Of a stretch of 52,147 nucleotides of DNA, positions 1-52,147 are shown one piece after another; positions within the stretch are counted from its first letter, which is position 1, and the number at the start of each line of letters is the position of its first letter. This DNA comes from Alphaproteobacteria bacterium (lineage in GTDB: Bacteria > Pseudomonadota > Alphaproteobacteria > UBA8366 > GCA-2717185). Position numbers and translations under genes: made by a program. The notes beneath the pieces are model-generated. The model did not search any database and had not been told where the DNA came from. It saw only the letters and a list, made by a program, of their open reading frames with translations. Where the stretch lies: contig JAJFJC010000002.1 of the NCBI GenBank assembly GCA_021774385.1, forward strand, positions 1-52,147. Direction: 5' to 3'.

Positions 1-2
1 AC

Positions 3-317
3 GGTATGTCCGTAATCATCGGGCACCGCGACACCCATTTTCGTTTTCTGCGTGACCTGTTGCCGGGCGACGATGTTCGCCTCACCAACCGCTCGGGTCA
101 GACCCATAACTTCGTAGTCCGAGAGCGTCATATCGTGCACAAGGACAATGCCCAGTTGGCGATGGACACACCCGGCCTGGCTTTGGTGACCTGTTATCCT
201 TTCGATGCGATCGAGACCGGCGGGCCATTGCGTTATGTCGTTCTCGCCGACCCGGTGGAGGCCGAGCCGCCGGTTAATACAATGCCGATGACCACGGCGG
301 CGGCCCCGGCGAGATGA
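3..317 (+). CDS. Class GN (marine proteobacterial) sortase, C-terminal part; 5' end lies outside the window
   Basis: Sortase His/Cys/Arg motifs GHRDTHF, LVTCYPF and GPLRYVV; the frame is open to the window edge. Confidence 0.85.
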   Translation, partial: GMSVIIGHRDTHFRFLRDLLPGDDVRLTNRSGQTHNFVVRERHIVHKDNAQLAMDTPGLALVTCYPFDAIETGGPLRYVVLADPVEAEPPVNTMPMTTAAAPAR

Positions 318-1150
318 AACAAGTGCAGCGTTTCACCAAGGAAAAACACCGATAACCCGGCGGCGAAGATCGGCAACATATGCGCGGTCAGGGAGGCACG
401 GCTCGGTCCGATTAGCTCGATGCCCCGGTTGTAACAAATATAGGCGATGATCGAGGCGAACACCGCGACATAGCCAACCGTCCAGAACGCTGTTGCATTC
501 AACGGCATCGGGCGCGCAACCGCTGTCTCCCACAAATAAAAAGGCAGGGTCATCAAAATCCCGAAACCCATCATCCCGGCAAGCATCGCGTTGGGATGCA
601 AATCCGCCGGGCGGCGCTTGACCAGGACCGAATAAAAGCTCCACGCGACGACCGCTGCGATCATCCAAAGATCGCCAGAGGTAAACTGCAAGGCGCCCAG
701 CATGGCGAGGTCGGCACGCGTGACGACTATGGCGATTCCAAGCATCGACAAAATGATCCCCGCACCCTGACGCAACCGCAACCGGTCACCCAAAATAGGC
801 AACGCCAGCAGGGGAACCAACGCTGGTGTCGCTGCGTAAATCAGCGCCGCATTAATCGCCGTCGTGGTGTTCACCGCGATATAAAGGAAAGTGTGGAATA
901 CCGACACGCCAAGAAGACCCAGCAGCGCGAGCAATCGCCATTCGCGCCGCATTACCGGCCACTGACGGCGGAGCAATGGAAATACGAACGGCAGAAAAAT
1001 CGCGAAGGCGACAACCCAACGCCAGAAAGATAAGCCGACCGGCGGCACCGCCGTGCTCGCGGCCCGACCAAGCACGATATTGCCGGCCCAGATAAGAGCC
1101 GCCGTCGCCATCAGCAGATAAGCGATCAAATTTGGTGTGGTGGGGCGCAT
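233..1150 (-). CDS. DMT/EamA family permease
   Basis: About 10 hydrophobic helices with two EamA repeats (IWAGN...; GD...W..YSVL..; LGE motif). Start set at the ATG at 1150. Confidence 0.85.
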   Translation of the reverse strand: MRPTTPNLIAYLLMATAALIWAGNIVLGRAASTAVPPVGLSFWRWVVAFAIFLPFVFPLLRRQWPVMRREWRLLALLGLLGVSVFHTFLYIAVNTTTAINAALIYAATPALVPLLALPILGDRLRLRQGAGIILSMLGIAIVVTRADLAMLGALQFTSGDLWMIAAVVAWSFYSVLVKRRPADLHPNAMLAGMMGFGILMTLPFYLWETAVARPMPLNATAFWTVGYVAVFASIIAYICYNRGIELIGPSRASLTAHMLPIFAAGLSVFFLGETLHLFHLAGAAAVVIGIVLTGGSASTGSARTT

Positions 1151-1281
1151 GGTCGCGCACGCTATCACATACCCACTTTCCAGAGAAAAGGTATGGCATT
1201 TTCCGTAGCGACGCGCCGCGCTTGTAAATTGGTTGGCGCGTAAGGCTAGTGGATAGAAGTTGAAGTCCTATATAATGAACC

Positions 1282-3486
1282 ATGCCTAATTCTTCCGGAC
1301 TTGCCGAGGCGTCACCCGCCTTTATCGCCGAATTGGAATCGCAGCCGGCGTTCGAGCGCCCGCTCACGGAGGGTGGGATTCGCTTTGAGCTGCACTCCGA
1401 TTATCAGCCGGCAGGCGATCAACCGCAGGCAATCGATGGGCTTTCCGAGGGCCTTGTCAACGGAGAGCGCGATCAGGTTCTGCTTGGCGTGACCGGATCC
1501 GGAAAAACCTTCACGGTCGCCAAGGTCATCGAGAACCTGCAGCGGCCAACCCTGGTGCTGGCGCCAAACAAGACGCTCGCCGCGCAGCTCTATGGCGAGA
1601 TGAAAGGGTTCTTCCCGGACAACGCGGTCGAATATTTCGTTTCCTATTACGACTATTATCAGCCCGAAGCCTACGTCCCGCGCACTGACACCTATGTCGA
1701 GAAGGAATCCTCGGTCAACGAACAGATCGACCGGATGCGGCATTCGGCGACGCGGGCGCTACTCGAACGGGACGACGTCGTCATCGTGGCGTCGGTGTCT
1801 TGCATCTATGGTATCGGCGCGGTGGAGACCTATTCGCGCATGACCGCCACGGTGAAGGCGGGCACCCAAATCGATACGCGCAAGCTGATGCAGCAACTGG
1901 TGGAATTGCAATACCGTCGCAACGACACCAGTTTTCAGCGCGGCGCCTTCCGGGTCCGGGGCGATACGATCGAAATTTTCCCCGCCCACTACGAAGACCG
2001 CGCCTGGCGTATCTCCATGTTTGGCGACGAGGTCGAGGCGATCCACGAATTCGACCCGCTGACCGGCGAGAAGATGACCTCGCTCGAATCGGTCCGCGTT
2101 TACGCCAACAGTCACTATGTCACGCCGCGCCCGACGCTGATTCAGGCGATCTCGGGCATCAAAGCCGAGCTCAAATCACACCTGAAGATGCTCAACGAGC
2201 ACGGCAAGTTGCTCGAAGCACAGCGTCTGGAGCAGCGCACGGTCTTCGACTTGGAAATGATCGAAGCCGCCGGCTCCTGTGCGGGTATCGAAAACTATTC
2301 GCGGTATCTTTCGGGCCGCAATGCGGGCGAGCCGCCGCCGACGCTGTTCGAGTATTTGCCGGACAATGCATTACTCATCGTCGATGAAAGCCACGTCACC
2401 GTACCGCAGCTCGGCGGCATGTATAAGGGCGACTTCGCGCGCAAATCGACTCTGGCAGAACACGGCTTTCGCCTCCCTTCCTGCATGGATAACCGGCCCC
2501 TCAAATTCGAGGAATGGGAGGCGATGCGGCCGCAGACAATTTATGTCTCTGCGACGCCGAGTCCCTGGGAACTGGAGCGGACCGGTGGCGTCTTCGTGGA
2601 GCAGGTCGTGCGGCCGACCGGGCTGATCGATCCCGTTTGCATCATCCGGCCAACCGAACATCAAGTCGACGACCTACTGGCCGAGTGTAAAAATTGCGTC
2701 GAGTTGGACCAGCGAGTTCTGGTGACGACACTGACAAAGCGCATGGCCGAGGATTTGACCGACTACATGGTCGAGGCCGGGCTGAAGGTCCGCTACATTC
2801 ATTCGGATGTGGAAACATTGGAGCGGATCGAAATTATTCGCGACCTACGGCTCGGCGTCTTCGACATTCTGGTCGGCATCAACCTGCTCCGCGAAGGACT
2901 CGATATTCCTGAATGCGCGCTAGTGGCGATCCTCGACGCGGACAAGGAAGGTTATTTGCGGTCGCGTACCTCGCTGGTACAGACGATCGGCCGCGCGGCG
3001 CGAAATATCGACGGCCGGGTTCTACTCTATGCCGACAGGATGACCGACTCGCTCGAATACGCCATCGGTGAGACCAACCGCCGGCGCGAACGCCAGCAGG
3101 CCTACAACGCGGCCAATGGCATCACGCCCGAATCGATCCGCAAGCAGATTTCCGACATACTCGAATCGGTGTACGAACGCGACCATGTCACCGTCGATAC
3201 TGGCGACGCAAAGCTGAAACATCTCGTCGGCATGGATCTTAAAACCTATATCAGCGCGGTCGAAGTACGCATGCGGGCCGCGGCAGCGGATCTTGAATTC
3301 GAGGAAGCCGCCGCATTGCGCGACGAGATCAAACGTGTCGAGGCGCATGATCTCGACATGCCCGTCGACACCGCACCGATTAATCCGAAAATCGCGGCCA
3401 GTATCCAATCGGTACCGAGCGGCATCCTGCCGAAAGGGCGCGGCAAGGGAAAACGCAAGCGGCGCGGCGCGCGCCGCGGTATCTAA
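1282..3486 (+). CDS. uvrB: Excinuclease ABC subunit B
   Basis: GDQP, Walker [22 protein letters not shown] beta-hairpin, [14 protein letters not shown] and a C-terminal UVR domain (FEEAAALRD). Confidence 0.98.
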
Positions 3487-3500
3487 TCAGGTTAACGGCA

Positions 3501-4265
3501 ATGGCTATTCCCCAAACCGTTCTCGTTACAGGTGCCGCAAGACGGATCGGCCGTGCCATTGCACATGACTTAGCGGCCTGGGGCTGGTCGGTCGTCGTCC
3601 ACTACAATCGGTCCGCGGAAGATGCGGAAACCGTCGTTGCCGAAATTCAATCCGCCGGCGGCGCTGCGGTTTCACTGCAGGCGGACTTGGCGCAGGAAGA
3701 CGAAACGCAGCGTTTGATCGCACAATCCATCGAACGGTTCGGACCGATCGGGTGCCTCGTCAACAATGCCTCACGCTTCGAGCGAGACGATATCGATACC
3801 ACAACGCGTGAAAGCTGGGACGCGCATATCGAGCCCAATCTACGGGCGCCCTTCGTTCTGTCGCAGGATATGGCGGCAGCCCTTCCCGAGGATCAGGAAG
3901 GCGTCATCGTTAATATACTCGATCAAAGGGTTTGGAACCTGACACCGCATTTTCTGTCCTACACGCTCAGCAAAACCGGCCTTTGGACCTTGACTCGCAC
4001 CTTGGCGCTAGCGCTGGCGCCGCGAATTCGCGTCAACGGCATCGGACCCGGACCGACGTTGCGCAATGTCCGTCAAACCGAAGCGCAATTCCGGCGCGAA
4101 CAAGCGTCGGTGCCATTGCGGCGTGGCGCATCCTCCGAAGAAGTCGCACGCGCCGTGCGATTCATAATCGAATCACCATCAATGACCGGACAAATGATTG
4201 CACTCGATGGCGGCCAGCATCTCGGTTGGGCGCAGCCGCTGTCCGACAACGAGATAGAGGAATAG
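3501..4265 (+). CDS. SDR oxidoreductase, pteridine reductase/FolM-like subgroup
   Basis: TGAARRIG cofactor motif, NNAS, catalytic YTLSK and TGQMIALDGG. Confidence 0.85.
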   Translation: MAIPQTVLVTGAARRIGRAIAHDLAAWGWSVVVHYNRSAEDAETVVAEIQSAGGAAVSLQADLAQEDETQRLIAQSIERFGPIGCLVNNASRFERDDIDTTTRESWDAHIEPNLRAPFVLSQDMAAALPEDQEGVIVNILDQRVWNLTPHFLSYTLSKTGLWTLTRTLALALAPRIRVNGIGPGPTLRNVRQTEAQFRREQASVPLRRGASSEEVARAVRFIIESPSMTGQMIALDGGQHLGWAQPLSDNEIEE

Positions 4266-4559
4266 TCCAAAATGTCATCGATATCGAACCCTCCATTCAA
4301 TACGCAGCGTCAACGAAACCTGCCAACTCCCTGAATGGAAAGGACTCTTTTCAGAAGCATTGGGCTTTGAGTTTTACACAGTTGAAATTTTTCCGATGGG
4401 CCAATAAGCCAACGCACCGGAATCGTTGAATTTTTACGTTTTGGTAACACTTCAATTCCTGTTAATTATTATATTTCAATGGCTTGCTGCCGTTGCCTGT
4501 TTTTTAGGCAAAAAGTACAAGGTCCTGCATTCGTTGATCCTTGAGCGGTGTACCCTCGT

Positions 4560-4594
4560 TTTTCAACAACCTTATCCACAGATGCCGTGGATAT
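4560..4594. promoter_or_regulatory. Cluster of three DnaA boxes upstream of uvrC
   Basis: TTTTCAACA (4560-4568, 1 mismatch), 3 bp, TTATCCACA (4572-4580, perfect), 5 bp, inverted CGTGGATAT (4586-4594, 2 mismatches). A further TTWTNCACA match (TTTTACACA) lies at 4372-4380. Confidence 0.7.
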
Positions 4595-4700
4595 CGTGGA
4601 AGGGTTCCCGATTGATATGAATCAGCGCAACTTTATTATGCTTTTACTGGCGGGATTTGAATTTTTAAGATAACGAGTTCGGCAAAGGTACCCAGTCGCG

Positions 4701-6620
4701 ATGGCGGAACGAGCACGAACCGGCGGCGAAGCCGTCCCAGGCAACCGTAATGCCCATCGCGGCCTGCAAACGGGTGCCGCCGTCATTCAATCCTATCTCA
4801 AGACCCTACCGATCGCCCCCGGCGTATACCGCATGCTCAATCAACGCGGTGATGTGCTTTACGTCGGGAAAGCACATCAGCTTCGCAAACGCGTCACGAC
4901 CTATGCCAGCCCGGCAAAACTGCCCATTCGCCTGCAACGCATGGTCGCCGAAACCCAATCGATGGAATTCGTAACAACCCATACCGAGGTCGAAGCCCTA
5001 CTTCTCGAATCGAATCTGATCAAAAAATTGCGGCCGCGGTACAACGTCCTGCTGCGCGATGACAAAACGTTCCCCCATATCCTAATTACCGGCGACGGTG
5101 AATTCGCCCAGCTGCTCAAACATCGAGGCGCCCAGAAACAGGATGGTCGTTATTTCGGCCCCTTCGCATCGGCGGGGGCGGTGAACCGCACGATCGCCGC
5201 GCTGCAGCGCGCCTTCTTACTTCGTAACTGTTCCGACAATATTTTCCGCAGCCGCACGCGGCCTTGCCTTCAATTTCACATCAAACGATGCAGCGCACCC
5301 TGTGTCGGCCGGATCAGCCAGGAAGATTACGCTGCCATGGTTGGCGAAGCGTACGAATTCCTAACCGGGCATAGCGGCAAGATCCAAGCACGACTGGCCC
5401 GGCGCATGGAAAAGGCCAGCAATGTGCTGGAGTTCGAGGTCGCGGCCCGCATACGTGACCGGATCCGCGCCCTAACCCAGGTGCAGGCCCATCAGGACAT
5501 CAATGTCGCGGGGCTGGACAACGCGGATATCATTGCTTTGTATCAGGAAGGCGGGCAATCCTGCGTTCAGGTATTTTTCTTCCGTGGCGGCCGCAATTAC
5601 GGCAATCGCGCCTATTTCCCAAGCCATGACCGTCACTTGGACGCCGAAAACATCCTGTCCGCCTTCGTGGGGCAGTTTTACGACAACAAACCGCCACCAC
5701 GTACGGTTTTGCTCAGCCATACCTTGCCCGAACGCGACCTCATTGCCGAAGCGCTGACCACCCGCGCCGGACACAAGGTCCAAGTGCTGAACCCGCAGCG
5801 CGGCGGTAAACGAAAACCGGTCGAGCATGCGATCACCAATGCGCGCGAAGCACTCGGGCGGCGGCTTGCGGAAAGCACGACACATCGGCGTGCGCTCGAC
5901 GCGCTTGGGTCCCGCTTGGAATTCGACGGGCCACCGAACCGAATTGAAGTTTATGACAACAGCCACATTCAAGGCACCAACGCCATCGGCGCCATGATCG
6001 TAAGCGGCCCGGAAGGGCTGATGAAAAATGCATACCGCAAGTTCAATATCAAAACCGTCGGCGGCGAGGGCGATGCGGAGGCTGGCGACGATTACGCCAT
6101 GATGCGCGAGGTTTTGACCCGGCGCTTTACCCGCGCGCTTAAGGAAGACCCCGACCGTTCGGAAGGTAACTGGCCCGATTTGGTGATCGTTGATGGCGGA
6201 CGCGGGCAACTTGGCATCGCCGAAGAAGTCTTTGCCGAACTTGGCATCGACGACGTCAACCTACTCGGCGTCGCCAAGGGGCCGGATCGCAATGCCGGGC
6301 GCGAACGGTTTTATCAACCTGGCGGCGTCGGATTTACGCTACCACCCCGCGACCCACTGCTCTATTTTATCCAGCGCCTGCGCGACGAAGCCCACCGCTT
6401 CGCCATTACGACGCACCGCGCCAAGCGGTCGCGGGAAATTTCCGCGTCACCGCTCGATGAAATCGAGGGTATTGGCGCGAAACGAAAAAAGGCGCTGCTG
6501 TTGCATTTCGGGTCCGCTCGAAACGTCGCCCGCGCCGGTCTTGCCGATTTGGAAGCCGTCAACGGCATTAGTAAGGCCGTGGCAGAGAAAATTTATGGTC
6601 ATTTCCACACCGATCAGTAG
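4701..6620 (+). CDS. uvrC: Excinuclease ABC subunit C
   Basis: GIY-YIG domain (PGVYRM..LYVGKA), Cys-rich region, RIEVYDNSH RNase H-like domain, DGGRGQ, RDEAHRFA and C-terminal HhH motifs. Confidence 0.98.
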   Translation: MAERARTGGEAVPGNRNAHRGLQTGAAVIQSYLKTLPIAPGVYRMLNQRGDVLYVGKAHQLRKRVTTYASPAKLPIRLQRMVAETQSMEFVTTHTEVEALLLESNLIKKLRPRYNVLLRDDKTFPHILITGDGEFAQLLKHRGAQKQDGRYFGPFASAGAVNRTIAALQRAFLLRNCSDNIFRSRTRPCLQFHIKRCSAPCVGRISQEDYAAMVGEAYEFLTGHSGKIQARLARRMEKASNVLEFEVAARIRDRIRALTQVQAHQDINVAGLDNADIIALYQEGGQSCVQVFFFRGGRNYGNRAYFPSHDRHLDAENILSAFVGQFYDNKPPPRTVLLSHTLPERDLIAEALTTRAGHKVQVLNPQRGGKRKPVEHAITNAREALGRRLAESTTHRRALDALGSRLEFDGPPNRIEVYDNSHIQGTNAIGAMIVSGPEGLMKNAYRKFNIKTVGGEGDAEAGDDYAMMREVLTRRFTRALKEDPDRSEGNWPDLVIVDGGRGQLGIAEEVFAELGIDDVNLLGVAKGPDRNAGRERFYQPGGVGFTLPPRDPLLYFIQRLRDEAHRFAITTHRAKRSREISASPLDEIEGIGAKRKKALLLHFGSARNVARAGLADLEAVNGISKAVAEKIYGHFHTDQ

Positions 6621-6678
6621 AATATTCTAAAATTGGCGACTTGGCTGAAAAGGTCTTTTCGTCCAAGGAGATAGAGGA

Positions 6679-7302
6679 ATGATCACCAACCTGCCGAACC
6701 TCCTGACGCTTTCGCGGATCGGAGCCATACCGGCAATCGTTGCCCTGTTCTGGATCGAGGGGGATGCAACTCGTTGGGTGATGCTCGGTTTATACACCTT
6801 CGCGTGTCTTACGGATTTCTTCGATGGTTATGCCGCGCGATCCATGGGCACGATTTCAAACTTTGGCAAATTTCTAGATCCCGTCGCCGATAAACTGCTC
6901 GTTGCAGCGGTAATCCTGATGTTAGTGGCGTTCGACCGTGTCACGGGACCTGCAATTTTAGCGGGGCTGGTCATCTTGTGCCGGGAGATGCTGGTATCCG
7001 GTCTGCGCGAGTTCCTCGCCGACATTAAGGTCGGTGTTCCAGTCAGCGGCCTGGCAAAGTGGAAAACACTAATCCAAATGCTTACGCTTGGTTTTCTGAT
7101 CGTCGGCGACGCGGCGCCGGAAATTATTCCAGCGGTCCTAATCGGCGAGACCGGATTGTGGATTGCCGCCGGACTTACGATCGTTACGGGATACGACTAT
7201 TTGAAAACGGGCCTTAAATACCTCACGGCGAATGACCCCGTACCGGCTGAATCTTCCAATGAAACGGATGCGGCGAAAGCAGCCAAGGGCGGCATGCAAT
7301 GA
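6679..7302 (+). CDS. pgsA: CDP-diacylglycerol--glycerol-3-phosphate 3-phosphatidyltransferase
   Basis: NLPNLLTLSR and DFFDGYAAR...FGKFLDPVADK CDP-alcohol motif; follows uvrC; AAGGAG RBS. Confidence 0.95.
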   Translation: MITNLPNLLTLSRIGAIPAIVALFWIEGDATRWVMLGLYTFACLTDFFDGYAARSMGTISNFGKFLDPVADKLLVAAVILMLVAFDRVTGPAILAGLVILCREMLVSGLREFLADIKVGVPVSGLAKWKTLIQMLTLGFLIVGDAAPEIIPAVLIGETGLWIAAGLTIVTGYDYLKTGLKYLTANDPVPAESSNETDAAKAAKGGMQ

Positions 7303-7847
7303 CCAGTTCGCCATTTAGGAATAACATGAAAGTTTTTGGCCTCGCGGGTTGGAGCGGTAGTGGCAAAACGACTCTGGTGATGCAGCTTTTACCGACATTG
7401 ATTGGAAGAGGTTATGCGGTATCGACGGTAAAACACGCACACCACAATTTCGATATCGACAAACCAGGTAAAGATTCATACGAACATCGGCGGGCCGGCG
7501 CGACGGAGGTCATGGTAAGCTCAGCCAATCGATGGGCTCTCATGCATGAAAATCGGGGCGGACCGGAACCTGATCTCGACGCTTTAATCGCGCGAATGAC
7601 GCCTGTTGATTTGCTCCTCGTCGAAGGGTTCAAACGTTACGGACACGCCAAAATGGAAGTCCACCGGCCAGCAACGGGCAAGGAATTGCTTTGCCTGGAC
7701 GACCCTCACATTGTTGCGGTCGCCAGCGACGCCGTGTTACCGCAAGTATCCGTCCCCGTGCTGGATTTAAATAACGTTTCCAGCATCGCTGATTTTATCG
7801 TCGCTCATGTCGAGCTAGAAGAAGGCGTATCTCATGGCGCAGCTTAG
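7299..7847 (+). CDS. mobB: Molybdopterin-guanine dinucleotide biosynthesis protein B
   Basis: GWSGSGKTT P-loop, KHAHH.FDID.PGKDS and LVEGFK. The true start may be the ATG at 7326. Confidence 0.93.
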   Translation: MTSSPFRNNMKVFGLAGWSGSGKTTLVMQLLPTLIGRGYAVSTVKHAHHNFDIDKPGKDSYEHRRAGATEVMVSSANRWALMHENRGGPEPDLDALIARMTPVDLLLVEGFKRYGHAKMEVHRPATGKELLCLDDPHIVAVASDAVLPQVSVPVLDLNNVSSIADFIVAHVELEEGVSHGAA

Positions 7848-9111
7848 CGATGACTGTTTCGCGTTTGGCGAAACCCTGACGCCGTTGGACGATGCCTTGC
7901 GGGCACTCCATGAACGAACCGGACCGATTGCCGAAATGCATGAAGTTCCGCTGGATGCCGCGATTGGCCGGATCTTGGCGCAAGACGTGATCGCGCCTTT
8001 AAATGTCCCACCGCACGATAATGCCGCCGTTGACGGTTACGCGATTTATTTCGACGATCTCGAGCCACGGACCGAAACCCGGTTGCCAATTTCCGGACGG
8101 GCCGCCGCGGGACATCCGTTACATCGACCGGCAAAGCGCGGCGAAGCCATTCGAATTTTTACCGGTGCCGCCATGCCTGGGAATGACGACGCTCCCGATA
8201 CCGTGATGATGCAGGAAGACTGCCGGACCGAAGGCGAAGATGTCATCATCATGCCGGGGATAAAGCGAGGCGCAAACAAGCGCTTCGCCGGGGAAGATAT
8301 CCGTAAGGGTGAAACAGTATTGCATAAGGGTATGCATCTTCGACCTCAAGAGATTGGTGTCGCCGCTTCGCTGGGCGAGACGCATCTGCATGTTTTCGAA
8401 CCGCTTCGGGTTGCGGTCTTTTCGAGTGGCGACGAACTGCGCGAGCCCGGCACCGTTCTTGACGCTGGCGCCATTTTCGATTCCAATCGGTTTACGTTGG
8501 TGGCCGCGTTGAAGCAGCTTGGTTGCATCGTCACTGATCTAGGCATCATTCGCGACGATATCGATTCCGTCAAAAAAGCGCTCGGCGATGCCGTCACCGC
8601 GCACGATCTACTTCTGACCTCCGGTGGCATGTCGATTGGCGAAGAGGATCATGTCAAAGCGGCGGTCGAGGCATTGGGCTCCCTACATTTCTGGCGCCTG
8701 GCAATCAAACCCGGCCGCCCCGTCGCGCTCGGTCAAATCGACTCAGCTGACGGCCCAGTGCCCTTTGCCGGCCTGCCGGGAAATCCTGTGGCGGCCATGG
8801 TGACGTTTCTGGTCGTTGCCCGGCCGCTAATCCTGCGCCTATCCGGCGCGCGCGATGTCGCGCCTATAAGCTACCGGGTCCGCGCGGGGTTTAAACACCG
8901 CAAGAAAATCAGCCGCCGTGAATTCGTGCGCGCCAAGATTAGGACCGGCAACGATGGTACCCTCGTGGCGGAGAAACATGGGCGTGGCGGCGCTGGCGTT
9001 TTATCATCACTGGTCGGCGCCGACGGGCTGGTCGCGCTGCCGGAAGACATGACCTTCCTCGAAGCGGGAAGCATGGTAGATTTCCTGCCCTTCACCGAGG
9101 TCATGCCATGA
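7834..9111 (+). CDS. moeA: Molybdopterin molybdotransferase
   Basis: PPHDNAAVDGYA, IFTGA, SSGDEL, TSGG.S.GEED, IKPGRP and GLPGNP motifs. Confidence 0.95.
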   Translation: MAQLSDDCFAFGETLTPLDDALRALHERTGPIAEMHEVPLDAAIGRILAQDVIAPLNVPPHDNAAVDGYAIYFDDLEPRTETRLPISGRAAAGHPLHRPAKRGEAIRIFTGAAMPGNDDAPDTVMMQEDCRTEGEDVIIMPGIKRGANKRFAGEDIRKGETVLHKGMHLRPQEIGVAASLGETHLHVFEPLRVAVFSSGDELREPGTVLDAGAIFDSNRFTLVAALKQLGCIVTDLGIIRDDIDSVKKALGDAVTAHDLLLTSGGMSIGEEDHVKAAVEALGSLHFWRLAIKPGRPVALGQIDSADGPVPFAGLPGNPVAAMVTFLVVARPLILRLSGARDVAPISYRVRAGFKHRKKISRREFVRAKIRTGNDGTLVAEKHGRGGAGVLSSLVGADGLVALPEDMTFLEAGSMVDFLPFTEVMP

Positions 9112-9359
9112 AGATTCTTTATTTTGCCTGGCTGCGGCAACGCACGGGGATTGGCGAGGAGGAGATCACGATGCCGACGGCGGTTCGTGATGTCGCTACA
9201 CTGATCGATTGGTTAAAACTGCGGGGGCCAAACTTCGCGGAAGCCCTTGAAGACACCAGCGCAATCCGCGTTGCGGTTAACCAGGAATTCGCGACGCTCG
9301 ACACCGAGCTGTCGGGAACCGAGGAAGTCGCGCTGTTTCCGCCCATGACCGGGGGCTAG
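9108..9359 (+). CDS. moaD: Molybdopterin synthase sulfur carrier subunit
   Basis: MKILYFA start and C-terminal PPMTGG diglycine. Confidence 0.95.
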   Translation: MKILYFAWLRQRTGIGEEEITMPTAVRDVATLIDWLKLRGPNFAEALEDTSAIRVAVNQEFATLDTELSGTEEVALFPPMTGG

Positions 9360-9360
9360 A

Positions 9361-9840
9361 ATGGCGATTCGGGTACAGCGGGAAGATTTCGATGTTGGCA
9401 CTGAGATCGCCGCCCTGACGGACGAGAATCCCCGGATTGGTGGCGTGACAAGTTTTACGGGTTTGGTTCGCGACATGACCGAAGGGGCGCAAACCAGCGC
9501 AATGACGTTGGAACATTATCCTGGCATGACGGAAAAAATGCTGGCCGCAATTGACGCTGAAGCGCATGATCGCTGGCCGTTGGAGGCCAGCTTGATCATC
9601 CATCGCTATGGGCGGCTCGAAGCCGGAGATCGCATCGTCCTTGTCATCGCCGCCAGCCCACATCGGGACGACGCTTTTGAAGCTTGCCGGTTTTTGATCG
9701 ATTGGCTGAAAACAAGGGCGCCGTTTTGGAAGCTGGAGGAATCGCTTAATGGTTCCTCTCGCTGGGTTGAAGCAAAAGAAGCAGACGACGACGCGGCGGC
9801 GCGCTGGAACGCGAACGATGGGAATAAAAGAGCGGGTTAG
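9361..9840 (+). CDS. moaE: Molybdopterin synthase catalytic subunit
   Basis: F.GLVR, LEHYPGMT, HRYG.L and LKTRAPFWKLE motifs. Confidence 0.95.
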   Translation: MAIRVQREDFDVGTEIAALTDENPRIGGVTSFTGLVRDMTEGAQTSAMTLEHYPGMTEKMLAAIDAEAHDRWPLEASLIIHRYGRLEAGDRIVLVIAASPHRDDAFEACRFLIDWLKTRAPFWKLEESLNGSSRWVEAKEADDDAAARWNANDGNKRAG

Positions 9841-9842
9841 CC

Positions 9843-10055
9843 ATGGCGGAAATAATTAATCTGCGCGAATTTCGAAAACGCAAGGACCGCAAAACCAAAT
9901 CGACGAAAGCCGCAAGAAACCGGGCACTGTCAGGCCGCAGTAAAACCGAAAAGACCCGTGATGAAGATAACGCGGAACACGCGAAATCCAATTTGGATGG
10001 CAAGAAAATCGGCCCCCCTTCAACAGAATCCGAGCCAAACGGCGAGACGGAATAA
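9843..10055 (+). CDS. DUF4169-like small basic protein
   Basis: MAEIINLREFRKRK...A..NR...GR.K.EK pattern typical of this alphaproteobacterial family. Confidence 0.7.
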   Translation: MAEIINLREFRKRKDRKTKSTKAARNRALSGRSKTEKTRDEDNAEHAKSNLDGKKIGPPSTESEPNGETE

Positions 10056-10058
10056 TCA

Positions 10059-11231
10059 ATGGCACGACAGGGTGTCTTTCAGTACGCGGCGATCGACCGG
10101 GTCCGTTACGGTTCGCCGTTCCAGGAAGCCATAGCAGCGGAGTCCGCGAAAATCGGCGCGGAACGAATTTTTCTACTCGCAAGCCGAACATTGCTCCGTG
10201 AGTCAGACTGTCTCGACCGGCTAACAGACACTCTGGGAGATAGACTTGTCGGGTCCTACGACCAAATTGGCGCGCATACACCGCGTATAGCGGTCGTCGA
10301 AGCCGCGAACCTCGCCCGGGAAGCGGACGCCGACTTGATCGTCACATTGGGTGGCGGATCGGTCACCGATGGCGGGAAAATGGTTGTCTTATGTCTTGCA
10401 AACGGCGTCAGCGACGCCGCCGATCTTGACCGCTATTTCACGCAGATCTCCGATGACGGCACGGCCGAACAACCCGACTTGGCAACACCTCGCATTCGTA
10501 TGGTCACCGTGCCGACGACGCTCTCGGCCGGCGAGTTCAACCACACCGCCGGCTGTACCGATACCAAGCGGCGTTTGAAGCAATCATACCGGCACAGGCT
10601 TCTCGCTCCGCTAACCATCATACTTGATCCAGCACTTACAGTTCACACGCCGGAGTGGCTATGGCTGTCGACGGGTATCCGCGCCGTGGATCATGCGGTG
10701 GAAGACCTGTGTTCCCGCAATCCCTTGAGCTATGTCGACGGTGCCGCCATACATGCGTTGAAGTTGCTCAGCGGTGGATTGCGGCGCGTGAAAGCCGACC
10801 CAAGCGATCTTGACGCCCGGCTCGACTGTCAGACCGGGGCGTGGCTGTCGATGACCGGTGCAATGGCGGGCGTGACCAAAGGGGCGAGCCATGGCATTGG
10901 CCATGTCCTGGGTGGCACCGCGAACGTACCGCATGGATACACCTCCTGCGTAATGCTTCCAAACGTCTTGCGTTACAACGAACCTGACAACGCGGCGCGG
11001 CAAAAGATGGTGAGCGACGCCTTGGAACGACCGGAGGAGGCCGCGGCCGATATCATACGCGCACTCGTTACGACCCTCGATCTACCGACCACTTTACGAG
11101 ACGTTGGCGTATCACCGGATCAACTCGACGATATTGCCCATAACGCGATGGGTGACCGATGGATACACACCAACCCACGCAAGATTACATCCCCGGATCA
11201 GGTTCGCGAAATTCTCGACTTGGCCTGGTAG
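10059..11231 (+). CDS. Iron-containing alcohol dehydrogenase (maleylacetate reductase-like subgroup)
   Basis: GGGSVTD, VPTTLSAGE and metal-ligand motifs DHAVE, HGIGH and PHG. Confidence 0.88.
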   Translation: MARQGVFQYAAIDRVRYGSPFQEAIAAESAKIGAERIFLLASRTLLRESDCLDRLTDTLGDRLVGSYDQIGAHTPRIAVVEAANLAREADADLIVTLGGGSVTDGGKMVVLCLANGVSDAADLDRYFTQISDDGTAEQPDLATPRIRMVTVPTTLSAGEFNHTAGCTDTKRRLKQSYRHRLLAPLTIILDPALTVHTPEWLWLSTGIRAVDHAVEDLCSRNPLSYVDGAAIHALKLLSGGLRRVKADPSDLDARLDCQTGAWLSMTGAMAGVTKGASHGIGHVLGGTANVPHGYTSCVMLPNVLRYNEPDNAARQKMVSDALERPEEAAADIIRALVTTLDLPTTLRDVGVSPDQLDDIAHNAMGDRWIHTNPRKITSPDQVREILDLAW

Positions 11232-11240
11232 TCGTTAAGC

Positions 11241-12872
11241 ATGGAGATCGTAAACGGACTTCGTTTTGATAACATTCGCGGTGATATTTTCGGCGGATTG
11301 ACCGCGGCCGTCGTCGCGCTACCGCTAGCACTTGCCTTCGGCGTCGCATCCGGCGCCGGGCCGATCGCGGGAATATATGGCGCTATCGCGGTTGGGTTTT
11401 TCGCCGCGCTGTTCGGCGGCACGCCATCGCAGGTATCCGGACCAACGGGCCCCATGACGGTCGTCATGGCAGCTATCGTCATGCAGTATCAGCACGATCC
11501 CGCCATGGCCTTTACCGTGGTCGTTCTCGGCGGGTTCCTGCAAATTCTATTCGGCCTCTTTCGGATCGGTCACTTCATCGACCTGATGCCGTTTCCCGTT
11601 ATTTCCGGCTTCATGAGCGGTATCGGCTGCATCATCATTATTTTGCAAATTGCGCCGCTATTCGGTCAGGACATTCCACCGGGCGGCACGTTGAGTGCGC
11701 TTTCCGCATTGCCCGATACCATATTCAATCCGAACTGGGATGCCCTTATGGTCGGCATCCTATGTTTTGCGATAGGCATGTTCACGCCGGCACGCCTTGG
11801 CCGGCTCATGCCGGCACCGCTTATCGCATTATTCGTTGGAACCTTGGTGGTTGTTTTCGCCTTGCCGGCGGCCCCCGTCCTCGGTGAAGTTCCCACCGGA
11901 CTGCCGGCGTTTAGACTACCAACCTTCACGATCGAGGCACTCCCGCATATGGTTGGGTCGGCGTTCGTCCTCGCTACGCTTGGGTCACTGGATAGTTTGC
12001 TAGCATCGCTTATTGCCGACAACGTGACCCGTACCCACCACAAATCAGACCGAGAACTGATTGGCCAAGGAATCGGCAACATGGTCTCGGGCCTGATAGG
12101 CGGCTTACCGGGCGCGGGAGCAACAATGCGGACCGTCATCAACGTTCGCGCCGGCGGACAAACCCCCATTTCCGGCGCGCTGCACGCCCTGGTCCTGCTC
12201 GCGATCGTCCTTGGCCTGGCACCGCTCGCCGCGCATATTCCGAATGCCGTCCTTGCTGGAATTTTGATCAAGGTCGGAATCGACATTATCGACTGGAATT
12301 ATCTAAGACGAATTCGCCGCGCGCCCAAACAAGGCGTCTTTTTCATGATTGTCGTTCTCGGGTTGACCGTTTTCGTCGACTTGATCATCGCCGTTGCCGT
12401 TGGTGTGGTCATGGCGAGTCTGCTCTTCGTTAAGCGGATGGCCGATTTACAACAAGCGGACATCAGAAGCGCAACGGCACCGAACCCCGAATTCACGCTG
12501 ACGGCCGAAGAAACAGCGATCCTCGACGAGGCCGGCGGACGTTTGCTCCTGTTCAGCTTCGAAGGCCCTGTCAGCTTTGGTGTTGCCAAACGGCTGTCAC
12601 GCCGGCTTGGCATGGCGGACGATTATGCCGTGCTGATTTTGGACCTGTCGGCCGTGCCGTTGATCGATTCGAGCGCGTCTCTTGCACTGGAAGACGCCAT
12701 CTTGGATGCGATCCGACGGGATAGAGCCGTTTTCGTCGCGGGACTTTCACCGCGCGTGCGCGACACCCTGGATCGTATCGGTACCTTGGCGAAACTGCCG
12801 CGAGACTGTTGCCACGAAAACCGGCTGTCGGCCTTTCGCGCCGCGTCAACGGCAGCGAAGACCGGCCCGTAA
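11241..12872 (+). CDS. SulP family anion transporter with STAS domain (BicA-like)
   Basis: RGDIFGGLTAAVVALPLALAFG, SGPTG, ELIGQGIGN, GATMRT and STAS motif LDLSAVPLIDSS. Confidence 0.9.
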   Translation: MEIVNGLRFDNIRGDIFGGLTAAVVALPLALAFGVASGAGPIAGIYGAIAVGFFAALFGGTPSQVSGPTGPMTVVMAAIVMQYQHDPAMAFTVVVLGGFLQILFGLFRIGHFIDLMPFPVISGFMSGIGCIIIILQIAPLFGQDIPPGGTLSALSALPDTIFNPNWDALMVGILCFAIGMFTPARLGRLMPAPLIALFVGTLVVVFALPAAPVLGEVPTGLPAFRLPTFTIEALPHMVGSAFVLATLGSLDSLLASLIADNVTRTHHKSDRELIGQGIGNMVSGLIGGLPGAGATMRTVINVRAGGQTPISGALHALVLLAIVLGLAPLAAHIPNAVLAGILIKVGIDIIDWNYLRRIRRAPKQGVFFMIVVLGLTVFVDLIIAVAVGVVMASLLFVKRMADLQQADIRSATAPNPEFTLTAEETAILDEAGGRLLLFSFEGPVSFGVAKRLSRRLGMADDYAVLILDLSAVPLIDSSASLALEDAILDAIRRDRAVFVAGLSPRVRDTLDRIGTLAKLPRDCCHENRLSAFRAASTAAKTGP

Positions 12873-12876
12873 GGCG

Positions 12877-13770
12877 CTACGCCGCGTTGAGGGTCGCCGG
12901 AGTCTCGAGCCTAACCTCGGCATCATAGGCTTCCATCAATGTTTTCGTGACCTTGCCCGGCGTGAATTTATAGTCGCCGATTTCGCGCACCGGCGTCACC
13001 TCGACCGCGGTACCGGTTAAAAACACTTCCTTCGCACCAGCGAGCTCTTCCGGTTTGATATGGCGTTGCACGATTTCGTAACCGTGCACCTTCGCCAACG
13101 CCATAACCGTTCGTTTGGTAATGCCGTCGAGGAAGCAATCGGGTTCCGGCGTATGCAATTTACCGTCTTCCAGCAACATAAAGATATTCGCGCCTGTCGC
13201 TTCGGCGATGTAACCCCGGTAATCCAGCATGAGCGCGTCCGCGTAGCCTTCCTTCTCCGCATCATGCTTCGACAAGGTGCAGATCATGTACAATCCACCC
13301 GCTTTCGTCTTGCAGGGAATGGTCGCCGGATCGGGGCGTCGCCACTTTGCCCATTTCATGCGGATGCCGGTCATACGATCCGCGAAATAGTCAGGCCATT
13401 CCCATGCGGCGATGGCGACATGGGTCTTCGTTGTCTGCGCCGAAACACCCATCATTTCCGATCCACGCCAGACGATCGGCCGAAGATAGCCATCTTTGAT
13501 ACCTTGATTCTGAACGACCAATTTGCACGCGGCGTCTAATTCCTCGACCGTGTAAGGTATTTCCATATCCATCGACATCGCGCCCTCGAAAAGGCGTTCG
13601 GTATGTTGTCTCAGCTTGAAAATACGACCGTCATAGGCGCGCTCGCCCTCGAAAACGCAAGATGCGTAATGCAGCGCATGAGACAGCACATGTACATTCG
13701 CCTCTTTCCAGGGCACCAATTCGCCATCGAACCAAATATGGCCAGGTCGATCATCGTAGCTCATTTCCAT
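12877..13770 (-). CDS. ilvE: Branched-chain amino acid aminotransferase
   Basis: HALHYAS.VFEG.R, PLP lysine in KAGGLY, E..GANIF, LDGIT and GTAVEVTPV. Confidence 0.93.
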   Translation of the reverse strand: MEMSYDDRPGHIWFDGELVPWKEANVHVLSHALHYASCVFEGERAYDGRIFKLRQHTERLFEGAMSMDMEIPYTVEELDAACKLVVQNQGIKDGYLRPIVWRGSEMMGVSAQTTKTHVAIAAWEWPDYFADRMTGIRMKWAKWRRPDPATIPCKTKAGGLYMICTLSKHDAEKEGYADALMLDYRGYIAEATGANIFMLLEDGKLHTPEPDCFLDGITKRTVMALAKVHGYEIVQRHIKPEELAGAKEVFLTGTAVEVTPVREIGDYKFTPGKVTKTLMEAYDAEVRLETPATLNAA

Positions 13771-13935
13771 AACTTATCTCCCTTGGCGTCTCGCCAAACG
13801 TCGCCGCGTCAATTTTTATGGCCGGGCATTGCCTAAACATTCTAACTTGCGTGGATGCGAAAGTTTCCCCCAATATCGTCGAAAACGTAACATCCCATCA
13901 CAAATTCGGTCTGCGTTGTAACATTCGGTCTTTTT

Positions 13936-13956
13936 TATGTCAACAATACTGACATA
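13936..13956. promoter_or_regulatory. Perfect palindrome TATGTCA-N7-TGACATA, likely operator of the adjacent MarR regulator
   Basis: Exact 7-7-7 inverted repeat in the divergent ilvE/marR spacer. Confidence 0.65.
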
Positions 13957-13988
13957 CTTTTTTGACGTCATAGGAAGCGAGCCACATC

Positions 13989-14492
13989 GTGAAAACGCCG
14001 GTAGATCATAGCGCAAAGCCGCAGTTCCTGCGCGACGAGGAACTTCGCCAAGGAATCGAGATGCTTTTCTATGCCTATCGCGACTTTATCGCGGAGCCCG
14101 ACGCGATTCTTCGCCGGTCGGGTTTTGGGCGAGCCCATCACCGCGTCATCTATTTCGTTGGGCGTTATCCCGATACGACGGTTTCCGCGCTTCTCGACAT
14201 TCTGCAAATCACAAAACAAAGTTTGAGCCGGGTTCTAGGGCAACTCATCCGCGAGGGATACATCAACCAGGACAAGGGGCTTCGGGATCGGCGTCAACGG
14301 CTTTTAAGCTTGACCGAAAAAGGCCGAAAACTCGAACGCCGTCTCACCGCCGATCAAAGAGCACGCTTCGCCAGGGCTTATAGCGAGGCCGGAGCCGACG
14401 CCGTGGAAGGTTTTCGAAAGGTAATACTGGAACTGATTTCCCGCGACGAAGACCGCGGACGCTTCAAACCGTTTGATTGCGACAATCTCTAA
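13989..14492 (+). CDS. MarR family transcriptional regulator (PetP-like)
   Basis: LRQGIEMLFYAYRDF, GRAHHR, ITKQSLSRVL and DRRQRLL.LT wHTH; lies upstream of an OmpR/EnvZ pair. Confidence 0.9.
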   Translation: MKTPVDHSAKPQFLRDEELRQGIEMLFYAYRDFIAEPDAILRRSGFGRAHHRVIYFVGRYPDTTVSALLDILQITKQSLSRVLGQLIREGYINQDKGLRDRRQRLLSLTEKGRKLERRLTADQRARFARAYSEAGADAVEGFRKVILELISRDEDRGRFKPFDCDNL

Positions 14493-14535
14493 AACGCGCG
14501 ATGCATTCGCGATGGACCCGCAGTATACTTTCATC

Positions 14536-15216
14536 ATGACTCCGGAAATGTCTCATATATTGGTCGTCGACGACGATAGACGACTCCGGGAACTGCTTCA
14601 GAAATACCTGATGGACAACGGTTTCCGAGTTACCGTGGCCGTCGACGCGGAAGATGCGCGTCAGCGTCTACGGGCGATGCAGTTCGACCTGATCATCATG
14701 GATCGAATGATGCCTGGCGAAGATGGGCTGGCGTTTACGCGTTCGATCCGCATAGGCAGCACGGTACCCATTCTAATGCTGACGGCAATGGGAGAAACCG
14801 AGGCAAGAATTGACGGTCTCGAAAGTGGCGTCGACGACTACCTTTCGAAGCCATTCGAACCACGCGAACTGGTTTTGCGCATTGGCATGATTTTACGGCG
14901 TGCGCAAACCATCCCAACCGACAGAGAAATTCATCTCGGCGACTACATATTCGATTTGGACCGCGAGATTCTGCGGGGCGACGCCGGTGCGTTGAAGTTG
15001 ACGACTAGCGAAGCAAGCCTACTTCGCGTTCTAGCGGAAAATGCCGGCCGGATCTTGAGTCGGGAAGCGCTGACCCGCCTGTGCGACATCGATGGCACCG
15101 ACCGAATGATCGACGTTCAGGTAACACGATTGCGACGAAAAATCGAACCGGACTCGAAGGCGCCACGATACCTGCAAACCGTGCGTGGGCAGGGATATGT
15201 GCTGCGGCCGGATTAA
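14536..15216 (+). CDS. OmpR family response regulator (PetR/OmpR-like)
   Basis: ILVVDDD receiver, D.MMPGEDG, KPF and wHTH R.IDVQVTRLRRKIE...TVRGQGY. Start set at the ATG at 14536. Confidence 0.92.
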   Translation: MTPEMSHILVVDDDRRLRELLQKYLMDNGFRVTVAVDAEDARQRLRAMQFDLIIMDRMMPGEDGLAFTRSIRIGSTVPILMLTAMGETEARIDGLESGVDDYLSKPFEPRELVLRIGMILRRAQTIPTDREIHLGDYIFDLDREILRGDAGALKLTTSEASLLRVLAENAGRILSREALTRLCDIDGTDRMIDVQVTRLRRKIEPDSKAPRYLQTVRGQGYVLRPD

Positions 15217-15219
15217 CGC

Positions 15220-16542
15220 ATGCAACCTGCTCTCCTAATCAAACGATTCCTTCCCCGCACGCTGTTTGGGCGATCCTTGTTGATCATCGTATCACCACTG
15301 ATTCTGCTTCAGGTCATATCGACTCATATTTTCTACGACCGTCACTGGGATACGATAACGCGGCGCCTTTCGAGTTCCATCGCCGGCGACATAGCCATGA
15401 TATTGAATACGCTTCGGGAGAAGCCGGCACCGGCGGATCACGCCGCGATTTTCGAACAGGCGCGCAACACATTCGGCTTCACAATCACACTGGAACCCGG
15501 CGTCATCCTACCAAACAAGGAATCACCGACGAACGAGCGGATCGACAAATTTCTCACTGTCGCACTACAGCAGCGTATCAGCCGACCATTTCAAATCGAT
15601 ACGTCGTCTTTCAAGAAAAAAGTCATCATCGAGGTGCAGCTGGCAAATGCCGTGCTGCGCGTGGTGGCGCCGGGAGACCGCCTTTTCAGCTCCACAACCT
15701 ACATCTTCATTATGTGGATGGTTGGTTCGTCATTGATCCTGTTTGCCGTGGCGTCAATATTCATGCGCAACCAAATTCGCCCCATTCGCCGATTGGCCCG
15801 CGCCGTCGACAGCTTCGGCAAGGGCAGGCCGGTGGACGAGGACTTTCGATCCGGCGGCGCGCAAGAGGTCCGTCAAGCGGCTACGGCATTCAATCTCATG
15901 CGCGAGCGCATTCAGCGGCAAATTAGACAACGGACCGATATGCTATCGGGCGTCAGCCACGACTTACGCACACCGCTAACCCGCATGAAGCTGCAATTGG
16001 CAATGCTCGGCAAGTCGCCGGAAATCGACGAACTGAAAGCCGATGTCGATGAAATGGAAAAAATGATCGAAGGCTATCTGACTTTCGCGCGCGGCGAAGG
16101 TGATGAGGAAGCGTTCGAAACGGACCTAAGCAACACCGTCGAGGAAGTCGTGGCACAGTGGAAACGAAATGGTGCAACCATCGATGCTCATGTCGAAGGG
16201 CGTCTCGAGGCTTGGTGCCGCCCCAATGCCATCAAGCGCTGCCTCGACAACCTAATCGCCAACGCCAACCGCTATGGCACGCAAATCTGGTTACGCGCGG
16301 GAAAACGCGGTGACGTAACGGAGATCGCCATCGACGATGATGGCACAGGAATCGCGGAGGAATCACGAGAAGCGGTGTTCCGCCCGTTTTACCGTCTCGA
16401 CCAATCTCGAAATCCAGAAACAGGCGGAACCGGGCTTGGGCTCGCTATTGCCCGCGATATCGCCCGCTCGCATGGCGGCGACATATTATTGGAAACGTCG
16501 CCACATGGTGGTCTCCGCGCCCGGGTCAGATTACCTTTATGA
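15220..16542 (+). CDS. Sensor histidine kinase, EnvZ-like
   Basis: Two TM helices, HAMP, H-box SHDLRTPL, N-box NLIANA, and G-boxes DDGTGI and GTGLGL. Confidence 0.93.
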   Translation: MQPALLIKRFLPRTLFGRSLLIIVSPLILLQVISTHIFYDRHWDTITRRLSSSIAGDIAMILNTLREKPAPADHAAIFEQARNTFGFTITLEPGVILPNKESPTNERIDKFLTVALQQRISRPFQIDTSSFKKKVIIEVQLANAVLRVVAPGDRLFSSTTYIFIMWMVGSSLILFAVASIFMRNQIRPIRRLARAVDSFGKGRPVDEDFRSGGAQEVRQAATAFNLMRERIQRQIRQRTDMLSGVSHDLRTPLTRMKLQLAMLGKSPEIDELKADVDEMEKMIEGYLTFARGEGDEEAFETDLSNTVEEVVAQWKRNGATIDAHVEGRLEAWCRPNAIKRCLDNLIANANRYGTQIWLRAGKRGDVTEIAIDDDGTGIAEESREAVFRPFYRLDQSRNPETGGTGLGLAIARDIARSHGGDILLETSPHGGLRARVRLPL

Positions 16543-16672
16543 CATCGTCGCGAATCGGCCGTAATATCTCCCCAGCTTTCATACTCGCCCGTTCGGGCGA
16601 TGTATGGCGTAAATTTCTGTCAGATAAGGTACAGGCACCAACCGTTGTGACGATCAATCGGTTCTTCTTACG

Positions 16673-17899
16673 ATGACTCAACGACCCCGCAGCGTGACAG
16701 CGAACGATAGAGTTCTGGATCCGAGCATGCTCAAGATCCTGAATCGCCATCAACTATGGTTGAGCAACCAGAATGGTGGGCAGCAAGCGGACTTTTCGCG
16801 CAAGGAATTGCTTCATAAGGATTTTTCCCGAAAATCATTGGAGCGCGCCACGCTTGTCGGCGCAAATCTACAATCCGCCAAACTGGTGGACGTAAATCTA
16901 ATCGAGGCGGACTTGTTCGGCGCCGACCTTTCCGGGGTCGATCTGCGCGGCGCCGATCTCACGAAAGCAGTTCTAAAGGGGGCTACGTTACAGGGATCGA
17001 ATCTAGAAAACGCCATATTAACCGATGCCGACCTTAGAGGCGGCATCATTCTCGAAGCGGATGGCAATAACACGCTTGGCCGAGAAAACACGAACCTTTC
17101 CGATTGTTTCATGAATTACGCCACGATGCGCCGCGCCCGCATGTCCGGCGTCGATTTGCGCGGGGCACGGCTGGTCGGTGCGAATCTTGAAGGTGCTTTT
17201 CTATTTGGCGCCGACCTATCGGGCACCGACCTGAGCAACGCAAACCTGCGCGGAGCGGATCTATCCGACGCCAGGCTCTCGCAAACTCGACTCGAGCGCG
17301 CCGACCTGCGGGGGACGCAGTTGCGTAACGCCGTATTCGAAGGAACCGATTTACGCGGCGCCCTGTTGAACGATGAACAGCACGCGGAAATCGATTCCGG
17401 CAACTGTACACTTGGCGATCCCGTTAGCTGGATCGCCTTCGATGACTTCCCCGAACGTCTACGCAGTGCGCTCAACGCTCATATCAATTGGTTGGAATCC
17501 GGCGGAAATAAAGGCAAGCCTGGGTTTCTATCGGGCGAAACCTTCGAATATTTCGACCTCACCGGCCGCAACTTGAGTGGCATGAAGCTAAAGGGAGCCC
17601 GCCTCCGGGGCGCCAACCTGCAAGGCAGCACACTCACGCTATGCGATTTACGTGATGCCGATTTGCGCGGCGCGAATCTGGAAAACACGAAACTGGTCGG
17701 CGTCATCATGACGGGAGCAGACCTGACCGGCGCCCGCTTAAAGGGCGCGCGAGGCGGTTCTATTTCAATTCTTACGAAAGACGGCCAGCCAACCGGTAAC
17801 ATTCGTCAGCCGTCGCTGGAAAACGCAATTCTTACCGACGCCGACCTTTCGGATATCGATTTATCGGAATTTAAAATGGCCGGTGCAAAACGAAATTGA
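16673..17899 (+). CDS. Pentapeptide repeat protein
   Basis: Long runs of A(D/N)LxG repeats; two copies of an H..WL...G cap motif. Confidence 0.9.
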   Translation: MTQRPRSVTANDRVLDPSMLKILNRHQLWLSNQNGGQQADFSRKELLHKDFSRKSLERATLVGANLQSAKLVDVNLIEADLFGADLSGVDLRGADLTKAVLKGATLQGSNLENAILTDADLRGGIILEADGNNTLGRENTNLSDCFMNYATMRRARMSGVDLRGARLVGANLEGAFLFGADLSGTDLSNANLRGADLSDARLSQTRLERADLRGTQLRNAVFEGTDLRGALLNDEQHAEIDSGNCTLGDPVSWIAFDDFPERLRSALNAHINWLESGGNKGKPGFLSGETFEYFDLTGRNLSGMKLKGARLRGANLQGSTLTLCDLRDADLRGANLENTKLVGVIMTGADLTGARLKGARGGSISILTKDGQPTGNIRQPSLENAILTDADLSDIDLSEFKMAGAKRN

Positions 17900-17903
17900 A
17901 CCG

Positions 17904-18422
17904 TTATTTAGTTTCTTCAATTTTATCCAAAACGACAAAATCATAGTCTGGCATATCCCCATTGGATTTATGGGAAGTTCGTTCCGCCTCTTGCCAGACT
18001 TCGGAGCTATAGGGCGGGAACTGAACATCGCCATCAATATCGCGCAGAATTTCCGTCATATAAATCCGGTCGGCGAATGGCAGCGTGACCGCATAAATTT
18101 CACTACCACCGATCACCATGATTTCGGTTACGCCGTCGGCGCTTGCGACTTTCCTTGCCGCGTCGATTGCCGTCGATAGATCTTCGACGACGACAATACC
18201 GTCGGCTGTATAGTCGGTATTTCGCGTGACCACGATACTGGTCCTTCCGGGTAACGGGCGACCGATCGATTCGAAGGTCTTCCGCCCCATGATCATCGGC
18301 TTGCCCATCGTGACAGCCTTAAACCGCCGCAAATCCTCGGGAATATGCCATGGTAAGCCGCCGTCTTTACCGATAACACGATTACGCGCCATCGCCACGA
18401 CAAGGCAAAGGCGAGCCTTCAC
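17904..18422 (-). CDS. folA: Dihydrofolate reductase
   Basis: [32 protein letters not shown] and GD..FP. Confidence 0.96.
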
Positions 18423-19213
18423 ACGGCGACCTTCCCGGCAATGTGAGGATGGGTTTCGTAATTCTCCAAGGAGAAATCCTCGTAACGGAACGAAAAAAGA
18501 TCGCTGACATCCGGATTAAGCTTCATAACCGGTAACGCGTATGGCGTCCGTTGGAGTTGAATATCGACCTGTTCCAAATGGTTCGCATAAATATGCGCAT
18601 CGCCAAAGCTGTGCACGAACTCTCCGGGACGCAAACCGGTCGCGTGCGCCATCATGAGCGTGAGCAAGGCATAAGATGCGATATTGAAAGGCACGCCGAT
18701 AAAAATATCAGCGCTACGTTGGTATAGCTGGCAGGACAGTTTCCCCTCGGCAACATAAAACTGGAAAAGGCAATGACAGGGCGGCAAGGCCATCTCTTCG
18801 ACCAGCGCGACATTCCACGCGCAAACGATATGGCGCCGAGAGTTGGGATTTGTTTTAATTTGTTCGACAAGCTGGCCAACCTGATCGATATGTTCTCCGC
18901 CAGGAGCCGGCCACGAACGCCATTGCGCCCCATAAACCGGCCCTAGTTCGCCGTTTTCATCCGCCCATTCGTCCCAAATTCGGACCCCATTTTCCTTAAG
19001 GTAGGCGATATTCGTATCGCCCGCGAGAAACCAGAGCAATTCGTGAACGATTGACCGCAAATGAAGTTTCTTGGTGGTCAGCATCGGAAAGCCGCGCGCC
19101 AAGTCAAACCGCATCTGGTGTCCGAAAATACTGTGGGTCCCAATACCGGTGCGGTCTTCCTTATAGGTACCAGTTTTGCGGGCTAGCCGCATAAGATCGA
19201 GATATTGTTCCAT
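18419..19213 (-). CDS. thyA: Thymidylate synthase
   Basis: DRTG.GT, MALPPCH catalytic Cys, YQRSAD.F.GVPFN and C-terminal VAV. Starting at the ATG at 19213 gives 264 aa. Confidence 0.97.
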
Positions 19214-19316
19214 GGCACCCGTAGTTTTATCCGATTCGCGCCATCCGAATATCATATTTTTCCATCTTGGGTCATCGAACCTTTTTTTATTCACTTGAAA
19301 GGCCTATATTTCATTT

Positions 19317-19620
19317 GTCGGGAGACCGACTATGGCGTTACAGGGCCTTATGGAATAAGCGTTGCGGACCCGGGGGCGGTACCCGGCGCCTCCACCAAAT
19401 TCCGGAATTCTTCGGATGGTGTCATGGGGGCGAAATAGGATCGACGCGCGTGGTAAAGATTTGGTTTGCGCCCGGCATGGTACCGCCGTTATCGGGCCGA
19501 TTCGCTAATTGCGAACGATAACTTTGCGGGCGAAGCCCGTCTCGCTGCTTAGTCTGACTAAGTAAGCGCGGCCCGGGGGGCGCCGGGCAACAGAAGCCCC
19601 CCACTAAGTTGTTCGGCACG
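19317..19620 (+). ncRNA. ssrA: tmRNA, circularly permuted two-piece alphaproteobacterial form; outer ends approximate
   Basis: The acceptor piece ends CCGGG-GGCGGTA-CCCGG-CGCCTCC-ACCA at 19397. After an intervening segment (19398-19425) the coding piece starts GGGGGCGAAATAGGATCGAC at 19426 with a G3:U70 pair. The tag frame at 19511-19552 encodes ANDNFAGEARLAA*. Confidence 0.95.
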
Positions 19621-19657
19621 GGTTGTGTCGAAAGCCAGTTCGCATAGCAGAGGGATC

Positions 19658-20176
19658 ATGACGGAAGACATGATGCGATACGACCTTATGGTCGAAGGTG
19701 CGTTGCGTGCCGTCGTGCGAGAAACGATGGAGCGAATTGCCAGGGAAGGGTTGCCCGGCGAACATCACCTTTACATTACATTCCGCACGCACGAGACCGA
19801 TGTACAAATCCCGGAATACCTAACCGAACGGTACCCGGACGAAATGACTATCGTGCTTCAGCACCAATACGAAAAATTGGACGTTGGTGAAGACGGGTTT
19901 TCCGTTGCACTGAATTTCAACGATATACAGGAGCTTCTGAAGATTCCATTTGGGGCCATTTCCGCCTTCGCCGATCCATCGGCTAATTTTGGTCTTCAGT
20001 TCAAATTCGATGAAGCGGAAGAATCGACACCCGGCCAATTCGTTACGCCCGATTCCCAGGCTTCCGTTGAAGGGCAAAACGATTCCAATCCGGAACCGAC
20101 TACGGAATCCGTCGAGGCACCGAAAAAACCGGACGGCAACGTCGTAACGCTTGATACGTTCCGAAAAAATAAATAA
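19658..20176 (+). CDS. sspB: ClpXP adaptor SspB (alphaproteobacterial type)
   Basis: [35 protein letters not shown] and C-terminal [10 protein letters not shown]; directly follows ssrA. Confidence 0.92.
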
Positions 20177-20325
20177 GACGGTCGCTCGGTTTCACCGAGA
20201 CCACCCTTCAATTCAACCTTCCTCTTAAAAAATTCAAATCGGATCACACCCAGTATGGTGCCCGACCACGGGGCACGGTAAGCTTCAAATATGGGTTTCG
20301 AGTTGTTGCAAAGGGGGGAAGCACC

Positions 20326-21936
20326 ATGTCCGATACCGACCATCCCACGATATTTCCACTGGGCGCTGATGAAACGCCCTACCGGAAACTTACATCCGAC
20401 CATGTCGCCACGGTCTCGTTCGAAGGCAGCACGGTGCTCAAGGTTGCGCCGGAAGCCCTTTCACTTTTGGCCGCCGAAGCGTTTCACGATATCAATCATT
20501 TTTTGAGACCCGGGCATCTCGCCCAACTGCGCAAGATTCTCGACGATCCCGAAGCATCCAACAACGACAAATTTGTTGCCCTCGACTTGCTAAAAAACGC
20601 CAATATCGCCGCCGGCGGCATCCTGCCGATGTGTCAGGATACCGGAACGGCAATTGTCATGGGCAAGAAAGGAGAGCGCGTCTGGACCGGAGGAAACGAC
20701 GAATCAGCCTTGGCGGAAGGTGTCATGCGCACCTATACCGGCACAAATTTGCGCTACAGCCAGGTTTCGCCACTATCGATGTACGAAGAAGCCAACACGA
20801 AAACCAACCTACCCGGACAAATCGAGATCTATGCCGAGCCCGGCGACGCTTATAAGTTTTTGTTTGTCGCGAAAGGCGGCGGTTCGGCGAACAAAACCTA
20901 TCTGTTCCAGGAAACCCCGGCGATGCTGAACCCGGAAAAATTACTGCCCTTCCTGGACGAAAAAATTAGAACACTGGGCACCGCCGCATGCCCGCCCTAT
21001 CATTTATCCGTGGTGATCGGCGGCACCTCGGCCGAATTCAATCTGAAGACCGTGAAACTGGCAAGTTGCCGGTACCTGGACGCGCTGCCAACCGAAGGGG
21101 GCGATAAGGGACAGGCGTTTCGGGATCTCGAAATGGAAGAAGCGGTGTTCAAAATGTCCCAGGCCATGGGAATTGGCGCTCAATTCGGCGGCAAATATTT
21201 TTGTCACGACGTTCGGGTTGTCCGCCTGCCGCGACATGGCGCGAGTTTGCCGATCGGCATTGGCGTCTCATGTTCCGCCGACCGTCAGGCACTCGGAAAA
21301 ATCACCGCCGACGGTATCTACCTAGAACAGCTCGAAACCAATCCCGCTCAATTCCTTCCGGAAACCGTCTCCGAAGACCTGGGTGGCGAAGTGGTGAATA
21401 TCGATCTCAATCAACCGATGTCGGACATACTCGGTACGCTGACGCGGTATCCGGTCAAGACGCGCCTGTCATTGAATGGTTCGATTATAGTCGCCCGAGA
21501 TTTGGCGCATGCGCGACTCAAGGCATTGTTGGATGCCGGCAAGGAGCTGCCACAATATATGAAGGACCATCCCGTATATTATGCCGGCCCTGCGAAAACT
21601 CCAGATGGATTCGCTTCCGGATCGTTTGGCCCAACGACGGCGGGCAGGATGGACTCCTATGTCGACCAGTTCCAAGCCGCGGCCGGTAGTATGATCATGC
21701 TGGCCAAGGGGAACCGATCCGACATGGTTCGCCAGGCCTGCCAAAAACATGGCGGGTTCTATCTCGGATCTATTGGTGGCCCGGCGGCCCGGCTAGCGCT
21801 CGATTGCATAAAGAAGGTCGAGGTTGTCGAGTACGAGGATCTCGGCATGGAAGCGATCTGGCGTATCGAAGTCGAAAACTTTCCCGCCTTCATCGTCATG
21901 GATGACAAGGGGAATGATTTTTTCAAGGACCTCTAG
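20326..21936 (+). CDS. Class I (Fe-S) fumarate hydratase
   Basis: [28 protein letters not shown] and GPTTAGRM motifs. Confidence 0.95.
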
Positions 21937-21994
21937 TGTCCGAATTCACGTCATTAGTGGGCTGCGAAAATCGCACCCCGCTAATGGTGGGCAA

Positions 21995-23146
21995 TTATAG
22001 GTTCAACACATCGTCGTGCGTGCTGGCGGCGATAGCCATAACCTCATCGATTAAGTCTGGCGAAATGGCAAGTTCCTCGAGAGTTGCCTTCAGATGTCCA
22101 GCGACAGCGGCAAAGTGCGCCTCGCCCAGACCCTTTTCCTCGACAAGCGACTTGTGGGATTCGCGCAAGGAACGACCGGTATAGGCTTGGGGACCGCCAA
22201 AGGCGCCGGTCAGGAATATTCGTTGCATGAAGGCTTGGCGATCCATGTCGATGCCTTCGAAAAACGGTTTTAGCGTCGCGTCTCCCATGACCTTCGAATA
22301 GAAAGTATCGACGGTCGCTTCCACGGCATCGTCACCGCCAATCCGCTCGAAAAGCGTACCACCGGAAGACGGCGGCGCGCTGGGAATCGCTTCTGGCTGT
22401 ATTCTTTCCGTCTTTTCTGGCGGCGACGTTTCTGTCTTTGTTTCGGGAAATTTGACCACATTCTTGGTCGCTGGTGTCGTCGACGCCGGCGTAGGTTTCA
22501 CGATGCTTCGCTCGGCGACCGCTGCCCCTTCTGCCTGGTCATCGGCAGTTTCGGCATCCGCGGTTGGTTCAGGCGTAATCAATTTGGCCTTTTTCTTGTC
22601 CGTATCGGTCGCCGCGGGAACGCGCCGTTTCAGAACAACCGGCGGCGTTTTCATCAGAATCTCGGTGTCGAGCACACGTTCTATATCCAGCACGACCAAA
22701 AGATCGTCCGGCAAACGGAACACGCCCGTACTCAAGTGCCGTAACCTCTCGTCAAGTGTCGCCGGTGGTTTTTCAAAATCACGGCGCGGCAAATCCCGGA
22801 CATCGCCGATGGAATCGACCAGCAAGGTATAAAGGTCGCCGTGATACTCCACGGTAATCCCCATGCACCGCTCGTTTTCCCGTGCTTTGTCGATTCCAAG
22901 ACAGCGCCGCAAATTGATTACCGTAACGATCCGGCCTCTTAAATTCATCACACCGGCGATCGCGGAGGGAGCCAGCGGAACTGGTGTAATCAAGCGCGAT
23001 TCGACTATATCCTGTACCTGAAGAATTGGCACACCGAACATTTGGTTCTCGACCACCATCGTAACAAGTTGTTCCTTGTCGATGGCAATCTGGTCGAAAT
23101 CAACTGCGGCTTGATCCGTACTATCGACGATAGCAAGTTCACTCAT
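21995..23146 (-). CDS. CheW domain fused to a group I truncated haemoglobin
   Basis: N-terminal CheW (TPVP.AP..IAGVMNLRGRIVTVI, LLVDSI.DV), a ~100-aa P/T/A/E/K linker, and C-terminal trHb (LFERIGG, FY, FF, GGP..Y.GR.L..H). The ATG at 23146 has a GAGGAG RBS. Confidence 0.88.
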   Translation of the reverse strand: MSELAIVDSTDQAAVDFDQIAIDKEQLVTMVVENQMFGVPILQVQDIVESRLITPVPLAPSAIAGVMNLRGRIVTVINLRRCLGIDKARENERCMGITVEYHGDLYTLLVDSIGDVRDLPRRDFEKPPATLDERLRHLSTGVFRLPDDLLVVLDIERVLDTEILMKTPPVVLKRRVPAATDTDKKKAKLITPEPTADAETADDQAEGAAVAERSIVKPTPASTTPATKNVVKFPETKTETSPPEKTERIQPEAIPSAPPSSGGTLFERIGGDDAVEATVDTFYSKVMGDATLKPFFEGIDMDRQAFMQRIFLTGAFGGPQAYTGRSLRESHKSLVEEKGLGEAHFAAVAGHLKATLEELAISPDLIDEVMAIAASTHDDVLNL

Positions 23147-23235
23147 AAGGCACTCCTCGCATTTCCGATTGCTTCGCCTCGCCGAAATGGACGGAGGATC
23201 AGCAGTTATCGAGGAGGAACGATAATGATATTCCG

Positions 23236-23251
23236 TTAACGGAGCCTTTAC
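23236..23251. promoter_or_regulatory. Putative CtrA box upstream of cheW-globin
   Basis: TTAA-CGGAGCC-TTTAC, one mismatch to TTAA-N7-TTAAC, about 90 bp upstream of the start. Confidence 0.5.
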
Positions 23252-23273
23252 GGCCGTGAAATTCTGTTGTGGA

Positions 23274-24113
23274 TTAACCTTTGGGAACCTCGATCGGCAT
23301 CTCGTCCCGATTTCCCCATTCGTTCCATGAACCAAGATAGTTTCGGACGCGCGGGTAATCGAGCAGGCGCATAGCCAAGTAGGCATGGGCGGATCGATAC
23401 CCTGTTTGACAAAGCGCGATGATTTCCTTGTCGGCGGAAATACCGTTTTCCGCGAATAACGTGCGCAATTCATTTCCCGGTTTCATCGTGCCATCGGGCC
23501 GCAAATGGTTCACCCATTCTAAATGTACGGAACCGGGAACAGTGCCACCCTTGGCCGCGCGGCGATCCTCGCCGGTCCATTCTAACTTTCCACGGGTATC
23601 CAGAATAACGCAGTCCAGCGCGTTGATTCCCGCGCGTACATCATGGTGCGTGGCGAGACGGCCGCGATCCATTTGATATTTAAATACCGATGCTGTCGGC
23701 ACGGTCGCCTCACGCGTAACAGATAACCCGGCGGCTTCCCAGCCCGAATACCCGCCATCGAGAACATGAACATCCTTATGCCCCAGATACTCCAAAAACC
23801 ACAAACCGCGCGCGGCGGTCATTCCGGTGATTTCACCGCAAAAAACAATCGTGTCATCGAATGCGACTCCGCGACGGGCCAACAGGAATGCCCACATCCG
23901 GGTGAAGGAAAGGAGCGGCGCGTCATCGGTATCGTCGCAGTTCAGGGCATAAATATCGAAATGCCGTGCACCGGGTATATGACCCATAGCAAATCGTTCA
24001 CCGGGGCGCACATCGATGATGCGCAATGACGGGTCGTTCAGCCGCGCTTGCAAATCTTCCCGTGTCCAGAGCAAATCTGGATTTTCGTACCCTGCGGTTT
24101 CCTTTGTCGACAT
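23274..24113 (-). CDS. Tandem-domain rhodanese/sulfurtransferase (SseA-like)
   Basis: GHIPGA, VLDGG, active loop CQTGYR and YLGSWNEW. The ATG at 24113 has an AAGGA RBS. Confidence 0.9.
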   Translation of the reverse strand: MSTKETAGYENPDLLWTREDLQARLNDPSLRIIDVRPGERFAMGHIPGARHFDIYALNCDDTDDAPLLSFTRMWAFLLARRGVAFDDTIVFCGEITGMTAARGLWFLEYLGHKDVHVLDGGYSGWEAAGLSVTREATVPTASVFKYQMDRGRLATHHDVRAGINALDCVILDTRGKLEWTGEDRRAAKGGTVPGSVHLEWVNHLRPDGTMKPGNELRTLFAENGISADKEIIALCQTGYRSAHAYLAMRLLDYPRVRNYLGSWNEWGNRDEMPIEVPKG

Positions 24114-24311
24114 CGGTCGCTTTCCTTTCGGATGGATTGATTTCTCGTTAGCCACGGCTCATGGGAACAGCGGCTACGCGCAAACCCGATTGAATGTTTA
24201 GCCGGTGTCGGCCCAGCGTCATTTCCCAGTAGATCAAGGACCGGGCACGCGAAAGTGATTTCTTATGCGGCGGCTCTCCTTGCATTTGGTAGGCAATAGA
24301 CGCATTTTTCC

Positions 24312-24818
24312 ATGGTCGCCATGATAAATTTTCTAAAAACCCTGATTCGTCCCGACCGCGAGGAAAGCGATCCCGAATGTGATGAAATCGCGCGGGCGGC
24401 AAATCTTCTCCAAATCGGTGAGTTTCAACTTCTCCAGCTTGCCTATGCCGAATGGTATGGTGAGGAGTTGCCTGAATCGTCGACCGATCACTTGTTTGCA
24501 GACTATATGCTCCGCAAGCAGGTACCGCATTGGGCACGACACTATGCGCGCCGGATCAATGATTGGGAAAAACGAGAACTTCTTGATCATAGCGATGCCG
24601 CGTACCATCGCTATGACCGCGGCTATAGTATGAAGGCACCCGGCGGTATTCGCCGTTTTTGTATTGCGACCGCCGTATTGGTTGTGTTTGTTGGAGGGAG
24701 CCTTTGGGTCAGCCATTTGGCCGTGGGCGGACGTTCGGCTTCGTTTCTGCCACCGTATTTTGACACCGATGAGTTAAAGCAAACCCGAAGACATGGGGAA
24801 GTCGGTCCAGGGTCGTAA
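24312..24818 (+). CDS. Hypothetical protein with one C-terminal TM helix
   Basis: Protein-like composition (GEFQLLQLAY..WYG, VPHWARHYAR) and one hydrophobic helix; fills the gap between real genes. Confidence 0.7.
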   Translation: MVAMINFLKTLIRPDREESDPECDEIARAANLLQIGEFQLLQLAYAEWYGEELPESSTDHLFADYMLRKQVPHWARHYARRINDWEKRELLDHSDAAYHRYDRGYSMKAPGGIRRFCIATAVLVVFVGGSLWVSHLAVGGRSASFLPPYFDTDELKQTRRHGEVGPGS

Positions 24819-24833
24819 CCAAGGGAAACCGCT

Positions 24834-25037
24834 ATGTTCGAGTTCGGGGGCGAATACGAACCGTTAATCAATATCATTTTTTTGATCGTAACGGCGGGCG
24901 TGGCATGGCACGGCATCCGATTCCGCGATGCCGAAGGCAACACCGATTTTGTCCGCCTGCTCTTTGGCTGCATTGCCGCGGTATTTTTCTTTATGGTGTT
25001 GTTGCAAGATGTCTTGGGCGTGGCATCATTTGGCTAA
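24834..25037 (+). CDS. Small two-TM membrane protein
   Basis: 67 aa with two hydrophobic helices and an AAGGGA RBS; starts 15 bp after the previous gene. Confidence 0.7.
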   Translation: MFEFGGEYEPLINIIFLIVTAGVAWHGIRFRDAEGNTDFVRLLFGCIAAVFFFMVLLQDVLGVASFG

Positions 25038-25123
25038 GGGCTCTGCTCTATCTTTTTGAAGTTAGAGAAAATTCACGTGCAAACCGGTTCAACTAAAGTG
25101 ATTCCGATTTATCACGATTTGCT

Positions 25124-25735
25124 CTACGGTTTTCGCATCCGCTGTTTTTCGTCGATTTCCGGCACACGCATGAGCCGCTTTTCCGGCGGCTTTTTCAGTT
25201 GCTGCTGCAAATAGGCGGCCCGTTTGCGGACAGAGGAAGGATTTGGGATACCGTATAGTACTTTATGGATCATTCCCGGCTCGTCTACCGCCCCTTCATC
25301 TGTTCGCAGCGCTGCGACGTAGTCGGCAAACGCTTTGTCATATTTGCCGTTGCGATCATGCACGATTCCGCGATTTGCGTAAGCCGCCGCCAAAACGCCT
25401 CGACCCGTATTGTCGTCGGGTGTCAGCGTTCGGTTTAAAAAATCAATCAGGTAATTCAGTTCCGCTGCTGCATCGGCATCTTGTTCACTTTGAATAAAGA
25501 CCAACGCTCTGCCCATTAGTGCACCACGATGGTCGGGCTCTTCGGCTAATGCCTTGGCGAAATAATCGAGGGCCAAATCATGCTGGCCATCTTCGAATCG
25601 CTGCACACCGAGCTCCGTATTAAGGTCCCCTGGTGCGCGCGCGGTAAAGGATTCATAGGCCTGTGTTCCCATCACCACGACCACGATGAGCGCGATCATA
25701 AGCAAAATAAATCGACGTAGGACGGCCGCGGTCAC
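25124..25735 (-). CDS. Membrane-anchored TPR protein
   Basis: N-terminal TM and TPR-like repeats (ALDYFAKALAEEPDH; AYANRGIVHDRNGKYDKAFADY); 4-bp overlap with the upstream gene. Confidence 0.8.
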   Translation of the reverse strand: MTAAVLRRFILLMIALIVVVVMGTQAYESFTARAPGDLNTELGVQRFEDGQHDLALDYFAKALAEEPDHRGALMGRALVFIQSEQDADAAAELNYLIDFLNRTLTPDDNTGRGVLAAAYANRGIVHDRNGKYDKAFADYVAALRTDEGAVDEPGMIHKVLYGIPNPSSVRKRAAYLQQQLKKPPEKRLMRVPEIDEKQRMRKP

Positions 25736-25971
25736 GACGGCACCTTGAACAAGGTTGCCGTATAGAGAACCGAAAATACAAGACAGAGCAACGCCGCGGT
25801 GACGCCAGCCCGGTTGCGCAGGCGTTGACGCTCCGCATCATCCGTTTTGGTCCCTTTCTCGGCGCGCCGGACCATCAAAATCCAAATTAAGCGGCGTACC
25901 GGGAAAAACAGGACAAGCGCCAAAAAAGCCGCCCAAAAATATTGATAATCGGCGTTAAAGAGAGTTGCCAT
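25732..25971 (-). CDS. Small two-TM membrane protein
   Basis: 79 aa with two hydrophobic helices around a basic loop; translationally coupled to the TPR gene. Confidence 0.7.
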   Translation of the reverse strand: MATLFNADYQYFWAAFLALVLFFPVRRLIWILMVRRAEKGTKTDDAERQRLRNRAGVTAALLCLVFSVLYTATLFKVPS

Positions 25972-26034
25972 TGTCCGTCGTGAAACTCCCCGATGAATTG
26001 GAGGCCTAGTCTATCAAATTCCCGCCAATATTCG

Positions 26035-26065
26035 AAAAAAAAGGGAGGAAGCTTTGCTTCCTCCC
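26035..26065 (-). terminator. Intrinsic terminator after the sodium:solute symporter
   Basis: Perfect 10-bp stem GGGAGGAAGC-ttt-GCTTCCTCCC (26043-26065) followed by a U8 tract on the minus strand. Confidence 0.85.
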
Positions 26066-26090
26066 ATCAAAACGTCGGCTTTGGAACCGC

Positions 26091-28064
26091 TTAATCGGCG
26101 GCGCCCGTGATTGCTTCGTCCCCAATATCCTCGACCAAGGCCTCGACCTCGGTATCGGGAACCGTCGACATTTCCATTTTGTAGGCAAGGAACCACATCA
26201 TGAAAACACCCAGCAGCCAGAACAGTATCTGCCATGCCCAAATCGATGGAATTCCAAAAGTCCAACCTTCGACGCCAGCATTCGGCGCGCCGAAGATATC
26301 GTTGCCAATCACGGCGCCCGGGCCGATGCCAAAGAACATCCATGCCAGTGTGATAATCCAAGCAATAGGCACGAGTCCCTTTTTCTCCGGTGGCAGACTG
26401 GCGTGCTGGCGCAGGAAACTGTGGTACTTCATCCTGTGCTCGCGTTCCGCGGAGTTCTGCGTCATCGCCGATACGGGCAAACAGACGAGTAGGTTAAAGA
26501 ACATACCCCAGCCCGCGCTGTGGATGGTCCACGGCCAGCGACCCCAAGGCAGTTCCACGCCAACGGAACCCGCAATCGATGCGCCGAATTTTTCGGTGAA
26601 AATCACGGCAATCAACCCCACTGCGAGGCCTAGTGTTGCGCCTTGACGTGTAATCCAAGGGATCCAGGTAACCGCCGCCAAGGATGGCCACATTTGGAAC
26701 CCGAAGGCCACCGCGAGGCCGCCAAGCAGAACCAACGCGTCACGGCTATAAGTCGCGACAAGCAGAGCCGCAAAGACAATGAATGCGACACCGATACGAC
26801 CGAAAAGCTTCTGCGTCCCATGATCCGCAGTCGGATTAAGATATCGCTTGTACAAATCCCGCGTCAGCATGGCACCCGCGGTCGACATATAGGCCGCACC
26901 GGTCGACTGCATTGCCGCTAGCGCACAAACCGCCAACAAGCCAACGAGCCACGGCGCCGAGTCTCCAAGCGTATTGAAGTAGTGCGGCACCAGTCCGCCC
27001 TGCTTGTTCGCCGTGAGATCGGGCAGAACCGTAGCCAGGGCTATTCCCGCATCCGTCACCGCCTGATTGGCGCCCAGAAGATGACCGCCCATACCTTGAA
27101 AGGCCGTGAAGAAAAACAGGATCAGCCCAATGCAGAATGACGACGCGATAACCTGTTGCGGCGCGAACGGCGAGGGATCCTTATTCGCAAAGGACCACAT
27201 CGAAAAGGCCGGCGCGGACTGAATCCCCATCAAGGCGAACATGTAGGTCAGACACATGATTCCCGTCCACAAACCGCCAACCGGCGTCTCAACGCCAAGA
27301 CCGGCCGTGAACTGGATTACGCCGGGAATGGCGAAGTAGGCGTTATAGTCGCCCCCGCCAAATCCTTTGGTCGTACCCCACTTTCCAATGTCGGACGCCG
27401 CAAGCTTGGCAAATCCCGCGTTCAAGGAGTCCCAGCCACCAGCCGCGTTTAACGCGATTATCCCCGTGATAATGATACCGAGCGCGAGTAGGATACATTG
27501 CAGCGTATCCACATAGGCCACGGCGCGGAGGCCGCCCGAAGCCACATAAATAAACACCACCAGCGACAGCACCCACATGCCCGTGTTGACCGCGAGGAAG
27601 CCATCCGTCAGGACGTTGAACAGGAAACCCGACGCCCCTAACTGGACCCCCAGATAAGGAATCGAGAACAACAACGCGACAAGCACGGTCAGAATTCGAA
27701 TCGCATCACCCTGGAAATAATCCGAGAGCATTTCGCCCGGTGTCACATAGCCGAACCGTTTGCCGAGCATCCATTGCCGTTTTAGAAACAGCACCCCGGT
27801 GAATGGTATCGTTATCGTGTAAAACGATGCATAGGCGTACTGGAATCCATCCCGGTAAACCAATCCTGGATGGCCCATGAACGTCCAGCCGGAAAACGAC
27901 GTTGCCGTCGCGGCGAGAATGAAAACGATCATTGATAGCCGTCGGCCGGCGATAAAATAGTCCGACGCTGTCTTTGCGGTCATCGCACCGCGAATACCCC
28001 AGTAAATGCAGTATGCCCAATAGAGCGCGACGAACGCGAAAAGCCACATCACTTTTGCAGACAA
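26091..28064 (-). CDS. Sodium:solute symporter (SSS family), 657 aa
   Basis: DYFIAGR, SFSGWTFMG, GGLRAVAYVD and LAAMQST (Na2 site region); extra C-terminal TM pair; TTG start with GGAGG RBS. Confidence 0.92.
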   Translation of the reverse strand: MSAKVMWLFAFVALYWAYCIYWGIRGAMTAKTASDYFIAGRRLSMIVFILAATATSFSGWTFMGHPGLVYRDGFQYAYASFYTITIPFTGVLFLKRQWMLGKRFGYVTPGEMLSDYFQGDAIRILTVLVALLFSIPYLGVQLGASGFLFNVLTDGFLAVNTGMWVLSLVVFIYVASGGLRAVAYVDTLQCILLALGIIITGIIALNAAGGWDSLNAGFAKLAASDIGKWGTTKGFGGGDYNAYFAIPGVIQFTAGLGVETPVGGLWTGIMCLTYMFALMGIQSAPAFSMWSFANKDPSPFAPQQVIASSFCIGLILFFFTAFQGMGGHLLGANQAVTDAGIALATVLPDLTANKQGGLVPHYFNTLGDSAPWLVGLLAVCALAAMQSTGAAYMSTAGAMLTRDLYKRYLNPTADHGTQKLFGRIGVAFIVFAALLVATYSRDALVLLGGLAVAFGFQMWPSLAAVTWIPWITRQGATLGLAVGLIAVIFTEKFGASIAGSVGVELPWGRWPWTIHSAGWGMFFNLLVCLPVSAMTQNSAEREHRMKYHSFLRQHASLPPEKKGLVPIAWIITLAWMFFGIGPGAVIGNDIFGAPNAGVEGWTFGIPSIWAWQILFWLLGVFMMWFLAYKMEMSTVPDTEVEALVEDIGDEAITGAAD

Positions 28065-28422
28065 GGCGAGTTCCTCCCATTTGACGGCGGTATCGGCGTC
28101 TCAATGCGTCCAAGAAGCCGGTTGCCGCTCCTACGCAACAAGCCCTTTAACATCAATCGGCAGCCGTCTCTTGCACATCATACTGCGGCCTTATTACGCC
28201 GAGCGAAGCAAAGAACTCTAATCTCCCAATCTCAGTGGTTATCAAATATTTGTAAAATTTGCAAGCAAAACGGAGACTCTTATGGACGGTTCGAAATTAC
28301 CCTCTAATAAGCACAAAGTAATACCATCGAAAAGATGATAAAATTTTTATTAATCAAACATATGGAGCAAATTATCTAAGGGCGTGTACTGCGGTTATTA
28401 GACCTTTTTATCTATTATTTTT

Positions 28423-28501
28423 TGCATTGCAGCATTAATATTTTATTCTTTCCGCACCAATACACCGCAAAATACTGCGAATCAGTCCATGCGACGCACA
28501 T
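28423..28501. promoter_or_regulatory. Two PhaR-like boxes in the divergent SSS/DUF294 promoter
   Basis: TGCATTGCAGCA (28423-28434) and TGCGACGCACAT (28490-28501), compared with the rhizobial PhaR consensus as I recall it (TGCRNYGCASMA). Confidence 0.45.
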
Positions 28502-28564
28502 TGCAAAGTAAGCAGGTTCGCGGTTGAATGGTCCTGTTGGGTCAAGCAAGGACAGGCGCCAACG

Positions 28565-30028
28565 ATGAGCAACAGGCAAACAGCAATTTTTACACGGCGC
28601 GTACGTGATCATATGCGCCCCGCACCGGTTGTCGTGAGCCCTGAAACATCGACCCGCCAGGTTATTTCCCTCATGTCGGACCGCGGCGCCACGGCGGCGT
28701 TGATCGTGGGCGAAAACAATCGCGTTCTGGGAATTCTGACGGAGCAAGACGTCGTTCGGCGCATTACGTTTCGTGCTTCGGACAACACACCGATACAAGA
28801 CCTTATGACACGACCGGTGCGTACCGTCGTCGATGACGATTTTTTATATTATGCAATCTCCCTTATGCGGCGCGGCGGCTTGCGGCACCTGCCGGTCGTC
28901 GACCCCACCGGCGCCGTCGCGGGTATGGTTCATCTGGACGATGCGGTCGGTGTCGCTTCGGAAAGCCGCCTTGGTCAGATCGATCGGCTAACCGGCGAAA
29001 CCACGCTTGAAGGATTGCAGGACGTAAAAAAGGCGCAAATCGACCTGGCCGACGAACTTTTTGCCGAGAATCTTCCCGTCCCCGAAATTCAATCGGTTCT
29101 AACGCACCTCAACAATGATTTGTATCGCCGTGTCCTGGAAGGAAATCTGCGAGAAATGGCGGAATCTGGATGGGGCGATCCACCAGTCTCGTTCTGTGTC
29201 ATCGTCATGGGGTCGGGAGGACGCGGCGAGAGCTATCTGTACCCTGACCAGGACAACGGGTTCATCCTCGACGACTATCCCGATGCGCGGCATGGCGACA
29301 TCGACCGTTATTTCGTGGATTTGGCGGAACGCATGACGCGAGATCTCGACCGGATTGGTATTCCGCTTTGTAAAGGTTACGTCATGGCGACCAACCCGGT
29401 ATGGCGGAAGACCGTGACACAATGGCGCGAACAGATATCTCTTTGGTGTCGGCGACAGAGTCTTGTCGCCTTGCGGTTTTCCGATATCTTCTTCGATTTC
29501 AAAGCCGTCTTTGGCGAAATCGACCTCGCCGGCAGGCTAAGACAAGACATCACTCAAATCGTCAAAGCAAACCCGTCATTCCTGCGCGCCATGTACGAAG
29601 ACGATGTCGAACACGGTGTTGCCTTGGGTTGGTTTGGCCGCTTCGTAACGGAAAAAGACGATCCGGACCATCTCGGCGCGATCAACCTGAAACACACGGG
29701 CACGTTGCCCCTGGTCGAGTCGATCCGGTTGCTGGCACTGCGCGAAGGCATATCGAGAACCGCGACACTCGAACGCCTTTCGGTGTTGCGCGAGCGGGAA
29801 CTTCTCCAATCGGATGACGCGGATTACCTTATCGGCGCTTATCACCACATTACGCGGTTGCTGCTGCGCCAACAGATCAAGGATTTCAAAACCGGCGGAA
29901 AAGTAAGCAACTATGTTCATCCGGATACTTTAACCAAGCGGGAACAGGACATTCTGATCGACTCGTTCAAAGCAATTAAACGGCTGCGCGACCGTGTGCG
30001 GAGCGACTTTACCGGCGACGTTTTCTGA
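28565..30028 (+). CDS. CBS pair + DUF294 nucleotidyltransferase + DUF294_C protein
   Basis: Two CBS repeats (GILTEQD, RHLPVVD), NTase motif GSGGRGE...DQDN, C.GYVMATNP.W and INLKHTG. Confidence 0.9.
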   Translation: MSNRQTAIFTRRVRDHMRPAPVVVSPETSTRQVISLMSDRGATAALIVGENNRVLGILTEQDVVRRITFRASDNTPIQDLMTRPVRTVVDDDFLYYAISLMRRGGLRHLPVVDPTGAVAGMVHLDDAVGVASESRLGQIDRLTGETTLEGLQDVKKAQIDLADELFAENLPVPEIQSVLTHLNNDLYRRVLEGNLREMAESGWGDPPVSFCVIVMGSGGRGESYLYPDQDNGFILDDYPDARHGDIDRYFVDLAERMTRDLDRIGIPLCKGYVMATNPVWRKTVTQWREQISLWCRRQSLVALRFSDIFFDFKAVFGEIDLAGRLRQDITQIVKANPSFLRAMYEDDVEHGVALGWFGRFVTEKDDPDHLGAINLKHTGTLPLVESIRLLALREGISRTATLERLSVLRERELLQSDDADYLIGAYHHITRLLLRQQIKDFKTGGKVSNYVHPDTLTKREQDILIDSFKAIKRLRDRVRSDFTGDVF

Positions 30029-30039
30029 ACCGTACCGCG

Positions 30040-31401
30040 ATGCCAACTCAAACCTCACTTTTCATTTCCTTCATTCTTGCCGTATTTGGGGTGACGCTTT
30101 TTTGTGGCGTTATCTTGATTCAGTCTTCCTACGCAGGTCTAGGTGACGCGGTTCCCTGGTTGGGCGGGTTTGCTGCTCTCCTTGCGTCGGGTGCGATCTA
30201 TACAACCGCTCATATCCTTTACCGTCATTTCAAGGCGCTCCGCCGATTGCGCGATGGCGTCGTAATGCTGCTTGCTGAAAGCACAACAAAACTTCCTCCA
30301 GACGACGATTTCCCTCGTGAGATTACGCGATTGCGTGATGCTATAGGCACTCTGGTAGCCCGCCGGTTTGAACAAGGTAAGGCGCCGGATCGACGCCTTA
30401 CCGCCGTGTTGAGTTCAATTGCCGAGGCAATCGTCGTCACGACGACGTCAGGTCAGGTAAGCCTTGTAAACAACGCCGCGCGCACGTTGCTCGGGGCCAA
30501 GCGCGTCGCGGTTGGGACAAGCTTATATGCCGCCATGAGCCGCGGTGACGTTGAAACAGCGGTGGCGAGCTCCCGCGATAAAGGCCGGCCGGTGGAGGCC
30601 CGGCTGCGGACCGTCGATGGCGAAATTCTCGTCGCAAAGGTCGCCGATCTCGGCACATTCGGCGGCACTGTCATATCCTTCCCAATTGCGTCTCTCGAAA
30701 GCCACGCCGCGCTTGAGCACGACCTCGCCCTGCACGACACACCGCCGACGCCGACGCCAATCACGAAGAATACGCTGCTCACGGATTTGCCGGCCTTGGT
30801 CTTTGATTGCGAAACCACCGGTCTCGACGTCAAACGAGATGTGATTGTTGCGCTCGGCGGCGTGCGGATGCATGGAACGCAACTCTACAGAAGCGAAACG
30901 ATCGATCGGCTCGTCGACCCCGGACGCCCCATACCACCGCAATCTACCCGCATTCACGGCATCACGGACCGCATGGTGTCCGACGCTGGTGCGTTCGATA
31001 CGCACTGGCCGTCGCTTCACGCCATAATGCAGGGAACCGTGCTTGTCGGTCACAATATTGCTTTCGATATCGCGCATCTTCGCGCGGCTGCCAGCCAATT
31101 TGGGATCAACTGGACGCCACCGCCCACGTTAGACACCTTGTTACTCACCGCAGCGCTAGAGCCCTCCGCACCAGGCTACGATCTTGAAGCCATCGCCGCG
31201 CGCTTTGGCGTCAGCGTCCATGGCCGGCATACCGCGCTGGGGGACAGTTTGGTAACGGCCGAAATTTACGCCCGCCTCGTACCGCTACTCGTCGAACGGA
31301 ATGTCAGAACCCTAGGCGAGGCGATCTCCTTTGGGCTTCGCGCCAAAGCTTTTGTTAAGCGACAAAAAGAATCTGGTTGGTTTGAGTCACCGGTGGATTG
31401 A
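30040..31401 (+). CDS. Membrane-anchored protein with PAS-like and DEDDh 3'-5' exonuclease (epsilon-like) domains
   Basis: Two N-terminal TMs, PAS-like EAIVV....GQVSLVN.AA..LLG, ExoI DCETTG, ExoII GHNIAFD and ExoIII HTALGD. Confidence 0.87.
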   Translation: MPTQTSLFISFILAVFGVTLFCGVILIQSSYAGLGDAVPWLGGFAALLASGAIYTTAHILYRHFKALRRLRDGVVMLLAESTTKLPPDDDFPREITRLRDAIGTLVARRFEQGKAPDRRLTAVLSSIAEAIVVTTTSGQVSLVNNAARTLLGAKRVAVGTSLYAAMSRGDVETAVASSRDKGRPVEARLRTVDGEILVAKVADLGTFGGTVISFPIASLESHAALEHDLALHDTPPTPTPITKNTLLTDLPALVFDCETTGLDVKRDVIVALGGVRMHGTQLYRSETIDRLVDPGRPIPPQSTRIHGITDRMVSDAGAFDTHWPSLHAIMQGTVLVGHNIAFDIAHLRAAASQFGINWTPPPTLDTLLLTAALEPSAPGYDLEAIAARFGVSVHGRHTALGDSLVTAEIYARLVPLLVERNVRTLGEAISFGLRAKAFVKRQKESGWFESPVD

Positions 31402-31464
31402 TCGCGCCTCCCGGTTTCGCTACAACCGGCTCCCATTCCAGACAGGCAGGACGGCGAAATTCAA

Positions 31465-33144
31465 ATGGCACGTTATCAATACGTCTACACCATGCAATCC
31501 CTCAGTAAGACCTACCCCGGCGGGCGAGAGGTTCTAAAGGACGTCACATTGGCGTTCCTGCCGGGCGCGAAGATCGGTGTCCTGGGATATAACGGCGCCG
31601 GCAAATCGACATTGCTGCGCATCATGGCCGGGCAGGAGACGGAATACACCGGCGAGGCCTGGGCCGCGGAGGGCGCTACCGTCGGCTATCTGCCGCAGGA
31701 ACCCGTGCTGGATAGCGATAAAACGGTGTACGAGAACGTACTGGAAGGCCTTGCGGAACAAAAAGCGGTCGTCGACCGTTTCGAGGAAGTCAGCATGAAG
31801 CTTGGCGAGGTCACCGATCCGGATGAAATGACCGCGTTGATCGAAGAGCAAGCGGAGCTTCAGGAAAAAATCGACGCCGCCGACGCCTGGGACCTATCCC
31901 GCACGGTGGAGATTGCGATGGATGCGCTGCGCTGCCCCGATGGCGAAAGCGAAGTTGCCCAATTATCAGGCGGAGAGCGGCGCCGGGTCGCCTTGTGCCA
32001 ACTACTCCTTCAGAAACCATCCCTGTTACTACTCGATGAACCGACGAACCATCTCGACGCCGAATCGGTTGCCTGGCTTGAGCGGCACCTTCGGGAATAT
32101 GAAGGTACGGTTGTTATGGTCACGCACGACCGGTATTTCCTCGACAATGTTACGGGATGGATACTCGAACTCGACCGGGGTCGCGGTATTCCCTACGAAG
32201 GGAACTATTCCGCCTGGGTGGGGCAAAAACAAAATCGCCTAGAACATGAAGAGCGGGTCGATCAGGCACGCCTTCGAACACTTGCCAATGAGCAGGAGTG
32301 GATCGCGGCGAGTCCACGGGCGCGTCAGGCAAAGTCCAAGGCGCGAATCACGGCATATGAAAAGATGTTGGCCGAAAGCCGAGATCGGGGTCCGGGCAAT
32401 GCGCAGATCGTCATTCCGTCAGGTCCGCGGCTCGGCGATGTGGTAATTACGGCGGAATCCTTGCGCAAAGGGTTCGGCAACGTACTCCTGATCGAAGATC
32501 TTGATTTTATCATCCCGCCCGGGGCGATTGTCGGGATCATTGGGCCCAACGGCGCGGGGAAAACGACACTGTTTCGCATGATTACGGGAAACGAAACGCC
32601 GGATTCCGGCATGTTGCGTATTGGCGATACGGTTGAGCTCGGCTATGTCGATCAATCGCGCGATACCCTAGCCGACGACAAAACGGTGTGGGAGGAAATC
32701 AGCCAAGGCGAGGAGGAGATCGTGCTTGGTGATCGCAAGACGCAGAGTCGGGCCTATGTGGGGTCCTTTAATTTTCGCGGCCCGGATCAGCAAAAGAAAG
32801 TTGGGCAACTTTCCGGCGGAGAGCGAAATCGCGTGCACCTAGCGAAAATGCTGCGCACCGCCGCGAACGTTCTGTTGCTGGATGAGCCGACAAATGATCT
32901 GGATGTCGATACATTGCGCGCTTTGGAAACCGCGCTCGCGGATTTTGCCGGTTGCGCGGTGATCATCAGTCATGACCGTTGGTTCCTCGATCGCATTTGC
33001 ACGCATATGCTGGCTTTCGAGGGAGATAGCCAAGTGGTTTGGTTCGAAGGCAATTATCAGGATTACGAAGCCGACAGACGTCAGCGCCTCGGCGCGATTG
33101 CAGATCAACCACATCGGATCAAATACAAGCCCCTTACCAGATAG
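31465..33144 (+). CDS. ettA: Energy-dependent translational throttle protein (ABC-F)
   Basis: Two ABC domains (GYNGAGKST, LSGGERRR; GPNGAGKTT, LSGGERNR), linker PRARQAKSKAR and C-terminal PHRIKYK.L. Confidence 0.95.
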   Translation: MARYQYVYTMQSLSKTYPGGREVLKDVTLAFLPGAKIGVLGYNGAGKSTLLRIMAGQETEYTGEAWAAEGATVGYLPQEPVLDSDKTVYENVLEGLAEQKAVVDRFEEVSMKLGEVTDPDEMTALIEEQAELQEKIDAADAWDLSRTVEIAMDALRCPDGESEVAQLSGGERRRVALCQLLLQKPSLLLLDEPTNHLDAESVAWLERHLREYEGTVVMVTHDRYFLDNVTGWILELDRGRGIPYEGNYSAWVGQKQNRLEHEERVDQARLRTLANEQEWIAASPRARQAKSKARITAYEKMLAESRDRGPGNAQIVIPSGPRLGDVVITAESLRKGFGNVLLIEDLDFIIPPGAIVGIIGPNGAGKTTLFRMITGNETPDSGMLRIGDTVELGYVDQSRDTLADDKTVWEEISQGEEEIVLGDRKTQSRAYVGSFNFRGPDQQKKVGQLSGGERNRVHLAKMLRTAANVLLLDEPTNDLDVDTLRALETALADFAGCAVIISHDRWFLDRICTHMLAFEGDSQVVWFEGNYQDYEADRRQRLGAIADQPHRIKYKPLTR

Positions 33145-33156
33145 AAGGTATCCGAT

Positions 33157-34416
33157 TTAGCCGGTTGCTTTCTTCGCCGGGATTGCGAGAGCCGCCACGA
33201 TGGCGACAGCGGCACAAGCCGGTAGGGTTACTAGCGCCGCCTCGAATGCCGCAAGCGAATAGAGGCGCGCGCCGTTTTGAATGGCGCCTTCCCAATTTAC
33301 ATCCAACAGATAACCAATACCCGGCTGAAGCAGCGCGCCGGAACCAACCATGGCGGTATTGATAAATCCGGTTGTCGCGCCGCTAACCACGGCCGGAGAC
33401 CGCTCCCGGGCGGCGGCAATACAGACGACCATCGCGCCGCTCCCCACGCCAATGAAAAACAACAACAACCTGCCCATGGTCAAAGAAAGGTCAGGCATGT
33501 AGAGAAGCACGAGCCATCCCACGAGTGACAATGCAGCGGCACCCGTCATGGGCAGGCGACGACGCCCCAAACGGTCGGAAACCCAACCACCCACCGGCGC
33601 TCCAACAGCCCAACCGATTAACATGAGTGAGTTCGACCCGGCCGCCGCGACCCTATCAAGCTCATAGAGCTGCATTTGATGGGTTACGCCCCACAGCCCG
33701 GCATATGCGAGAAAAGGCGCAGTCATCGCACCGCCGTAGATGGCGATGATCCAGTTCTGCCGCCCACCCAAGACATGTATCAGGTTGTTTGAAAGCGACA
33801 TCCCGATTGCATGATGGGTTTGCCGCGTATCATCATCAGGCGGACGGTCGCGAACGATCAGCCATGTGGCCACCGCCAACAACGCCGCGCAAACCGCGGC
33901 GAAATGCATGGATACACGCCAGCCGACCGCGCCGACCAGAGCGGCAAGCGGCGCCTGTCCCGCGATTGCACCCATCATGGCCACCAACATAGTCAAGCCA
34001 GAGACAAAGGCAAAACGGTTCGACGGAAACCAATGGGTTGCCAGCTTCAGTGCACCAACGAACCCTACGGCGCAACCAACGCCGACAAGTAGGCGCCCGA
34101 TATAGGCGGACCCAATACTTTCCGATACCGCGAACAGAGCGCTTCCTACGGCGGCCAGAAGGGCCGCGGCGGAAAGCATGCGCCGCGGACCCCAGCGGTC
34201 GAGCGCGAGCCCTATTGGTATTTGCAGTCCCGCATAAGCATATAAATAGATGGCTGAAAGGTTTCCGAGGACCGTCGCGCTGACAGCGAACTCGCGCATC
34301 AAGTCGACGACGATAACGCTCGGTGCAACCCGCTGGAAAAAAGCGTAACTAAAGGATAAAGCGCCAAGCCCCCAAACCAGCCAAGCGCGATTAACGACAT
34401 TCATGCCGTTAACCAT
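33157..34416 (-). CDS. MFS transporter
   Basis: About 12 TMs; motif A appears twice (GLALDRWGPRR, GWVSDRLGRRR). Confidence 0.9.
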   Translation of the reverse strand: MVNGMNVVNRAWLVWGLGALSFSYAFFQRVAPSVIVVDLMREFAVSATVLGNLSAIYLYAYAGLQIPIGLALDRWGPRRMLSAAALLAAVGSALFAVSESIGSAYIGRLLVGVGCAVGFVGALKLATHWFPSNRFAFVSGLTMLVAMMGAIAGQAPLAALVGAVGWRVSMHFAAVCAALLAVATWLIVRDRPPDDDTRQTHHAIGMSLSNNLIHVLGGRQNWIIAIYGGAMTAPFLAYAGLWGVTHQMQLYELDRVAAAGSNSLMLIGWAVGAPVGGWVSDRLGRRRLPMTGAAALSLVGWLVLLYMPDLSLTMGRLLLFFIGVGSGAMVVCIAAARERSPAVVSGATTGFINTAMVGSGALLQPGIGYLLDVNWEGAIQNGARLYSLAAFEAALVTLPACAAVAIVAALAIPAKKATG

Positions 34417-34451
34417 GTCACGGCACCGCGTTCAGGAGAAATCCTAATTTT

Positions 34452-35078
34452 CTATTGTTTGGATTTAAGGCCTTTGGTCTTCTTTCGAAGAACCCCAAGC
34501 AACGCGTCGACATTACCGCCATTATTGCGAATGACAGCTGTAAACTCCTCGCGTTGGGTAACGCTCATACTGACCCCTTCGACGCGAACATCGACAATTT
34601 TAAAGGCATCTTCCTTGCCATGCACTTGCCAGTCCACACGGATTGAAGGACCGCCACCGCTTGGGCGAATTTCGCTCATTACGATCGAGTCGCCACGCTT
34701 CTTCGGCTTCGCGACACGCTTGATAACAAATTTCTGGCCCGAATATTCCGCGAAACGCGCGGCATAGGTCGCAACGATCAAGTCTTCAAATAATCCATGA
34801 TATTCATCGATTTCTTCGGGCTTCACACCACGCGCATAGCGCCCCAATACAAATCGGCCGATTCGCTTCACGTCGAAGCCTTGGCGGAGAAGAGCCCGAA
34901 AACGGTTTTCGCGTTCAATCGCCGACACTTCCTTGCCGGCCAAGACACGAATGGCATGATCACCCAGATTCTTAACGAAAGTACCGGGGTCGGTTTGTGC
35001 CGCAAACGAAATTTGCGCCGTGAATACGGTCAACAACAATGCCGCGCAAATTAGATTTCCACATTTACTGATCTGCAT
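34452..35078 (-). CDS. mlaC: MlaC/Ttg2D phospholipid-binding periplasmic protein
   Basis: Signal peptide, FD...IGRFVLG and IVDV.VEGVSM..TQR.EF; adjacent to mlaA. Start set at the ATG at 35078. Confidence 0.85.
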   Translation of the reverse strand: MQISKCGNLICAALLLTVFTAQISFAAQTDPGTFVKNLGDHAIRVLAGKEVSAIERENRFRALLRQGFDVKRIGRFVLGRYARGVKPEEIDEYHGLFEDLIVATYAARFAEYSGQKFVIKRVAKPKKRGDSIVMSEIRPSGGGPSIRVDWQVHGKEDAFKIVDVRVEGVSMSVTQREEFTAVIRNNGGNVDALLGVLRKKTKGLKSKQ

Positions 35079-35082
35079 AACG

Positions 35083-35910
35083 CTACCGGATGAGCTGTGC
35101 ACGCGGACCCGCGACGGCAGGGTCTTCATCCAAGGATATACTTGGCGATGGTATCGTGTCATCCGAATCGCCATTACGAATCTCGTCACTTCGGATTTGC
35201 CGATACAAGCTTCGGATCGTGGCGTAAAAATCTAACGATGATTTTTCGAGTTCATCAATCGTCTTGAGGTTGCGCGCTCGACGGTCAATTCCGCGGACCA
35301 GAGTTCGAGTAATCGGAACCGCGTTGCGATCCGTGTTATCCGCCCAAATGTTGATCGGGTCGGCAAATGTATCAACCACCAGGCCCACGACATCACGAGG
35401 GTTTGACGGCCCAAATAGCGGCAACATTAAATAGGCACCCTCGCCCACGCCCCAAGTCGCCAGGGTCTGCCCAAAGTCCTCATTGCGAAACTTGACGCCA
35501 AGATCGCCCGCGGGATCGCCAAAACCACCAAAACCAATAATCGAATTAACGGTAAACCGCGCAATTGTGTTACGTGCGCCTTCGGGATCACCTTGTAGAA
35601 TGTTATTCGCTAAAATTACCGGTGTCCTAAGGTTGTTCAGGAAATTGCGGATACTGTCCTGTAACGTTTTCGGCAACACTTCGCGGTAGATCGTGGCAAG
35701 CGGCTTGAACAGAACTGAATCCAAGCCTTGATTGAATCGGAAGATCGTACGGTTCAACGGTTCAACAGGATCATTTGTCTCATAATAAGCTTCGCGATCC
35801 GCCGGATCCGATGGCACGCCAGCGCATCCTCCCAATAAAAATAAGGAGAGCGCCGCCATCATTATGGCAAACTTCGCTTTAAAAAATAAAAATTTTGTAT
35901 TGGAAATCAC
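35083..35910 (-). CDS. mlaA: MlaA/VacJ lipoprotein
   Basis: Lipobox LGGC, DP.EP.NR..F.FN, EDFGQTL and G.G.YL.LPLFGPS..RD. Confidence 0.92.
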   Translation of the reverse strand: MISNTKFLFFKAKFAIMMAALSLFLLGGCAGVPSDPADREAYYETNDPVEPLNRTIFRFNQGLDSVLFKPLATIYREVLPKTLQDSIRNFLNNLRTPVILANNILQGDPEGARNTIARFTVNSIIGFGGFGDPAGDLGVKFRNEDFGQTLATWGVGEGAYLMLPLFGPSNPRDVVGLVVDTFADPINIWADNTDRNAVPITRTLVRGIDRRARNLKTIDELEKSSLDFYATIRSLYRQIRSDEIRNGDSDDTIPSPSISLDEDPAVAGPRAQLIR

Positions 35911-36260
35911 GCTACAGCCTCAACCGTTAACCCGATGTCGATTGGCAAATCACCGACGTTGCACCCATAAAACCAACGAAATACCGCTGCGTTTTCATTC
36001 GGCACGGCCTTTCGATCTTCAAGCAGAAACTCAACAAGGATCAAGCCTGAACTTAAAAAAACCCTTAATGGTCGAACACTCCGGCACCCAACCCAACCAG
36101 TTCCAAGACAGTCCACCGCAGACCTAGCAGTGTCGACTGAGGTATCACAAGCGGACAGATAACACCACAAAGGAACGCAACTAGCTGTGTGCTTGGTCAC
36201 ACGACTGTTGCAAATATGTCGCTTCATAATTGTCTCTTGCCGTTGAATTTAATTTAATAT

Positions 36261-36280
36261 ATATAACGATATCTTTATAT
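36261..36280. promoter_or_regulatory. SahR operator
   Basis: 20-bp near-perfect palindrome ATATAACGATATCTTTATAT upstream of sahR-metF-metH. Confidence 0.8.
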
Positions 36281-36316
36281 GTTTATTAAGAACTGCGCAG
36301 ATAATATGCTGAACCG

Positions 36317-37309
36317 TTGTTCGTTGATGAGAAAGCGTTAATTTTGAATAAACTTTTGCAGGGATTGCGAGCGGTGGCGGAACCGACACGGTTGCGGTTA
36401 CTCGCGTTATGCGCGCATGCGGAGCTAACCGTTAGCGAGCTTACGCAGATTCTCGGCCAGAGCCAACCGCGCGTATCGCGCCACTTGAAGCTTCTCGTGG
36501 AAGCTGGACTGCTTGATCGTTTTCGTGAGGGCACATGGGCATTTTATAGAATGTCCGAACAACAGGCCTGCGCAACACTCGGTCGCACGGTTGTCGATCT
36601 AATTCCGGACGACGACCCGACACTCACGCTCGATCTCGAGCGCCTCGAAACAGTGAAACAGGCAAGAGCGCGGCAAGCGGGAAACTATTTCCGAACAAAC
36701 GCGGCGCATTGGGATCAGATTCGCTCGCTCCATGTCGATGAAGCGGAAATCGAACGAAGGATGCTCGGATTACTCGGTCCGGATACGGTCGGCGACCTGC
36801 TCGATATCGGCACTGGGACGGGCCGCATGCTTGTGGTCTACGGCGCGACGGCGTCGCGTGCCGTTGGGATCGATCTGTCGCACGAAATGCTCTCTGTCGC
36901 GCGCGTAAATCTGGAAAAAGCGGGTTTGCGCAATTGCCAGGTTCGACTTGGCGATATGTATCAGCTTCCAGTGCCCAGCGAATCCTTCGACTCGATTACA
37001 ATTCACCAAGTCCTGCATTACGCCGATTCGCCGGCGGACGTTATCGCCGAAGCAGCGCGCGCGTTACGTCCAGGAGGTCGACTGATCGTGGCGGATTTCA
37101 CGCCGCACCAAGAGGAAGCGTTGCGCGACGAGCACGCTCATCGCCGATTGGGTTTTTCCAACGAAGAACTTGCCGGCTGGCTGCGGCGCGCCAACCTTAT
37201 TCCCGGCGAGCCGGTATATCTGCATGGCGAACCACTGACCGTTGGCTTATGGCCTGCGCACCGGCCAGCAAATGATGAAGCAGCACTCGAACGGCGCGCA
37301 ACGGCTTAA
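36317..37309 (+). CDS. sahR: SahR: ArsR HTH + SAM-methyltransferase-fold regulator
   Basis: ArsR HTH (EPTRLRLL...SQPRVSRHLK) fused to a LDIGTGTG SAM-binding domain; heads metF-metH. The start may be the TTG at 36344. Confidence 0.85.
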   Translation: MFVDEKALILNKLLQGLRAVAEPTRLRLLALCAHAELTVSELTQILGQSQPRVSRHLKLLVEAGLLDRFREGTWAFYRMSEQQACATLGRTVVDLIPDDDPTLTLDLERLETVKQARARQAGNYFRTNAAHWDQIRSLHVDEAEIERRMLGLLGPDTVGDLLDIGTGTGRMLVVYGATASRAVGIDLSHEMLSVARVNLEKAGLRNCQVRLGDMYQLPVPSESFDSITIHQVLHYADSPADVIAEAARALRPGGRLIVADFTPHQEEALRDEHAHRRLGFSNEELAGWLRRANLIPGEPVYLHGEPLTVGLWPAHRPANDEAALERRATA

Positions 37310-37370
37310 GAAAGTCTAAAATTTTTTGAGCGATATACCGGTGCATCCGCGCCAAGCGAAGGAAAACATT

Positions 37371-38234
37371 GTGAGCAACGCCCCTTTAGTCAGTTTTGAA
37401 TTTTTTCCGCCACATGATGACGCGGGAGAGGCCCGATTATGGAACGTCATGGCGCGTCTAGCGCCGTTGGACCCGTCTTTTGTATCGGTAACTTACGGCG
37501 CGGGCGGAACAACTCGAAAAAGAACGGACCGCGTCGTGAGAAGAATCCATGACGAAACCAGCGTTCCGGTCGCGGCGCACCTAACCTGTGTCGGCGCCAG
37601 CCGCGATGAGGTAAACGAGATAGCGTCCGGATGGTGGGATGCCGGCATCCGGCAGATCGTTGCTTTACGCGGCGATATGCCGGATGCCGAAACACCGTAC
37701 GCACCGCATATCAACGGTTACAACAATGCCGCGGACCTGGTTGCTGGATTGCGAGGTCTCAACGACTTCAATATTTCCGTCGCCGCCTATCCAGAAACCC
37801 ACCCCGACTCGCCAAGCTTGGTGGCCGATCTCGATAACCTAAAACGGAAAGTCGATGCGGGGGCAACACAGGCCATTACGCAGTATTTCTTCAACACAGA
37901 AGATTTTCTCAAGTTTCGCGACAGGATCGACGCCGCGGGAATTGATATTCCAATAATTCCCGGAATTCTGCCCGTAACGAACTTCGCCAAGGTCATAGAG
38001 TTCAGCGCGCGATGTGGCGCATCGGTACCGGATTGGATGGCACGGCTGTTCGATGGTCTCGACGACGATCCGGAGACACGCAAACTTGTCGCCGCTTCCG
38101 TCGCCGTCGATCAGTGCCGCGCGTTGCAAGCGGAAGGTATTCAGCAGTTTCATTTCTATACGCTCAACCGGGCCGAACTGACCTATGCAATCTGTTGGCG
38201 GCTCGGGTGTCGGCCGCTTGTTGCGGCAGCCTGA
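37371..38234 (+). CDS. metF: 5,10-methylenetetrahydrofolate reductase
   Basis: SFEFFPP, SVTYGAGG, AHLTC, ALRGD, AYPE.HP and HFYTLN. GTG start at 37371 with an AAGGA RBS. Confidence 0.96.
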   Translation: MSNAPLVSFEFFPPHDDAGEARLWNVMARLAPLDPSFVSVTYGAGGTTRKRTDRVVRRIHDETSVPVAAHLTCVGASRDEVNEIASGWWDAGIRQIVALRGDMPDAETPYAPHINGYNNAADLVAGLRGLNDFNISVAAYPETHPDSPSLVADLDNLKRKVDAGATQAITQYFFNTEDFLKFRDRIDAAGIDIPIIPGILPVTNFAKVIEFSARCGASVPDWMARLFDGLDDDPETRKLVAASVAVDQCRALQAEGIQQFHFYTLNRAELTYAICWRLGCRPLVAAA

Positions 38235-38237
38235 TCG

Positions 38238-41200
38238 ATGAGTCGCTTTCTTGATGCCTTGCAGGAGCGCGTCTTGCTCTGCGACGGCGGCATGGGCAGT
38301 CGCGTGCAAGCAATCGATCTCGATATCGAAACCGATTATCGTGGCGCGGAAAATTGCACGGAAGTGTTGAACCTGTCGCGGCCCGATATCGTCCTTGAAA
38401 TTCACAAAGGATATATTGCCGCTGGGGCGGACATCGTTCAGACCAACAGCTTTGGCGGATCACCCATCACATTGGGCGAGTTTGATCTCGCCGATCAAGC
38501 GCACGACATCAACCGTATCGCCGGCGAGTTGGCGCGAACCGCCATCGACAGTATGGCCAAGGACGGCCGGGAACGTTTTGTCTTGGGGTCCATTGGCCCC
38601 GGGACACGGCTCCCGAGCTTGGGACATATCGACTATGACAGTCTTGAAGAAGCATATCATGTCCAGTCGGTTGGGCTGATAGCCGGCGGCGTCGACGCCA
38701 TTCTGATCGAAACCTGTCAAGATACCCTGCAAATAAAAGCGGCGGTCAACGGAGCAAAAAGAGCAAGGTTCGACGCGACAATCGAACTACCGATTATCGT
38801 GCAAGTCACGGTGGAGACCACTGGAACCTTGCTCGTAGGCGCGGATATCGCCGCCGCCGCCACCGTCGTTCATGCGCTCGGCGTTGACATGCTTGGGCTC
38901 AATTGTGCGACCGGCCCACAAGAAATGGCGGAACACGTCAAATGGCTCGGCGAAAACTGGCCTAATCCCATCTCGCTTCAGCCAAATGCGGGATTACCCG
39001 AATTGGTGGATGGGGCACCGTATTATCCCTTGAGTGGGCCAGAGATGGCGGACTGGCTGCGGCGATTCGTTGGCGAGGACGGCGTCAATCTCATCGGCGG
39101 CTGTTGTGGCACCGACATCCCACATATCCAAGCGGTGGACAAAATGCTTCGTGCCCTGGCGGAGGATGGCTATCGACCGGTTCCAAAAAAGCGGACGGTG
39201 CGGTGGACCCCGGCTATCGCGTCCGCCTATGGCGCCATTCCCTATCGTCAGGAAAACGCCTTTCTCTCAATCGGCGAGCGCTGCAACGCAAACGGCAGCA
39301 AGAAATTCCGCGAGTTGCAGGAAGCAGAAGATTGGGATGCCTGCGTTGAAATGGGCCGCGATCAGGTCCGCGAGGGCAGCCACGCGATTGATGTGTGTAC
39401 GGCTTTCGTCGGTCGCGACGAAATATTCGAAATGGGTGAAGTCGTCACACGGATGCGAGGCGCCGTTAACGCGCCTCTGGTAATTGATTCGACCGAACTT
39501 CCCGTACTCGAATCCGCAATGCGGCTTTATGGCGGCAAGCCGTTGATCAATTCGATCAACTTTGAGGATGGCGAAGAAGCGGCGGACAAACGCCTGCAGC
39601 TTGCACGAACCTTTGGCGCCGGCGTCATCGCGCTAACAATCGACGAAGACGGCATGGCAAAAACGGCGGAAGATAAGTTGCGTATTGCAAAGCGGCTTTA
39701 TGAATTTGCCGTGGAGCAGCATGGTCTGCACCCCTCCGACTTGCTGTTCGATCCGCTAACATTCACGATCTGCACGGGAAACGCCGACGATCGATTACTC
39801 GGCGTCCATACACTCGATGCGATCGAGTTGATCGCCAAGGAGATGCCCGAATGTCAGATTATCCTCGGATTGTCGAACATTTCCTTTGGCTTGAATGCCG
39901 CGGCACGACATGTTTTGAACTCGGTCTTCCTTGATCATGCGGTGCGGCGCGGCATGACGGGCGCGATCCTGCATGTCAGCAAAATCATGCCGCTGCATGC
40001 AATCCCCGAACAGGAAGTTAAAATCGCGGAAGACCTGATTTTCGACAGGCGCGGGGACGAATATGATCCACTTACAGAGTTTTTGGGTCTATTCGAAGGG
40101 CGATCCGCGAAAAAAGATGTGGAAAAATCACGCCCTGAGAAGGTCGAGGAACGGCTGTCGCAACGAATTATCGATGGAGACAAGCAGGGTCTCGAAGAAG
40201 ACCTCGACGAAGCCATGGCCGCGCATCCACCTCTCGATATCATAAACACATTCTTACTTGACGGCATGAAAGTCGTCGGAGAACTGTTTGGCGCCGGGAA
40301 AATGCAATTGCCCTTCGTCCTGAAATCCGCCGAAACCATGAAAGCCGCCGTCGCGTTTCTCGAACCGCACATGGAACGTCTAGAAGGACAGCACAAAGGC
40401 ACCATTGTGTTGGCCACGGTTAAGGGTGACGTTCACGATATTGGTAAGAATCTCGTTGACATTATTCTCACCAACAATGGCTACAATGTTGTCAACCTTG
40501 GCATCAAACAGCCGATAAATGACATTCTGTCGGCTGTCGACGAACATGCCGCGCAAGCTATCGGTCTTTCCGGCCTGCTTGTTAAATCGACCGTCGTCAT
40601 GAGAGAAAACTTAAACGAAATGAGCCGCGCGGGACTTAAAATACCGGTAATTCTCGGCGGCGCCGCACTGACACGGGCATACGTGGAAGAAGATTGCGTA
40701 CAGGCGTACGCGTGCGGCCGGGTTGCGTACGCCCGCGATGCCTTTGACGGCCTTGGGCTCATGGATAAAGTCGTTAACGACAAATTTGACGGTCATTTGA
40801 AAACGGTTTCGAATAAGCGGGCGAATCGGCCGACGAACAAAAAGAAGGCGCTCGGGCGGGCAAAAACGACCGTGGCGCCTAACGCCAATCTGTCAACCGA
40901 GAAAAGGCGCTCTTTCCAATCGGCGGAAGCACCGCCGGCACCGCCATTTTGGGGTCCCCGAATAATTGCCCGGGCCCCGGTCCGCGCACTGTTGCCGTAT
41001 TTGAACGAACGCATGCTCTATCAATTTCAATGGGGCTTTCGCAAGGATGGCCGAAGCCTCGATGAATACATGGAATGGTCAAAAGGCGAGTTAAGACCAA
41101 TTCTGAAACGTATGGTCGATATTTCGATTCAGCAGGACATTCTAATTCCGCAGGCCGCATACGGTTATTGGAAGGCAGCCGGGGATGCCGACGATCTCGT

Positions 41201-41729
41201 CCTTTATGATGAAGACGGCAAGACTGAAGTCGCGCGGTTTCCGTTACCTCGTCAAGCCGACGGTGACGGGAAATGCATCGCCGATTACGTCCTTGATGCG
41301 TCTCTTGGCCCCGACCGGCGCGACGTCATCGCACTTCAAGTCGTGACCATGGGCCAACATGCCTCGGACACCGCGCGCGAATGGTTTGGCGAAGATCGTT
41401 ATCAGGACTACCTCTATCTGCATGGTCTTGGTGTCGAAATGGCCGAAGCGATGGCCGAATACACCCATAAGCGTATTCGCGCCGAACTAGGCTTTACCGC
41501 CGAGGAATCCCGCGACCTGGAAAAACTCTTGCAGCAGGAATACCGCGGTAGCCGCTATTCGTTCGGCTACCCCGCATGCCCCAAGGTGGAAGACCAGTCG
41601 ATGATCTTGGATTTGCTCGGCGCCGATCGAATCGGGATCGAACTATCCGATGAATTCCAACTTCACCCCGAGCAGTCGACCAGCGCTATTGTAATCCTGC
41701 ATAAAGACGCAAAGTATTTTTCCGTTTAG
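38238..41729 (+). CDS. metH: Cobalamin-dependent methionine synthase
   Basis: Hcy domain Zn ligands LNC and GGCC, pterin domain IGER.N, B12 motif GDVHDIGKN and activation domain RYSFGYPACP. Confidence 0.96.
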   Translation: MSRFLDALQERVLLCDGGMGSRVQAIDLDIETDYRGAENCTEVLNLSRPDIVLEIHKGYIAAGADIVQTNSFGGSPITLGEFDLADQAHDINRIAGELARTAIDSMAKDGRERFVLGSIGPGTRLPSLGHIDYDSLEEAYHVQSVGLIAGGVDAILIETCQDTLQIKAAVNGAKRARFDATIELPIIVQVTVETTGTLLVGADIAAAATVVHALGVDMLGLNCATGPQEMAEHVKWLGENWPNPISLQPNAGLPELVDGAPYYPLSGPEMADWLRRFVGEDGVNLIGGCCGTDIPHIQAVDKMLRALAEDGYRPVPKKRTVRWTPAIASAYGAIPYRQENAFLSIGERCNANGSKKFRELQEAEDWDACVEMGRDQVREGSHAIDVCTAFVGRDEIFEMGEVVTRMRGAVNAPLVIDSTELPVLESAMRLYGGKPLINSINFEDGEEAADKRLQLARTFGAGVIALTIDEDGMAKTAEDKLRIAKRLYEFAVEQHGLHPSDLLFDPLTFTICTGNADDRLLGVHTLDAIELIAKEMPECQIILGLSNISFGLNAAARHVLNSVFLDHAVRRGMTGAILHVSKIMPLHAIPEQEVKIAEDLIFDRRGDEYDPLTEFLGLFEGRSAKKDVEKSRPEKVEERLSQRIIDGDKQGLEEDLDEAMAAHPPLDIINTFLLDGMKVVGELFGAGKMQLPFVLKSAETMKAAVAFLEPHMERLEGQHKGTIVLATVKGDVHDIGKNLVDIILTNNGYNVVNLGIKQPINDILSAVDEHAAQAIGLSGLLVKSTVVMRENLNEMSRAGLKIPVILGGAALTRAYVEEDCVQAYACGRVAYARDAFDGLGLMDKVVNDKFDGHLKTVSNKRANRPTNKKKALGRAKTTVAPNANLSTEKRRSFQSAEAPPAPPFWGPRIIARAPVRALLPYLNERMLYQFQWGFRKDGRSLDEYMEWSKGELRPILKRMVDISIQQDILIPQAAYGYWKAAGDADDLVLYDEDGKTEVARFPLPRQADGDGKCIADYVLDASLGPDRRDVIALQVVTMGQHASDTAREWFGEDRYQDYLYLHGLGVEMAEAMAEYTHKRIRAELGFTAEESRDLEKLLQQEYRGSRYSFGYPACPKVEDQSMILDLLGADRIGIELSDEFQLHPEQSTSAIVILHKDAKYFSV

Positions 41730-41802
41730 TGAGATTGCTTTAACGCCTATGGCGCCAGTACTCGGGTTGCCAAGGGGATAGCGTCGAATTAGGGTCCGTG
41801 CC

Positions 41803-42297
41803 ATGACCGAAAATACCCCATTGTATCTTCACGAAGACGTCGTGCGTCCGGAATGGATCGATTATAACGGGCATATGAATGTCGCCTATTATGTTCTAGC
41901 GTTCGACTTGGCGACCGACGCCTTTCTGGACCATATCGGCCTCGATCGTGACTACAAAAAAGAAACGAACTGCACGACTTTCGTCGTCGATATGAACGTT
42001 TGCTACCTCGGCGAGGTTCTAGAAGGCGACCGGCTTCGATTTTCGACTCAGCTCCTTAACGCGGATGGCAAACGTCTGCATTATTTTCACCGCATGTACC
42101 ATGCCGAAAAAGGTTATCTTGCGGCGACGAATGAACTAATGACAGTGCATATCAATTTGGACACGCGGCGTGTCGCGCCCCTGCGCGATGATTTGCAACA
42201 ACGCATTGCACTATTACGTGAACGTCATGCAGCGTTGCCATTACCGGAGCAAGCGGGACGGATAATCGCCATACGATCGAAAATTGCTGTGACATAG
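41803..42297 (+). CDS. Hotdog-fold acyl-CoA thioesterase
   Basis: V.PEWIDYNGHMN..YY...FD motif. Confidence 0.88.
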   Translation: MTENTPLYLHEDVVRPEWIDYNGHMNVAYYVLAFDLATDAFLDHIGLDRDYKKETNCTTFVVDMNVCYLGEVLEGDRLRFSTQLLNADGKRLHYFHRMYHAEKGYLAATNELMTVHINLDTRRVAPLRDDLQQRIALLRERHAALPLPEQAGRIIAIRSKIAVT

Positions 42298-42400
42298 CGA
42301 ATTCCAAGGATATGGTGGCAATTATCTAGTTGAAGCGCTGAATCAGTCTGCGTACCTTAGTGCTTTGTAAGCTTTGCATTTTACTTGAACGGTTTCGAAT

Positions 42401-43450
42401 ATGGAACATGTCGACGGTCCTTCTCAGGCAAAAGAATATGCCGATACAGCGCTCCAACTCATGCTTCGATACGAGATTCCAGCAACGCCGGCAAATTTCG
42501 AAGTTTGGTACACCTACGCCAGCGGCCGCGATACGGAATTGAATGAAGCGCTCGACCTACTGATCACAAACAACCAACCTTTTACACAAGATCAAAATCT
42601 AGCCGTCGCGCAGCAGCATGTCCGGACCGCGGATACAAGCGATACGGTGCACGAGACAAGCTTGAAAATCGAAGAGTCGGTAAACACCGTCCTCGGCTTC
42701 GTGAGCGAAGCAAACGATGGCGCCGTTTCATATGGCGAATCGTTGGAATCCAATCTCGGTGCGATGGCGAACGCGGAAAATCTTGAAAGTTTGCGCCGAG
42801 CCGTGGAAACACTCGTGTCGGATACCAAGGGGATGACCGCTCAAAATTCACTGTTAAAAGGGCGGCTCGAGGAATCGTCAAAGGAAATTCAATCCCTTCG
42901 CGAGCACCTGGAAAGCGTGCAAAAGGAAGCAATGACGGACGGGTTAACTGGCATCGCAAACCGGAAATTCTTCGATACATCCCTACGGCAAGAAGCGACC
43001 AATGCAATGGAAACCGGAAGCGAACTTTGTCTCCTTCTGGGGGATATCGACCATTTCAAAAAATTCAATGACAATTACGGACATCAAGTTGGCGACCAAG
43101 TCCTCAAGCTCGTGGGGATGATATTGAAGGACTCAGCGAAAGATGGCGCGATCGCCGCGCGTTATGGCGGGGAAGAATTCGCGATCATCGTTCCACAATC
43201 AGACCTCGACAAGGCGCAGGAGATCGCGGAATCGGTGCGCATGACCGTGGCATCGAAACGAATAAGAAAAAGATCGACCGGGGAGGATTTCGGCAACATT
43301 ACGATGTCGATCGGAATTTCGAAATTCAAGCCAGGCGAGCCGGTCGTCGATCTGATTCAACGCGCGGACGAAAGCCTGTATTTTGCCAAAAATGCGGGCC
43401 GTAACCGCATCGCAACGGAACAAGAACTGGCGGCCGCCACATCTGATTAG
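42401..43450 (+). CDS. Cytoplasmic diguanylate cyclase (DgcB-like architecture)
   Basis: N-terminal TP.NF.VWY.Y domain, coiled coil, DGLTG..NR, DIDHFK.FND.YGH..GD and RYGGEEF. Confidence 0.92.
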   Translation: MEHVDGPSQAKEYADTALQLMLRYEIPATPANFEVWYTYASGRDTELNEALDLLITNNQPFTQDQNLAVAQQHVRTADTSDTVHETSLKIEESVNTVLGFVSEANDGAVSYGESLESNLGAMANAENLESLRRAVETLVSDTKGMTAQNSLLKGRLEESSKEIQSLREHLESVQKEAMTDGLTGIANRKFFDTSLRQEATNAMETGSELCLLLGDIDHFKKFNDNYGHQVGDQVLKLVGMILKDSAKDGAIAARYGGEEFAIIVPQSDLDKAQEIAESVRMTVASKRIRKRSTGEDFGNITMSIGISKFKPGEPVVDLIQRADESLYFAKNAGRNRIATEQELAAATSD

Positions 43451-43516
43451 TCCTGTCGGACAGCAGGAGGTCTTACTGAAACTCTTTGTCTTTGGTGTAG
43501 TGTCCAAACACCGAAA

Positions 43517-45310
43517 TTGAAAAAATCTGGCGCAAACGTGCGTTTTTACGCTCCCGAGCAAATTCTGCGGCGGCTTGGCCGACTCGTTAAAAGCGAGCAG
43601 GTCATTCTCACGATACTTTCCGCCTTGGTTGGACTGTTGGGCGGTGCGTGCGCGATCGGATTTCGCGAAGGAATTGCCCTCGCCCAAACGGTTGCCCTTG
43701 GCTTCGGATCCGAGTCGGTCTATTCGCTGGCCGCGATACTGCCCTGGTGGCACATTCTTTTATCCACGGTCGCGGGCGGGCTTTTCGTAGGTCTACTCGT
43801 CCAATTCTTGCTGCCGAGCCGCCGACTTCAGAGCGTCGCTGAAGTAATCGAAGCTTCCACATTGCGCGAAGGAAAAATGAGCTTCCGGACAGGGCTCGTA
43901 TCCGCCGTCGCGAGTGCGGTTTCGCTGGGTACCGGCGCATCGACGGGGCGGGAAGGCCCCGTCGTCCATCTTGGCGCCACCCTCAGCGCGCTCGTTGCGG
44001 AAAAATTAAAGCTTGGCCGTTCTCTCGCCCGGCTACTTCTTGGCTGTGGTGTCGCGGCAGCCGTCGCGGCTTCCTTCAACGCGCCAATTGCCGGCGTATT
44101 TTTCGCGCTGGAGGTTGTAATTGGTCATTACTCGCTGAAAGCCTTTGCGCCAATCGTCATTGCCTCTGTCGCCGGCACGATAGTTAGCCGCGCTTATTTC
44201 GGTGACTTTCCGGCTTTTATCTTGCCGCCAAATCAAATCGTTTCCTTTCTTGAGTTTCCCGCTTTTGCCTTGCTCGGCTTGGTCAGCGCGGTCATGGCAA
44301 TCGTCTTCATGCATTCTGTTGCCTTTACGCAAAGTACGGTTCAACGCCTGCCCATACCTTTGTGGACACGGCCCGCGTGCGGTGGGTTGCTGGTCGGCAT
44401 CATCGCGATCGCCTTTCCACATGTTCTTGGCGTCGGATATGAGGCGACCAATCATGCATTGCATGAACAATTCGAGCTCTGGCTGTTGATATCATTACTC
44501 GTCGCGAAGACCGCCGCGACGGTAATCAGTCTCGGCTTTGGCTTCGGCGCCGGGGTCTTTTCGCCAAGCCTGTTTCTCGGCGCCATGTTGGGCGGCACCT
44601 TTGGCATCATTGCGACGCACGCATTTCCAGACCTCTCCTCGGGCTATGGCGCATATACCATCGTCGGCATGGGTGCGGTCGCCGGCGCGGTGCTCGGTGC
44701 ACCGATTTCGACGATACTTGTCGTCTTCGAATTGACCGGTGACTATGCCATCACGGTTGCCGTCATGATCGGTACGGTCGCAGCCTCCTCGGTGACCCAG
44801 CAAGTCTTCGGTGATTCCTTCTTCACCTGGCAACTGGCGCGGCGCGGCTTGGACCTTAAAGGGGGCCGCTCGCAAAATCTGTTACGATCGATCCAGGTCG
44901 ATACCGTCATGAAAACGGACTACGACGCCGTCGCACCAGCAGCGTTAATGATTGAAGTTCGCGACGCCCTCCAGAAATCACGATATGGCGAAATTTTCGT
45001 CGTCGACGACGACGGCCGTCTGCACGGCACCGTCACACTTGCCGACCTATCCGACACCGCGTTCGACACTGAGCTGGACGCGGTAATCAATGCCGAGGAC
45101 GTCGCGCGCCGCAATCCCCCGGTGTTGGCACCCAAGGATACTCTGGACAAGGCCATGTCGGTCATGGATGCCGTTGATGAAGAGCACATCGCCGTTGTGC
45201 ATGATACGGACAGTATGATCGTCGTCGGCTTCGTCCATCAACTCGACGTGGTAACGACATACAACCAAGCGGTCCTCGAAGCACGGGCCGAGGAGCAAGG
45301 AGAGACCTGA
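43517..45310 (+). CDS. ClC chloride channel/antiporter with CBS pair
   Basis: GREGP gating motif, FNAPIAG..FALE, G.FSPSLF and C-terminal CBS domains. Confidence 0.92.
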   Translation: MKKSGANVRFYAPEQILRRLGRLVKSEQVILTILSALVGLLGGACAIGFREGIALAQTVALGFGSESVYSLAAILPWWHILLSTVAGGLFVGLLVQFLLPSRRLQSVAEVIEASTLREGKMSFRTGLVSAVASAVSLGTGASTGREGPVVHLGATLSALVAEKLKLGRSLARLLLGCGVAAAVAASFNAPIAGVFFALEVVIGHYSLKAFAPIVIASVAGTIVSRAYFGDFPAFILPPNQIVSFLEFPAFALLGLVSAVMAIVFMHSVAFTQSTVQRLPIPLWTRPACGGLLVGIIAIAFPHVLGVGYEATNHALHEQFELWLLISLLVAKTAATVISLGFGFGAGVFSPSLFLGAMLGGTFGIIATHAFPDLSSGYGAYTIVGMGAVAGAVLGAPISTILVVFELTGDYAITVAVMIGTVAASSVTQQVFGDSFFTWQLARRGLDLKGGRSQNLLRSIQVDTVMKTDYDAVAPAALMIEVRDALQKSRYGEIFVVDDDGRLHGTVTLADLSDTAFDTELDAVINAEDVARRNPPVLAPKDTLDKAMSVMDAVDEEHIAVVHDTDSMIVVGFVHQLDVVTTYNQAVLEARAEEQGET

Positions 45311-45326
45311 TCAATACCCGGAAAGA

Positions 45327-45938
45327 TCAATCCGGCCGCAACATCTCGAACGTGCTATCGACCGCCGCATAATCCATATAACCAAGCCGCGCCAAGGGGT
45401 GATAGGCGGCCACATCAATCATACCATCATCGATAATCCGATCGGCGATATGAATGCCCACCACCTGACCGATCACCATATTGTTCTCAATTTTAGGATT
45501 GGTGCTCGGCAACCGCAGACGTGTCACGAACCGGCATTCGAGGCTGGCGGGAGCCTCCTCGACGCGCGGCGTTTTTACATGAACGGAGGGCGCCGGCGTC
45601 AGGCCCGCAAGTTCGAACTCGTCGACCTCCGGGCCGACATGCGCGGAGCTTTTGTTCATTTCGTCGCGCAGTTCATAGCTGCACAAATTGACGACGAACT
45701 CATTGGTCTTCTCGATGTTGGCTAGCGTATCCTTCGCGCCGCCGCCGGGCCGAGGCCCGTTCGGGGCAAACACGATGGTCGGTGGTTGATCGGCTATCGC
45801 ATTGAAGAAACTGTATGGCGCGAGGTTCAAAACCCCGTCGAGATCCATACTGCTGACCCATGCGATCGGTCGCGGCCCCACGAGAGCCTTGAATGGATTA
45901 TGCTTCAAATTGTGTTTTTTCGGATCGTCGTAGAACAT
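45327..45938 (-). CDS. Flavin reductase family protein
   Basis: PRPIAWVSS, NLAPYSFFN, KDT..NI...EFVVN and PLARLGY. Start set at the ATG at 45938. Confidence 0.88.
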   Translation of the reverse strand: MFYDDPKKHNLKHNPFKALVGPRPIAWVSSMDLDGVLNLAPYSFFNAIADQPPTIVFAPNGPRPGGGAKDTLANIEKTNEFVVNLCSYELRDEMNKSSAHVGPEVDEFELAGLTPAPSVHVKTPRVEEAPASLECRFVTRLRLPSTNPKIENNMVIGQVVGIHIADRIIDDGMIDVAAYHPLARLGYMDYAAVDSTFEMLRPD

Positions 45939-45978
45939 TTCGGCCCTCGATTGATGATTGGTATAATTTTCAAGTGCT

Positions 45979-46740
45979 TCAGCCGAGCAAACCCCCGACC
46001 GCTGAAAGCGCATTGAGCGCGCGCGGAAACCCAGTATAGGGGCCAGTTTGCATAATCGCTTCGATAATCTCCACGCGCGTCAAACCGGTATTGAGCGCCG
46101 ATTGCGCGAACTTAGCGACTTGCGGCAAATGATCGATCGAGGTGAACGCCGCCACGGCACAGACACTGCGTTGGCGATGATCGAGATCAGGCCGGCCCCA
46201 AATATCGCCATAACCATAGGCAATCGCGGTTGGATACATGCCCGCCGTCGTGTCGTTGTCCGGTGCGGCGTAGCCTTTCTCGGCCCGGTCGCCATGCAGT
46301 TTAAACATCGTTTCCCGCCCCAATGTCATCAGGGCATCGGCGTCGAGGTCCGGCATTTTGGTATCCGGCACCGTGATATCTTTCTCCGCAAACACCTCGT
46401 TGGCGAGGGCGACCGAATTCAGGATCGTCGGGAATCCAGAATACAGGCCGCAATGGACAAACACCTCCTGGATCGTGCGGGGCGGCACACCGATATGCAG
46501 AGCCGCGCCGATATAACGGCGCAATTGGGGCAACCGCTGTTGCGAGGTTAATGCCGATAAGGTCGCCAGCATGCGATCTTCCAGCGCCAATCCAGGCCGC
46601 GCCCAGATCGATCCCCACACGGCCTCCTCCGCCAAACGGTCGAGCCCGGGCGCGAGTTCGGTCGCCGGGCTGTTGGCGGGAAATCCGAGCTTTTCGCGCA
46701 TCGCCGCACCAGCCTGCCGCAATTCATCACGCGTTGTCAT
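45979..46740 (-). CDS. Carboxymuconolactone decarboxylase family protein (tandem CMD domains)
   Basis: Two repeats: WGSIWARPGL...YSGFP and YGDIWGRPDL...YTGFP. AGGAGG RBS before the ATG at 46740. Confidence 0.85.
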   Translation of the reverse strand: MTTRDELRQAGAAMREKLGFPANSPATELAPGLDRLAEEAVWGSIWARPGLALEDRMLATLSALTSQQRLPQLRRYIGAALHIGVPPRTIQEVFVHCGLYSGFPTILNSVALANEVFAEKDITVPDTKMPDLDADALMTLGRETMFKLHGDRAEKGYAAPDNDTTAGMYPTAIAYGYGDIWGRPDLDHRQRSVCAVAAFTSIDHLPQVAKFAQSALNTGLTRVEIIEAIMQTGPYTGFPRALNALSAVGGLLG

Positions 46741-46850
46741 GTGGGCTCCTCCTCTATCGTTTCTTCTTCCTCCGCGATTTTGCACAAATCACGCGGCGGT
46801 GATAGAGGTACCCAAAATCAACATACCCGTCGAACATAGGTGATCGATAC

Positions 46851-47738
46851 ATGGCGACAGCACAGATAGGCATCTTCTCGGAAGGTTCCGCGGCCCATTA
46901 CGCCCTTGAATTCAGCGTCGCGAATAGCGACGCGCTCGCGGCTGCCCTCCGCCAGGCCAGAATCGACGCCGCGGCGGTATCGGGTACACAAATCGTGACC
47001 GCGTTCTCTGGCCCGGCCTGGCAATCTCTCGGCGGCACACCTCCCGAGGGGCTTCGGCCATTCGAACAAATTGGCGCGGCACCCGGACCCGTCGCGCCGA
47101 CGACGCAACGCGACGTACTGTTTTGGCTGCATGGCGCGGCACATGACGATGTGTTCGATGCCGCGCTTGCCGTCGGCCGGGCCATGGCGCCGGTAGCGAC
47201 GCCCGCGCTCGACCTGCGTGGGTTCGTCTATCATGACAGCCGCGACCTGACCGGCTTCATCGACGGCTCGGCCAACCCGAAAGGCGATGCTCGCCAGGAG
47301 GCGGCACTCATTACCGAGGGCGCCGGTGCCGGCGGCGCCTATGTCCTGAGCCAGCAATGGATTCACGATCTCGACTCGTTCAATGCCTTGGACGTGTCCG
47401 AACAGGAAGGCGTGATCGGACGCACCAAGGCCGACTCGATCGAATTGGAAGGCGATGCAATGCCAGCCGACTCACATGTCTCGCGAACCGACGTGAAAAT
47501 CGACGGCGTGGCGATGAAGATTTACCGGCGGAGTTTCCCGTACGGTACGGTTGGGGCAAAAGGACTCTATTTTCTGTCCTTCGCCCGCGATATCGCCCGC
47601 TTCGAGGTACAGCTACAGCGCATGTACGGAGTCAGCGGCGACGGCCTGCGCGACCGGGTAACCGAGTTCAGCGCGGCGGTAACTGGATCATATTGGTTCG
47701 CGCCCTCGGAAGAGGATTTGGCGACGGCGCTGGAATAG
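46851..47738 (+). CDS. Dyp-type peroxidase
   Basis: RDLTGFIDG (GxxDG), proximal His in SHV, distal Arg in IYRRS and TGSYWFAPS. Confidence 0.92.
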   Translation: MATAQIGIFSEGSAAHYALEFSVANSDALAAALRQARIDAAAVSGTQIVTAFSGPAWQSLGGTPPEGLRPFEQIGAAPGPVAPTTQRDVLFWLHGAAHDDVFDAALAVGRAMAPVATPALDLRGFVYHDSRDLTGFIDGSANPKGDARQEAALITEGAGAGGAYVLSQQWIHDLDSFNALDVSEQEGVIGRTKADSIELEGDAMPADSHVSRTDVKIDGVAMKIYRRSFPYGTVGAKGLYFLSFARDIARFEVQLQRMYGVSGDGLRDRVTEFSAAVTGSYWFAPSEEDLATALE

Positions 47739-47748
47739 GGAAACGCGA

Positions 47749-48510
47749 ATGGATCTGGGACTGAAAGGCAAGAAAGCGATCGTCACCGGCGGCACCAAGG
47801 GCATCGGCCTGGCGATCGCCGAGACACTTGCCGGCGAAGGCTGCGACATCGCGATCTGTGCTCGTGACGGCGCGTTGGTCGACCGGACCGTCGCGGCGCT
47901 CGCCAAAAAAGGCGTCAAGGCCCATGGCGCCTCCGCCGATGTCACCAGTAGCGAGAGTTTCCGCGCCTGGATCGGCGAAGCGGCGAATGATCTCGGCGGG
48001 CTCGATATCCTGGTGGCGAATGTCAGCGCCCTCGCCGGCACACCGGACGAAGATGCCTGGCGCGCGGGTCTCGAGACCGATGTGCTCGGCACCGTCAGGG
48101 CGGTTGAATCGGCATTGCCGTTTCTGGAAAATTCCGACGACGGATCGATCATCGCCATCGCCAGTACCGCGGCGCTGGAAAATTTTTTCGGCGTGCGCGC
48201 CTATAACGCCATCAAGGCCGCCGTCATCGCCTATATGTCGGCACTGAGCAGCACGGTCGCGGGACAGGGCATTCGCGCCAACACGGTGTCGCCCGGCACG
48301 ATCTTCTTCGAGGGCGGTGTCTGGGACCAACGGCGCCAAGAAATGCCAGAAGTCTATGAGGCCGCCCTGGCGAAAAATCCAACTGGCCGCATGGGCACGC
48401 CGCAGGATGTCGCCAACGCCGTCGCCTTCCTGGCAAGCCCCGCCGCCGGGTTCATCACGGGATCGAATCTGGTCGTCGACGGTGCGTTGACGCAACGGGT
48501 TCAGTTCTAA
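47749..48510 (+). CDS. SDR oxidoreductase
   Basis: TGGTKGIG, catalytic YNAIK and VVDG C-terminus. Confidence 0.9.
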   Translation: MDLGLKGKKAIVTGGTKGIGLAIAETLAGEGCDIAICARDGALVDRTVAALAKKGVKAHGASADVTSSESFRAWIGEAANDLGGLDILVANVSALAGTPDEDAWRAGLETDVLGTVRAVESALPFLENSDDGSIIAIASTAALENFFGVRAYNAIKAAVIAYMSALSSTVAGQGIRANTVSPGTIFFEGGVWDQRRQEMPEVYEAALAKNPTGRMGTPQDVANAVAFLASPAAGFITGSNLVVDGALTQRVQF

Positions 48511-48523
48511 AAGCCTAACTGTT

Positions 48524-49165
48524 TTACCTCGAAACGGCGGCGTTTCGTCTGCGGCGAAAGGCGAAAAAACCGCCGAGCGCGACGCCAAGGAGGGAGAAGG
48601 TTTCGGGTTCCGGTACGGGCTTGAAATCAGCCCGACGCACGAATTTTCCGGGCACTTCGGTAAAGTCGAAAGCAAAGGACGGCCCGTTGTCTTGACGTCG
48701 ATTAATTGCGTAGTCGCGAATATTTCCGTTTAAGTCCAACTCACCATTGCCTTCCCGGAAGCGGATTAAGCCAGGCGCCGGACTAAAATTACCGACGAAC
48801 AGCAATGTATCGGCGCCCGCATCCTCAAGTCCTTTGACCTCCGTCGCATCAGCGTTAAACGTCACCTTGAAATTGCCCCTATCGATTACCCAATCAGCGA
48901 GTCCAATCGTAAAGCCATCGCCGATCGTGCTGGTGAAGGACAAGCTGTCGAGACCGATATCGGCGCCGGTAAACGTGTTGTTGGGCGTGACAACGAAGTC
49001 CTTGAATCCGAATGTCAGGTTTAGACCGGGCTCGGTGGCGCAGTTCCCATCGCTGTTCTGAGCGGTACATTTCCAATCGAAGAATATAGTGGCATTTGCC
49101 GGGCTTATAACGATCACGGTGGCAAATGCCGCCGACAAAAAAGTGGTAAAAAATCCAACGTGCAT
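48524..49165 (-). CDS. PEP-CTERM sorting domain surface protein
   Basis: Signal peptide ending in ANA; C-terminal VPEP, hydrophobic helix and RRRR. Confidence 0.88.
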   Translation of the reverse strand: MHVGFFTTFLSAAFATVIVISPANATIFFDWKCTAQNSDGNCATEPGLNLTFGFKDFVVTPNNTFTGADIGLDSLSFTSTIGDGFTIGLADWVIDRGNFKVTFNADATEVKGLEDAGADTLLFVGNFSPAPGLIRFREGNGELDLNGNIRDYAINRRQDNGPSFAFDFTEVPGKFVRRADFKPVPEPETFSLLGVALGGFFAFRRRRNAAVSR

Positions 49166-49379
49166 ATTTACCCCTCATTCAATCCGGTTTGCGTAAGAAG
49201 AGACGAAGGCAAGTAAACTCACGATAAAGTAGTGGAATATCCAAAGGAGAACATTGATGCAGATCAGCGAATTTAAAATTGCATTTATGCGATCCGCATC
49301 GAACTTTCCTAAACGGCCCTTATTCGGATAAAATCAGCGCTGTATCTTCCAATTTTTTACAAAGCCACCTCTGGATCGT

Positions 49380-50204
49380 ATGACACGCCTTACTCTCACA
49401 CCGCTACACCCCTTGATCGGTGCCGAAGTCGCCGGACTTGATCTGCACAAACCGGTAGATGCCGAAACGAATGCAGAATTAAGTGCGGCCCTTTCGGAAC
49501 ATTTAGCCTTGGTGGTCCGTGACCAACATTTTACTCCGCCAGAGTATCTCGTCGCGGCGAGCGTCTTCGGTCCGGTCATGCGTCAGCATTATTCGCAGTA
49601 CAACATGCCGGACCATCCGGATATCGGCGTCATCCGGCACCGCGACGGACAGGAACCCGCTTCGATGTGGCATACCGACCACACCAACCGGGAACGGCCC
49701 CCGAAAGCGACAATGCTCCATGGCCTGAAAGTCGCGCGCGGCGGCGACACCAGTATCGCCAGCATGCGCGCCGCTTATGCCGCCTTGCCGGAAGCGGAAC
49801 GCCAGTATCTCGCAACATTGCGCACGCGCAATGGGATCGACGATCATCGCACCGACGTCAGGTCGGAGGATCGCGAGAAATACGATGTTCCTGTATACCA
49901 TCCCATGGTCCGCACCCATCCGGAGCACGGGTCGAACGCGGTCTACTTCCACATTACTAAGGCGCACTGCATCGAGGGGATGACTCCAGAAGACAGCAAG
50001 ACCTATATGACCGACTTGCTGGTCCGGATGATCCGGCCCGAAATAACCTACCAGCATGAATGGCGCAAGGGCGACCTGTTGATCTTCGATAACCGGGCGA
50101 CAATGCACCGTGCTCACGGCGATTACGACCGCAGCCAAGACCGCGAGCTATGGCGGTTGATTGTCGAGGGCGATCGGCCGCGTCTTGATTTAACGGCGGC
50201 GTAA
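49380..50204 (+). CDS. TauD/TfdA family 2-oxoglutarate dioxygenase
   Basis: IGAEV.GLDL, WHTD facial triad, GGDT, HPMVRTHP and W..GDL.IFDNR..MH. Confidence 0.92.
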   Translation: MTRLTLTPLHPLIGAEVAGLDLHKPVDAETNAELSAALSEHLALVVRDQHFTPPEYLVAASVFGPVMRQHYSQYNMPDHPDIGVIRHRDGQEPASMWHTDHTNRERPPKATMLHGLKVARGGDTSIASMRAAYAALPEAERQYLATLRTRNGIDDHRTDVRSEDREKYDVPVYHPMVRTHPEHGSNAVYFHITKAHCIEGMTPEDSKTYMTDLLVRMIRPEITYQHEWRKGDLLIFDNRATMHRAHGDYDRSQDRELWRLIVEGDRPRLDLTAA

Positions 50205-50221
50205 GAGAAAGACCGATCATC

Positions 50222-51202
50222 ATGAACTCCGCCGACATCTTGGCCGCCTGTCTGACCGACGCCGAATTTCCCGAACTACCTAATTTTCAACGCGGCAAGG
50301 TTCGCGATTCCTATGATCTGCCGAACGAGCAGCGAGTCATGATCGCGACCGACCGGCAGTCCGCCTTCGACCTCGTCTTGGCGGCGGTGCCGTACAAGGG
50401 TCAGGTGCTAAACCAAACCGCGCGGTTCTGGTTCGAAAAAACCGCCGACCTTTGCCCCAATCATGTTCTCGACTATCCGGACCCGAATGTCATCGTCGGC
50501 CGCAGGCTGACCATGCTGCCGGTGGAGATGGTCGTCCGGTCCTATATGACGGGCTCGACGAGCACGAGCATCTGGCCGATGTACGAGCGCGGCGAGCGCT
50601 CGCTATACGGACACGCGTTTCCCGATGGGCTGGTCAAGAGCCAGAAACTACCGGAAACGATTATCACCCCGACGACGAAGGCGGCAGCCGACGCCCATGA
50701 CGAACCCACGACGGCGCAGGCTCTGGTCACAAGCGGTGCGATCACCCAAGCGCAGTGGGACGAACTTGCGGATACCAGCTTCGCGCTCTTCAAACGCGGT
50801 CAGGAAATCGCCGCCGACAACGGTCTGATTCTCGTCGATACAAAATATGAATTCGGCGTCGATGAAGCCGGTACTATCACTCTCGCCGATGAAGTTCACA
50901 CGCCCGATTCGAGCCGCTTTTGGGTCGCCGAGAGCTACGAGGGGCGGCTCGCGGAAGGCGCGGAACCGGAGAACTTGGACAAGGAGTTTCTGCGGCTTTG
51001 GATCAATGAGCGCTGCGACCCCTACAAGGATCCCCTGCCGAACATTCCGCCGGAAACCCTGTTCGATTTCAGCGACAAGTATATCCGTCTCTACGAACAG
51101 GTCACCGGCCAAGCCTTCGTCAAACCGACACCTGGTCAATCGGTCCGAGCCCGGGTGGAAGCCAATCTACGCCGCGCCTTCCCGGAATACTTCACCGGAT
51201 AA
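50222..51202 (+). CDS. purC: SAICAR synthase, long form
   Basis: RGKVRD.Y, TDRQSAFD, KGQVLN, TPTTK, LVDTKYEFG, DEVHTPDSSR and DKEF.R.W. Confidence 0.92.
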   Translation: MNSADILAACLTDAEFPELPNFQRGKVRDSYDLPNEQRVMIATDRQSAFDLVLAAVPYKGQVLNQTARFWFEKTADLCPNHVLDYPDPNVIVGRRLTMLPVEMVVRSYMTGSTSTSIWPMYERGERSLYGHAFPDGLVKSQKLPETIITPTTKAAADAHDEPTTAQALVTSGAITQAQWDELADTSFALFKRGQEIAADNGLILVDTKYEFGVDEAGTITLADEVHTPDSSRFWVAESYEGRLAEGAEPENLDKEFLRLWINERCDPYKDPLPNIPPETLFDFSDKYIRLYEQVTGQAFVKPTPGQSVRARVEANLRRAFPEYFTG

Positions 51203-51270
51203 GTCGCCCCGTCCAGGATACCGTCGTAACGCAATAGTATATCTTTAACTTTTTGTGTTAGACGGGGGTC

Positions 51271-51903
51271 ATGAGTGGCCATTGCCATCATCACGATGCT
51301 CCAACCACGGCGCGGCTTCGGCGTATCCTGATCGTCGTGCTGATCATTAATGCCGTGATGTTTGCGGTTGAAATTTTTGCCGGCCTCGCGGCGAATTCGG
51401 TTGCCTTGCAGGCCGATGCACTCGACTTCCTGGGCGACGCGGCAACCTACGCCATAACCTTGTTCGTACTCACGATGCCGATCCGCTGGCGCGCGGGTGC
51501 AGCCTTGCTCAAAGGTATTTCGATGGGATTGTTCGGCGTGTTTGTCCTCGCGGCGGCGGCCTGGCAATCGATCAACGGGACGTTGCCCGGTTTCGAAATC
51601 ATGGGCTCGGTCGGTTTCGCGGCGCTGATCGCCAATGTCGTTTGCGCCTTGCTCCTGATCGGCTTCCGAGAAGGCGACAGTAATATGCGTTCGGTCTGGC
51701 TATGCAGCCGCAATGACGCCATCGGCAATGTCGCGGTGATGATCGCGGCGGCCAGTGTCTTCGCAACCCAAACCGGATGGCCGGACATTATCGTCGCGGC
51801 CATCATGGCGGGTTTGGCGCTGACATCGTCCTGGCAAGTCGTGCGCCACGCGCTCGACGAGCTGCGCAGCAGCCGTCTTGAGACGGTCAGCCGAGGCGCG
51901 TGA
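51271..51903 (+). CDS. Cation diffusion facilitator-like transporter lacking the cytoplasmic C-terminal domain
   Basis: His-rich N-terminus (GHCHHH), ADALDFLGD, NMRSVWLCSRND and WPD; about 6 TMs. Confidence 0.85.
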   Translation: MSGHCHHHDAPTTARLRRILIVVLIINAVMFAVEIFAGLAANSVALQADALDFLGDAATYAITLFVLTMPIRWRAGAALLKGISMGLFGVFVLAAAAWQSINGTLPGFEIMGSVGFAALIANVVCALLLIGFREGDSNMRSVWLCSRNDAIGNVAVMIAAASVFATQTGWPDIIVAAIMAGLALTSSWQVVRHALDELRSSRLETVSRGA

Positions 51904-52147
51904 GGCAAGCCGACGCGGCGGCGTCGAGAATCGAATCTTCGTCAATTCCAACGGTACGATACAAATCGTCGATATCCGCCGACTGACCGAACCGGTCGAC
52001 GCCGAGCGCCGTCACCTTCTGCGTTCCGACGGCGCCGAGCCACGACAAGGTCGTCGGGTGCCCATCAATCACGGTGATAAGCACTGCGTCGGGCGCCAGT
52101 TGCCCCAACATCATTTCGATCTGCGCCCGCGCTGCGCGGTCGCCCCC
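51887..52147 (-). CDS. Transketolase/2-oxoacid dehydrogenase E1-like protein, C-terminal fragment
   Basis: TVIDGHP.TLSWLG and LGVDRFGQS...DLYR..GID; the frame runs off the window end. Confidence 0.8.
   Translation of the reverse strand, partial: GGDRAARAQIEMMLGQLAPDAVLITVIDGHPTTLSWLGAVGTQKVTALGVDRFGQSADIDDLYRTVGIDEDSILDAAASACLTRLG

Follow-up and report, generated by a model that had tools for sequence, protein, structure and literature searches.

A conserved DnaA-box module upstream of uvrC in Alphaproteobacteria, probably a replication-control element, with a layout resembling E. coli DARS2

The way in which ADP-DnaA becomes ATP-DnaA again is, to our knowledge, understood only in E. coli and its close relatives. 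A preliminary description of a locus from the Alphaproteobacteria, the class of Caulobacter, rhizobia, Rickettsiales and Brucella, had drawn attention to a group of DnaA boxes with an IHF-like site in the spacer upstream of uvrC. Three options were proposed for it: a DnaA-reactivating element, a DnaA-titrating element, or a site of DnaA control over uvrC. Here we asked which of these best fits the locus and its counterparts in other genomes.

The window, i.e., the whole stretch of DNA analysed, is a complete contig of 52,147 bp from a 6.3-Mb draft genome (558 contigs, 56.6% GC, 95% complete). Its gene order in the region of interest is uvrB, a short-chain dehydrogenase (SDR) gene, a 435-bp spacer, uvrC, pgsA, mobB and moeA. 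The spacer (4266-4700) has a GC-content of 42.8%, compared to 55.8% for the window, and its sole ORF of 64 aa (4426-4620) has no Pfam family; the earlier characterization of the spacer as AT-rich and ORF-poor is thus borne out. No Rfam family matched positions 3500-5500 at E-values up to 1, and the reading as a known RNA family was rejected. The features of the locus are given below, with relative positions in the modules counted from the start of box III.

1282-3486: uvrB, with UvrB domains (Pfam), before the SDR gene and about 1 kb upstream of the module.
3501-4265, plus strand: SDR gene (Pfam adh_short), the usual upstream neighbour of the module according to synteny with relatives.
4372-4380, plus strand: distal DnaA box TTTTACACA, which matches TTWTNCACA in full; it lies 188 bp before box III and points the same way as boxes III and II.
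4474-4486, plus strand: IHF-like site TTTCAATGGCTTG, with 1 mismatch to WATCAANNNNTTR, at -86 from box III and preceded by an A/T tract.
4494-4510, no strand assigned: dyad TGCCTGTTTTTTAGGCA (TGCC-N9-GGCA), at -66 from box III, class consensus TGCCYA-W5-TRGGCA, a putative protein site.
4560-4568, plus strand: DnaA box III TTTTCAACA, one mismatch away from TTWTNCACA and in tandem with box II across a 3-bp spacer.
4572-4580, plus strand: DnaA box II TTATCCACA, perfect consensus.
4586-4594, minus strand: DnaA box I ATATCCACG (CGTGGATAT on the plus strand), opposed to box II with a 5-bp spacer.
4612-4639, plus strand: sigma-70-like promoter match TTGATA-16-TATTAT (10/12), found by consensus scan only, a candidate uvrC promoter 3' of the triad.
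4701-6620, plus strand: uvrC, 639 aa (Pfam UvrC_RNaseH_dom, GIY-YIG, UVR, HHH), the usual downstream gene of the module.

The three-box core, or triad, reads TTTTCAACA, ACC, TTATCCACA, GATGC, CGTGGATAT on the plus strand and ATATCCACG-5bp-TGTGGATAA-3bp-TGTTGAAAA on the minus strand, with strings, orientations and coordinates (4560-4594) all as the preliminary description had them. The further claims of an extra box exactly 200 bp from the perfect box (start to start) and of an IHF-like site one mismatch from consensus behind an A/T tract were likewise reproduced. Box II is the sole perfect box in the 52-kb window, and its sequence occurs 17 times in the 6.3-Mb genome. When the triad was relaxed to allow up to 3 mismatches in box III, 1 in box II and 2 in box I, a single copy was found in the whole genome, at 4560-4594. 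The opposed 5-bp pair, searched in the same genome with up to 3 mismatches, gave 4 matches versus 2 for the control, and the window copy was the best of them (2 mismatches). The other three pairs, with 3 mismatches each, have no further boxes around them; given the 2 control matches, they were taken as chance occurrences and not as a second DARS-like site. A rough estimate, not computed by a tool, puts the chance expectation of the relaxed triad at about 0.02.

Conservation was followed at several taxonomic depths. When the spacer was compared with 41 relatives by BLAST, conservation beyond the genus was limited to query 295-333, which is the triad. At the loci found in this way the 3-bp and 5-bp spacers drift but the boxes persist, and in every case the site is flanked by the dehydrogenase gene and uvrC. 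A strict 32-nt pattern (up to 1 mismatch) was found in 39 of 91 genomes of the order, in single copy each, and in 48 of 401 genomes of the class; the control gave 0 in both scans. The loose pattern CANNNTTATCCACANNNNNNGTGGAT, also with up to 1 mismatch, was present in 201 of 401 class genomes and in 152 of 295 genera, nearly always as one copy per genome, against 1 match for the reversed control. This loose scan covered genomes with a completeness of at least 90%, and its tally includes the unpublished genomes G329 and G130.

The strict pattern undercounts the module: in two families it was found in 1 of 26 and 0 of 14 genomes, yet all five pattern-negative genomes that were checked carried a variant module upstream of uvrC. 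Five further pattern-negative genomes comprised one with a degenerate module, two without box I and two with nothing upstream of uvrC. Box I or the whole module is lost in some lineages. A contig scan returned at least 120 stretches, and DNA was read for 80 of those listed. Labels among the matches listed include Azospirillum, Magnetospirillum, Inquilinus, Pelagibius, Tagaea, Dongia, Sneathiella, Kordiimonas, Paracoccus, Cypionkella, Rhizobiaceae, Acetobacteraceae and Rickettsiales. The rarity of the triad within the genome and its conservation in relatives exclude a chance origin.

The accessory elements were evaluated over 121 unique alphaproteobacterial modules. The loci had been collected by the triad pattern alone, with the distal box, the IHF-like site and the dyad outside the collecting pattern; consequently, these elements provide independent evidence. 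A distal box matching at least 7 of the 8 core positions (TT-T-CACA core) was found at -168 to -200 in 116 of 121 modules, and in 100 of them it lay between -185 and -191. Its logo in relatives is TTgTgCACA, and it shares the strand of boxes III and II. An IHF-type 13-mer on the same strand, again with an A/T tract before it, was located at -85 to -88 with a score of at least 8/9 in 97 of 121 modules, and was perfect in 44. The dyad, searched as TG-N13-CA, was present at -66 to -68 in 113 of 121.

In a MAFFT alignment of 27 diverse modules, four conserved islands stand out from variable sequence (mean column identity 50%). Box II and the GTGGAT of box I are invariant in this alignment. Islands of 9-17 bp amid variable sequence represent a non-coding-like pattern, and the 64-aa ORF, for which no Pfam family was found, was rejected as coding. 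Internal spacings of the module vary by 1-3 bp across relatives. Positions 4372-4594 are thus one rigid non-coding module of about 225 bp, made up of the distal box, the IHF-like site, the dyad and the three-box core. Conservation of box geometry in relatives was the test named beforehand, and a fixed spacing across the class is indeed kept by triad, distal box and IHF-like site alike.

The dyad is more likely to be a protein site than a hairpin, as its paired positions 5/13 and 4/14 show no covariation (counts at 5/13: T-A 44, T-G 34, C-A 15, C-G 15); the hairpin reading was rejected on this ground. Candidate assignments as a sigma-54 promoter or as a LexA, CtrA, RegA or NtrX site were compared informally, by eye, with consensus sequences, and none fitted. 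The Fis consensus GnnYAnnnnnTRnnC, as quoted by Kasho 2014 (PMC4245941), is fitted by 95 of the 113 dyads, with the copy in the window one base off. A terminator-like hairpin at 4477-4495 is absent from the relatives' stack, and the terminator reading was dropped. In 25 of 121 modules a GANTC methylation site lies across the spacer between boxes II and I.

The organism's own proteins were then compared with those of E. coli. Its DnaA has 471 aa and is 43% identical to E. coli DnaA. According to the alignment, it keeps Leu290, Phe239, Lys243, Arg227 and Arg285, as well as the domain IV residues Arg399, Pro406, Asp433, His434, Thr435 and His439, which we take to make the base contacts. Gln208 of E. 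coli DnaA aligns with a Tyr, with a Gln at the next position. A DARS requirement for Gln208, which makes the head-to-head contact, and for Leu290 is known for E. coli DnaA only. Genes for both IHF subunits, alpha and beta (ihfA, ihfB), are present in the genome with scores above the NCBIfam cut-offs. The HTH_8 (Fis-type) matches in the 95% complete genome comprise five NtrC-size frames and one response regulator frame with REC plus HTH, and there is no small Fis homologue among them; Fis is described as restricted to relatives of E. coli (Kasho 2014, PMC4245941). We consider binding of DnaA and IHF to the module very likely.

The first alternative to weigh is that the module is an operator through which DnaA and IHF control the uvrC(-pgsA) operon. 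The triad would repress or activate the operon and play no role in the DnaA nucleotide cycle; such an operator would couple excision repair, perhaps together with acidic-phospholipid synthesis, to the replication cycle. The gene context is favourable to this reading. Of the 121 modules, 105 are followed by uvrC in the same orientation, and in the window uvrC is in turn followed by pgsA. About 15 loci have a predicted uvrC start less than 60 bp from the triad, although start prediction is rough, so that there the promoter would overlap the module or sit upstream of it. A promoter-like match directly follows box I in the window (4612-4639); no conservation of this match at a fixed distance was found in relatives, whose stack is unconserved downstream of box I. 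In 40 of 121 modules the WATCAA of the IHF-like site is preceded, 17 bp upstream, by a TTGAY hexamer, as would suit a promoter. The IHF-like site was rejected as a mere -10 hexamer, since the hexamer pairing is limited to these 40 modules and the full 13-mer including TTR occurs in 97. There is also a precedent in E. coli, where uvrB is DnaA-repressed and has DARS1 in its upstream region, as stated in an excerpt of the DnaA ChIP-seq paper (PMC11317965).

Against the operator stands the independence of the module from the gene. Between box I and the uvrC start there are anywhere from -8 to 484 bp (sd 66 bp), whereas the module itself is rigid. At 8 loci of the class sample, genes other than uvrC come after the module, among them MepA, DUF2125 and regulators on the other strand, and the module is kept in full beside them. 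In all five such genomes with uvrC located elsewhere, the 600 bp upstream of uvrC contain no triad and at most one weak box. A like architecture is found between hemE and priA in Burkholderiales, and a simple operator needs no distal box, IHF site and dyad held at fixed spacing over 225 bp. Boxes that travel with the gene and a fixed promoter distance, the marks of a gene-specific operator, were not found. Since the architecture is kept beside unrelated genes and uvrC elsewhere has no such boxes, the module behaves as an autonomous element and is not primarily a uvrC operator; the operator reading is unlikely, and the earlier option of uvrC control alone loses weight. Even so, uvrC transcription is likely to be affected secondarily, as at E. 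coli uvrB, since nearly every module sits immediately upstream of uvrC and, in those 15 or so loci, comes within 60 bp of its start.

The second alternative is a datA-like element. In E. coli, datA is the locus of DnaA-ATP hydrolysis, with an activity opposite to that of DARS, and it too works through DnaA and IHF on bent DNA. By analogy, boxes on both sides of the IHF bend would stimulate the hydrolysis of ATP-DnaA or titrate DnaA, and the module would restrain initiation. The DARS1, DARS2 and datA loci were read from the MG1655 sequence for this comparison and those below. DnaA boxes flank the IHF-like site of the module on both sides at about 100 bp, and datA is arranged similarly, with its double box, its IHF site at +77 and, past the bend, more boxes at +174 and +186. 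The direction in which DnaA activity would be changed is not readable from sequence alone. The tandem pair of a weak and a perfect box with a 3-bp spacer is also common to datA; according to the excerpted text of the DnaA ChIP-seq paper (PMC11317965), a weak box followed at 2-3 bp by a strong one is generic, occurring at DARS1, DARS2, nrdA, polA, purH, datA and oriC.

Because the tandem pair is generic for DnaA sites, the opposed box I becomes the discriminating feature. In MG1655, datA has no opposed box 5 bp after its perfect box, and its IHF site is placed to the CACA side of the tandem pair, whereas the module and DARS2 have theirs on the TT side. A scan of MG1655 for TTATCCACA-N5-TGTGGATAA with up to 3 mismatches returned 3 sites, all inside DARS1 or DARS2, and 2 for the reversed control; the opposed pair in E. 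coli is thus confined to DARS loci at this threshold. The datA arrangement, with IHF between the essential boxes and no opposed box by the perfect one, was not found in the module. We consider a datA-like function improbable, and of the options first proposed, the layout fits DARS2 better than datA.

That the module is a chromosomal or secondary origin is very improbable: the AT-rich spacer does combine DnaA boxes with an IHF-like site, but there are four boxes only and no repeated AT-rich unwinding element was seen in it, a candidate oriC with five near-consensus boxes lies just upstream of hemE on another contig (C254), and the module is 0.68-0.94 Mb from hemE and dnaA in three complete relatives. 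hemE is the usual neighbour of oriC in Alphaproteobacteria. The distance from module to hemE amounts to 16-19% of genome length, with genome sizes rounded, in three of five complete relatives; in the other two, hemE and dnaA are far apart and the origin is not placeable from them.

The best-supported mechanism is that of an IHF-assisted DnaA-reactivating element of the DARS2 type, to which we would give an even chance of being correct on present sequence evidence. DnaA would first bind the perfect box II and from there recruit two protomers, one to box III in head-to-tail and one to the opposed box I in head-to-head arrangement. At its site 74 bp upstream of box III, IHF would bend the DNA sharply, and DnaA bound at the distal box would be brought back onto the core across this bend, since the distal box and box II lie about 104 and 96 bp from the IHF centre, respectively. 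The head-to-head pair of ADP-DnaA would then lose ADP, as at E. coli DARS2, and apo-DnaA would leave and rebind ATP, regenerating initiation-competent DnaA. Nucleotide exchange at the module would be plausible.

The general features of a DARS, namely the three-box geometry, a high-affinity box II and a non-coding site apart from oriC, are all present in the module. As for the DARS2 subtype, an IHF site at a defined distance is accompanied by IHF genes in the organism, with binding predicted, while the combination of Fis sites with Fis itself was not found. The module is DARS-like by geometry; it is a candidate and not an established member of the DARS family, since the defining activity is only predicted for it, no small Fis homologue was found and Gln208 is not conserved.

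A wider but tentative view comes from outside the class. Among the matches listed, 17 loci are not of the alphaproteobacterial uvrC type, and most of them are labelled Burkholderiales. In 13 of these 17 a TGC-N11-GCA dyad lies at -66 to -68, and the group overall has IHF sites at -98/-99 and a distal box at -175 to -188. Where flanks of Burkholderiales loci were read, the module was found between hemE-like and priA-like ORFs. Possibly, then, there is one ancient alpha/betaproteobacterial family of IHF-assisted DnaA-recharging modules, each with a distal box, an IHF site, a TGC-N11-GCA dyad and a DARS triad, in which a dyad-binding protein would take the role of Fis and of which E. coli DARS1 and DARS2 would be derived members. 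Within the same tentative proposal, the GANTC site across the spacer of boxes II and I could allow passage of the replication fork to switch the element once per cell cycle. The comparison of alpha- and betaproteobacterial loci suggests that DARS-type elements go back much further and are spread much more widely than work on E. coli has shown, and the conserved dyad points to a further protein partner.

The module is probably a replication-control element, in a class for which none was found described. Our literature search found no DARS or uvrC-upstream DnaA boxes described for Alphaproteobacteria; Fujimitsu 2009, which lay beyond the reach of that search, may list such sites and is reportedly cited for DARS candidates in other species. 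With a length of about 225 bp and a presence in half or more of the sampled class genomes, the module offers a precise single-copy target. Its carriers among the matches listed include cultured strains of Azospirillum, Inquilinus and Pelagibius and a Magnetospirillum genome. A single-copy module in cultured strains makes the question of DnaA reactivation directly testable in this class.

Among known systems, the double-DnaA-box promoters of E. coli (nrdA, polA, purH, dnaA) resemble the module in their tandem pair, their 2-3-bp spacer and their position upstream of a DNA-metabolism gene; in contrast, the boxes given for them in the excerpted listing of PMC11317965, on which this comparison is based, have no opposed third box.

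DARS1, in the bioD-uvrB spacer, shares the box orientation and the 5/3-bp spacing of the module exactly, which confirms in the MG1655 sequence what the preliminary description had said of it. Its core, with box II forward, is TAATACACA-TGG-TTATCCACA-GGAAT-AGTGGATAA, and on the other strand TTATCCACT-ATTCC-TGTGGATAA-CCA-TGTGTATTA; as in the module, the middle box is a perfect consensus. An excerpt of Sugiyama 2019 (PMC6868365) likewise describes DARS boxes I and II as opposed with a 5-bp space and box II of DARS1 as a full consensus. Both elements are associated with uvr genes, DARS1 lying upstream of one and the module having uvrB about 1 kb upstream of it. The two differ in that conserved IHF-like, dyad and distal-box elements belong to the module. 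No IHF-like site was found at DARS1 with up to 1 mismatch between -330 and +120, and a Fis-consensus site is located at -243. DARS1 works in vitro without accessory proteins, as reported in an excerpt of PMC5742627.

DARS2, in the rppH-mutH spacer, is an IHF- and Fis-dependent DnaA-reactivating sequence with the core TTCTTCACA-ACT-CTATCCACA-GAAAA-GGTGAATAA (box II forward). Like the module, it is non-coding, lies outside oriC and adjoins a repair gene. Differences between the two concern several points. The accessory order is core-dyad-IHF in the module and core-IHF-Fis in DARS2, the distal box has the opposite orientation in DARS2, and box II is perfect in the module but has 1 mismatch in DARS2. 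DARS2 depends on Fis, whereas no Fis homologue was found in the module's own genome. Neither sequence homology with DARS1 or DARS2 nor their bioD-uvrB or rppH-mutH neighbours were found at the module, and only the boxes are alike.

The likeness to DARS2 extends from the core to its surroundings. Alignment with the E. coli cores, as the preliminary description had proposed, gave the same orientation and identical 3-bp and 5-bp spacers in the window, DARS1 and DARS2, with box III, 3 bp, box II, 5 bp and the opposed box I in succession. IHF sites lie on the box-III side in both DARS2 and the module, at -87 to -59 in DARS2 (IBS1-2, two overlapping candidates) versus -86 to -74 here. A further full DnaA box is found about 185-188 bp upstream of box III in both (-185 in DARS2, -188 in the module); DARS2 has another full box at -304. 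A site of the Fis-consensus type lies nearby in each, at -125 in DARS2 and at -66 in the module. As far as these predicted sites indicate, among E. coli elements the layout of the module is closest to that of DARS2.

A module of the same architecture was found in Betaproteobacteria, where, at the loci whose flanks were read, it is flanked by hemE-like and priA-like open reading frames. The loci concerned, collected by the triad pattern, include L085, L088, L093, L121, L125, L128, L145, L149, L150 and L160, among others, in records labelled Comamonas, Roseateles, Oxalobacter and Burkholderiales. The module there has the following elements, with offsets in bp from the start of box III:

−175 to −188, distal DnaA box, often TTATCCCCA
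−98/−99, minus strand, perfect putative IHF sites
−66 to −68, dyad TGC-N11-GCA
−30 and +52, additional putative IHF sites
DARS-type triad, present

At two gammaproteobacterial loci, L111 and L162 (records labelled Alcanivorax), a second III-3-II-5-I box arrangement was observed approximately 165–170 bp upstream of the matched triad, and each of these loci therefore seems to carry a tandem pair of DARS-type triads. Neither locus has uvrC nearby.

In the window itself, a short-chain dehydrogenase gene lies between uvrB and uvrC, all three in a row on a single strand (1282–6620). Elsewhere in the order this arrangement was found again, both in the same family and in several further ones, the dehydrogenase gene being conserved between the two excision-repair genes. 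A terminator-like hairpin of 7 pairs followed by a T-run lies at window positions 4477–4505, where it shares sequence with both the IHF-like site and the dyad's left half. This hairpin was not found when the modules of relatives were compared position by position; therefore, it is probably incidental.

The hemE gene of the source genome, on a separate contig (C254), adjoins a group of DnaA boxes:

C254:23683–23922, five near-consensus DnaA boxes, just upstream of hemE at the contig end
C254:24050–25012, hemE

The box-containing stretch is AT-rich (GC-content 44.8%), and the cluster is likely the oriC of the source genome.

Among the small proteins of the source genome, a Fis-type HTH was detected in one alone, encoded at locus L082 on contig C313:

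C313:3–536, response regulator frame of ~177 aa, REC domain and C-terminal Fis-type HTH, open at the contig end

This regulator resembles the RegA/ActR type, and on inspection by eye the dyad does not match the GC-rich target published for regulators of that type.

Among the 121 unique alphaproteobacterial modules, 25 (e.g., L032, L045 and L051) carry a GANTC site in the spacer between boxes II and I, spanning the point where the two boxes adjoin; the site is absent from the window and from its genus. The CcrM methyltransferase acts on GANTC, and a site at this position could link DnaA binding to methylation state.

Follow-up and report, generated by a model that had tools for sequence, protein, structure and literature searches.

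Chemotaxis signals are thought to enter chemosensory arrays via receptors, with CheW acting as a passive coupling scaffold. A gene within the 52,147-nt stretch of alphaproteobacterial DNA analyzed here (the window) raises the question whether a CheW can itself bring a gas or redox signal to the kinase, as it encodes a CheW domain and a truncated haemoglobin in one protein. An earlier note, made from the sequence alone, had described a single intact ORF with a complete CheW domain, a Pro/Thr/Ala/Glu/Lys-rich linker of ~100 aa, and an intact group I truncated haemoglobin that keeps its haem-pocket residues. It called the CheW an orphan, saw neither a che nor an mcp gene elsewhere in the window, regarded the globin as a haem sensor that might modulate CheA directly, and named no characterized CheW-truncated haemoglobin fusion. 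A Pfam analysis, a search for the same architecture in other genomes, and a check of reads across the linker were proposed, an assembly error being named as one way in which the reading could fail.

The 383-aa protein sits in an open frame at 21995..23473(-), without any interruption and thus bearing out the single intact ORF. The start was assigned to the ATG at 23146, and an MSELAV/MTELAV start is common to four relatives. Pfam found both CheW and Bac_globin at the positions where the earlier note had placed them (Table 1).

Table 1. Coordinates of the CheW-truncated haemoglobin fusion gene, its parts, and its direct neighbors within the window
Feature	Position	Strand	Basis or remark
CheW-truncated haemoglobin fusion, whole CDS	21995..23146	(-)	383 aa; stop codon 21995-21997
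GAGGAG, Shine-Dalgarno-like	23153..23158	(-)	6 nt before ATG; read from sequence
N-terminal 25 residues	23072..23146	(-)	MSELAV conserved; AlphaFold2 confidence low at residues 1-14
CheW domain, residues 26-160	22667..23071	(-)	Pfam PF01584, E 3e-31
Linker, residues 161-263	22358..22666	(-)	joins CheW domain and globin
Group I truncated haemoglobin domain, residues 264-383	21998..22357	(-)	Pfam, PDB matches, Foldseek
Globin key codon, Tyr B10	22298-22300	(-)	
Globin key codon, Gln E7	22235-22237	(-)	
Globin key codon, Met E10	22226-22228	(-)	
Globin key codon, Gln E11	22223-22225	(-)	
Globin key codon, His F8	22154-22156	(-)	
Globin key codon, His377	22016-22018	(-)	
Tandem-rhodanese sulfurtransferase-like gene, upstream on same strand	23274..24155	(-)	Pfam; 127-nt gap to fusion gene
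Class I fumarate hydratase, convergent downstream	20326..21936	(+)	Pfam

An assembly or gene-calling error joining two separate genes might be suspected in a metagenome-type contig, all the more as the Logan contigs are short, reach a depth of 2-5x, and include none spanning the whole ORF; a search for sequencing runs listed 4 DNA runs from a single study and no RNA run. Against this stand the uninterrupted frame and the contigs from two runs crossing the CheW-linker and linker-globin boundaries. In addition, both Pfam domains are present in 82 of the 120 best homologues listed, and these 82 stem from many sources including closed genomes; the architecture proposed for a wider search does recur elsewhere. 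In comparison with two relatives, dN amounted to 0.11-0.13 for the globin, 0.09-0.11 for the CheW domain, and 0.63-0.68 for the linker, with only dN being used because synonymous sites were saturated (dS >=1.3 or undefined). The globin is about as constrained as the CheW domain. Taken together, the fused homologues and the constraint on the globin argue against an assembly error, and with the boundary-crossing contigs this objection is refuted for practical purposes, its residual probability being close to nil.

The CheW domain scored 108.3 bits against PF01584 (cut-off 23.5), and profile positions 1-135 of 138 were covered, confirming its completeness. AlphaFold2 predicted residues 21-170 with pLDDT values of 82-94 as the two-subdomain beta-barrel CheW fold, and Foldseek comparison of this half with 6s1k_C, 2qdl, and 2ch4 gave TM values by target of 0.79-0.83. 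In the alignment to 2ho9, Arg70 (codon 22937-22939) corresponds to Arg62 of E. coli CheW, Asp46 to Glu38, Ile41 to Ile33, and Val44 to Val36. We take these E. coli positions to be receptor- and kinase-contact residues, with Glu38 as acidic partner and the Ile and Val on the receptor face. Their equivalents are kept almost throughout the 120 homologues (Arg70 and Ile41 in 119 each, Asp46 in 118, Val44 in 113). The change from Glu38 to Asp46 relative to the E. coli protein is a conservative one. The whole-length domain, the same fold, and the four equivalent residues liken the protein to canonical CheW of E. coli and T. maritima, from which it differs by ~220 additional C-terminal residues, predicted to form a disordered tether and a haem globin, and by a gene location apart from any che operon, beside fumA-sspB-thyA.

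For the C-terminal domain, the Bac_globin match extends over residues 264-380 (nt 22357-22007; E 5.3e-17, 62.6 bits, cut-off 21). All of the top 19 PDB sequences belong to group I, the nearest solved relatives being the Synechocystis/Synechococcus GlbN (2.6e-29) and Chlamydomonas THB1 (3.2e-28), with 43-49% identity in Foldseek. A 2-on-2 helical sandwich was predicted, matching cyanomet THB1 (6cii) with a TM of 0.88 and an rmsd of 1.8 Å. Alignments to GlbN and THB1 revealed the Gly-Gly motifs (IGG 269-271, FGG 316-318) and all pocket residues named in the earlier note, i.e., Phe282-Tyr283 (B9-B10), Phe296 (CD1), Gln304 (E7), Gln308 (E11), and His331 (F8), and thereby a group I truncated haemoglobin in full. 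The fusion globin shares Tyr B10, Gln E7, Gln E11, and His F8 with GlbN and THB1, and one of its His residues aligns with GlbN His117. GlbN and THB1 are free-standing proteins, whereas the fusion globin is tethered to CheW. They also differ at E10, which in the alignment is Met307 in the fusion, Lys53 in THB1, and His46 in GlbN. According to PMC7082302, THB1 uses LysE10 as its sixth haem ligand, and the globins of Synechocystis and Synechococcus are hexacoordinate. By position, Met307 is a candidate for an endogenous sixth ligand and may confer His/Met ligation.

How the two domains are connected limits the way in which they could communicate. Following CheW, the linker has a conserved short helix and a run of basic residues, and then the Pro/Thr/Ala/Glu/Lys-rich tether; 76% of residues 165-262 are P/T/A/E/K/S/D, in agreement with the composition and length first reported. 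In the AlphaFold2 model (pTM 0.44), residues 193-260 are disordered (pLDDT <50) and the domains on either side are confident, and the length of the linker ranges from 31 to 191 residues across homologues. As the predicted disordered tether comprises ~70-100 residues, direct allostery from the globin to CheA is unlikely on this model. The idea that the globin might modulate CheA directly is accordingly not sustained in the sense of conformational transmission; such modulation would require binding in trans that depends on the ligand. A complex prediction of CheW 18-172, globin 258-383, and haem scored 0.00 (mark 0.32), a value that has no bearing on intramolecular docking.

Within the family of the window's organism, the globin keeps every haem-pocket residue. 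Across 117 aligned homologues, His F8 is retained in 74 and replaced by Leu in 17, Tyr in 17, and another residue in 9. The closed genome G029 has an ortholog (L102) in which the haem residues are kept, whereas His F8 is missing from orthologs of the Hwanghaeella or Aestuariispira type. In family f5 of the order, the three orthologs retrieved (495-617 aa) lack the globin altogether; long tails take its place, with common motifs and a Lys-rich end. Judged from these residues and architectures, haem is not universally needed among the homologues. The haem-sensor reading therefore finds its pocket residues in the window's protein but does not extend to all homologues, given the 43 sequences without the proximal His and the globin-less f5 orthologs. 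As a consequence of both, what is conserved in the orthologous CheW may be a C-terminal extension as such.

The neighborhood offers no chemotaxis context. A Pfam scan of 45 further ORFs detected no chemotaxis genes in the window, and whole-genome scans for CheW, MCPsignal, and H-kinase_dim matched nothing else on the contig of the fusion gene, in line with the first description. Across the order, a fumA-sspB-thyA-folA block accompanies the CheW fusion gene (L016, L017, L018, L021, L022, and L028). The adjacent rhodanese gene, considered as a functional partner in view of a sulfide idea, was rejected as a conserved link because, of the 80 loci compared, L016 and L017 alone have it next to the fusion gene, i.e., within the genus. 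Scanning of 21800-24500 gave 2 promoter-like sites versus a shuffle mean of 2.2, and 4 terminator-like sites versus 2.8, which was judged to be no excess over the shuffles.

The designation as an orphan thus fits the position of the gene, having no che neighbors, but not its function, as it encodes the sole stand-alone CheW found in the genome. In this genome (95% complete), three CheW-domain matches were obtained, namely the fusion and two CheW-like domains of one CheA; one CheA, five MCPs, and FliG are present. The gene for CheB is cut by a contig end. No other stand-alone CheW was found in 17 genomes of the family, 13 of which carry the fusion, and 4 of 5 closed relatives have no CheW-domain proteins other than the fusion ortholog and an F5-type CheA. 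By elimination and co-occurrence, we infer that the fusion protein is the coupling protein of the array and not an accessory: as the sole CheW of the cell, and like canonical CheW the sole adaptor for its MCPs and CheA, it would therefore build the baseplate of the single chemosensory array. The CheA is encoded on contig C411 and comprises 931 aa with Hpt, H-kinase_dim, HATPase_c, two CheW, and Response_reg domains (CheA.VI architecture). CheA architectures with two CheW domains have been assigned to F5 systems (bioRxiv 10.1101/2022.05.07.491037). This CheA is likely the partner kinase, its link to F5 systems being one of domain architecture.

Co-occurrence was also considered in respect to the possibility that the fusion acts outside the CheA pathway, its CheW-like domain being a general interaction module, e.g., for MCP-like proteins only, in a chemotaxis-independent job. 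Such a role would suit a gene lying among the housekeeping genes fumA, sspB, thyA, and folA without a che operon, and CheA was not found in 8 of the 13 fusion-carrying family genomes (G040, G041, G042, G045, G047, G048, G050, and G052; fragmented and 62-95% complete), nor in 15 genomes with CheW in the order-wide tally. All of these carriers without a CheA match are fragmented metagenome bins (62-96% complete order-wide), though. In the order, 24 genomes comprise <=20 contigs; 21 of these encode both the fusion-type CheW and an orthologous CheA of ~930 aa, 3 lack the two, and neither occurs alone, a co-occurrence to be read with the caveat that any chemotaxis gene would track CheA and that related genomes are not independent. 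Moreover, the receptor- and kinase-contact residues are near-invariant and every family carrier also has MCPs, which were detected in the same 14 of 17 family genomes that have CheW-domain matches. In-frame stops interrupt the fusion in G047, a genome with no more than an MCP fragment. A role outside the CheA pathway is thus highly improbable.

Extension of the analysis toward other carriers of this globin type showed that it is also found on further chemotaxis proteins. The 16 long carriers found were chemotaxis proteins without exception (9 CheA and 7 MCPs), and 31 of the 39 mid-length carriers are CheW fusions. At L038, a 1057-aa CheA harbors Bac_globin at residues 212-325, between the Hpt and the dimerization domain, with 63% identity to the window's globin, and is encoded in a ChpT-CheA-CheW-CheY-CheB-CheR operon. 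In the MCPs, the globin forms the N-terminus, the usual place of sensor domains. The genome under study additionally contains five other free truncated-haemoglobin genes; a free paralogue of 58% identity lies on C48. In the globin tree, the clade of the window's globin is joined by globins borne on CheA and MCPs but by no free globin, at a weak SH-aLRT of 83. The CheW-borne globins do not form one clade, at least 3 changes being forced, and with deep branches unresolved in 122 columns, the tree does not settle a single origin of the CheW fusion.

Based on these data, we give about even chances to the reading that the CheW of this lineage delivers a haem-based O2, NO, or redox module to the kinase layer, with input at the baseplate via binding in trans. 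The fusion CheW would build the baseplate of a single array together with the five MCPs and the Hpt-dimerization-HATPase-CheW-CheW-REC CheA, each CheW hanging a haem domain under the baseplate, in the zone of the mobile CheA P1 domain and CheY. In other bacteria, the globin inserted between CheA P1 and P3 would occupy the same zone. The haem state, i.e., binding of O2, NO, or CO, or the Fe(II)/Fe(III) state, would alter the globin surface, whereupon the globin would bind or release part of the kinase core in trans and thereby bias CheA output; Met307 (E10) may be a sixth ligand of the protein's own that has to be displaced. We favor sensing over a purely enzymatic function since the same globin type occurs in CheA and at the N-terminus of MCPs. 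More tentative is a broader view, in which this group I globin clade would be a portable gas/redox input to the array, attachable at the receptor, adaptor, or kinase, the haem state on the sole CheW controlling CheA in trans through an E10 Met-ligated, possibly covalent haem switch; the array would thereby gain an input independent of its receptors. The genome also encodes two PAS-type MCPs, which are other candidates for energy taxis or aerotaxis.

Two further explanations of the globin have to be weighed against baseplate input, and we regard either as unlikely. Tyr B10, Gln E7, and Gln E11 in group I truncated haemoglobins make up a typical NO-dioxygenase or ligand-stabilizing pocket, and the closest solved relatives of the fusion globin are globins with such a pocket. 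The domain could thus be a tethered enzyme or buffer, an NO dioxygenase or O2/NO scavenger concentrated at the array, leaving kinase output unchanged; mere localization would suit a long disordered tether better than allostery does, and the five free truncated-haemoglobin genes point to a general use of globin chemistry in this organism. Yet no reductase partner is fused or adjacent, a free paralogue is already available on C48, the fusion has acquired in-frame stops in G047, where chemotaxis has decayed, and the repeated attachment to MCP, CheW, and CheA among the long and mid-length carriers would be left unexplained. Alternatively, the extension might be structural, with a long CheW tail that spaces, cross-links, localizes, or phase-organizes arrays, the globin being a folded cap with incidental haem chemistry. 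The globin-less f5 orthologs with their common tail motifs and Lys-rich end, the retention of the domain in the 43 homologues lacking His F8, and the variable linker length are consistent with this; it is opposed by the family of the window keeping all haem-pocket residues, by a globin dN equal to that of CheW, and by the placement of the same globin type at the N-terminus of MCPs, where sensors usually sit.

In respect to known systems, the fusion may be compared with HemAT and other globin-coupled sensors, which likewise bring a haem globin into a chemotaxis pathway, O2 being the ligand to be expected. HemAT places a 3-on-3 sensor (protoglobin-type) globin N-terminally in an MCP, signaling via a continuous helical bundle (globin families according to PMC7475203), whereas the fusion has a 2-on-2 group I globin at the C-terminus of an adaptor, with no rigid connection in the model. 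Its C-terminal T-family globin and the absence of any MCPsignal, GGDEF, or kinase transmitter in Pfam set it apart from globin-coupled sensors. A truncated-haemoglobin domain fused to a chemotaxis protein has been predicted in silico for Corallococcus Cc_4972, a Bac_globin-PAS-MCP receptor (PMC6194562), which the 7 MCPs with the globin type of the fusion resemble; there the globin is on a receptor, here on the adaptor, and in 9 further proteins inside CheA. Extension of the adaptor by a C-terminal regulatory or input domain is shared with CheV (CheW-REC), although Pfam gave the fusion no Response_reg match, and with the rare CheW fusions with CheC, CheR, CheX, CheZ, Hpt, REC, and PAS catalogued by Vass, Bourret, and Foster, in whose words PAS-CheW fusions "might provide input information" (bioRxiv 10.1101/2022.05.07.491035). 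The domain added here differs from those in being a haem globin on a long disordered linker. The word "globin" has 0 occurrences in the main text of this work and of its companion (bioRxiv 10.1101/2022.05.07.491037); their supplements may list the architecture as "rare". Likewise, no description of a CheW- or CheA-truncated haemoglobin fusion was found in the openly accessible main texts searched, in agreement with the earlier note, which named no characterized precedent.

The physiological roles of truncated haemoglobins are largely unsettled. What we describe is a haem domain on what appears to be the sole CheW of an alphaproteobacterial lineage. If the state of the globin changes kinase output, this would constitute signal input at the level of the baseplate, below the receptors, and would provide a defined signaling function for truncated haemoglobins. 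Natural controls exist in the family, whose orthologs of this CheW include haem-competent, haem-ligand-less, and globin-less ones, and a His/Met pair involving E10 would possibly be a new haem ligation in a 2-on-2 globin. Even if the globin turned out to be merely a scavenger or a structural cap, it would still represent a well-documented, widespread, and uncharacterized architecture.

The fusion gene occupies an uninterrupted open frame on the minus strand (21995-23473), its start codon (ATG 23146) being preceded 6 nt upstream by GAGGAG and its MSELAV/MTELAV N-terminus being the same in four relatives. Pfam placed a complete CheW domain and a complete Bac_globin domain in this one frame, as the earlier note had read it; an NCBIfam scan gave a sub-threshold CheW match only. 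In a search of solved sequences the N-terminal half matched CheW structures (1e-10 to 1e-14), and the nearest entries to the C-terminal half were the group I truncated haemoglobins GlbN of Synechocystis/Synechococcus (2.6e-29) and THB1 of Chlamydomonas (3.2e-28). Alignment with these proteins recovered all previously named haem-pocket residues, i.e., two Gly-Gly hinges, Phe-Tyr at B9-B10, Phe CD1, Gln E7, Gln E11, and His F8. AlphaFold2, supplied with a 43-row alignment, predicted two confident domains, with pLDDT <50 for residues 193-260 and a pTM of 0.44, indicating that the CheW and globin domains have no fixed mutual arrangement. Foldseek supports both folds, and by all sequence comparisons and fold predictions run, the protein belongs both to CheW and to the group I truncated haemoglobins.

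Coordinates of the fusion and of further features in the window, its genome, and related loci
Feature	Location	Strand	Remark
CheW-truncated haemoglobin fusion gene	window:21995-23146	(-)	383 aa
CheW domain of fusion	residues 26-160	(-)	Pfam 3e-31, far over cut-off
Bac_globin domain of fusion	residues 264-380	(-)	Pfam 5.3e-17, far over cut-off
Tandem-rhodanese gene	window:23274-24155	(-)	127 nt upstream of fusion
ArsR-type HTH joined to SAM-dependent methyltransferase domain	window:36317-37309	(+)	just 5' of metF and metH
ChpT-like gene, own genome	L096:4104-4760	(-)	near F5-type cheA
REC-Hpt gene, own genome	L096:4943-5998	(+)	near F5-type cheA
PAS-type MCP and cytochrome oxidase subunit I genes, own genome	L005:430-1998 and 2496-3428		MCP directly upstream
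ChpT-like gene, CheA-globin locus	L038:8628-9275		just 5' of F5-type cheA
CheA-globin gene	L038:9368-12541	(+)	1057 aa; Bac_globin at residues 212-325
Globin-ended 337-aa frame, genome of L038	G096:C12:5522-5959		globin 43% identical to window's
Globin-less CheW orthologs, another family (f5)	L097:1497-3167, L098:1142-2995, L101:1051-2538		495-617 aa

The architecture is conserved. From 8000 candidates scored, 360 homologues were obtained with E ≤0.001, and both Pfam domains are present in 82 of the best 120 listed. The carriers that have names belong to marine genera of Alphaproteobacteria (Pacificispira, Hwanghaeella, Marivibrio, Curvivirga, and Aestuariispira). Contigs of two Logan runs cross both the CheW-linker and the linker-globin boundary, as the earlier note had suggested checking, at a depth of only 2-5x and with all runs coming from one study, possibly the source samples. 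An assembly artefact as origin of the fusion is practically ruled out by its being a conserved family. Between the window and two relatives, amino-acid-changing divergence reaches 0.63-0.68 in the linker, against 0.11-0.13 in the globin and 0.09-0.11 in CheW, synonymous sites being saturated; the two domains are thus under similar constraint within the window's family.

No chemotaxis gene was found by Pfam among 45 other ORFs scanned in the window, the genes recognised being housekeeping and transport genes only, in agreement with the earlier reading. The fusion gene is flanked by the rhodanese gene, a pairing that recurs, of the 80 loci compared, in none but L016 and L017 (the closest relatives), and by a convergent class I fumarase gene. 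Downstream, the full fumA-sspB-thyA-folA block is present in L016, L017, L018, and L021, fumA, sspB, and thyA in L022 before the locus ends, and fumA and sspB only in L028. In Azospirillum, Thalassospira, Magnetospirillum, and others, more distant CheW relatives (45-53% identity) mostly have response-regulator genes as neighbours, an arrangement like that of che operons.

The designation "orphan" holds only by position, given the missing che/mcp neighbours. This is the sole stand-alone CheW found in a genome (6.3 Mb in 558 contigs; completeness 95%) encoding one CheA dimerisation domain, five MCPs, and FliG. The three CheW-domain matches of this genome are the fusion and two domains within the single CheA on contig C411, a 931-aa protein with Hpt, dimerisation, HATPase, CheW, a second, weakly matching CheW-like domain, and receiver. 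This cheA is followed by cheY and a cheB truncated by the contig end, no cheW gene being found within the cluster; a ChpT-like phosphotransferase gene lies directly upstream, as in L038, with a divergent REC-Hpt gene farther out. Wuichet and Zhulin as well as Vass and colleagues (bioRxiv 10.1101/2022.05.07.491037) place CheAs with two CheW-like domains in F5 systems. One of two PAS-type MCPs directly precedes a cytochrome oxidase subunit I gene, suggesting energy taxis or aerotaxis.

Across the 17 family genomes, CheW-domain matches likewise comprise only the fusion and CheA domains, and MCPs occur in the same 14 genomes as these matches; in one (G047) the fusion is interrupted by in-frame stops, and the only MCP match is a fragment. 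In four of five closed single-contig relatives, too, CheW domains are confined to the fusion ortholog and CheA, the fifth having a second che cluster in addition. Among the 91 genomes of the order, 72 match the fusion protein (1e-8 or better) and 56 the C411-type CheA (1e-30 or better). CheW ortholog and orthologous CheA occur together in 47, CheW only in 15, CheA only in four, and neither in 25; for the 24 genomes with ≤20 contigs the numbers are 21, zero, zero, and three, a tally of related, non-independent genomes whose pattern any chemotaxis gene would resemble. Against a simple CheW-CheA picture, CheA was not found in 8 of 13 fusion-carrying family genomes (62-95% complete, 60-910 contigs).

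The same globin type recurs in other chemotaxis proteins. In L038, a CheA carries a globin 63% identical to the window's between its Hpt and dimerisation domains, in an operon of otherwise the same make-up (ChpT-like, CheA, plain 163-aa CheW, CheY, CheB, CheR). No CheW-globin was found in that genome; its 337-aa globin-ended frame gave no CheW match. When proteins of 581-1850 aa were searched with the L038 globin region, 16 matches were obtained, seven MCPs and nine CheAs (P0121-P0123, P0126, P0129-P0132, P0136), eight of the latter in addition to the L038 protein, and Pfam supports the domain orders in the ten scanned. The order Hpt-globin-dimerisation was found in four CheAs, while P0121 (983 aa) has its globin (residues 478-593) between HATPase and CheW-like domains and no Hpt domain detected by Pfam, so that it is possibly N-terminally cut; two of five scanned CheA-globins (P0121, P0123) contain two globin stretches. 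In the scanned MCPs the globin is N-terminal, accompanied by PAS or 4HB-HAMP. Among 39 carriers of 210-671 aa, 31 are CheW fusions, three have other architectures, and five (P0139-P0142, P0144; 384-422 aa) combine the globin with an ODP/metallo-beta-lactamase pair (PF19583 + PF00753). As ODP is a chemotaxis partner that senses oxygen and iron, these would represent another gas-sensing combination. A quick tree was built from 80 globin domains. Here the clade holding the window's globin, 16 members all borne on CheW (support 99), joins five CheA-borne, two MCP-borne, and zero free globins with a support of only 83, CheW-borne globins overall not forming one clade. The genome also contains five free-standing truncated-haemoglobin genes (contigs C48, C205, C58, C471, and C219; L010, L012-L015), the C48 globin being 58% identical to the fused domain.

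Position E10 of the fused globin is Met307, aligning with THB1 Lys53 and with GlbN His46, an iron ligand in GlbN. Met is the commonest E10 residue among members with His at F8 (41/74). His377 aligns with GlbN His117, which the title of 2hz2 ties to covalent haem linkage, and all 18 members with a His377 equivalent also have Met at E10. A His/Met-ligated, possibly covalently bound haem is a mere hypothesis for the fusion. According to PMC7082302, iron in THB1, THB2, and THB4 has LysE10 as its sixth ligand, and the Synechocystis/Synechococcus globins are hexacoordinate with tunnels opening only on ligand binding.

Among homologues the pocket varies. In the 117 whose globin region is aligned, position F8 is His in 74 (70 also with Tyr B10), Leu in 17, Tyr in 17, and another residue in nine. 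Proteins of the Hwanghaeella (P0060, P0065, P0069, P0077) and Curvivirga/Aestuariispira types (P0080, P0088, P0106) lack both Tyr B10 and the proximal His, the latter replaced by Leu or Tyr; these globin folds, still terminal on the same CheW, are candidate haem-free pseudo-globins. Three CheW orthologs examined from another family of the order have zero globin and end in long acidic, Pro-rich tails with a Lys-rich end and the common short motifs RRP-x-x-ERWQE and WW-x-K/R-L/M-R. Throughout, globin-bearing or not, the CheW domain is ~60% identical. The orthologs lacking haem ligand or globin point to a function of the extension for which haem is not always required, and speak for its being a structural element of CheW, an explanation we nevertheless consider unlikely for the fusion. 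That the fused globin serves as a scavenger, also raised in the earlier note, appears similarly improbable.

The fusion is neither a HemAT-type globin-coupled sensor nor a CheV. Bacterial chimeric T globins are described as T2 and T3, and T1 chimeras as eukaryotic, in a review (PMC7475203); the T1 globin of the CheW fusion falls outside that summary. The word "globin" is absent from the main texts of two CheW-domain preprints (bioRxiv 10.1101/2022.05.07.491035, 10.1101/2022.05.07.491037), as are "truncated" and "trHb" from a 2026 aerotaxis review. In line with the earlier note, no published description was found, and the architecture, visible in databases, is apparently undescribed in the literature searched.

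For gas input into chemotaxis, we propose that the CheW domain would build the baseplate of an F5-type array, with the tether setting the globin in the zone beneath. The predicted disorder of the linker makes allosteric transmission along the polypeptide unlikely. A change of haem state may instead alter the globin surface, like ligand displacement in hexacoordinate relatives, and a ligand-dependent trans contact of the globin with the kinase core would then bias CheA.

Follow-up and report, generated by a model that had tools for sequence, protein, structure and literature searches.

The closest described counterpart of the locus analyzed here, which lies within a 52,147-nucleotide stretch of alphaproteobacterial DNA (hereafter, the window), is a gene pair of pseudomonads: pp_0354/pp_0353 of Pseudomonas putida KT2440, with PA3233/PA3232 of P. 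aeruginosa and Pflu5625 of P. fluorescens. This CrbS/R (MxtR/ErdR)-controlled operon has the same gene order as the window, a CBS-DUF294 nucleotidyltransferase (NTase) gene followed by a DEDDh exonuclease gene, and the same link to sodium:solute symporters (SSS), PA3232-PA3235 forming one cluster with actP. The P. putida operon is among the genes depending most on MxtR/ErdR, deletion of either pp_0354 or pp_0353 causes poorer growth on propionate, a pyruvate defect is common to the pp_0353, yjcH and actP-I deletions, and the deletion phenotypes are only mild (PMC9927547; 10.64898/2026.09.07.749794). The locus in the window is a module of this type, already in print as a gene pair and, as the original prediction had it, recurring without established biochemistry.

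Other relatives shed light on the individual components. Alphaproteobacterial fusion proteins, annotated as 'DUF294 nucleotidyltransferase-like domain-containing protein', have the same domains and invariant catalytic residues and, as in the window, an SSS transporter alongside, theirs being DUF4212/VC_2705-like. GlnE and GlnD share with the NTase its catalytic domain, the helical C-terminal domain and the G-S...D-x-D motif, and in them writing and erasing are united within a single system, both under sensor control, an arrangement to which the predicted pair can be likened. The eraser is the second NTase-fold domain in GlnE and the HD domain in GlnD, whereas the candidate in the window is the DEDDh exonuclease, and a PII-like or glutamine synthetase target, as for GlnD/GlnE, is absent. 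The protein nucleotidylyltransferases of this group, DrrA included, attach AMP or UMP to a Tyr or Thr of their target. The AMPylation domain of DrrA/SidM from Legionella, with its GlnE-like NTase fold, resembles the window NTase by fold search only; the latter comes without GEF or P4M domains or a secretion context, in the chromosomal housekeeping setting of a free-living alphaproteobacterium. Finally, the exonuclease shares the three Exo motifs with DNA polymerase III epsilon and PolC but, unlike epsilon, is membrane-anchored, linked to a PAS domain and obligately paired with an NTase.

Layout of the locus and the symporter

The features of the locus are as follows.

25124..25735, minus strand: TPR protein, 203 aa (TPR_1 E 5.1e-11), with one N-terminal transmembrane (TM) segment at residues 4-22
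25732..25971, minus strand: small two-TM protein, 79 aa, 3' of the symporter, with a 4-bp overlap with the next gene
26091..28064, minus strand: SSS transporter, 657 aa (PF00474 E 3.6e-32)
28065..28564, no strand: divergent control region, AT-rich, 500 bp, from the symporter to the NTase operon
28565..30028, plus strand: CBS-CBS-DUF294-DUF294_C NTase, 487 aa, from profile matches
29210..29254, plus strand: Pol-beta-type NTase catalytic motif, GSGGRGESYLYPDQD (G216-S217...R220-x-E222...D228-Q229-D230)
30040..31401, plus strand: membrane-anchored PAS-DEDDh exonuclease, 453 aa, beginning 11 bp past the NTase stop
30394..30633, plus strand: PAS-like sensor domain, residues 119-198 (PF00989 E 2.9e-5, 24.5 bits against a cut-off of 22.6)
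30796..31269, plus strand: DEDDh (RNase_T/epsilon-like) domain, residues 253-410 (RNase_T E 5.7e-34)

The ORF coordinates and strands agree with the original description of two genes 11 bp apart (the gap being 30029-30039) that are transcribed divergently from the symporter, 500 bp separating the symporter and NTase genes. In a 6-locus alignment, blocks by the symporter start are kept in genus-level relatives, and reading of 39 unaligned upstream sequences revealed no conservation in more distant loci. The window contains no sigma-54 consensus, and the divergent region lacks a TGTTAC site.

The symporter is the sole PF00474 match in the source genome and has orthologues in 22 of the 91 genomes of the order, at 79-96% identity. 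The label 'ActP-type' misfits this transporter. Its scores fall far under the curated NCBIfam cut-offs for VC_2705 (89.9 against 320.75), PutP (89.5 against 515.5), MctP (70.4 against 625), the sss superfamily (116.3 against 184) and PanF, and the flanking ORFs, small ORFs included, contain no DUF485/YjcH or DUF4212 small-subunit gene. By these profile comparisons, the symporter belongs to an SSS subfamily that matches no curated model and, in contrast to the transporters of the pp_0354/pp_0353 type, is neither ActP nor VC_2705-type. What is new here is such a partner, which travels with two proteins of its own: across 80 loci, the 79-aa membrane protein, for which no Pfam family scored above cut-off, accompanies the symporter in 26, and the TPR protein does so in 27. 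A short-chain monocarboxylate is the substrate that we infer for the symporter.

The SLC5 sensor kinase that is part of the control of pp_0354/pp_0353 was found neither in the window, where no sensor kinase gene was detected, nor genome-wide by PF00474, a search that can miss weak kinase-type matches. Between the orthologous SSS and DUF294 genes, sister loci carry a short-chain acyl-CoA regulator of the ScfR/RamB type (PF09856 E 1.8e-52) together with, upstream of DUF294, a sensor kinase of the SLC5 type (SLC5-HisKA-HATPase), a combination that hints at carboxylates.

The two enzymes

Profile searches bear out the architecture originally proposed for the first enzyme, a CBS pair (E 5.2e-23, the first CBS at residues 13-67) followed by DUF294 (PF03445, residues 160-298, E 2.5e-39) and DUF294_C (PF10335, residues 338-482, E 6.9e-43); there is no match to the cNMP-binding domain (PF00027), which pp_0354, PA3233 and Pflu5625 carry at their N-termini. 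The protein, the only one with DUF294 in the source genome, has a single NTase domain and no detectable HD domain. Its catalytic motif is indeed intact: G216, S217, R220, E222, D228, Q229, D230 and D311 are invariant in all 52 orthologues, and both the G-[GS]-x(9-13)-D-x-[DE] motif and the helical C-terminal domain (PF10335) are present. An AF2 model (pLDDT 91.8; Foldseek E 1.3e-8 in the comparison with the GlnE/GlnD/DrrA fold) matches both halves of GlnE at a sequence identity of only 16-17%, namely the AR domain (1v4a, Z 26.3, rmsd 3.4, 323 residues aligned) and the AT domain (3k7d_B, Z 25.6), as well as DrrA (6yx5_B, Z 25.2, 303 residues), the other matches listed being CBS-only with Z at most 18.3. 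As modeled, the NTase shares its two-domain fold with GlnE and DrrA, enzymes that AMPylate proteins, in line with the GlnE/GlnD-like affinity suggested at the outset.

For the second enzyme, the PAS-like domain scores above the Pfam cut-off, and in related loci, 12 of the 30 partner exonucleases also match PAS families. The residues D256, E258, D343, H397 and D402, representing all three Exo motifs, are invariant in 15 of 15 relatives with the TM-PAS-exonuclease architecture, so that this part of the predicted domain organization holds. The prediction of two TM segments fares less evenly. The first (residues 9-27) is strongly hydrophobic, with a Kyte-Doolittle value of 2.76; the second is less clear in this protein, where the segment at ~38-58 reaches ~1.0 by hand calculation and the N-terminal region contains no second 19-residue window at or above 1.6, but the aligned segment is a clear TM2 (at least 1.7) in the 14 other rows of the 15-row alignment. 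No tyrosine is invariant in this alignment of the family.

The nearest solved sequences are the PolC exonuclease, Cas2-DEDDh and DnaQ, and the best sequence matches of the domain are the exonuclease domains of PolC, DnaQ and DinG, with all NCBIfam matches under cut-off (for dnaQ_proteo, 69.7 bits against 222.7). Because a bona fide dnaQ that scores 266.4 bits against the same cut-off resides on another contig (G000:C254:20687-21352), a role in replicative proofreading, doubted from the beginning, is unlikely. The fold was compared using the domain modeled in a fused relative, and there PolC (Z 23.1), epsilon (Z 21) and RNase T (Z 18) were matched. By sequence and by fold, the domain gives the impression of a standard nucleic-acid exonuclease of the epsilon/PolC type and, for this reason, oligonucleotides and RNA 3'-ends are live rivals as substrates.

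Pairing, fusion and the transporter link

Among 91 genomes of the same order as the source, 39 encode both enzymes, 2 the NTase only, none the exonuclease only and 50 neither. This near-obligate co-occurrence, along with the fusion of the two enzymes into one polypeptide in relatives, supports the proposal of a true functional pair. In many relatives, both enzymes form one protein of ~710 aa: a single ORF with the architecture RNase_T-CBS-CBS-DUF294-DUF294_C was present at 6 of the 10 paralogue loci covered and in 120 of 120 of the best clusters listed, neither set of catalytic residues varies across 62 fusion proteins, and several fusions also match the Rv2179c-like exoribonuclease model PF16473. 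The fusion model (pTM 0.62, with a disordered linker at 213-241) gives no sign of two active sites held together. Compared to the fusions, the window has separate genes, in the order NTase then exonuclease, and the exonuclease has gained the TM and PAS regions, which also set it apart from the pp_0354/pp_0353 type; the DUF294 portions of the fusions are only ~30-35% identical to the window NTase.

Of the 39 genomes with both enzymes, 35 bear out the predicted tie to SSS transporters, with an SSF gene no more than 10 kb away. Among the exceptions, the genes lie on different contigs in three (G008, G055, G059), and one (G074) has a weak kinase-type SSF match only. In 18 genomes, an SSS of the window type accompanies the DUF294 orthologue of the window type; the orthologue is without this SSS in 1 genome and the SSS without the orthologue in 4. 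Of the 43 loci whose flanks are complete, 5 have neither the SSS nor the exonuclease nearby. The enzyme pair is widespread, adjoins members of at least two SSS subfamilies and retains this synteny across an order and beyond; the association of NTase, exonuclease and transporter is far from chance. Since one paralogous NTase (L087:7245-9077) does possess a cNMP-binding domain, this domain is a variable feature of the module and no bar to membership.

A candidate write/erase pair and its rivals

The reading that we tentatively favor, while putting it somewhat short of an even chance, is that one enzyme writes and the other erases a nucleotidyl mark, and that the pair, gated by sensors, belongs functionally with the facing SSS transporter. 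Each enzyme has a sensor domain of its own, the CBS pair in the NTase, for which adenylate charge is the candidate input originally suggested, and PAS in the exonuclease. The NTase would move an NMP from an NTP to a hydroxyl acceptor, most likely a protein side chain on the transporter or on a protein controlling it, yielding one attached NMP or a short chain of them, and the exonuclease would cleave that phosphodiester with release of 5'-NMP. The balance between the two activities could then set the uptake of short-chain carboxylates, much as GlnD, with its NTase and HD domain, acts via GlnK on the ammonium channel AmtB, and the membrane anchor might keep the eraser close to the transporter. 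GlnD-GlnK-AmtB is a precedent for a write/erase switch that gates a transporter; glutamine synthetase can be de-adenylylated by snake-venom phosphodiesterase, an exonuclease that releases 5'-NMP, and HepT is poly-AMPylated by MntA. We know of no DEDDh enzyme that removes a protein-linked nucleotide. The module is accompanied by several unrelated SSS subfamilies, which argues against a single conserved docking surface on the transporter. The write/erase reading also has against it the ordinary epsilon/PolC-type character of the exonuclease domain, the lack of an invariant tyrosine in its family, a fusion model without a sign that the active sites are kept together, the mild deletion phenotypes and the 5 loci with neither SSS nor exonuclease nearby. 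The specific version of this scheme, in which the DnaQ-like DEDDh enzyme is a protein de-nucleotidylylase that shortens or strips the (poly)NMP tags written by the GlnE-like, CBS-gated NTase on the SSS or its small partner protein, is doubtful. If true, secondary transporters would have an on/off switch at the post-translational level that was not known before, the DEDDh superfamily would gain a new class of substrate, and the source genome, with a single SSF, a single DUF294 protein and a single exonuclease of the paired clade, would harbor a one-to-one-to-one system.

The separate sensors on the two enzymes would also suit a second-messenger pair, in which a free (oligo)nucleotide, linear or cyclic, is synthesized by the NTase and degraded by the DEDDh enzyme, and a receptor tunes the transporter or downstream metabolism, in parallel with sensor-GGDEF and sensor-EAL proteins and with the clearance of pGpG by Orn. 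Such a role is consistent with the extra inputs in some relatives (cNMP, as in L087, or kinase-type), with an exonuclease domain that by its sequence and fold is a normal phosphodiester-cleaving DEDDh, with the PF16473 matches of several fusions and with the different SSS subfamilies served, which a diffusible signal would make easier. Nevertheless, we deem it unlikely, given that the strong structural matches of the NTase, among those listed, are the protein-modifying GlnE and DrrA only (Z 25-26), with no cGAS, OAS or CD-NTase chain in that list, and that the loci contain no conserved candidate receptor. Fusion of a synthase and a hydrolase in one chain also risks a futile cycle, although GGDEF-EAL proteins show that such fusions for one messenger do exist. 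The same GlnE/DrrA affinity, which extends to the C-terminal helical domain, and the lack of any CCA-adding enzyme or poly(A) polymerase among the matches listed weigh on the idea of an RNA 3'-end pair, with untemplated nucleotides added by the NTase and trimmed by the DEDDh enzyme, as the CCA-adding enzyme and RNase T act on tRNA, to control mRNA, sRNA or tRNA for carboxylate use. The Pol-beta superfamily, which includes the NTase, contains RNA tailing enzymes, and nucleic-acid exonucleases are the closest to the exonuclease domain of the fused relative. The authors who studied pp_0353 speculate that it degrades mRNA (PMC9927547). All the same, this option seems distinctly unlikely: profile searches detected no RNA-binding domain, Rfam no structured RNA at the locus, the symporter leader is kept among close relatives only, and anchoring in the membrane would be unusual for an enzyme that processes RNA.

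A function of the exonuclease in DNA repair or proofreading, next to an NTase acting alone, would fit the enzyme's best matches to the domains of PolC, DnaQ and DinG, yet it is very improbable, indeed close to refuted, by the occurrence of the exonuclease clade without DUF294 in 0 of 91 genomes, the one-ORF fusions in many relatives, the true dnaQ on another contig, and the membrane anchor and PAS domain. An anti-phage defense or toxin-antitoxin module, with NTase and nuclease as effector and regulator, is more improbable still. MNT-HEPN-type NTases do regulate toxins, and the DEDDh domain matches the generic PADLOC models for Cas-associated DEDDh (E 5.1e-35) and PDC-S48; the NTase, however, has no PADLOC match, the transporter synteny is stable, no mobile-element genes are found nearby, and the locus is surrounded by housekeeping genes (uvrB, uvrC, moaE, thyA, folA, metH, ettA).

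The transporter locus and its two enzymes

The gene layout on which the original prediction was built is real: the SSS transporter faces a CBS-DUF294 nucleotidyltransferase (NTase), in which a domain search of the 487-aa protein found no cNMP-binding domain, and the exonuclease gene begins after a gap of 11 bases. Two genes that overlap by 4 bp lie on the other side of the transporter.

Genes at the transporter locus (window coordinates; TM, transmembrane segment)
25124-25735, minus strand: TPR protein with one TM, downstream of the transporter
25732-25971, minus strand: small two-TM protein, 79 aa, downstream of the transporter
26091-28064, minus strand: SSS transporter, 657 aa (PF00474, E 3.6e-32)
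28065-28564: AT-rich spacer of 500 bp between symporter and NTase, with divergent genes on either side
28565-30028, plus strand: CBS-CBS-DUF294-DUF294_C NTase, 487 aa (DUF294 160-298, DUF294_C 338-482)
30040-31401, plus strand: PAS-DEDDh exonuclease, 453 aa (PAS 119-198, RNase_T-type DEDDh 253-410)
31465-33144, plus strand: EttA, an ABC-F translational throttle (933.9 bits), directly 3' of the exonuclease

Both enzymes have retained their catalytic residues, as had been proposed. The NTase signature GSGGRGESYLYPDQD is intact in the window protein, and G216, S217, R220, E222, D228, Q229, D230 and D311 are unchanged in all 52 aligned orthologues; likewise, the DEDDh residues of the exonuclease (D256, E258, D343, H397 and D402) are unchanged in 15/15 aligned relatives of the same architecture. 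Of the two TMs originally assigned to the exonuclease, the first (9-27) is strong, but the segment at about 38-58 of the window protein is weak (~1.0 by hand calculation), although the other 14 relatives in the 15-row alignment all have a clear second TM at the corresponding place. EttA is found in 28 of 80 related loci; that it adjoins the exonuclease is probably a matter of conserved gene neighbourhood and not of function.

The AF2 model of the window NTase (pLDDT 91.8, pTM 0.88) matches the N-terminal, adenylyl-removing domain of GlnE (Z 26.3, rmsd 3.4, 323 aligned), the C-terminal, adenylylating domain of the same protein (Z 25.6) and DrrA (Z 25.2). CBS-only matches apart, these are the only strong ones, the next being CBS-only at Z <=18.3; the Foldseek E value of the fold match is 1.3e-8, and no sequence relative of the NTase part was found among solved structures.

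Coupling of the enzymes to each other and to SSS transporters

The placement of the pair beside SSS transporters is not due to chance, given that it recurs both in related loci and across the order. With the window NTase as the query, we retrieved 80 loci (44-75% identity) from one-genome-per-species contigs, mostly from Rhodospirillales- and Kiloniellales-like MAGs, with some gammaproteobacterial MAGs. The window-type SSS (>50% identity) is present in 42 of these and a partner exonuclease in 50; 31 loci have both and 19 neither. Among the 43 loci flanked on each side by 6 kb or more, the respective counts are 27, 34, 23 and 5. The neighbours of the DUF294 orthologues that lack both partners nearby (L018, L025, L053, L062 and L080) show no common theme. 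The SSS is much better conserved (58-96%) than both enzymes and is accompanied by the small TM protein in 26/80 loci and by the TPR protein in 27/80. The partner exonuclease varies in build: there are forms of ~450 aa with TM and PAS, as in the window, of ~485-520 aa and of ~700 aa, and short forms; RNase_T was detected in all 30 scanned partners and a PAS-family match in 12 of the 30.

Across 91 genomes of the same order, including that of the window, DUF294 of any class (E <=1e-20) occurs in 41 and the clade exonuclease (E <=1e-25) in 39; both enzymes are present in 39 genomes, the NTase only in two (G062 and, as a fragment, G082), the exonuclease only in none and neither in 50, counts that are descriptive because related genomes are not independent. 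Comparison of coordinates placed an SSF gene no more than 10 kb from the module, on the same contig, in 35 of the 39 genomes that carry the module. Of the four exceptions, G008, G055 and G059 have the genes on separate contigs, whereas in G074, the match to DUF294 begins at a contig edge and the SSF match is weak and of the kinase type only. The module is absent beside high-scoring PutP-like SSF genes of the same order. Close orthologues of the window NTase (E <1e-130) are found in 19 genomes and the window-type SSS in 22, with 18 genomes encoding both; the single genome with the NTase but without the SSS is 70% complete, and among the four with the SSS but without the NTase orthologue, one has a pair of exonuclease and NTase paralogues at a distance of 3 kb from the SSS. 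The window's genome has a single SSF match, a single DUF294 protein and a single clade exonuclease. This 1:1:1 setting of transporter, putative writer and putative eraser is new in this window and, with each present as a single copy in one genome, narrows the search for a target.

The two enzymes are not only neighbours: in a paralogous class (~30-35% identity to the window NTase), they share one open frame. Such RNase_T-CBS-CBS-DUF294-DUF294_C proteins, of 698-730 aa, occur in 6/10 scanned loci (L082, L083, L085, L089, L090 and L091). A split, membrane-anchored form and a fused, soluble form are both found within one bacterial order. A fusion-protein query recovered 3704 proteins at E <=1e-20, with all four families present in every one of the best 120 clusters listed (53-100% identity), and both catalytic residue sets are unchanged in an alignment of 62 fusions. 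In the fusion model (mean pLDDT 84.3), the best structural match of the exonuclease domain is the PolC exonuclease (Z 23.1), followed by DnaQ domains and epsilon (Z 21) and by ERI, ExoX, Cap18, TREX and RNase T (~Z 18); with a pTM of 0.62 and disorder in the linker (213-241), the model is silent on domain geometry and on whether the active sites face each other. Fusions and unfused paralogues adjoin VC_2705-like SSF genes, often with DUF4212, so the SSS partners of the enzyme pair within this order come from at least two subfamilies. According to one report, ActP is a further SSS partner, at PA3232-PA3235 (PMC9765439); the window adds a third, uncharacterised subfamily served by the module.

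Two additional genes accompany such modules. One, in fusion-type loci, encodes a ~115-aa membrane protein after the VC_2705-like symporter (L082:13314-13658, L085:4916-5314, L086:6896-7237), with a weak, sub-cut-off match to the YGGT family (E 3.8e-5). The other, directly upstream of the fusion or pair, encodes a conserved soluble protein of ~215-255 aa that belongs to no Pfam family (L082:10287-10985, L083:10295-10981, L090:7771-8538, L091:3455-4105, L088:2465-3109, L086:9720-10409); this protein, which has no counterpart in the window, may also be part of the module.

Identity and upstream region of the symporter

The label "ActP-type", originally attached to the SSS next to such pairs, is wrong for the window symporter. 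All its NCBIfam matches score far under the respective cut-offs (VC_2705, 89.9 vs 320.75; PutP, 89.5 vs 515.5; MctP, 70.4 vs 625), the flanking genes include no DUF485 or DUF4212 small subunit, and its relatives are generic: a PDB sequence search returned only vSGLT, SMCT1 and SGLT1 (E 1e-8 or weaker), and an ESM Atlas search only generic SSS clusters, neither yielding a specific substrate or name. The window symporter is a member of an uncharacterised SSS subfamily, new in this window, that is accompanied by a small TM protein and a TPR protein of its own. The sole hint that transporters of this type carry a short-chain carboxylate comes from sister loci, where two extra genes, both absent from the window, separate the orthologous SSS from DUF294.

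Extra genes in a sister locus (L008)
1378-2982, plus strand: ScfR/RamB-type short-chain acyl-CoA regulator (HTH_3, Peptidase_M78 and ScfRs, PF09856 E 1.8e-52, with a weak HisKA match)
4132-6981, plus strand: SLC5-HisKA-HATPase sensor kinase, 950 aa

Control of the window symporter by sigma-54 or a CbrB-type regulator was considered and dropped for lack of supporting sites: the window contains no match to TGGCAC-N(4-6)-TTGC, its 15 TGTTAC sites (10.2 expected) all lie outside 28065-28564, and an apparent -24/-12 element of one related locus (L002) is, by hand reading, not kept in the window or in 3/4 other aligned loci, L007 aligning poorly there. The leader itself (28065-28260, minus strand, ~190 nt upstream of the symporter start) contains blocks, among them the inverted repeat GTTGC...GCAAC, that 5-6 genus-level loci share. 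A structured leader RNA was likewise set aside: by reading of the sequences, the blocks are not conserved in 39 upstream regions of wider relatives, and Rfam has no match in the leader.

Possible functions of the pair

The module is already known in print as a gene pair; the observation is real and the association strong. Pairs of CBS-DUF294 and exonuclease are common in Proteobacteria and also occur outside them; in Pseudomonas, the pair belongs to the most strongly induced genes for the use of acetate, propionate and pyruvate. P. fluorescens Pflu5625 (cAMP-CBS-NTase) is a member of the CrbS/R regulon whose mutant has no phenotype (PMC5715377), and the P. putida operon pp_0354/pp_0353 is bound by ErdR, deletion of either gene leaves growth on acetate unaffected, and deletions of pp_0353 and of actP-I both slow the start of growth on pyruvate, with mRNA degradation offered as speculation on pp_0353 (PMC9927547). 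A September 2026 preprint places this operon among the most MxtR/ErdR-dependent genes, reports less growth on propionate for either deletion and describes the function as unclear, while mentioning protein modification "similar to reversible uridylation of PII" (10.64898/2026.09.07.749794); P. aeruginosa PA3232-PA3235 is up ~16-fold on propionate (PMC9765439). As the original prediction held, a mechanism is missing from print: literature on DUF294 with an exonuclease, or on a CBS domain with a symporter, yielded none, supplements aside, and no DUF294 title concerned this module; one such paper deals with DUF294_C in a HEPN survey, and others with DUF2946.

The obligate pairing, the fusion, the conserved active sites, the link to transporters, the GlnE/DrrA fold and the separate sensor domains together suggest that a sensor-gated nucleotidyl write/erase pair may control SSS-dependent carboxylate uptake, a reading that we put forward tentatively as the likeliest of those considered. 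The acceptor of the NTase would be a protein, the exonuclease would hydrolyse the adduct to release 5'-NMP, and the output would be transport activity. Such chemistry is plausible because hydrolysis of Tyr-O-P-5'-nucleoside and of 3'-O-P-5'-nucleoside releases 5'-NMP in both cases; snake-venom phosphodiesterase de-adenylylates glutamine synthetase, and MntA poly-AMPylates HepT. If true, a nucleotidyl switch on solute uptake would be a new level of control over secondary transporters and would give DnaQ-like exonucleases a new function. The window copy itself adds little that is unexpected, and the chemistry of the module is a testable question.

The DEDDh domain looks like an ordinary nucleic-acid exonuclease, which speaks for two other explanations: that the pair makes and degrades a nucleotide second messenger, which seems unlikely, and that the NTase tails RNA 3' ends trimmed by the exonuclease, which we consider somewhat less probable still. 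A repair role unrelated to the NTase would also suit such a domain in principle but is nearly excluded, given that the exonuclease clade never occurs without DUF294 (0/91 genomes) and that the two are fused in relatives. Moreover, the true dnaQ lies on another contig of the genome (266.4 bits vs a cut-off of 222.7, compared to 69.7 for the window gene), in agreement with the initial doubt about DNA proofreading. Least probable of all, and again nearly excluded, is a defence system: PADLOC returned matches, but generic DEDDh ones only, and the remaining window genes are housekeeping (among them uvrB/C, molybdopterin genes, thyA/folA, tmRNA, fumarase and metF/metH).

Other features of the window
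19278-19605, plus strand: two-piece alphaproteobacterial tmRNA (RF01849, 253.8 bits)
19625-20173, plus strand: sspB (PF04386, E 2.4e-42), directly after the tmRNA
21995-23473, minus strand: 492-aa protein with a CheW-like domain (135-269, E 5.1e-31) and a C-terminal bacterial-like (truncated) globin (373-489, E 8.5e-17)
36317-37306, plus strand: ArsR-type HTH and SAM-methyltransferase domain in one protein, with metF and metH following directly
37326-38231: metF, downstream of the ArsR-methyltransferase gene
38238-41726: metH, after metF

The CheW-globin protein may feed a gas or redox signal, sensed through haem, into chemotaxis.
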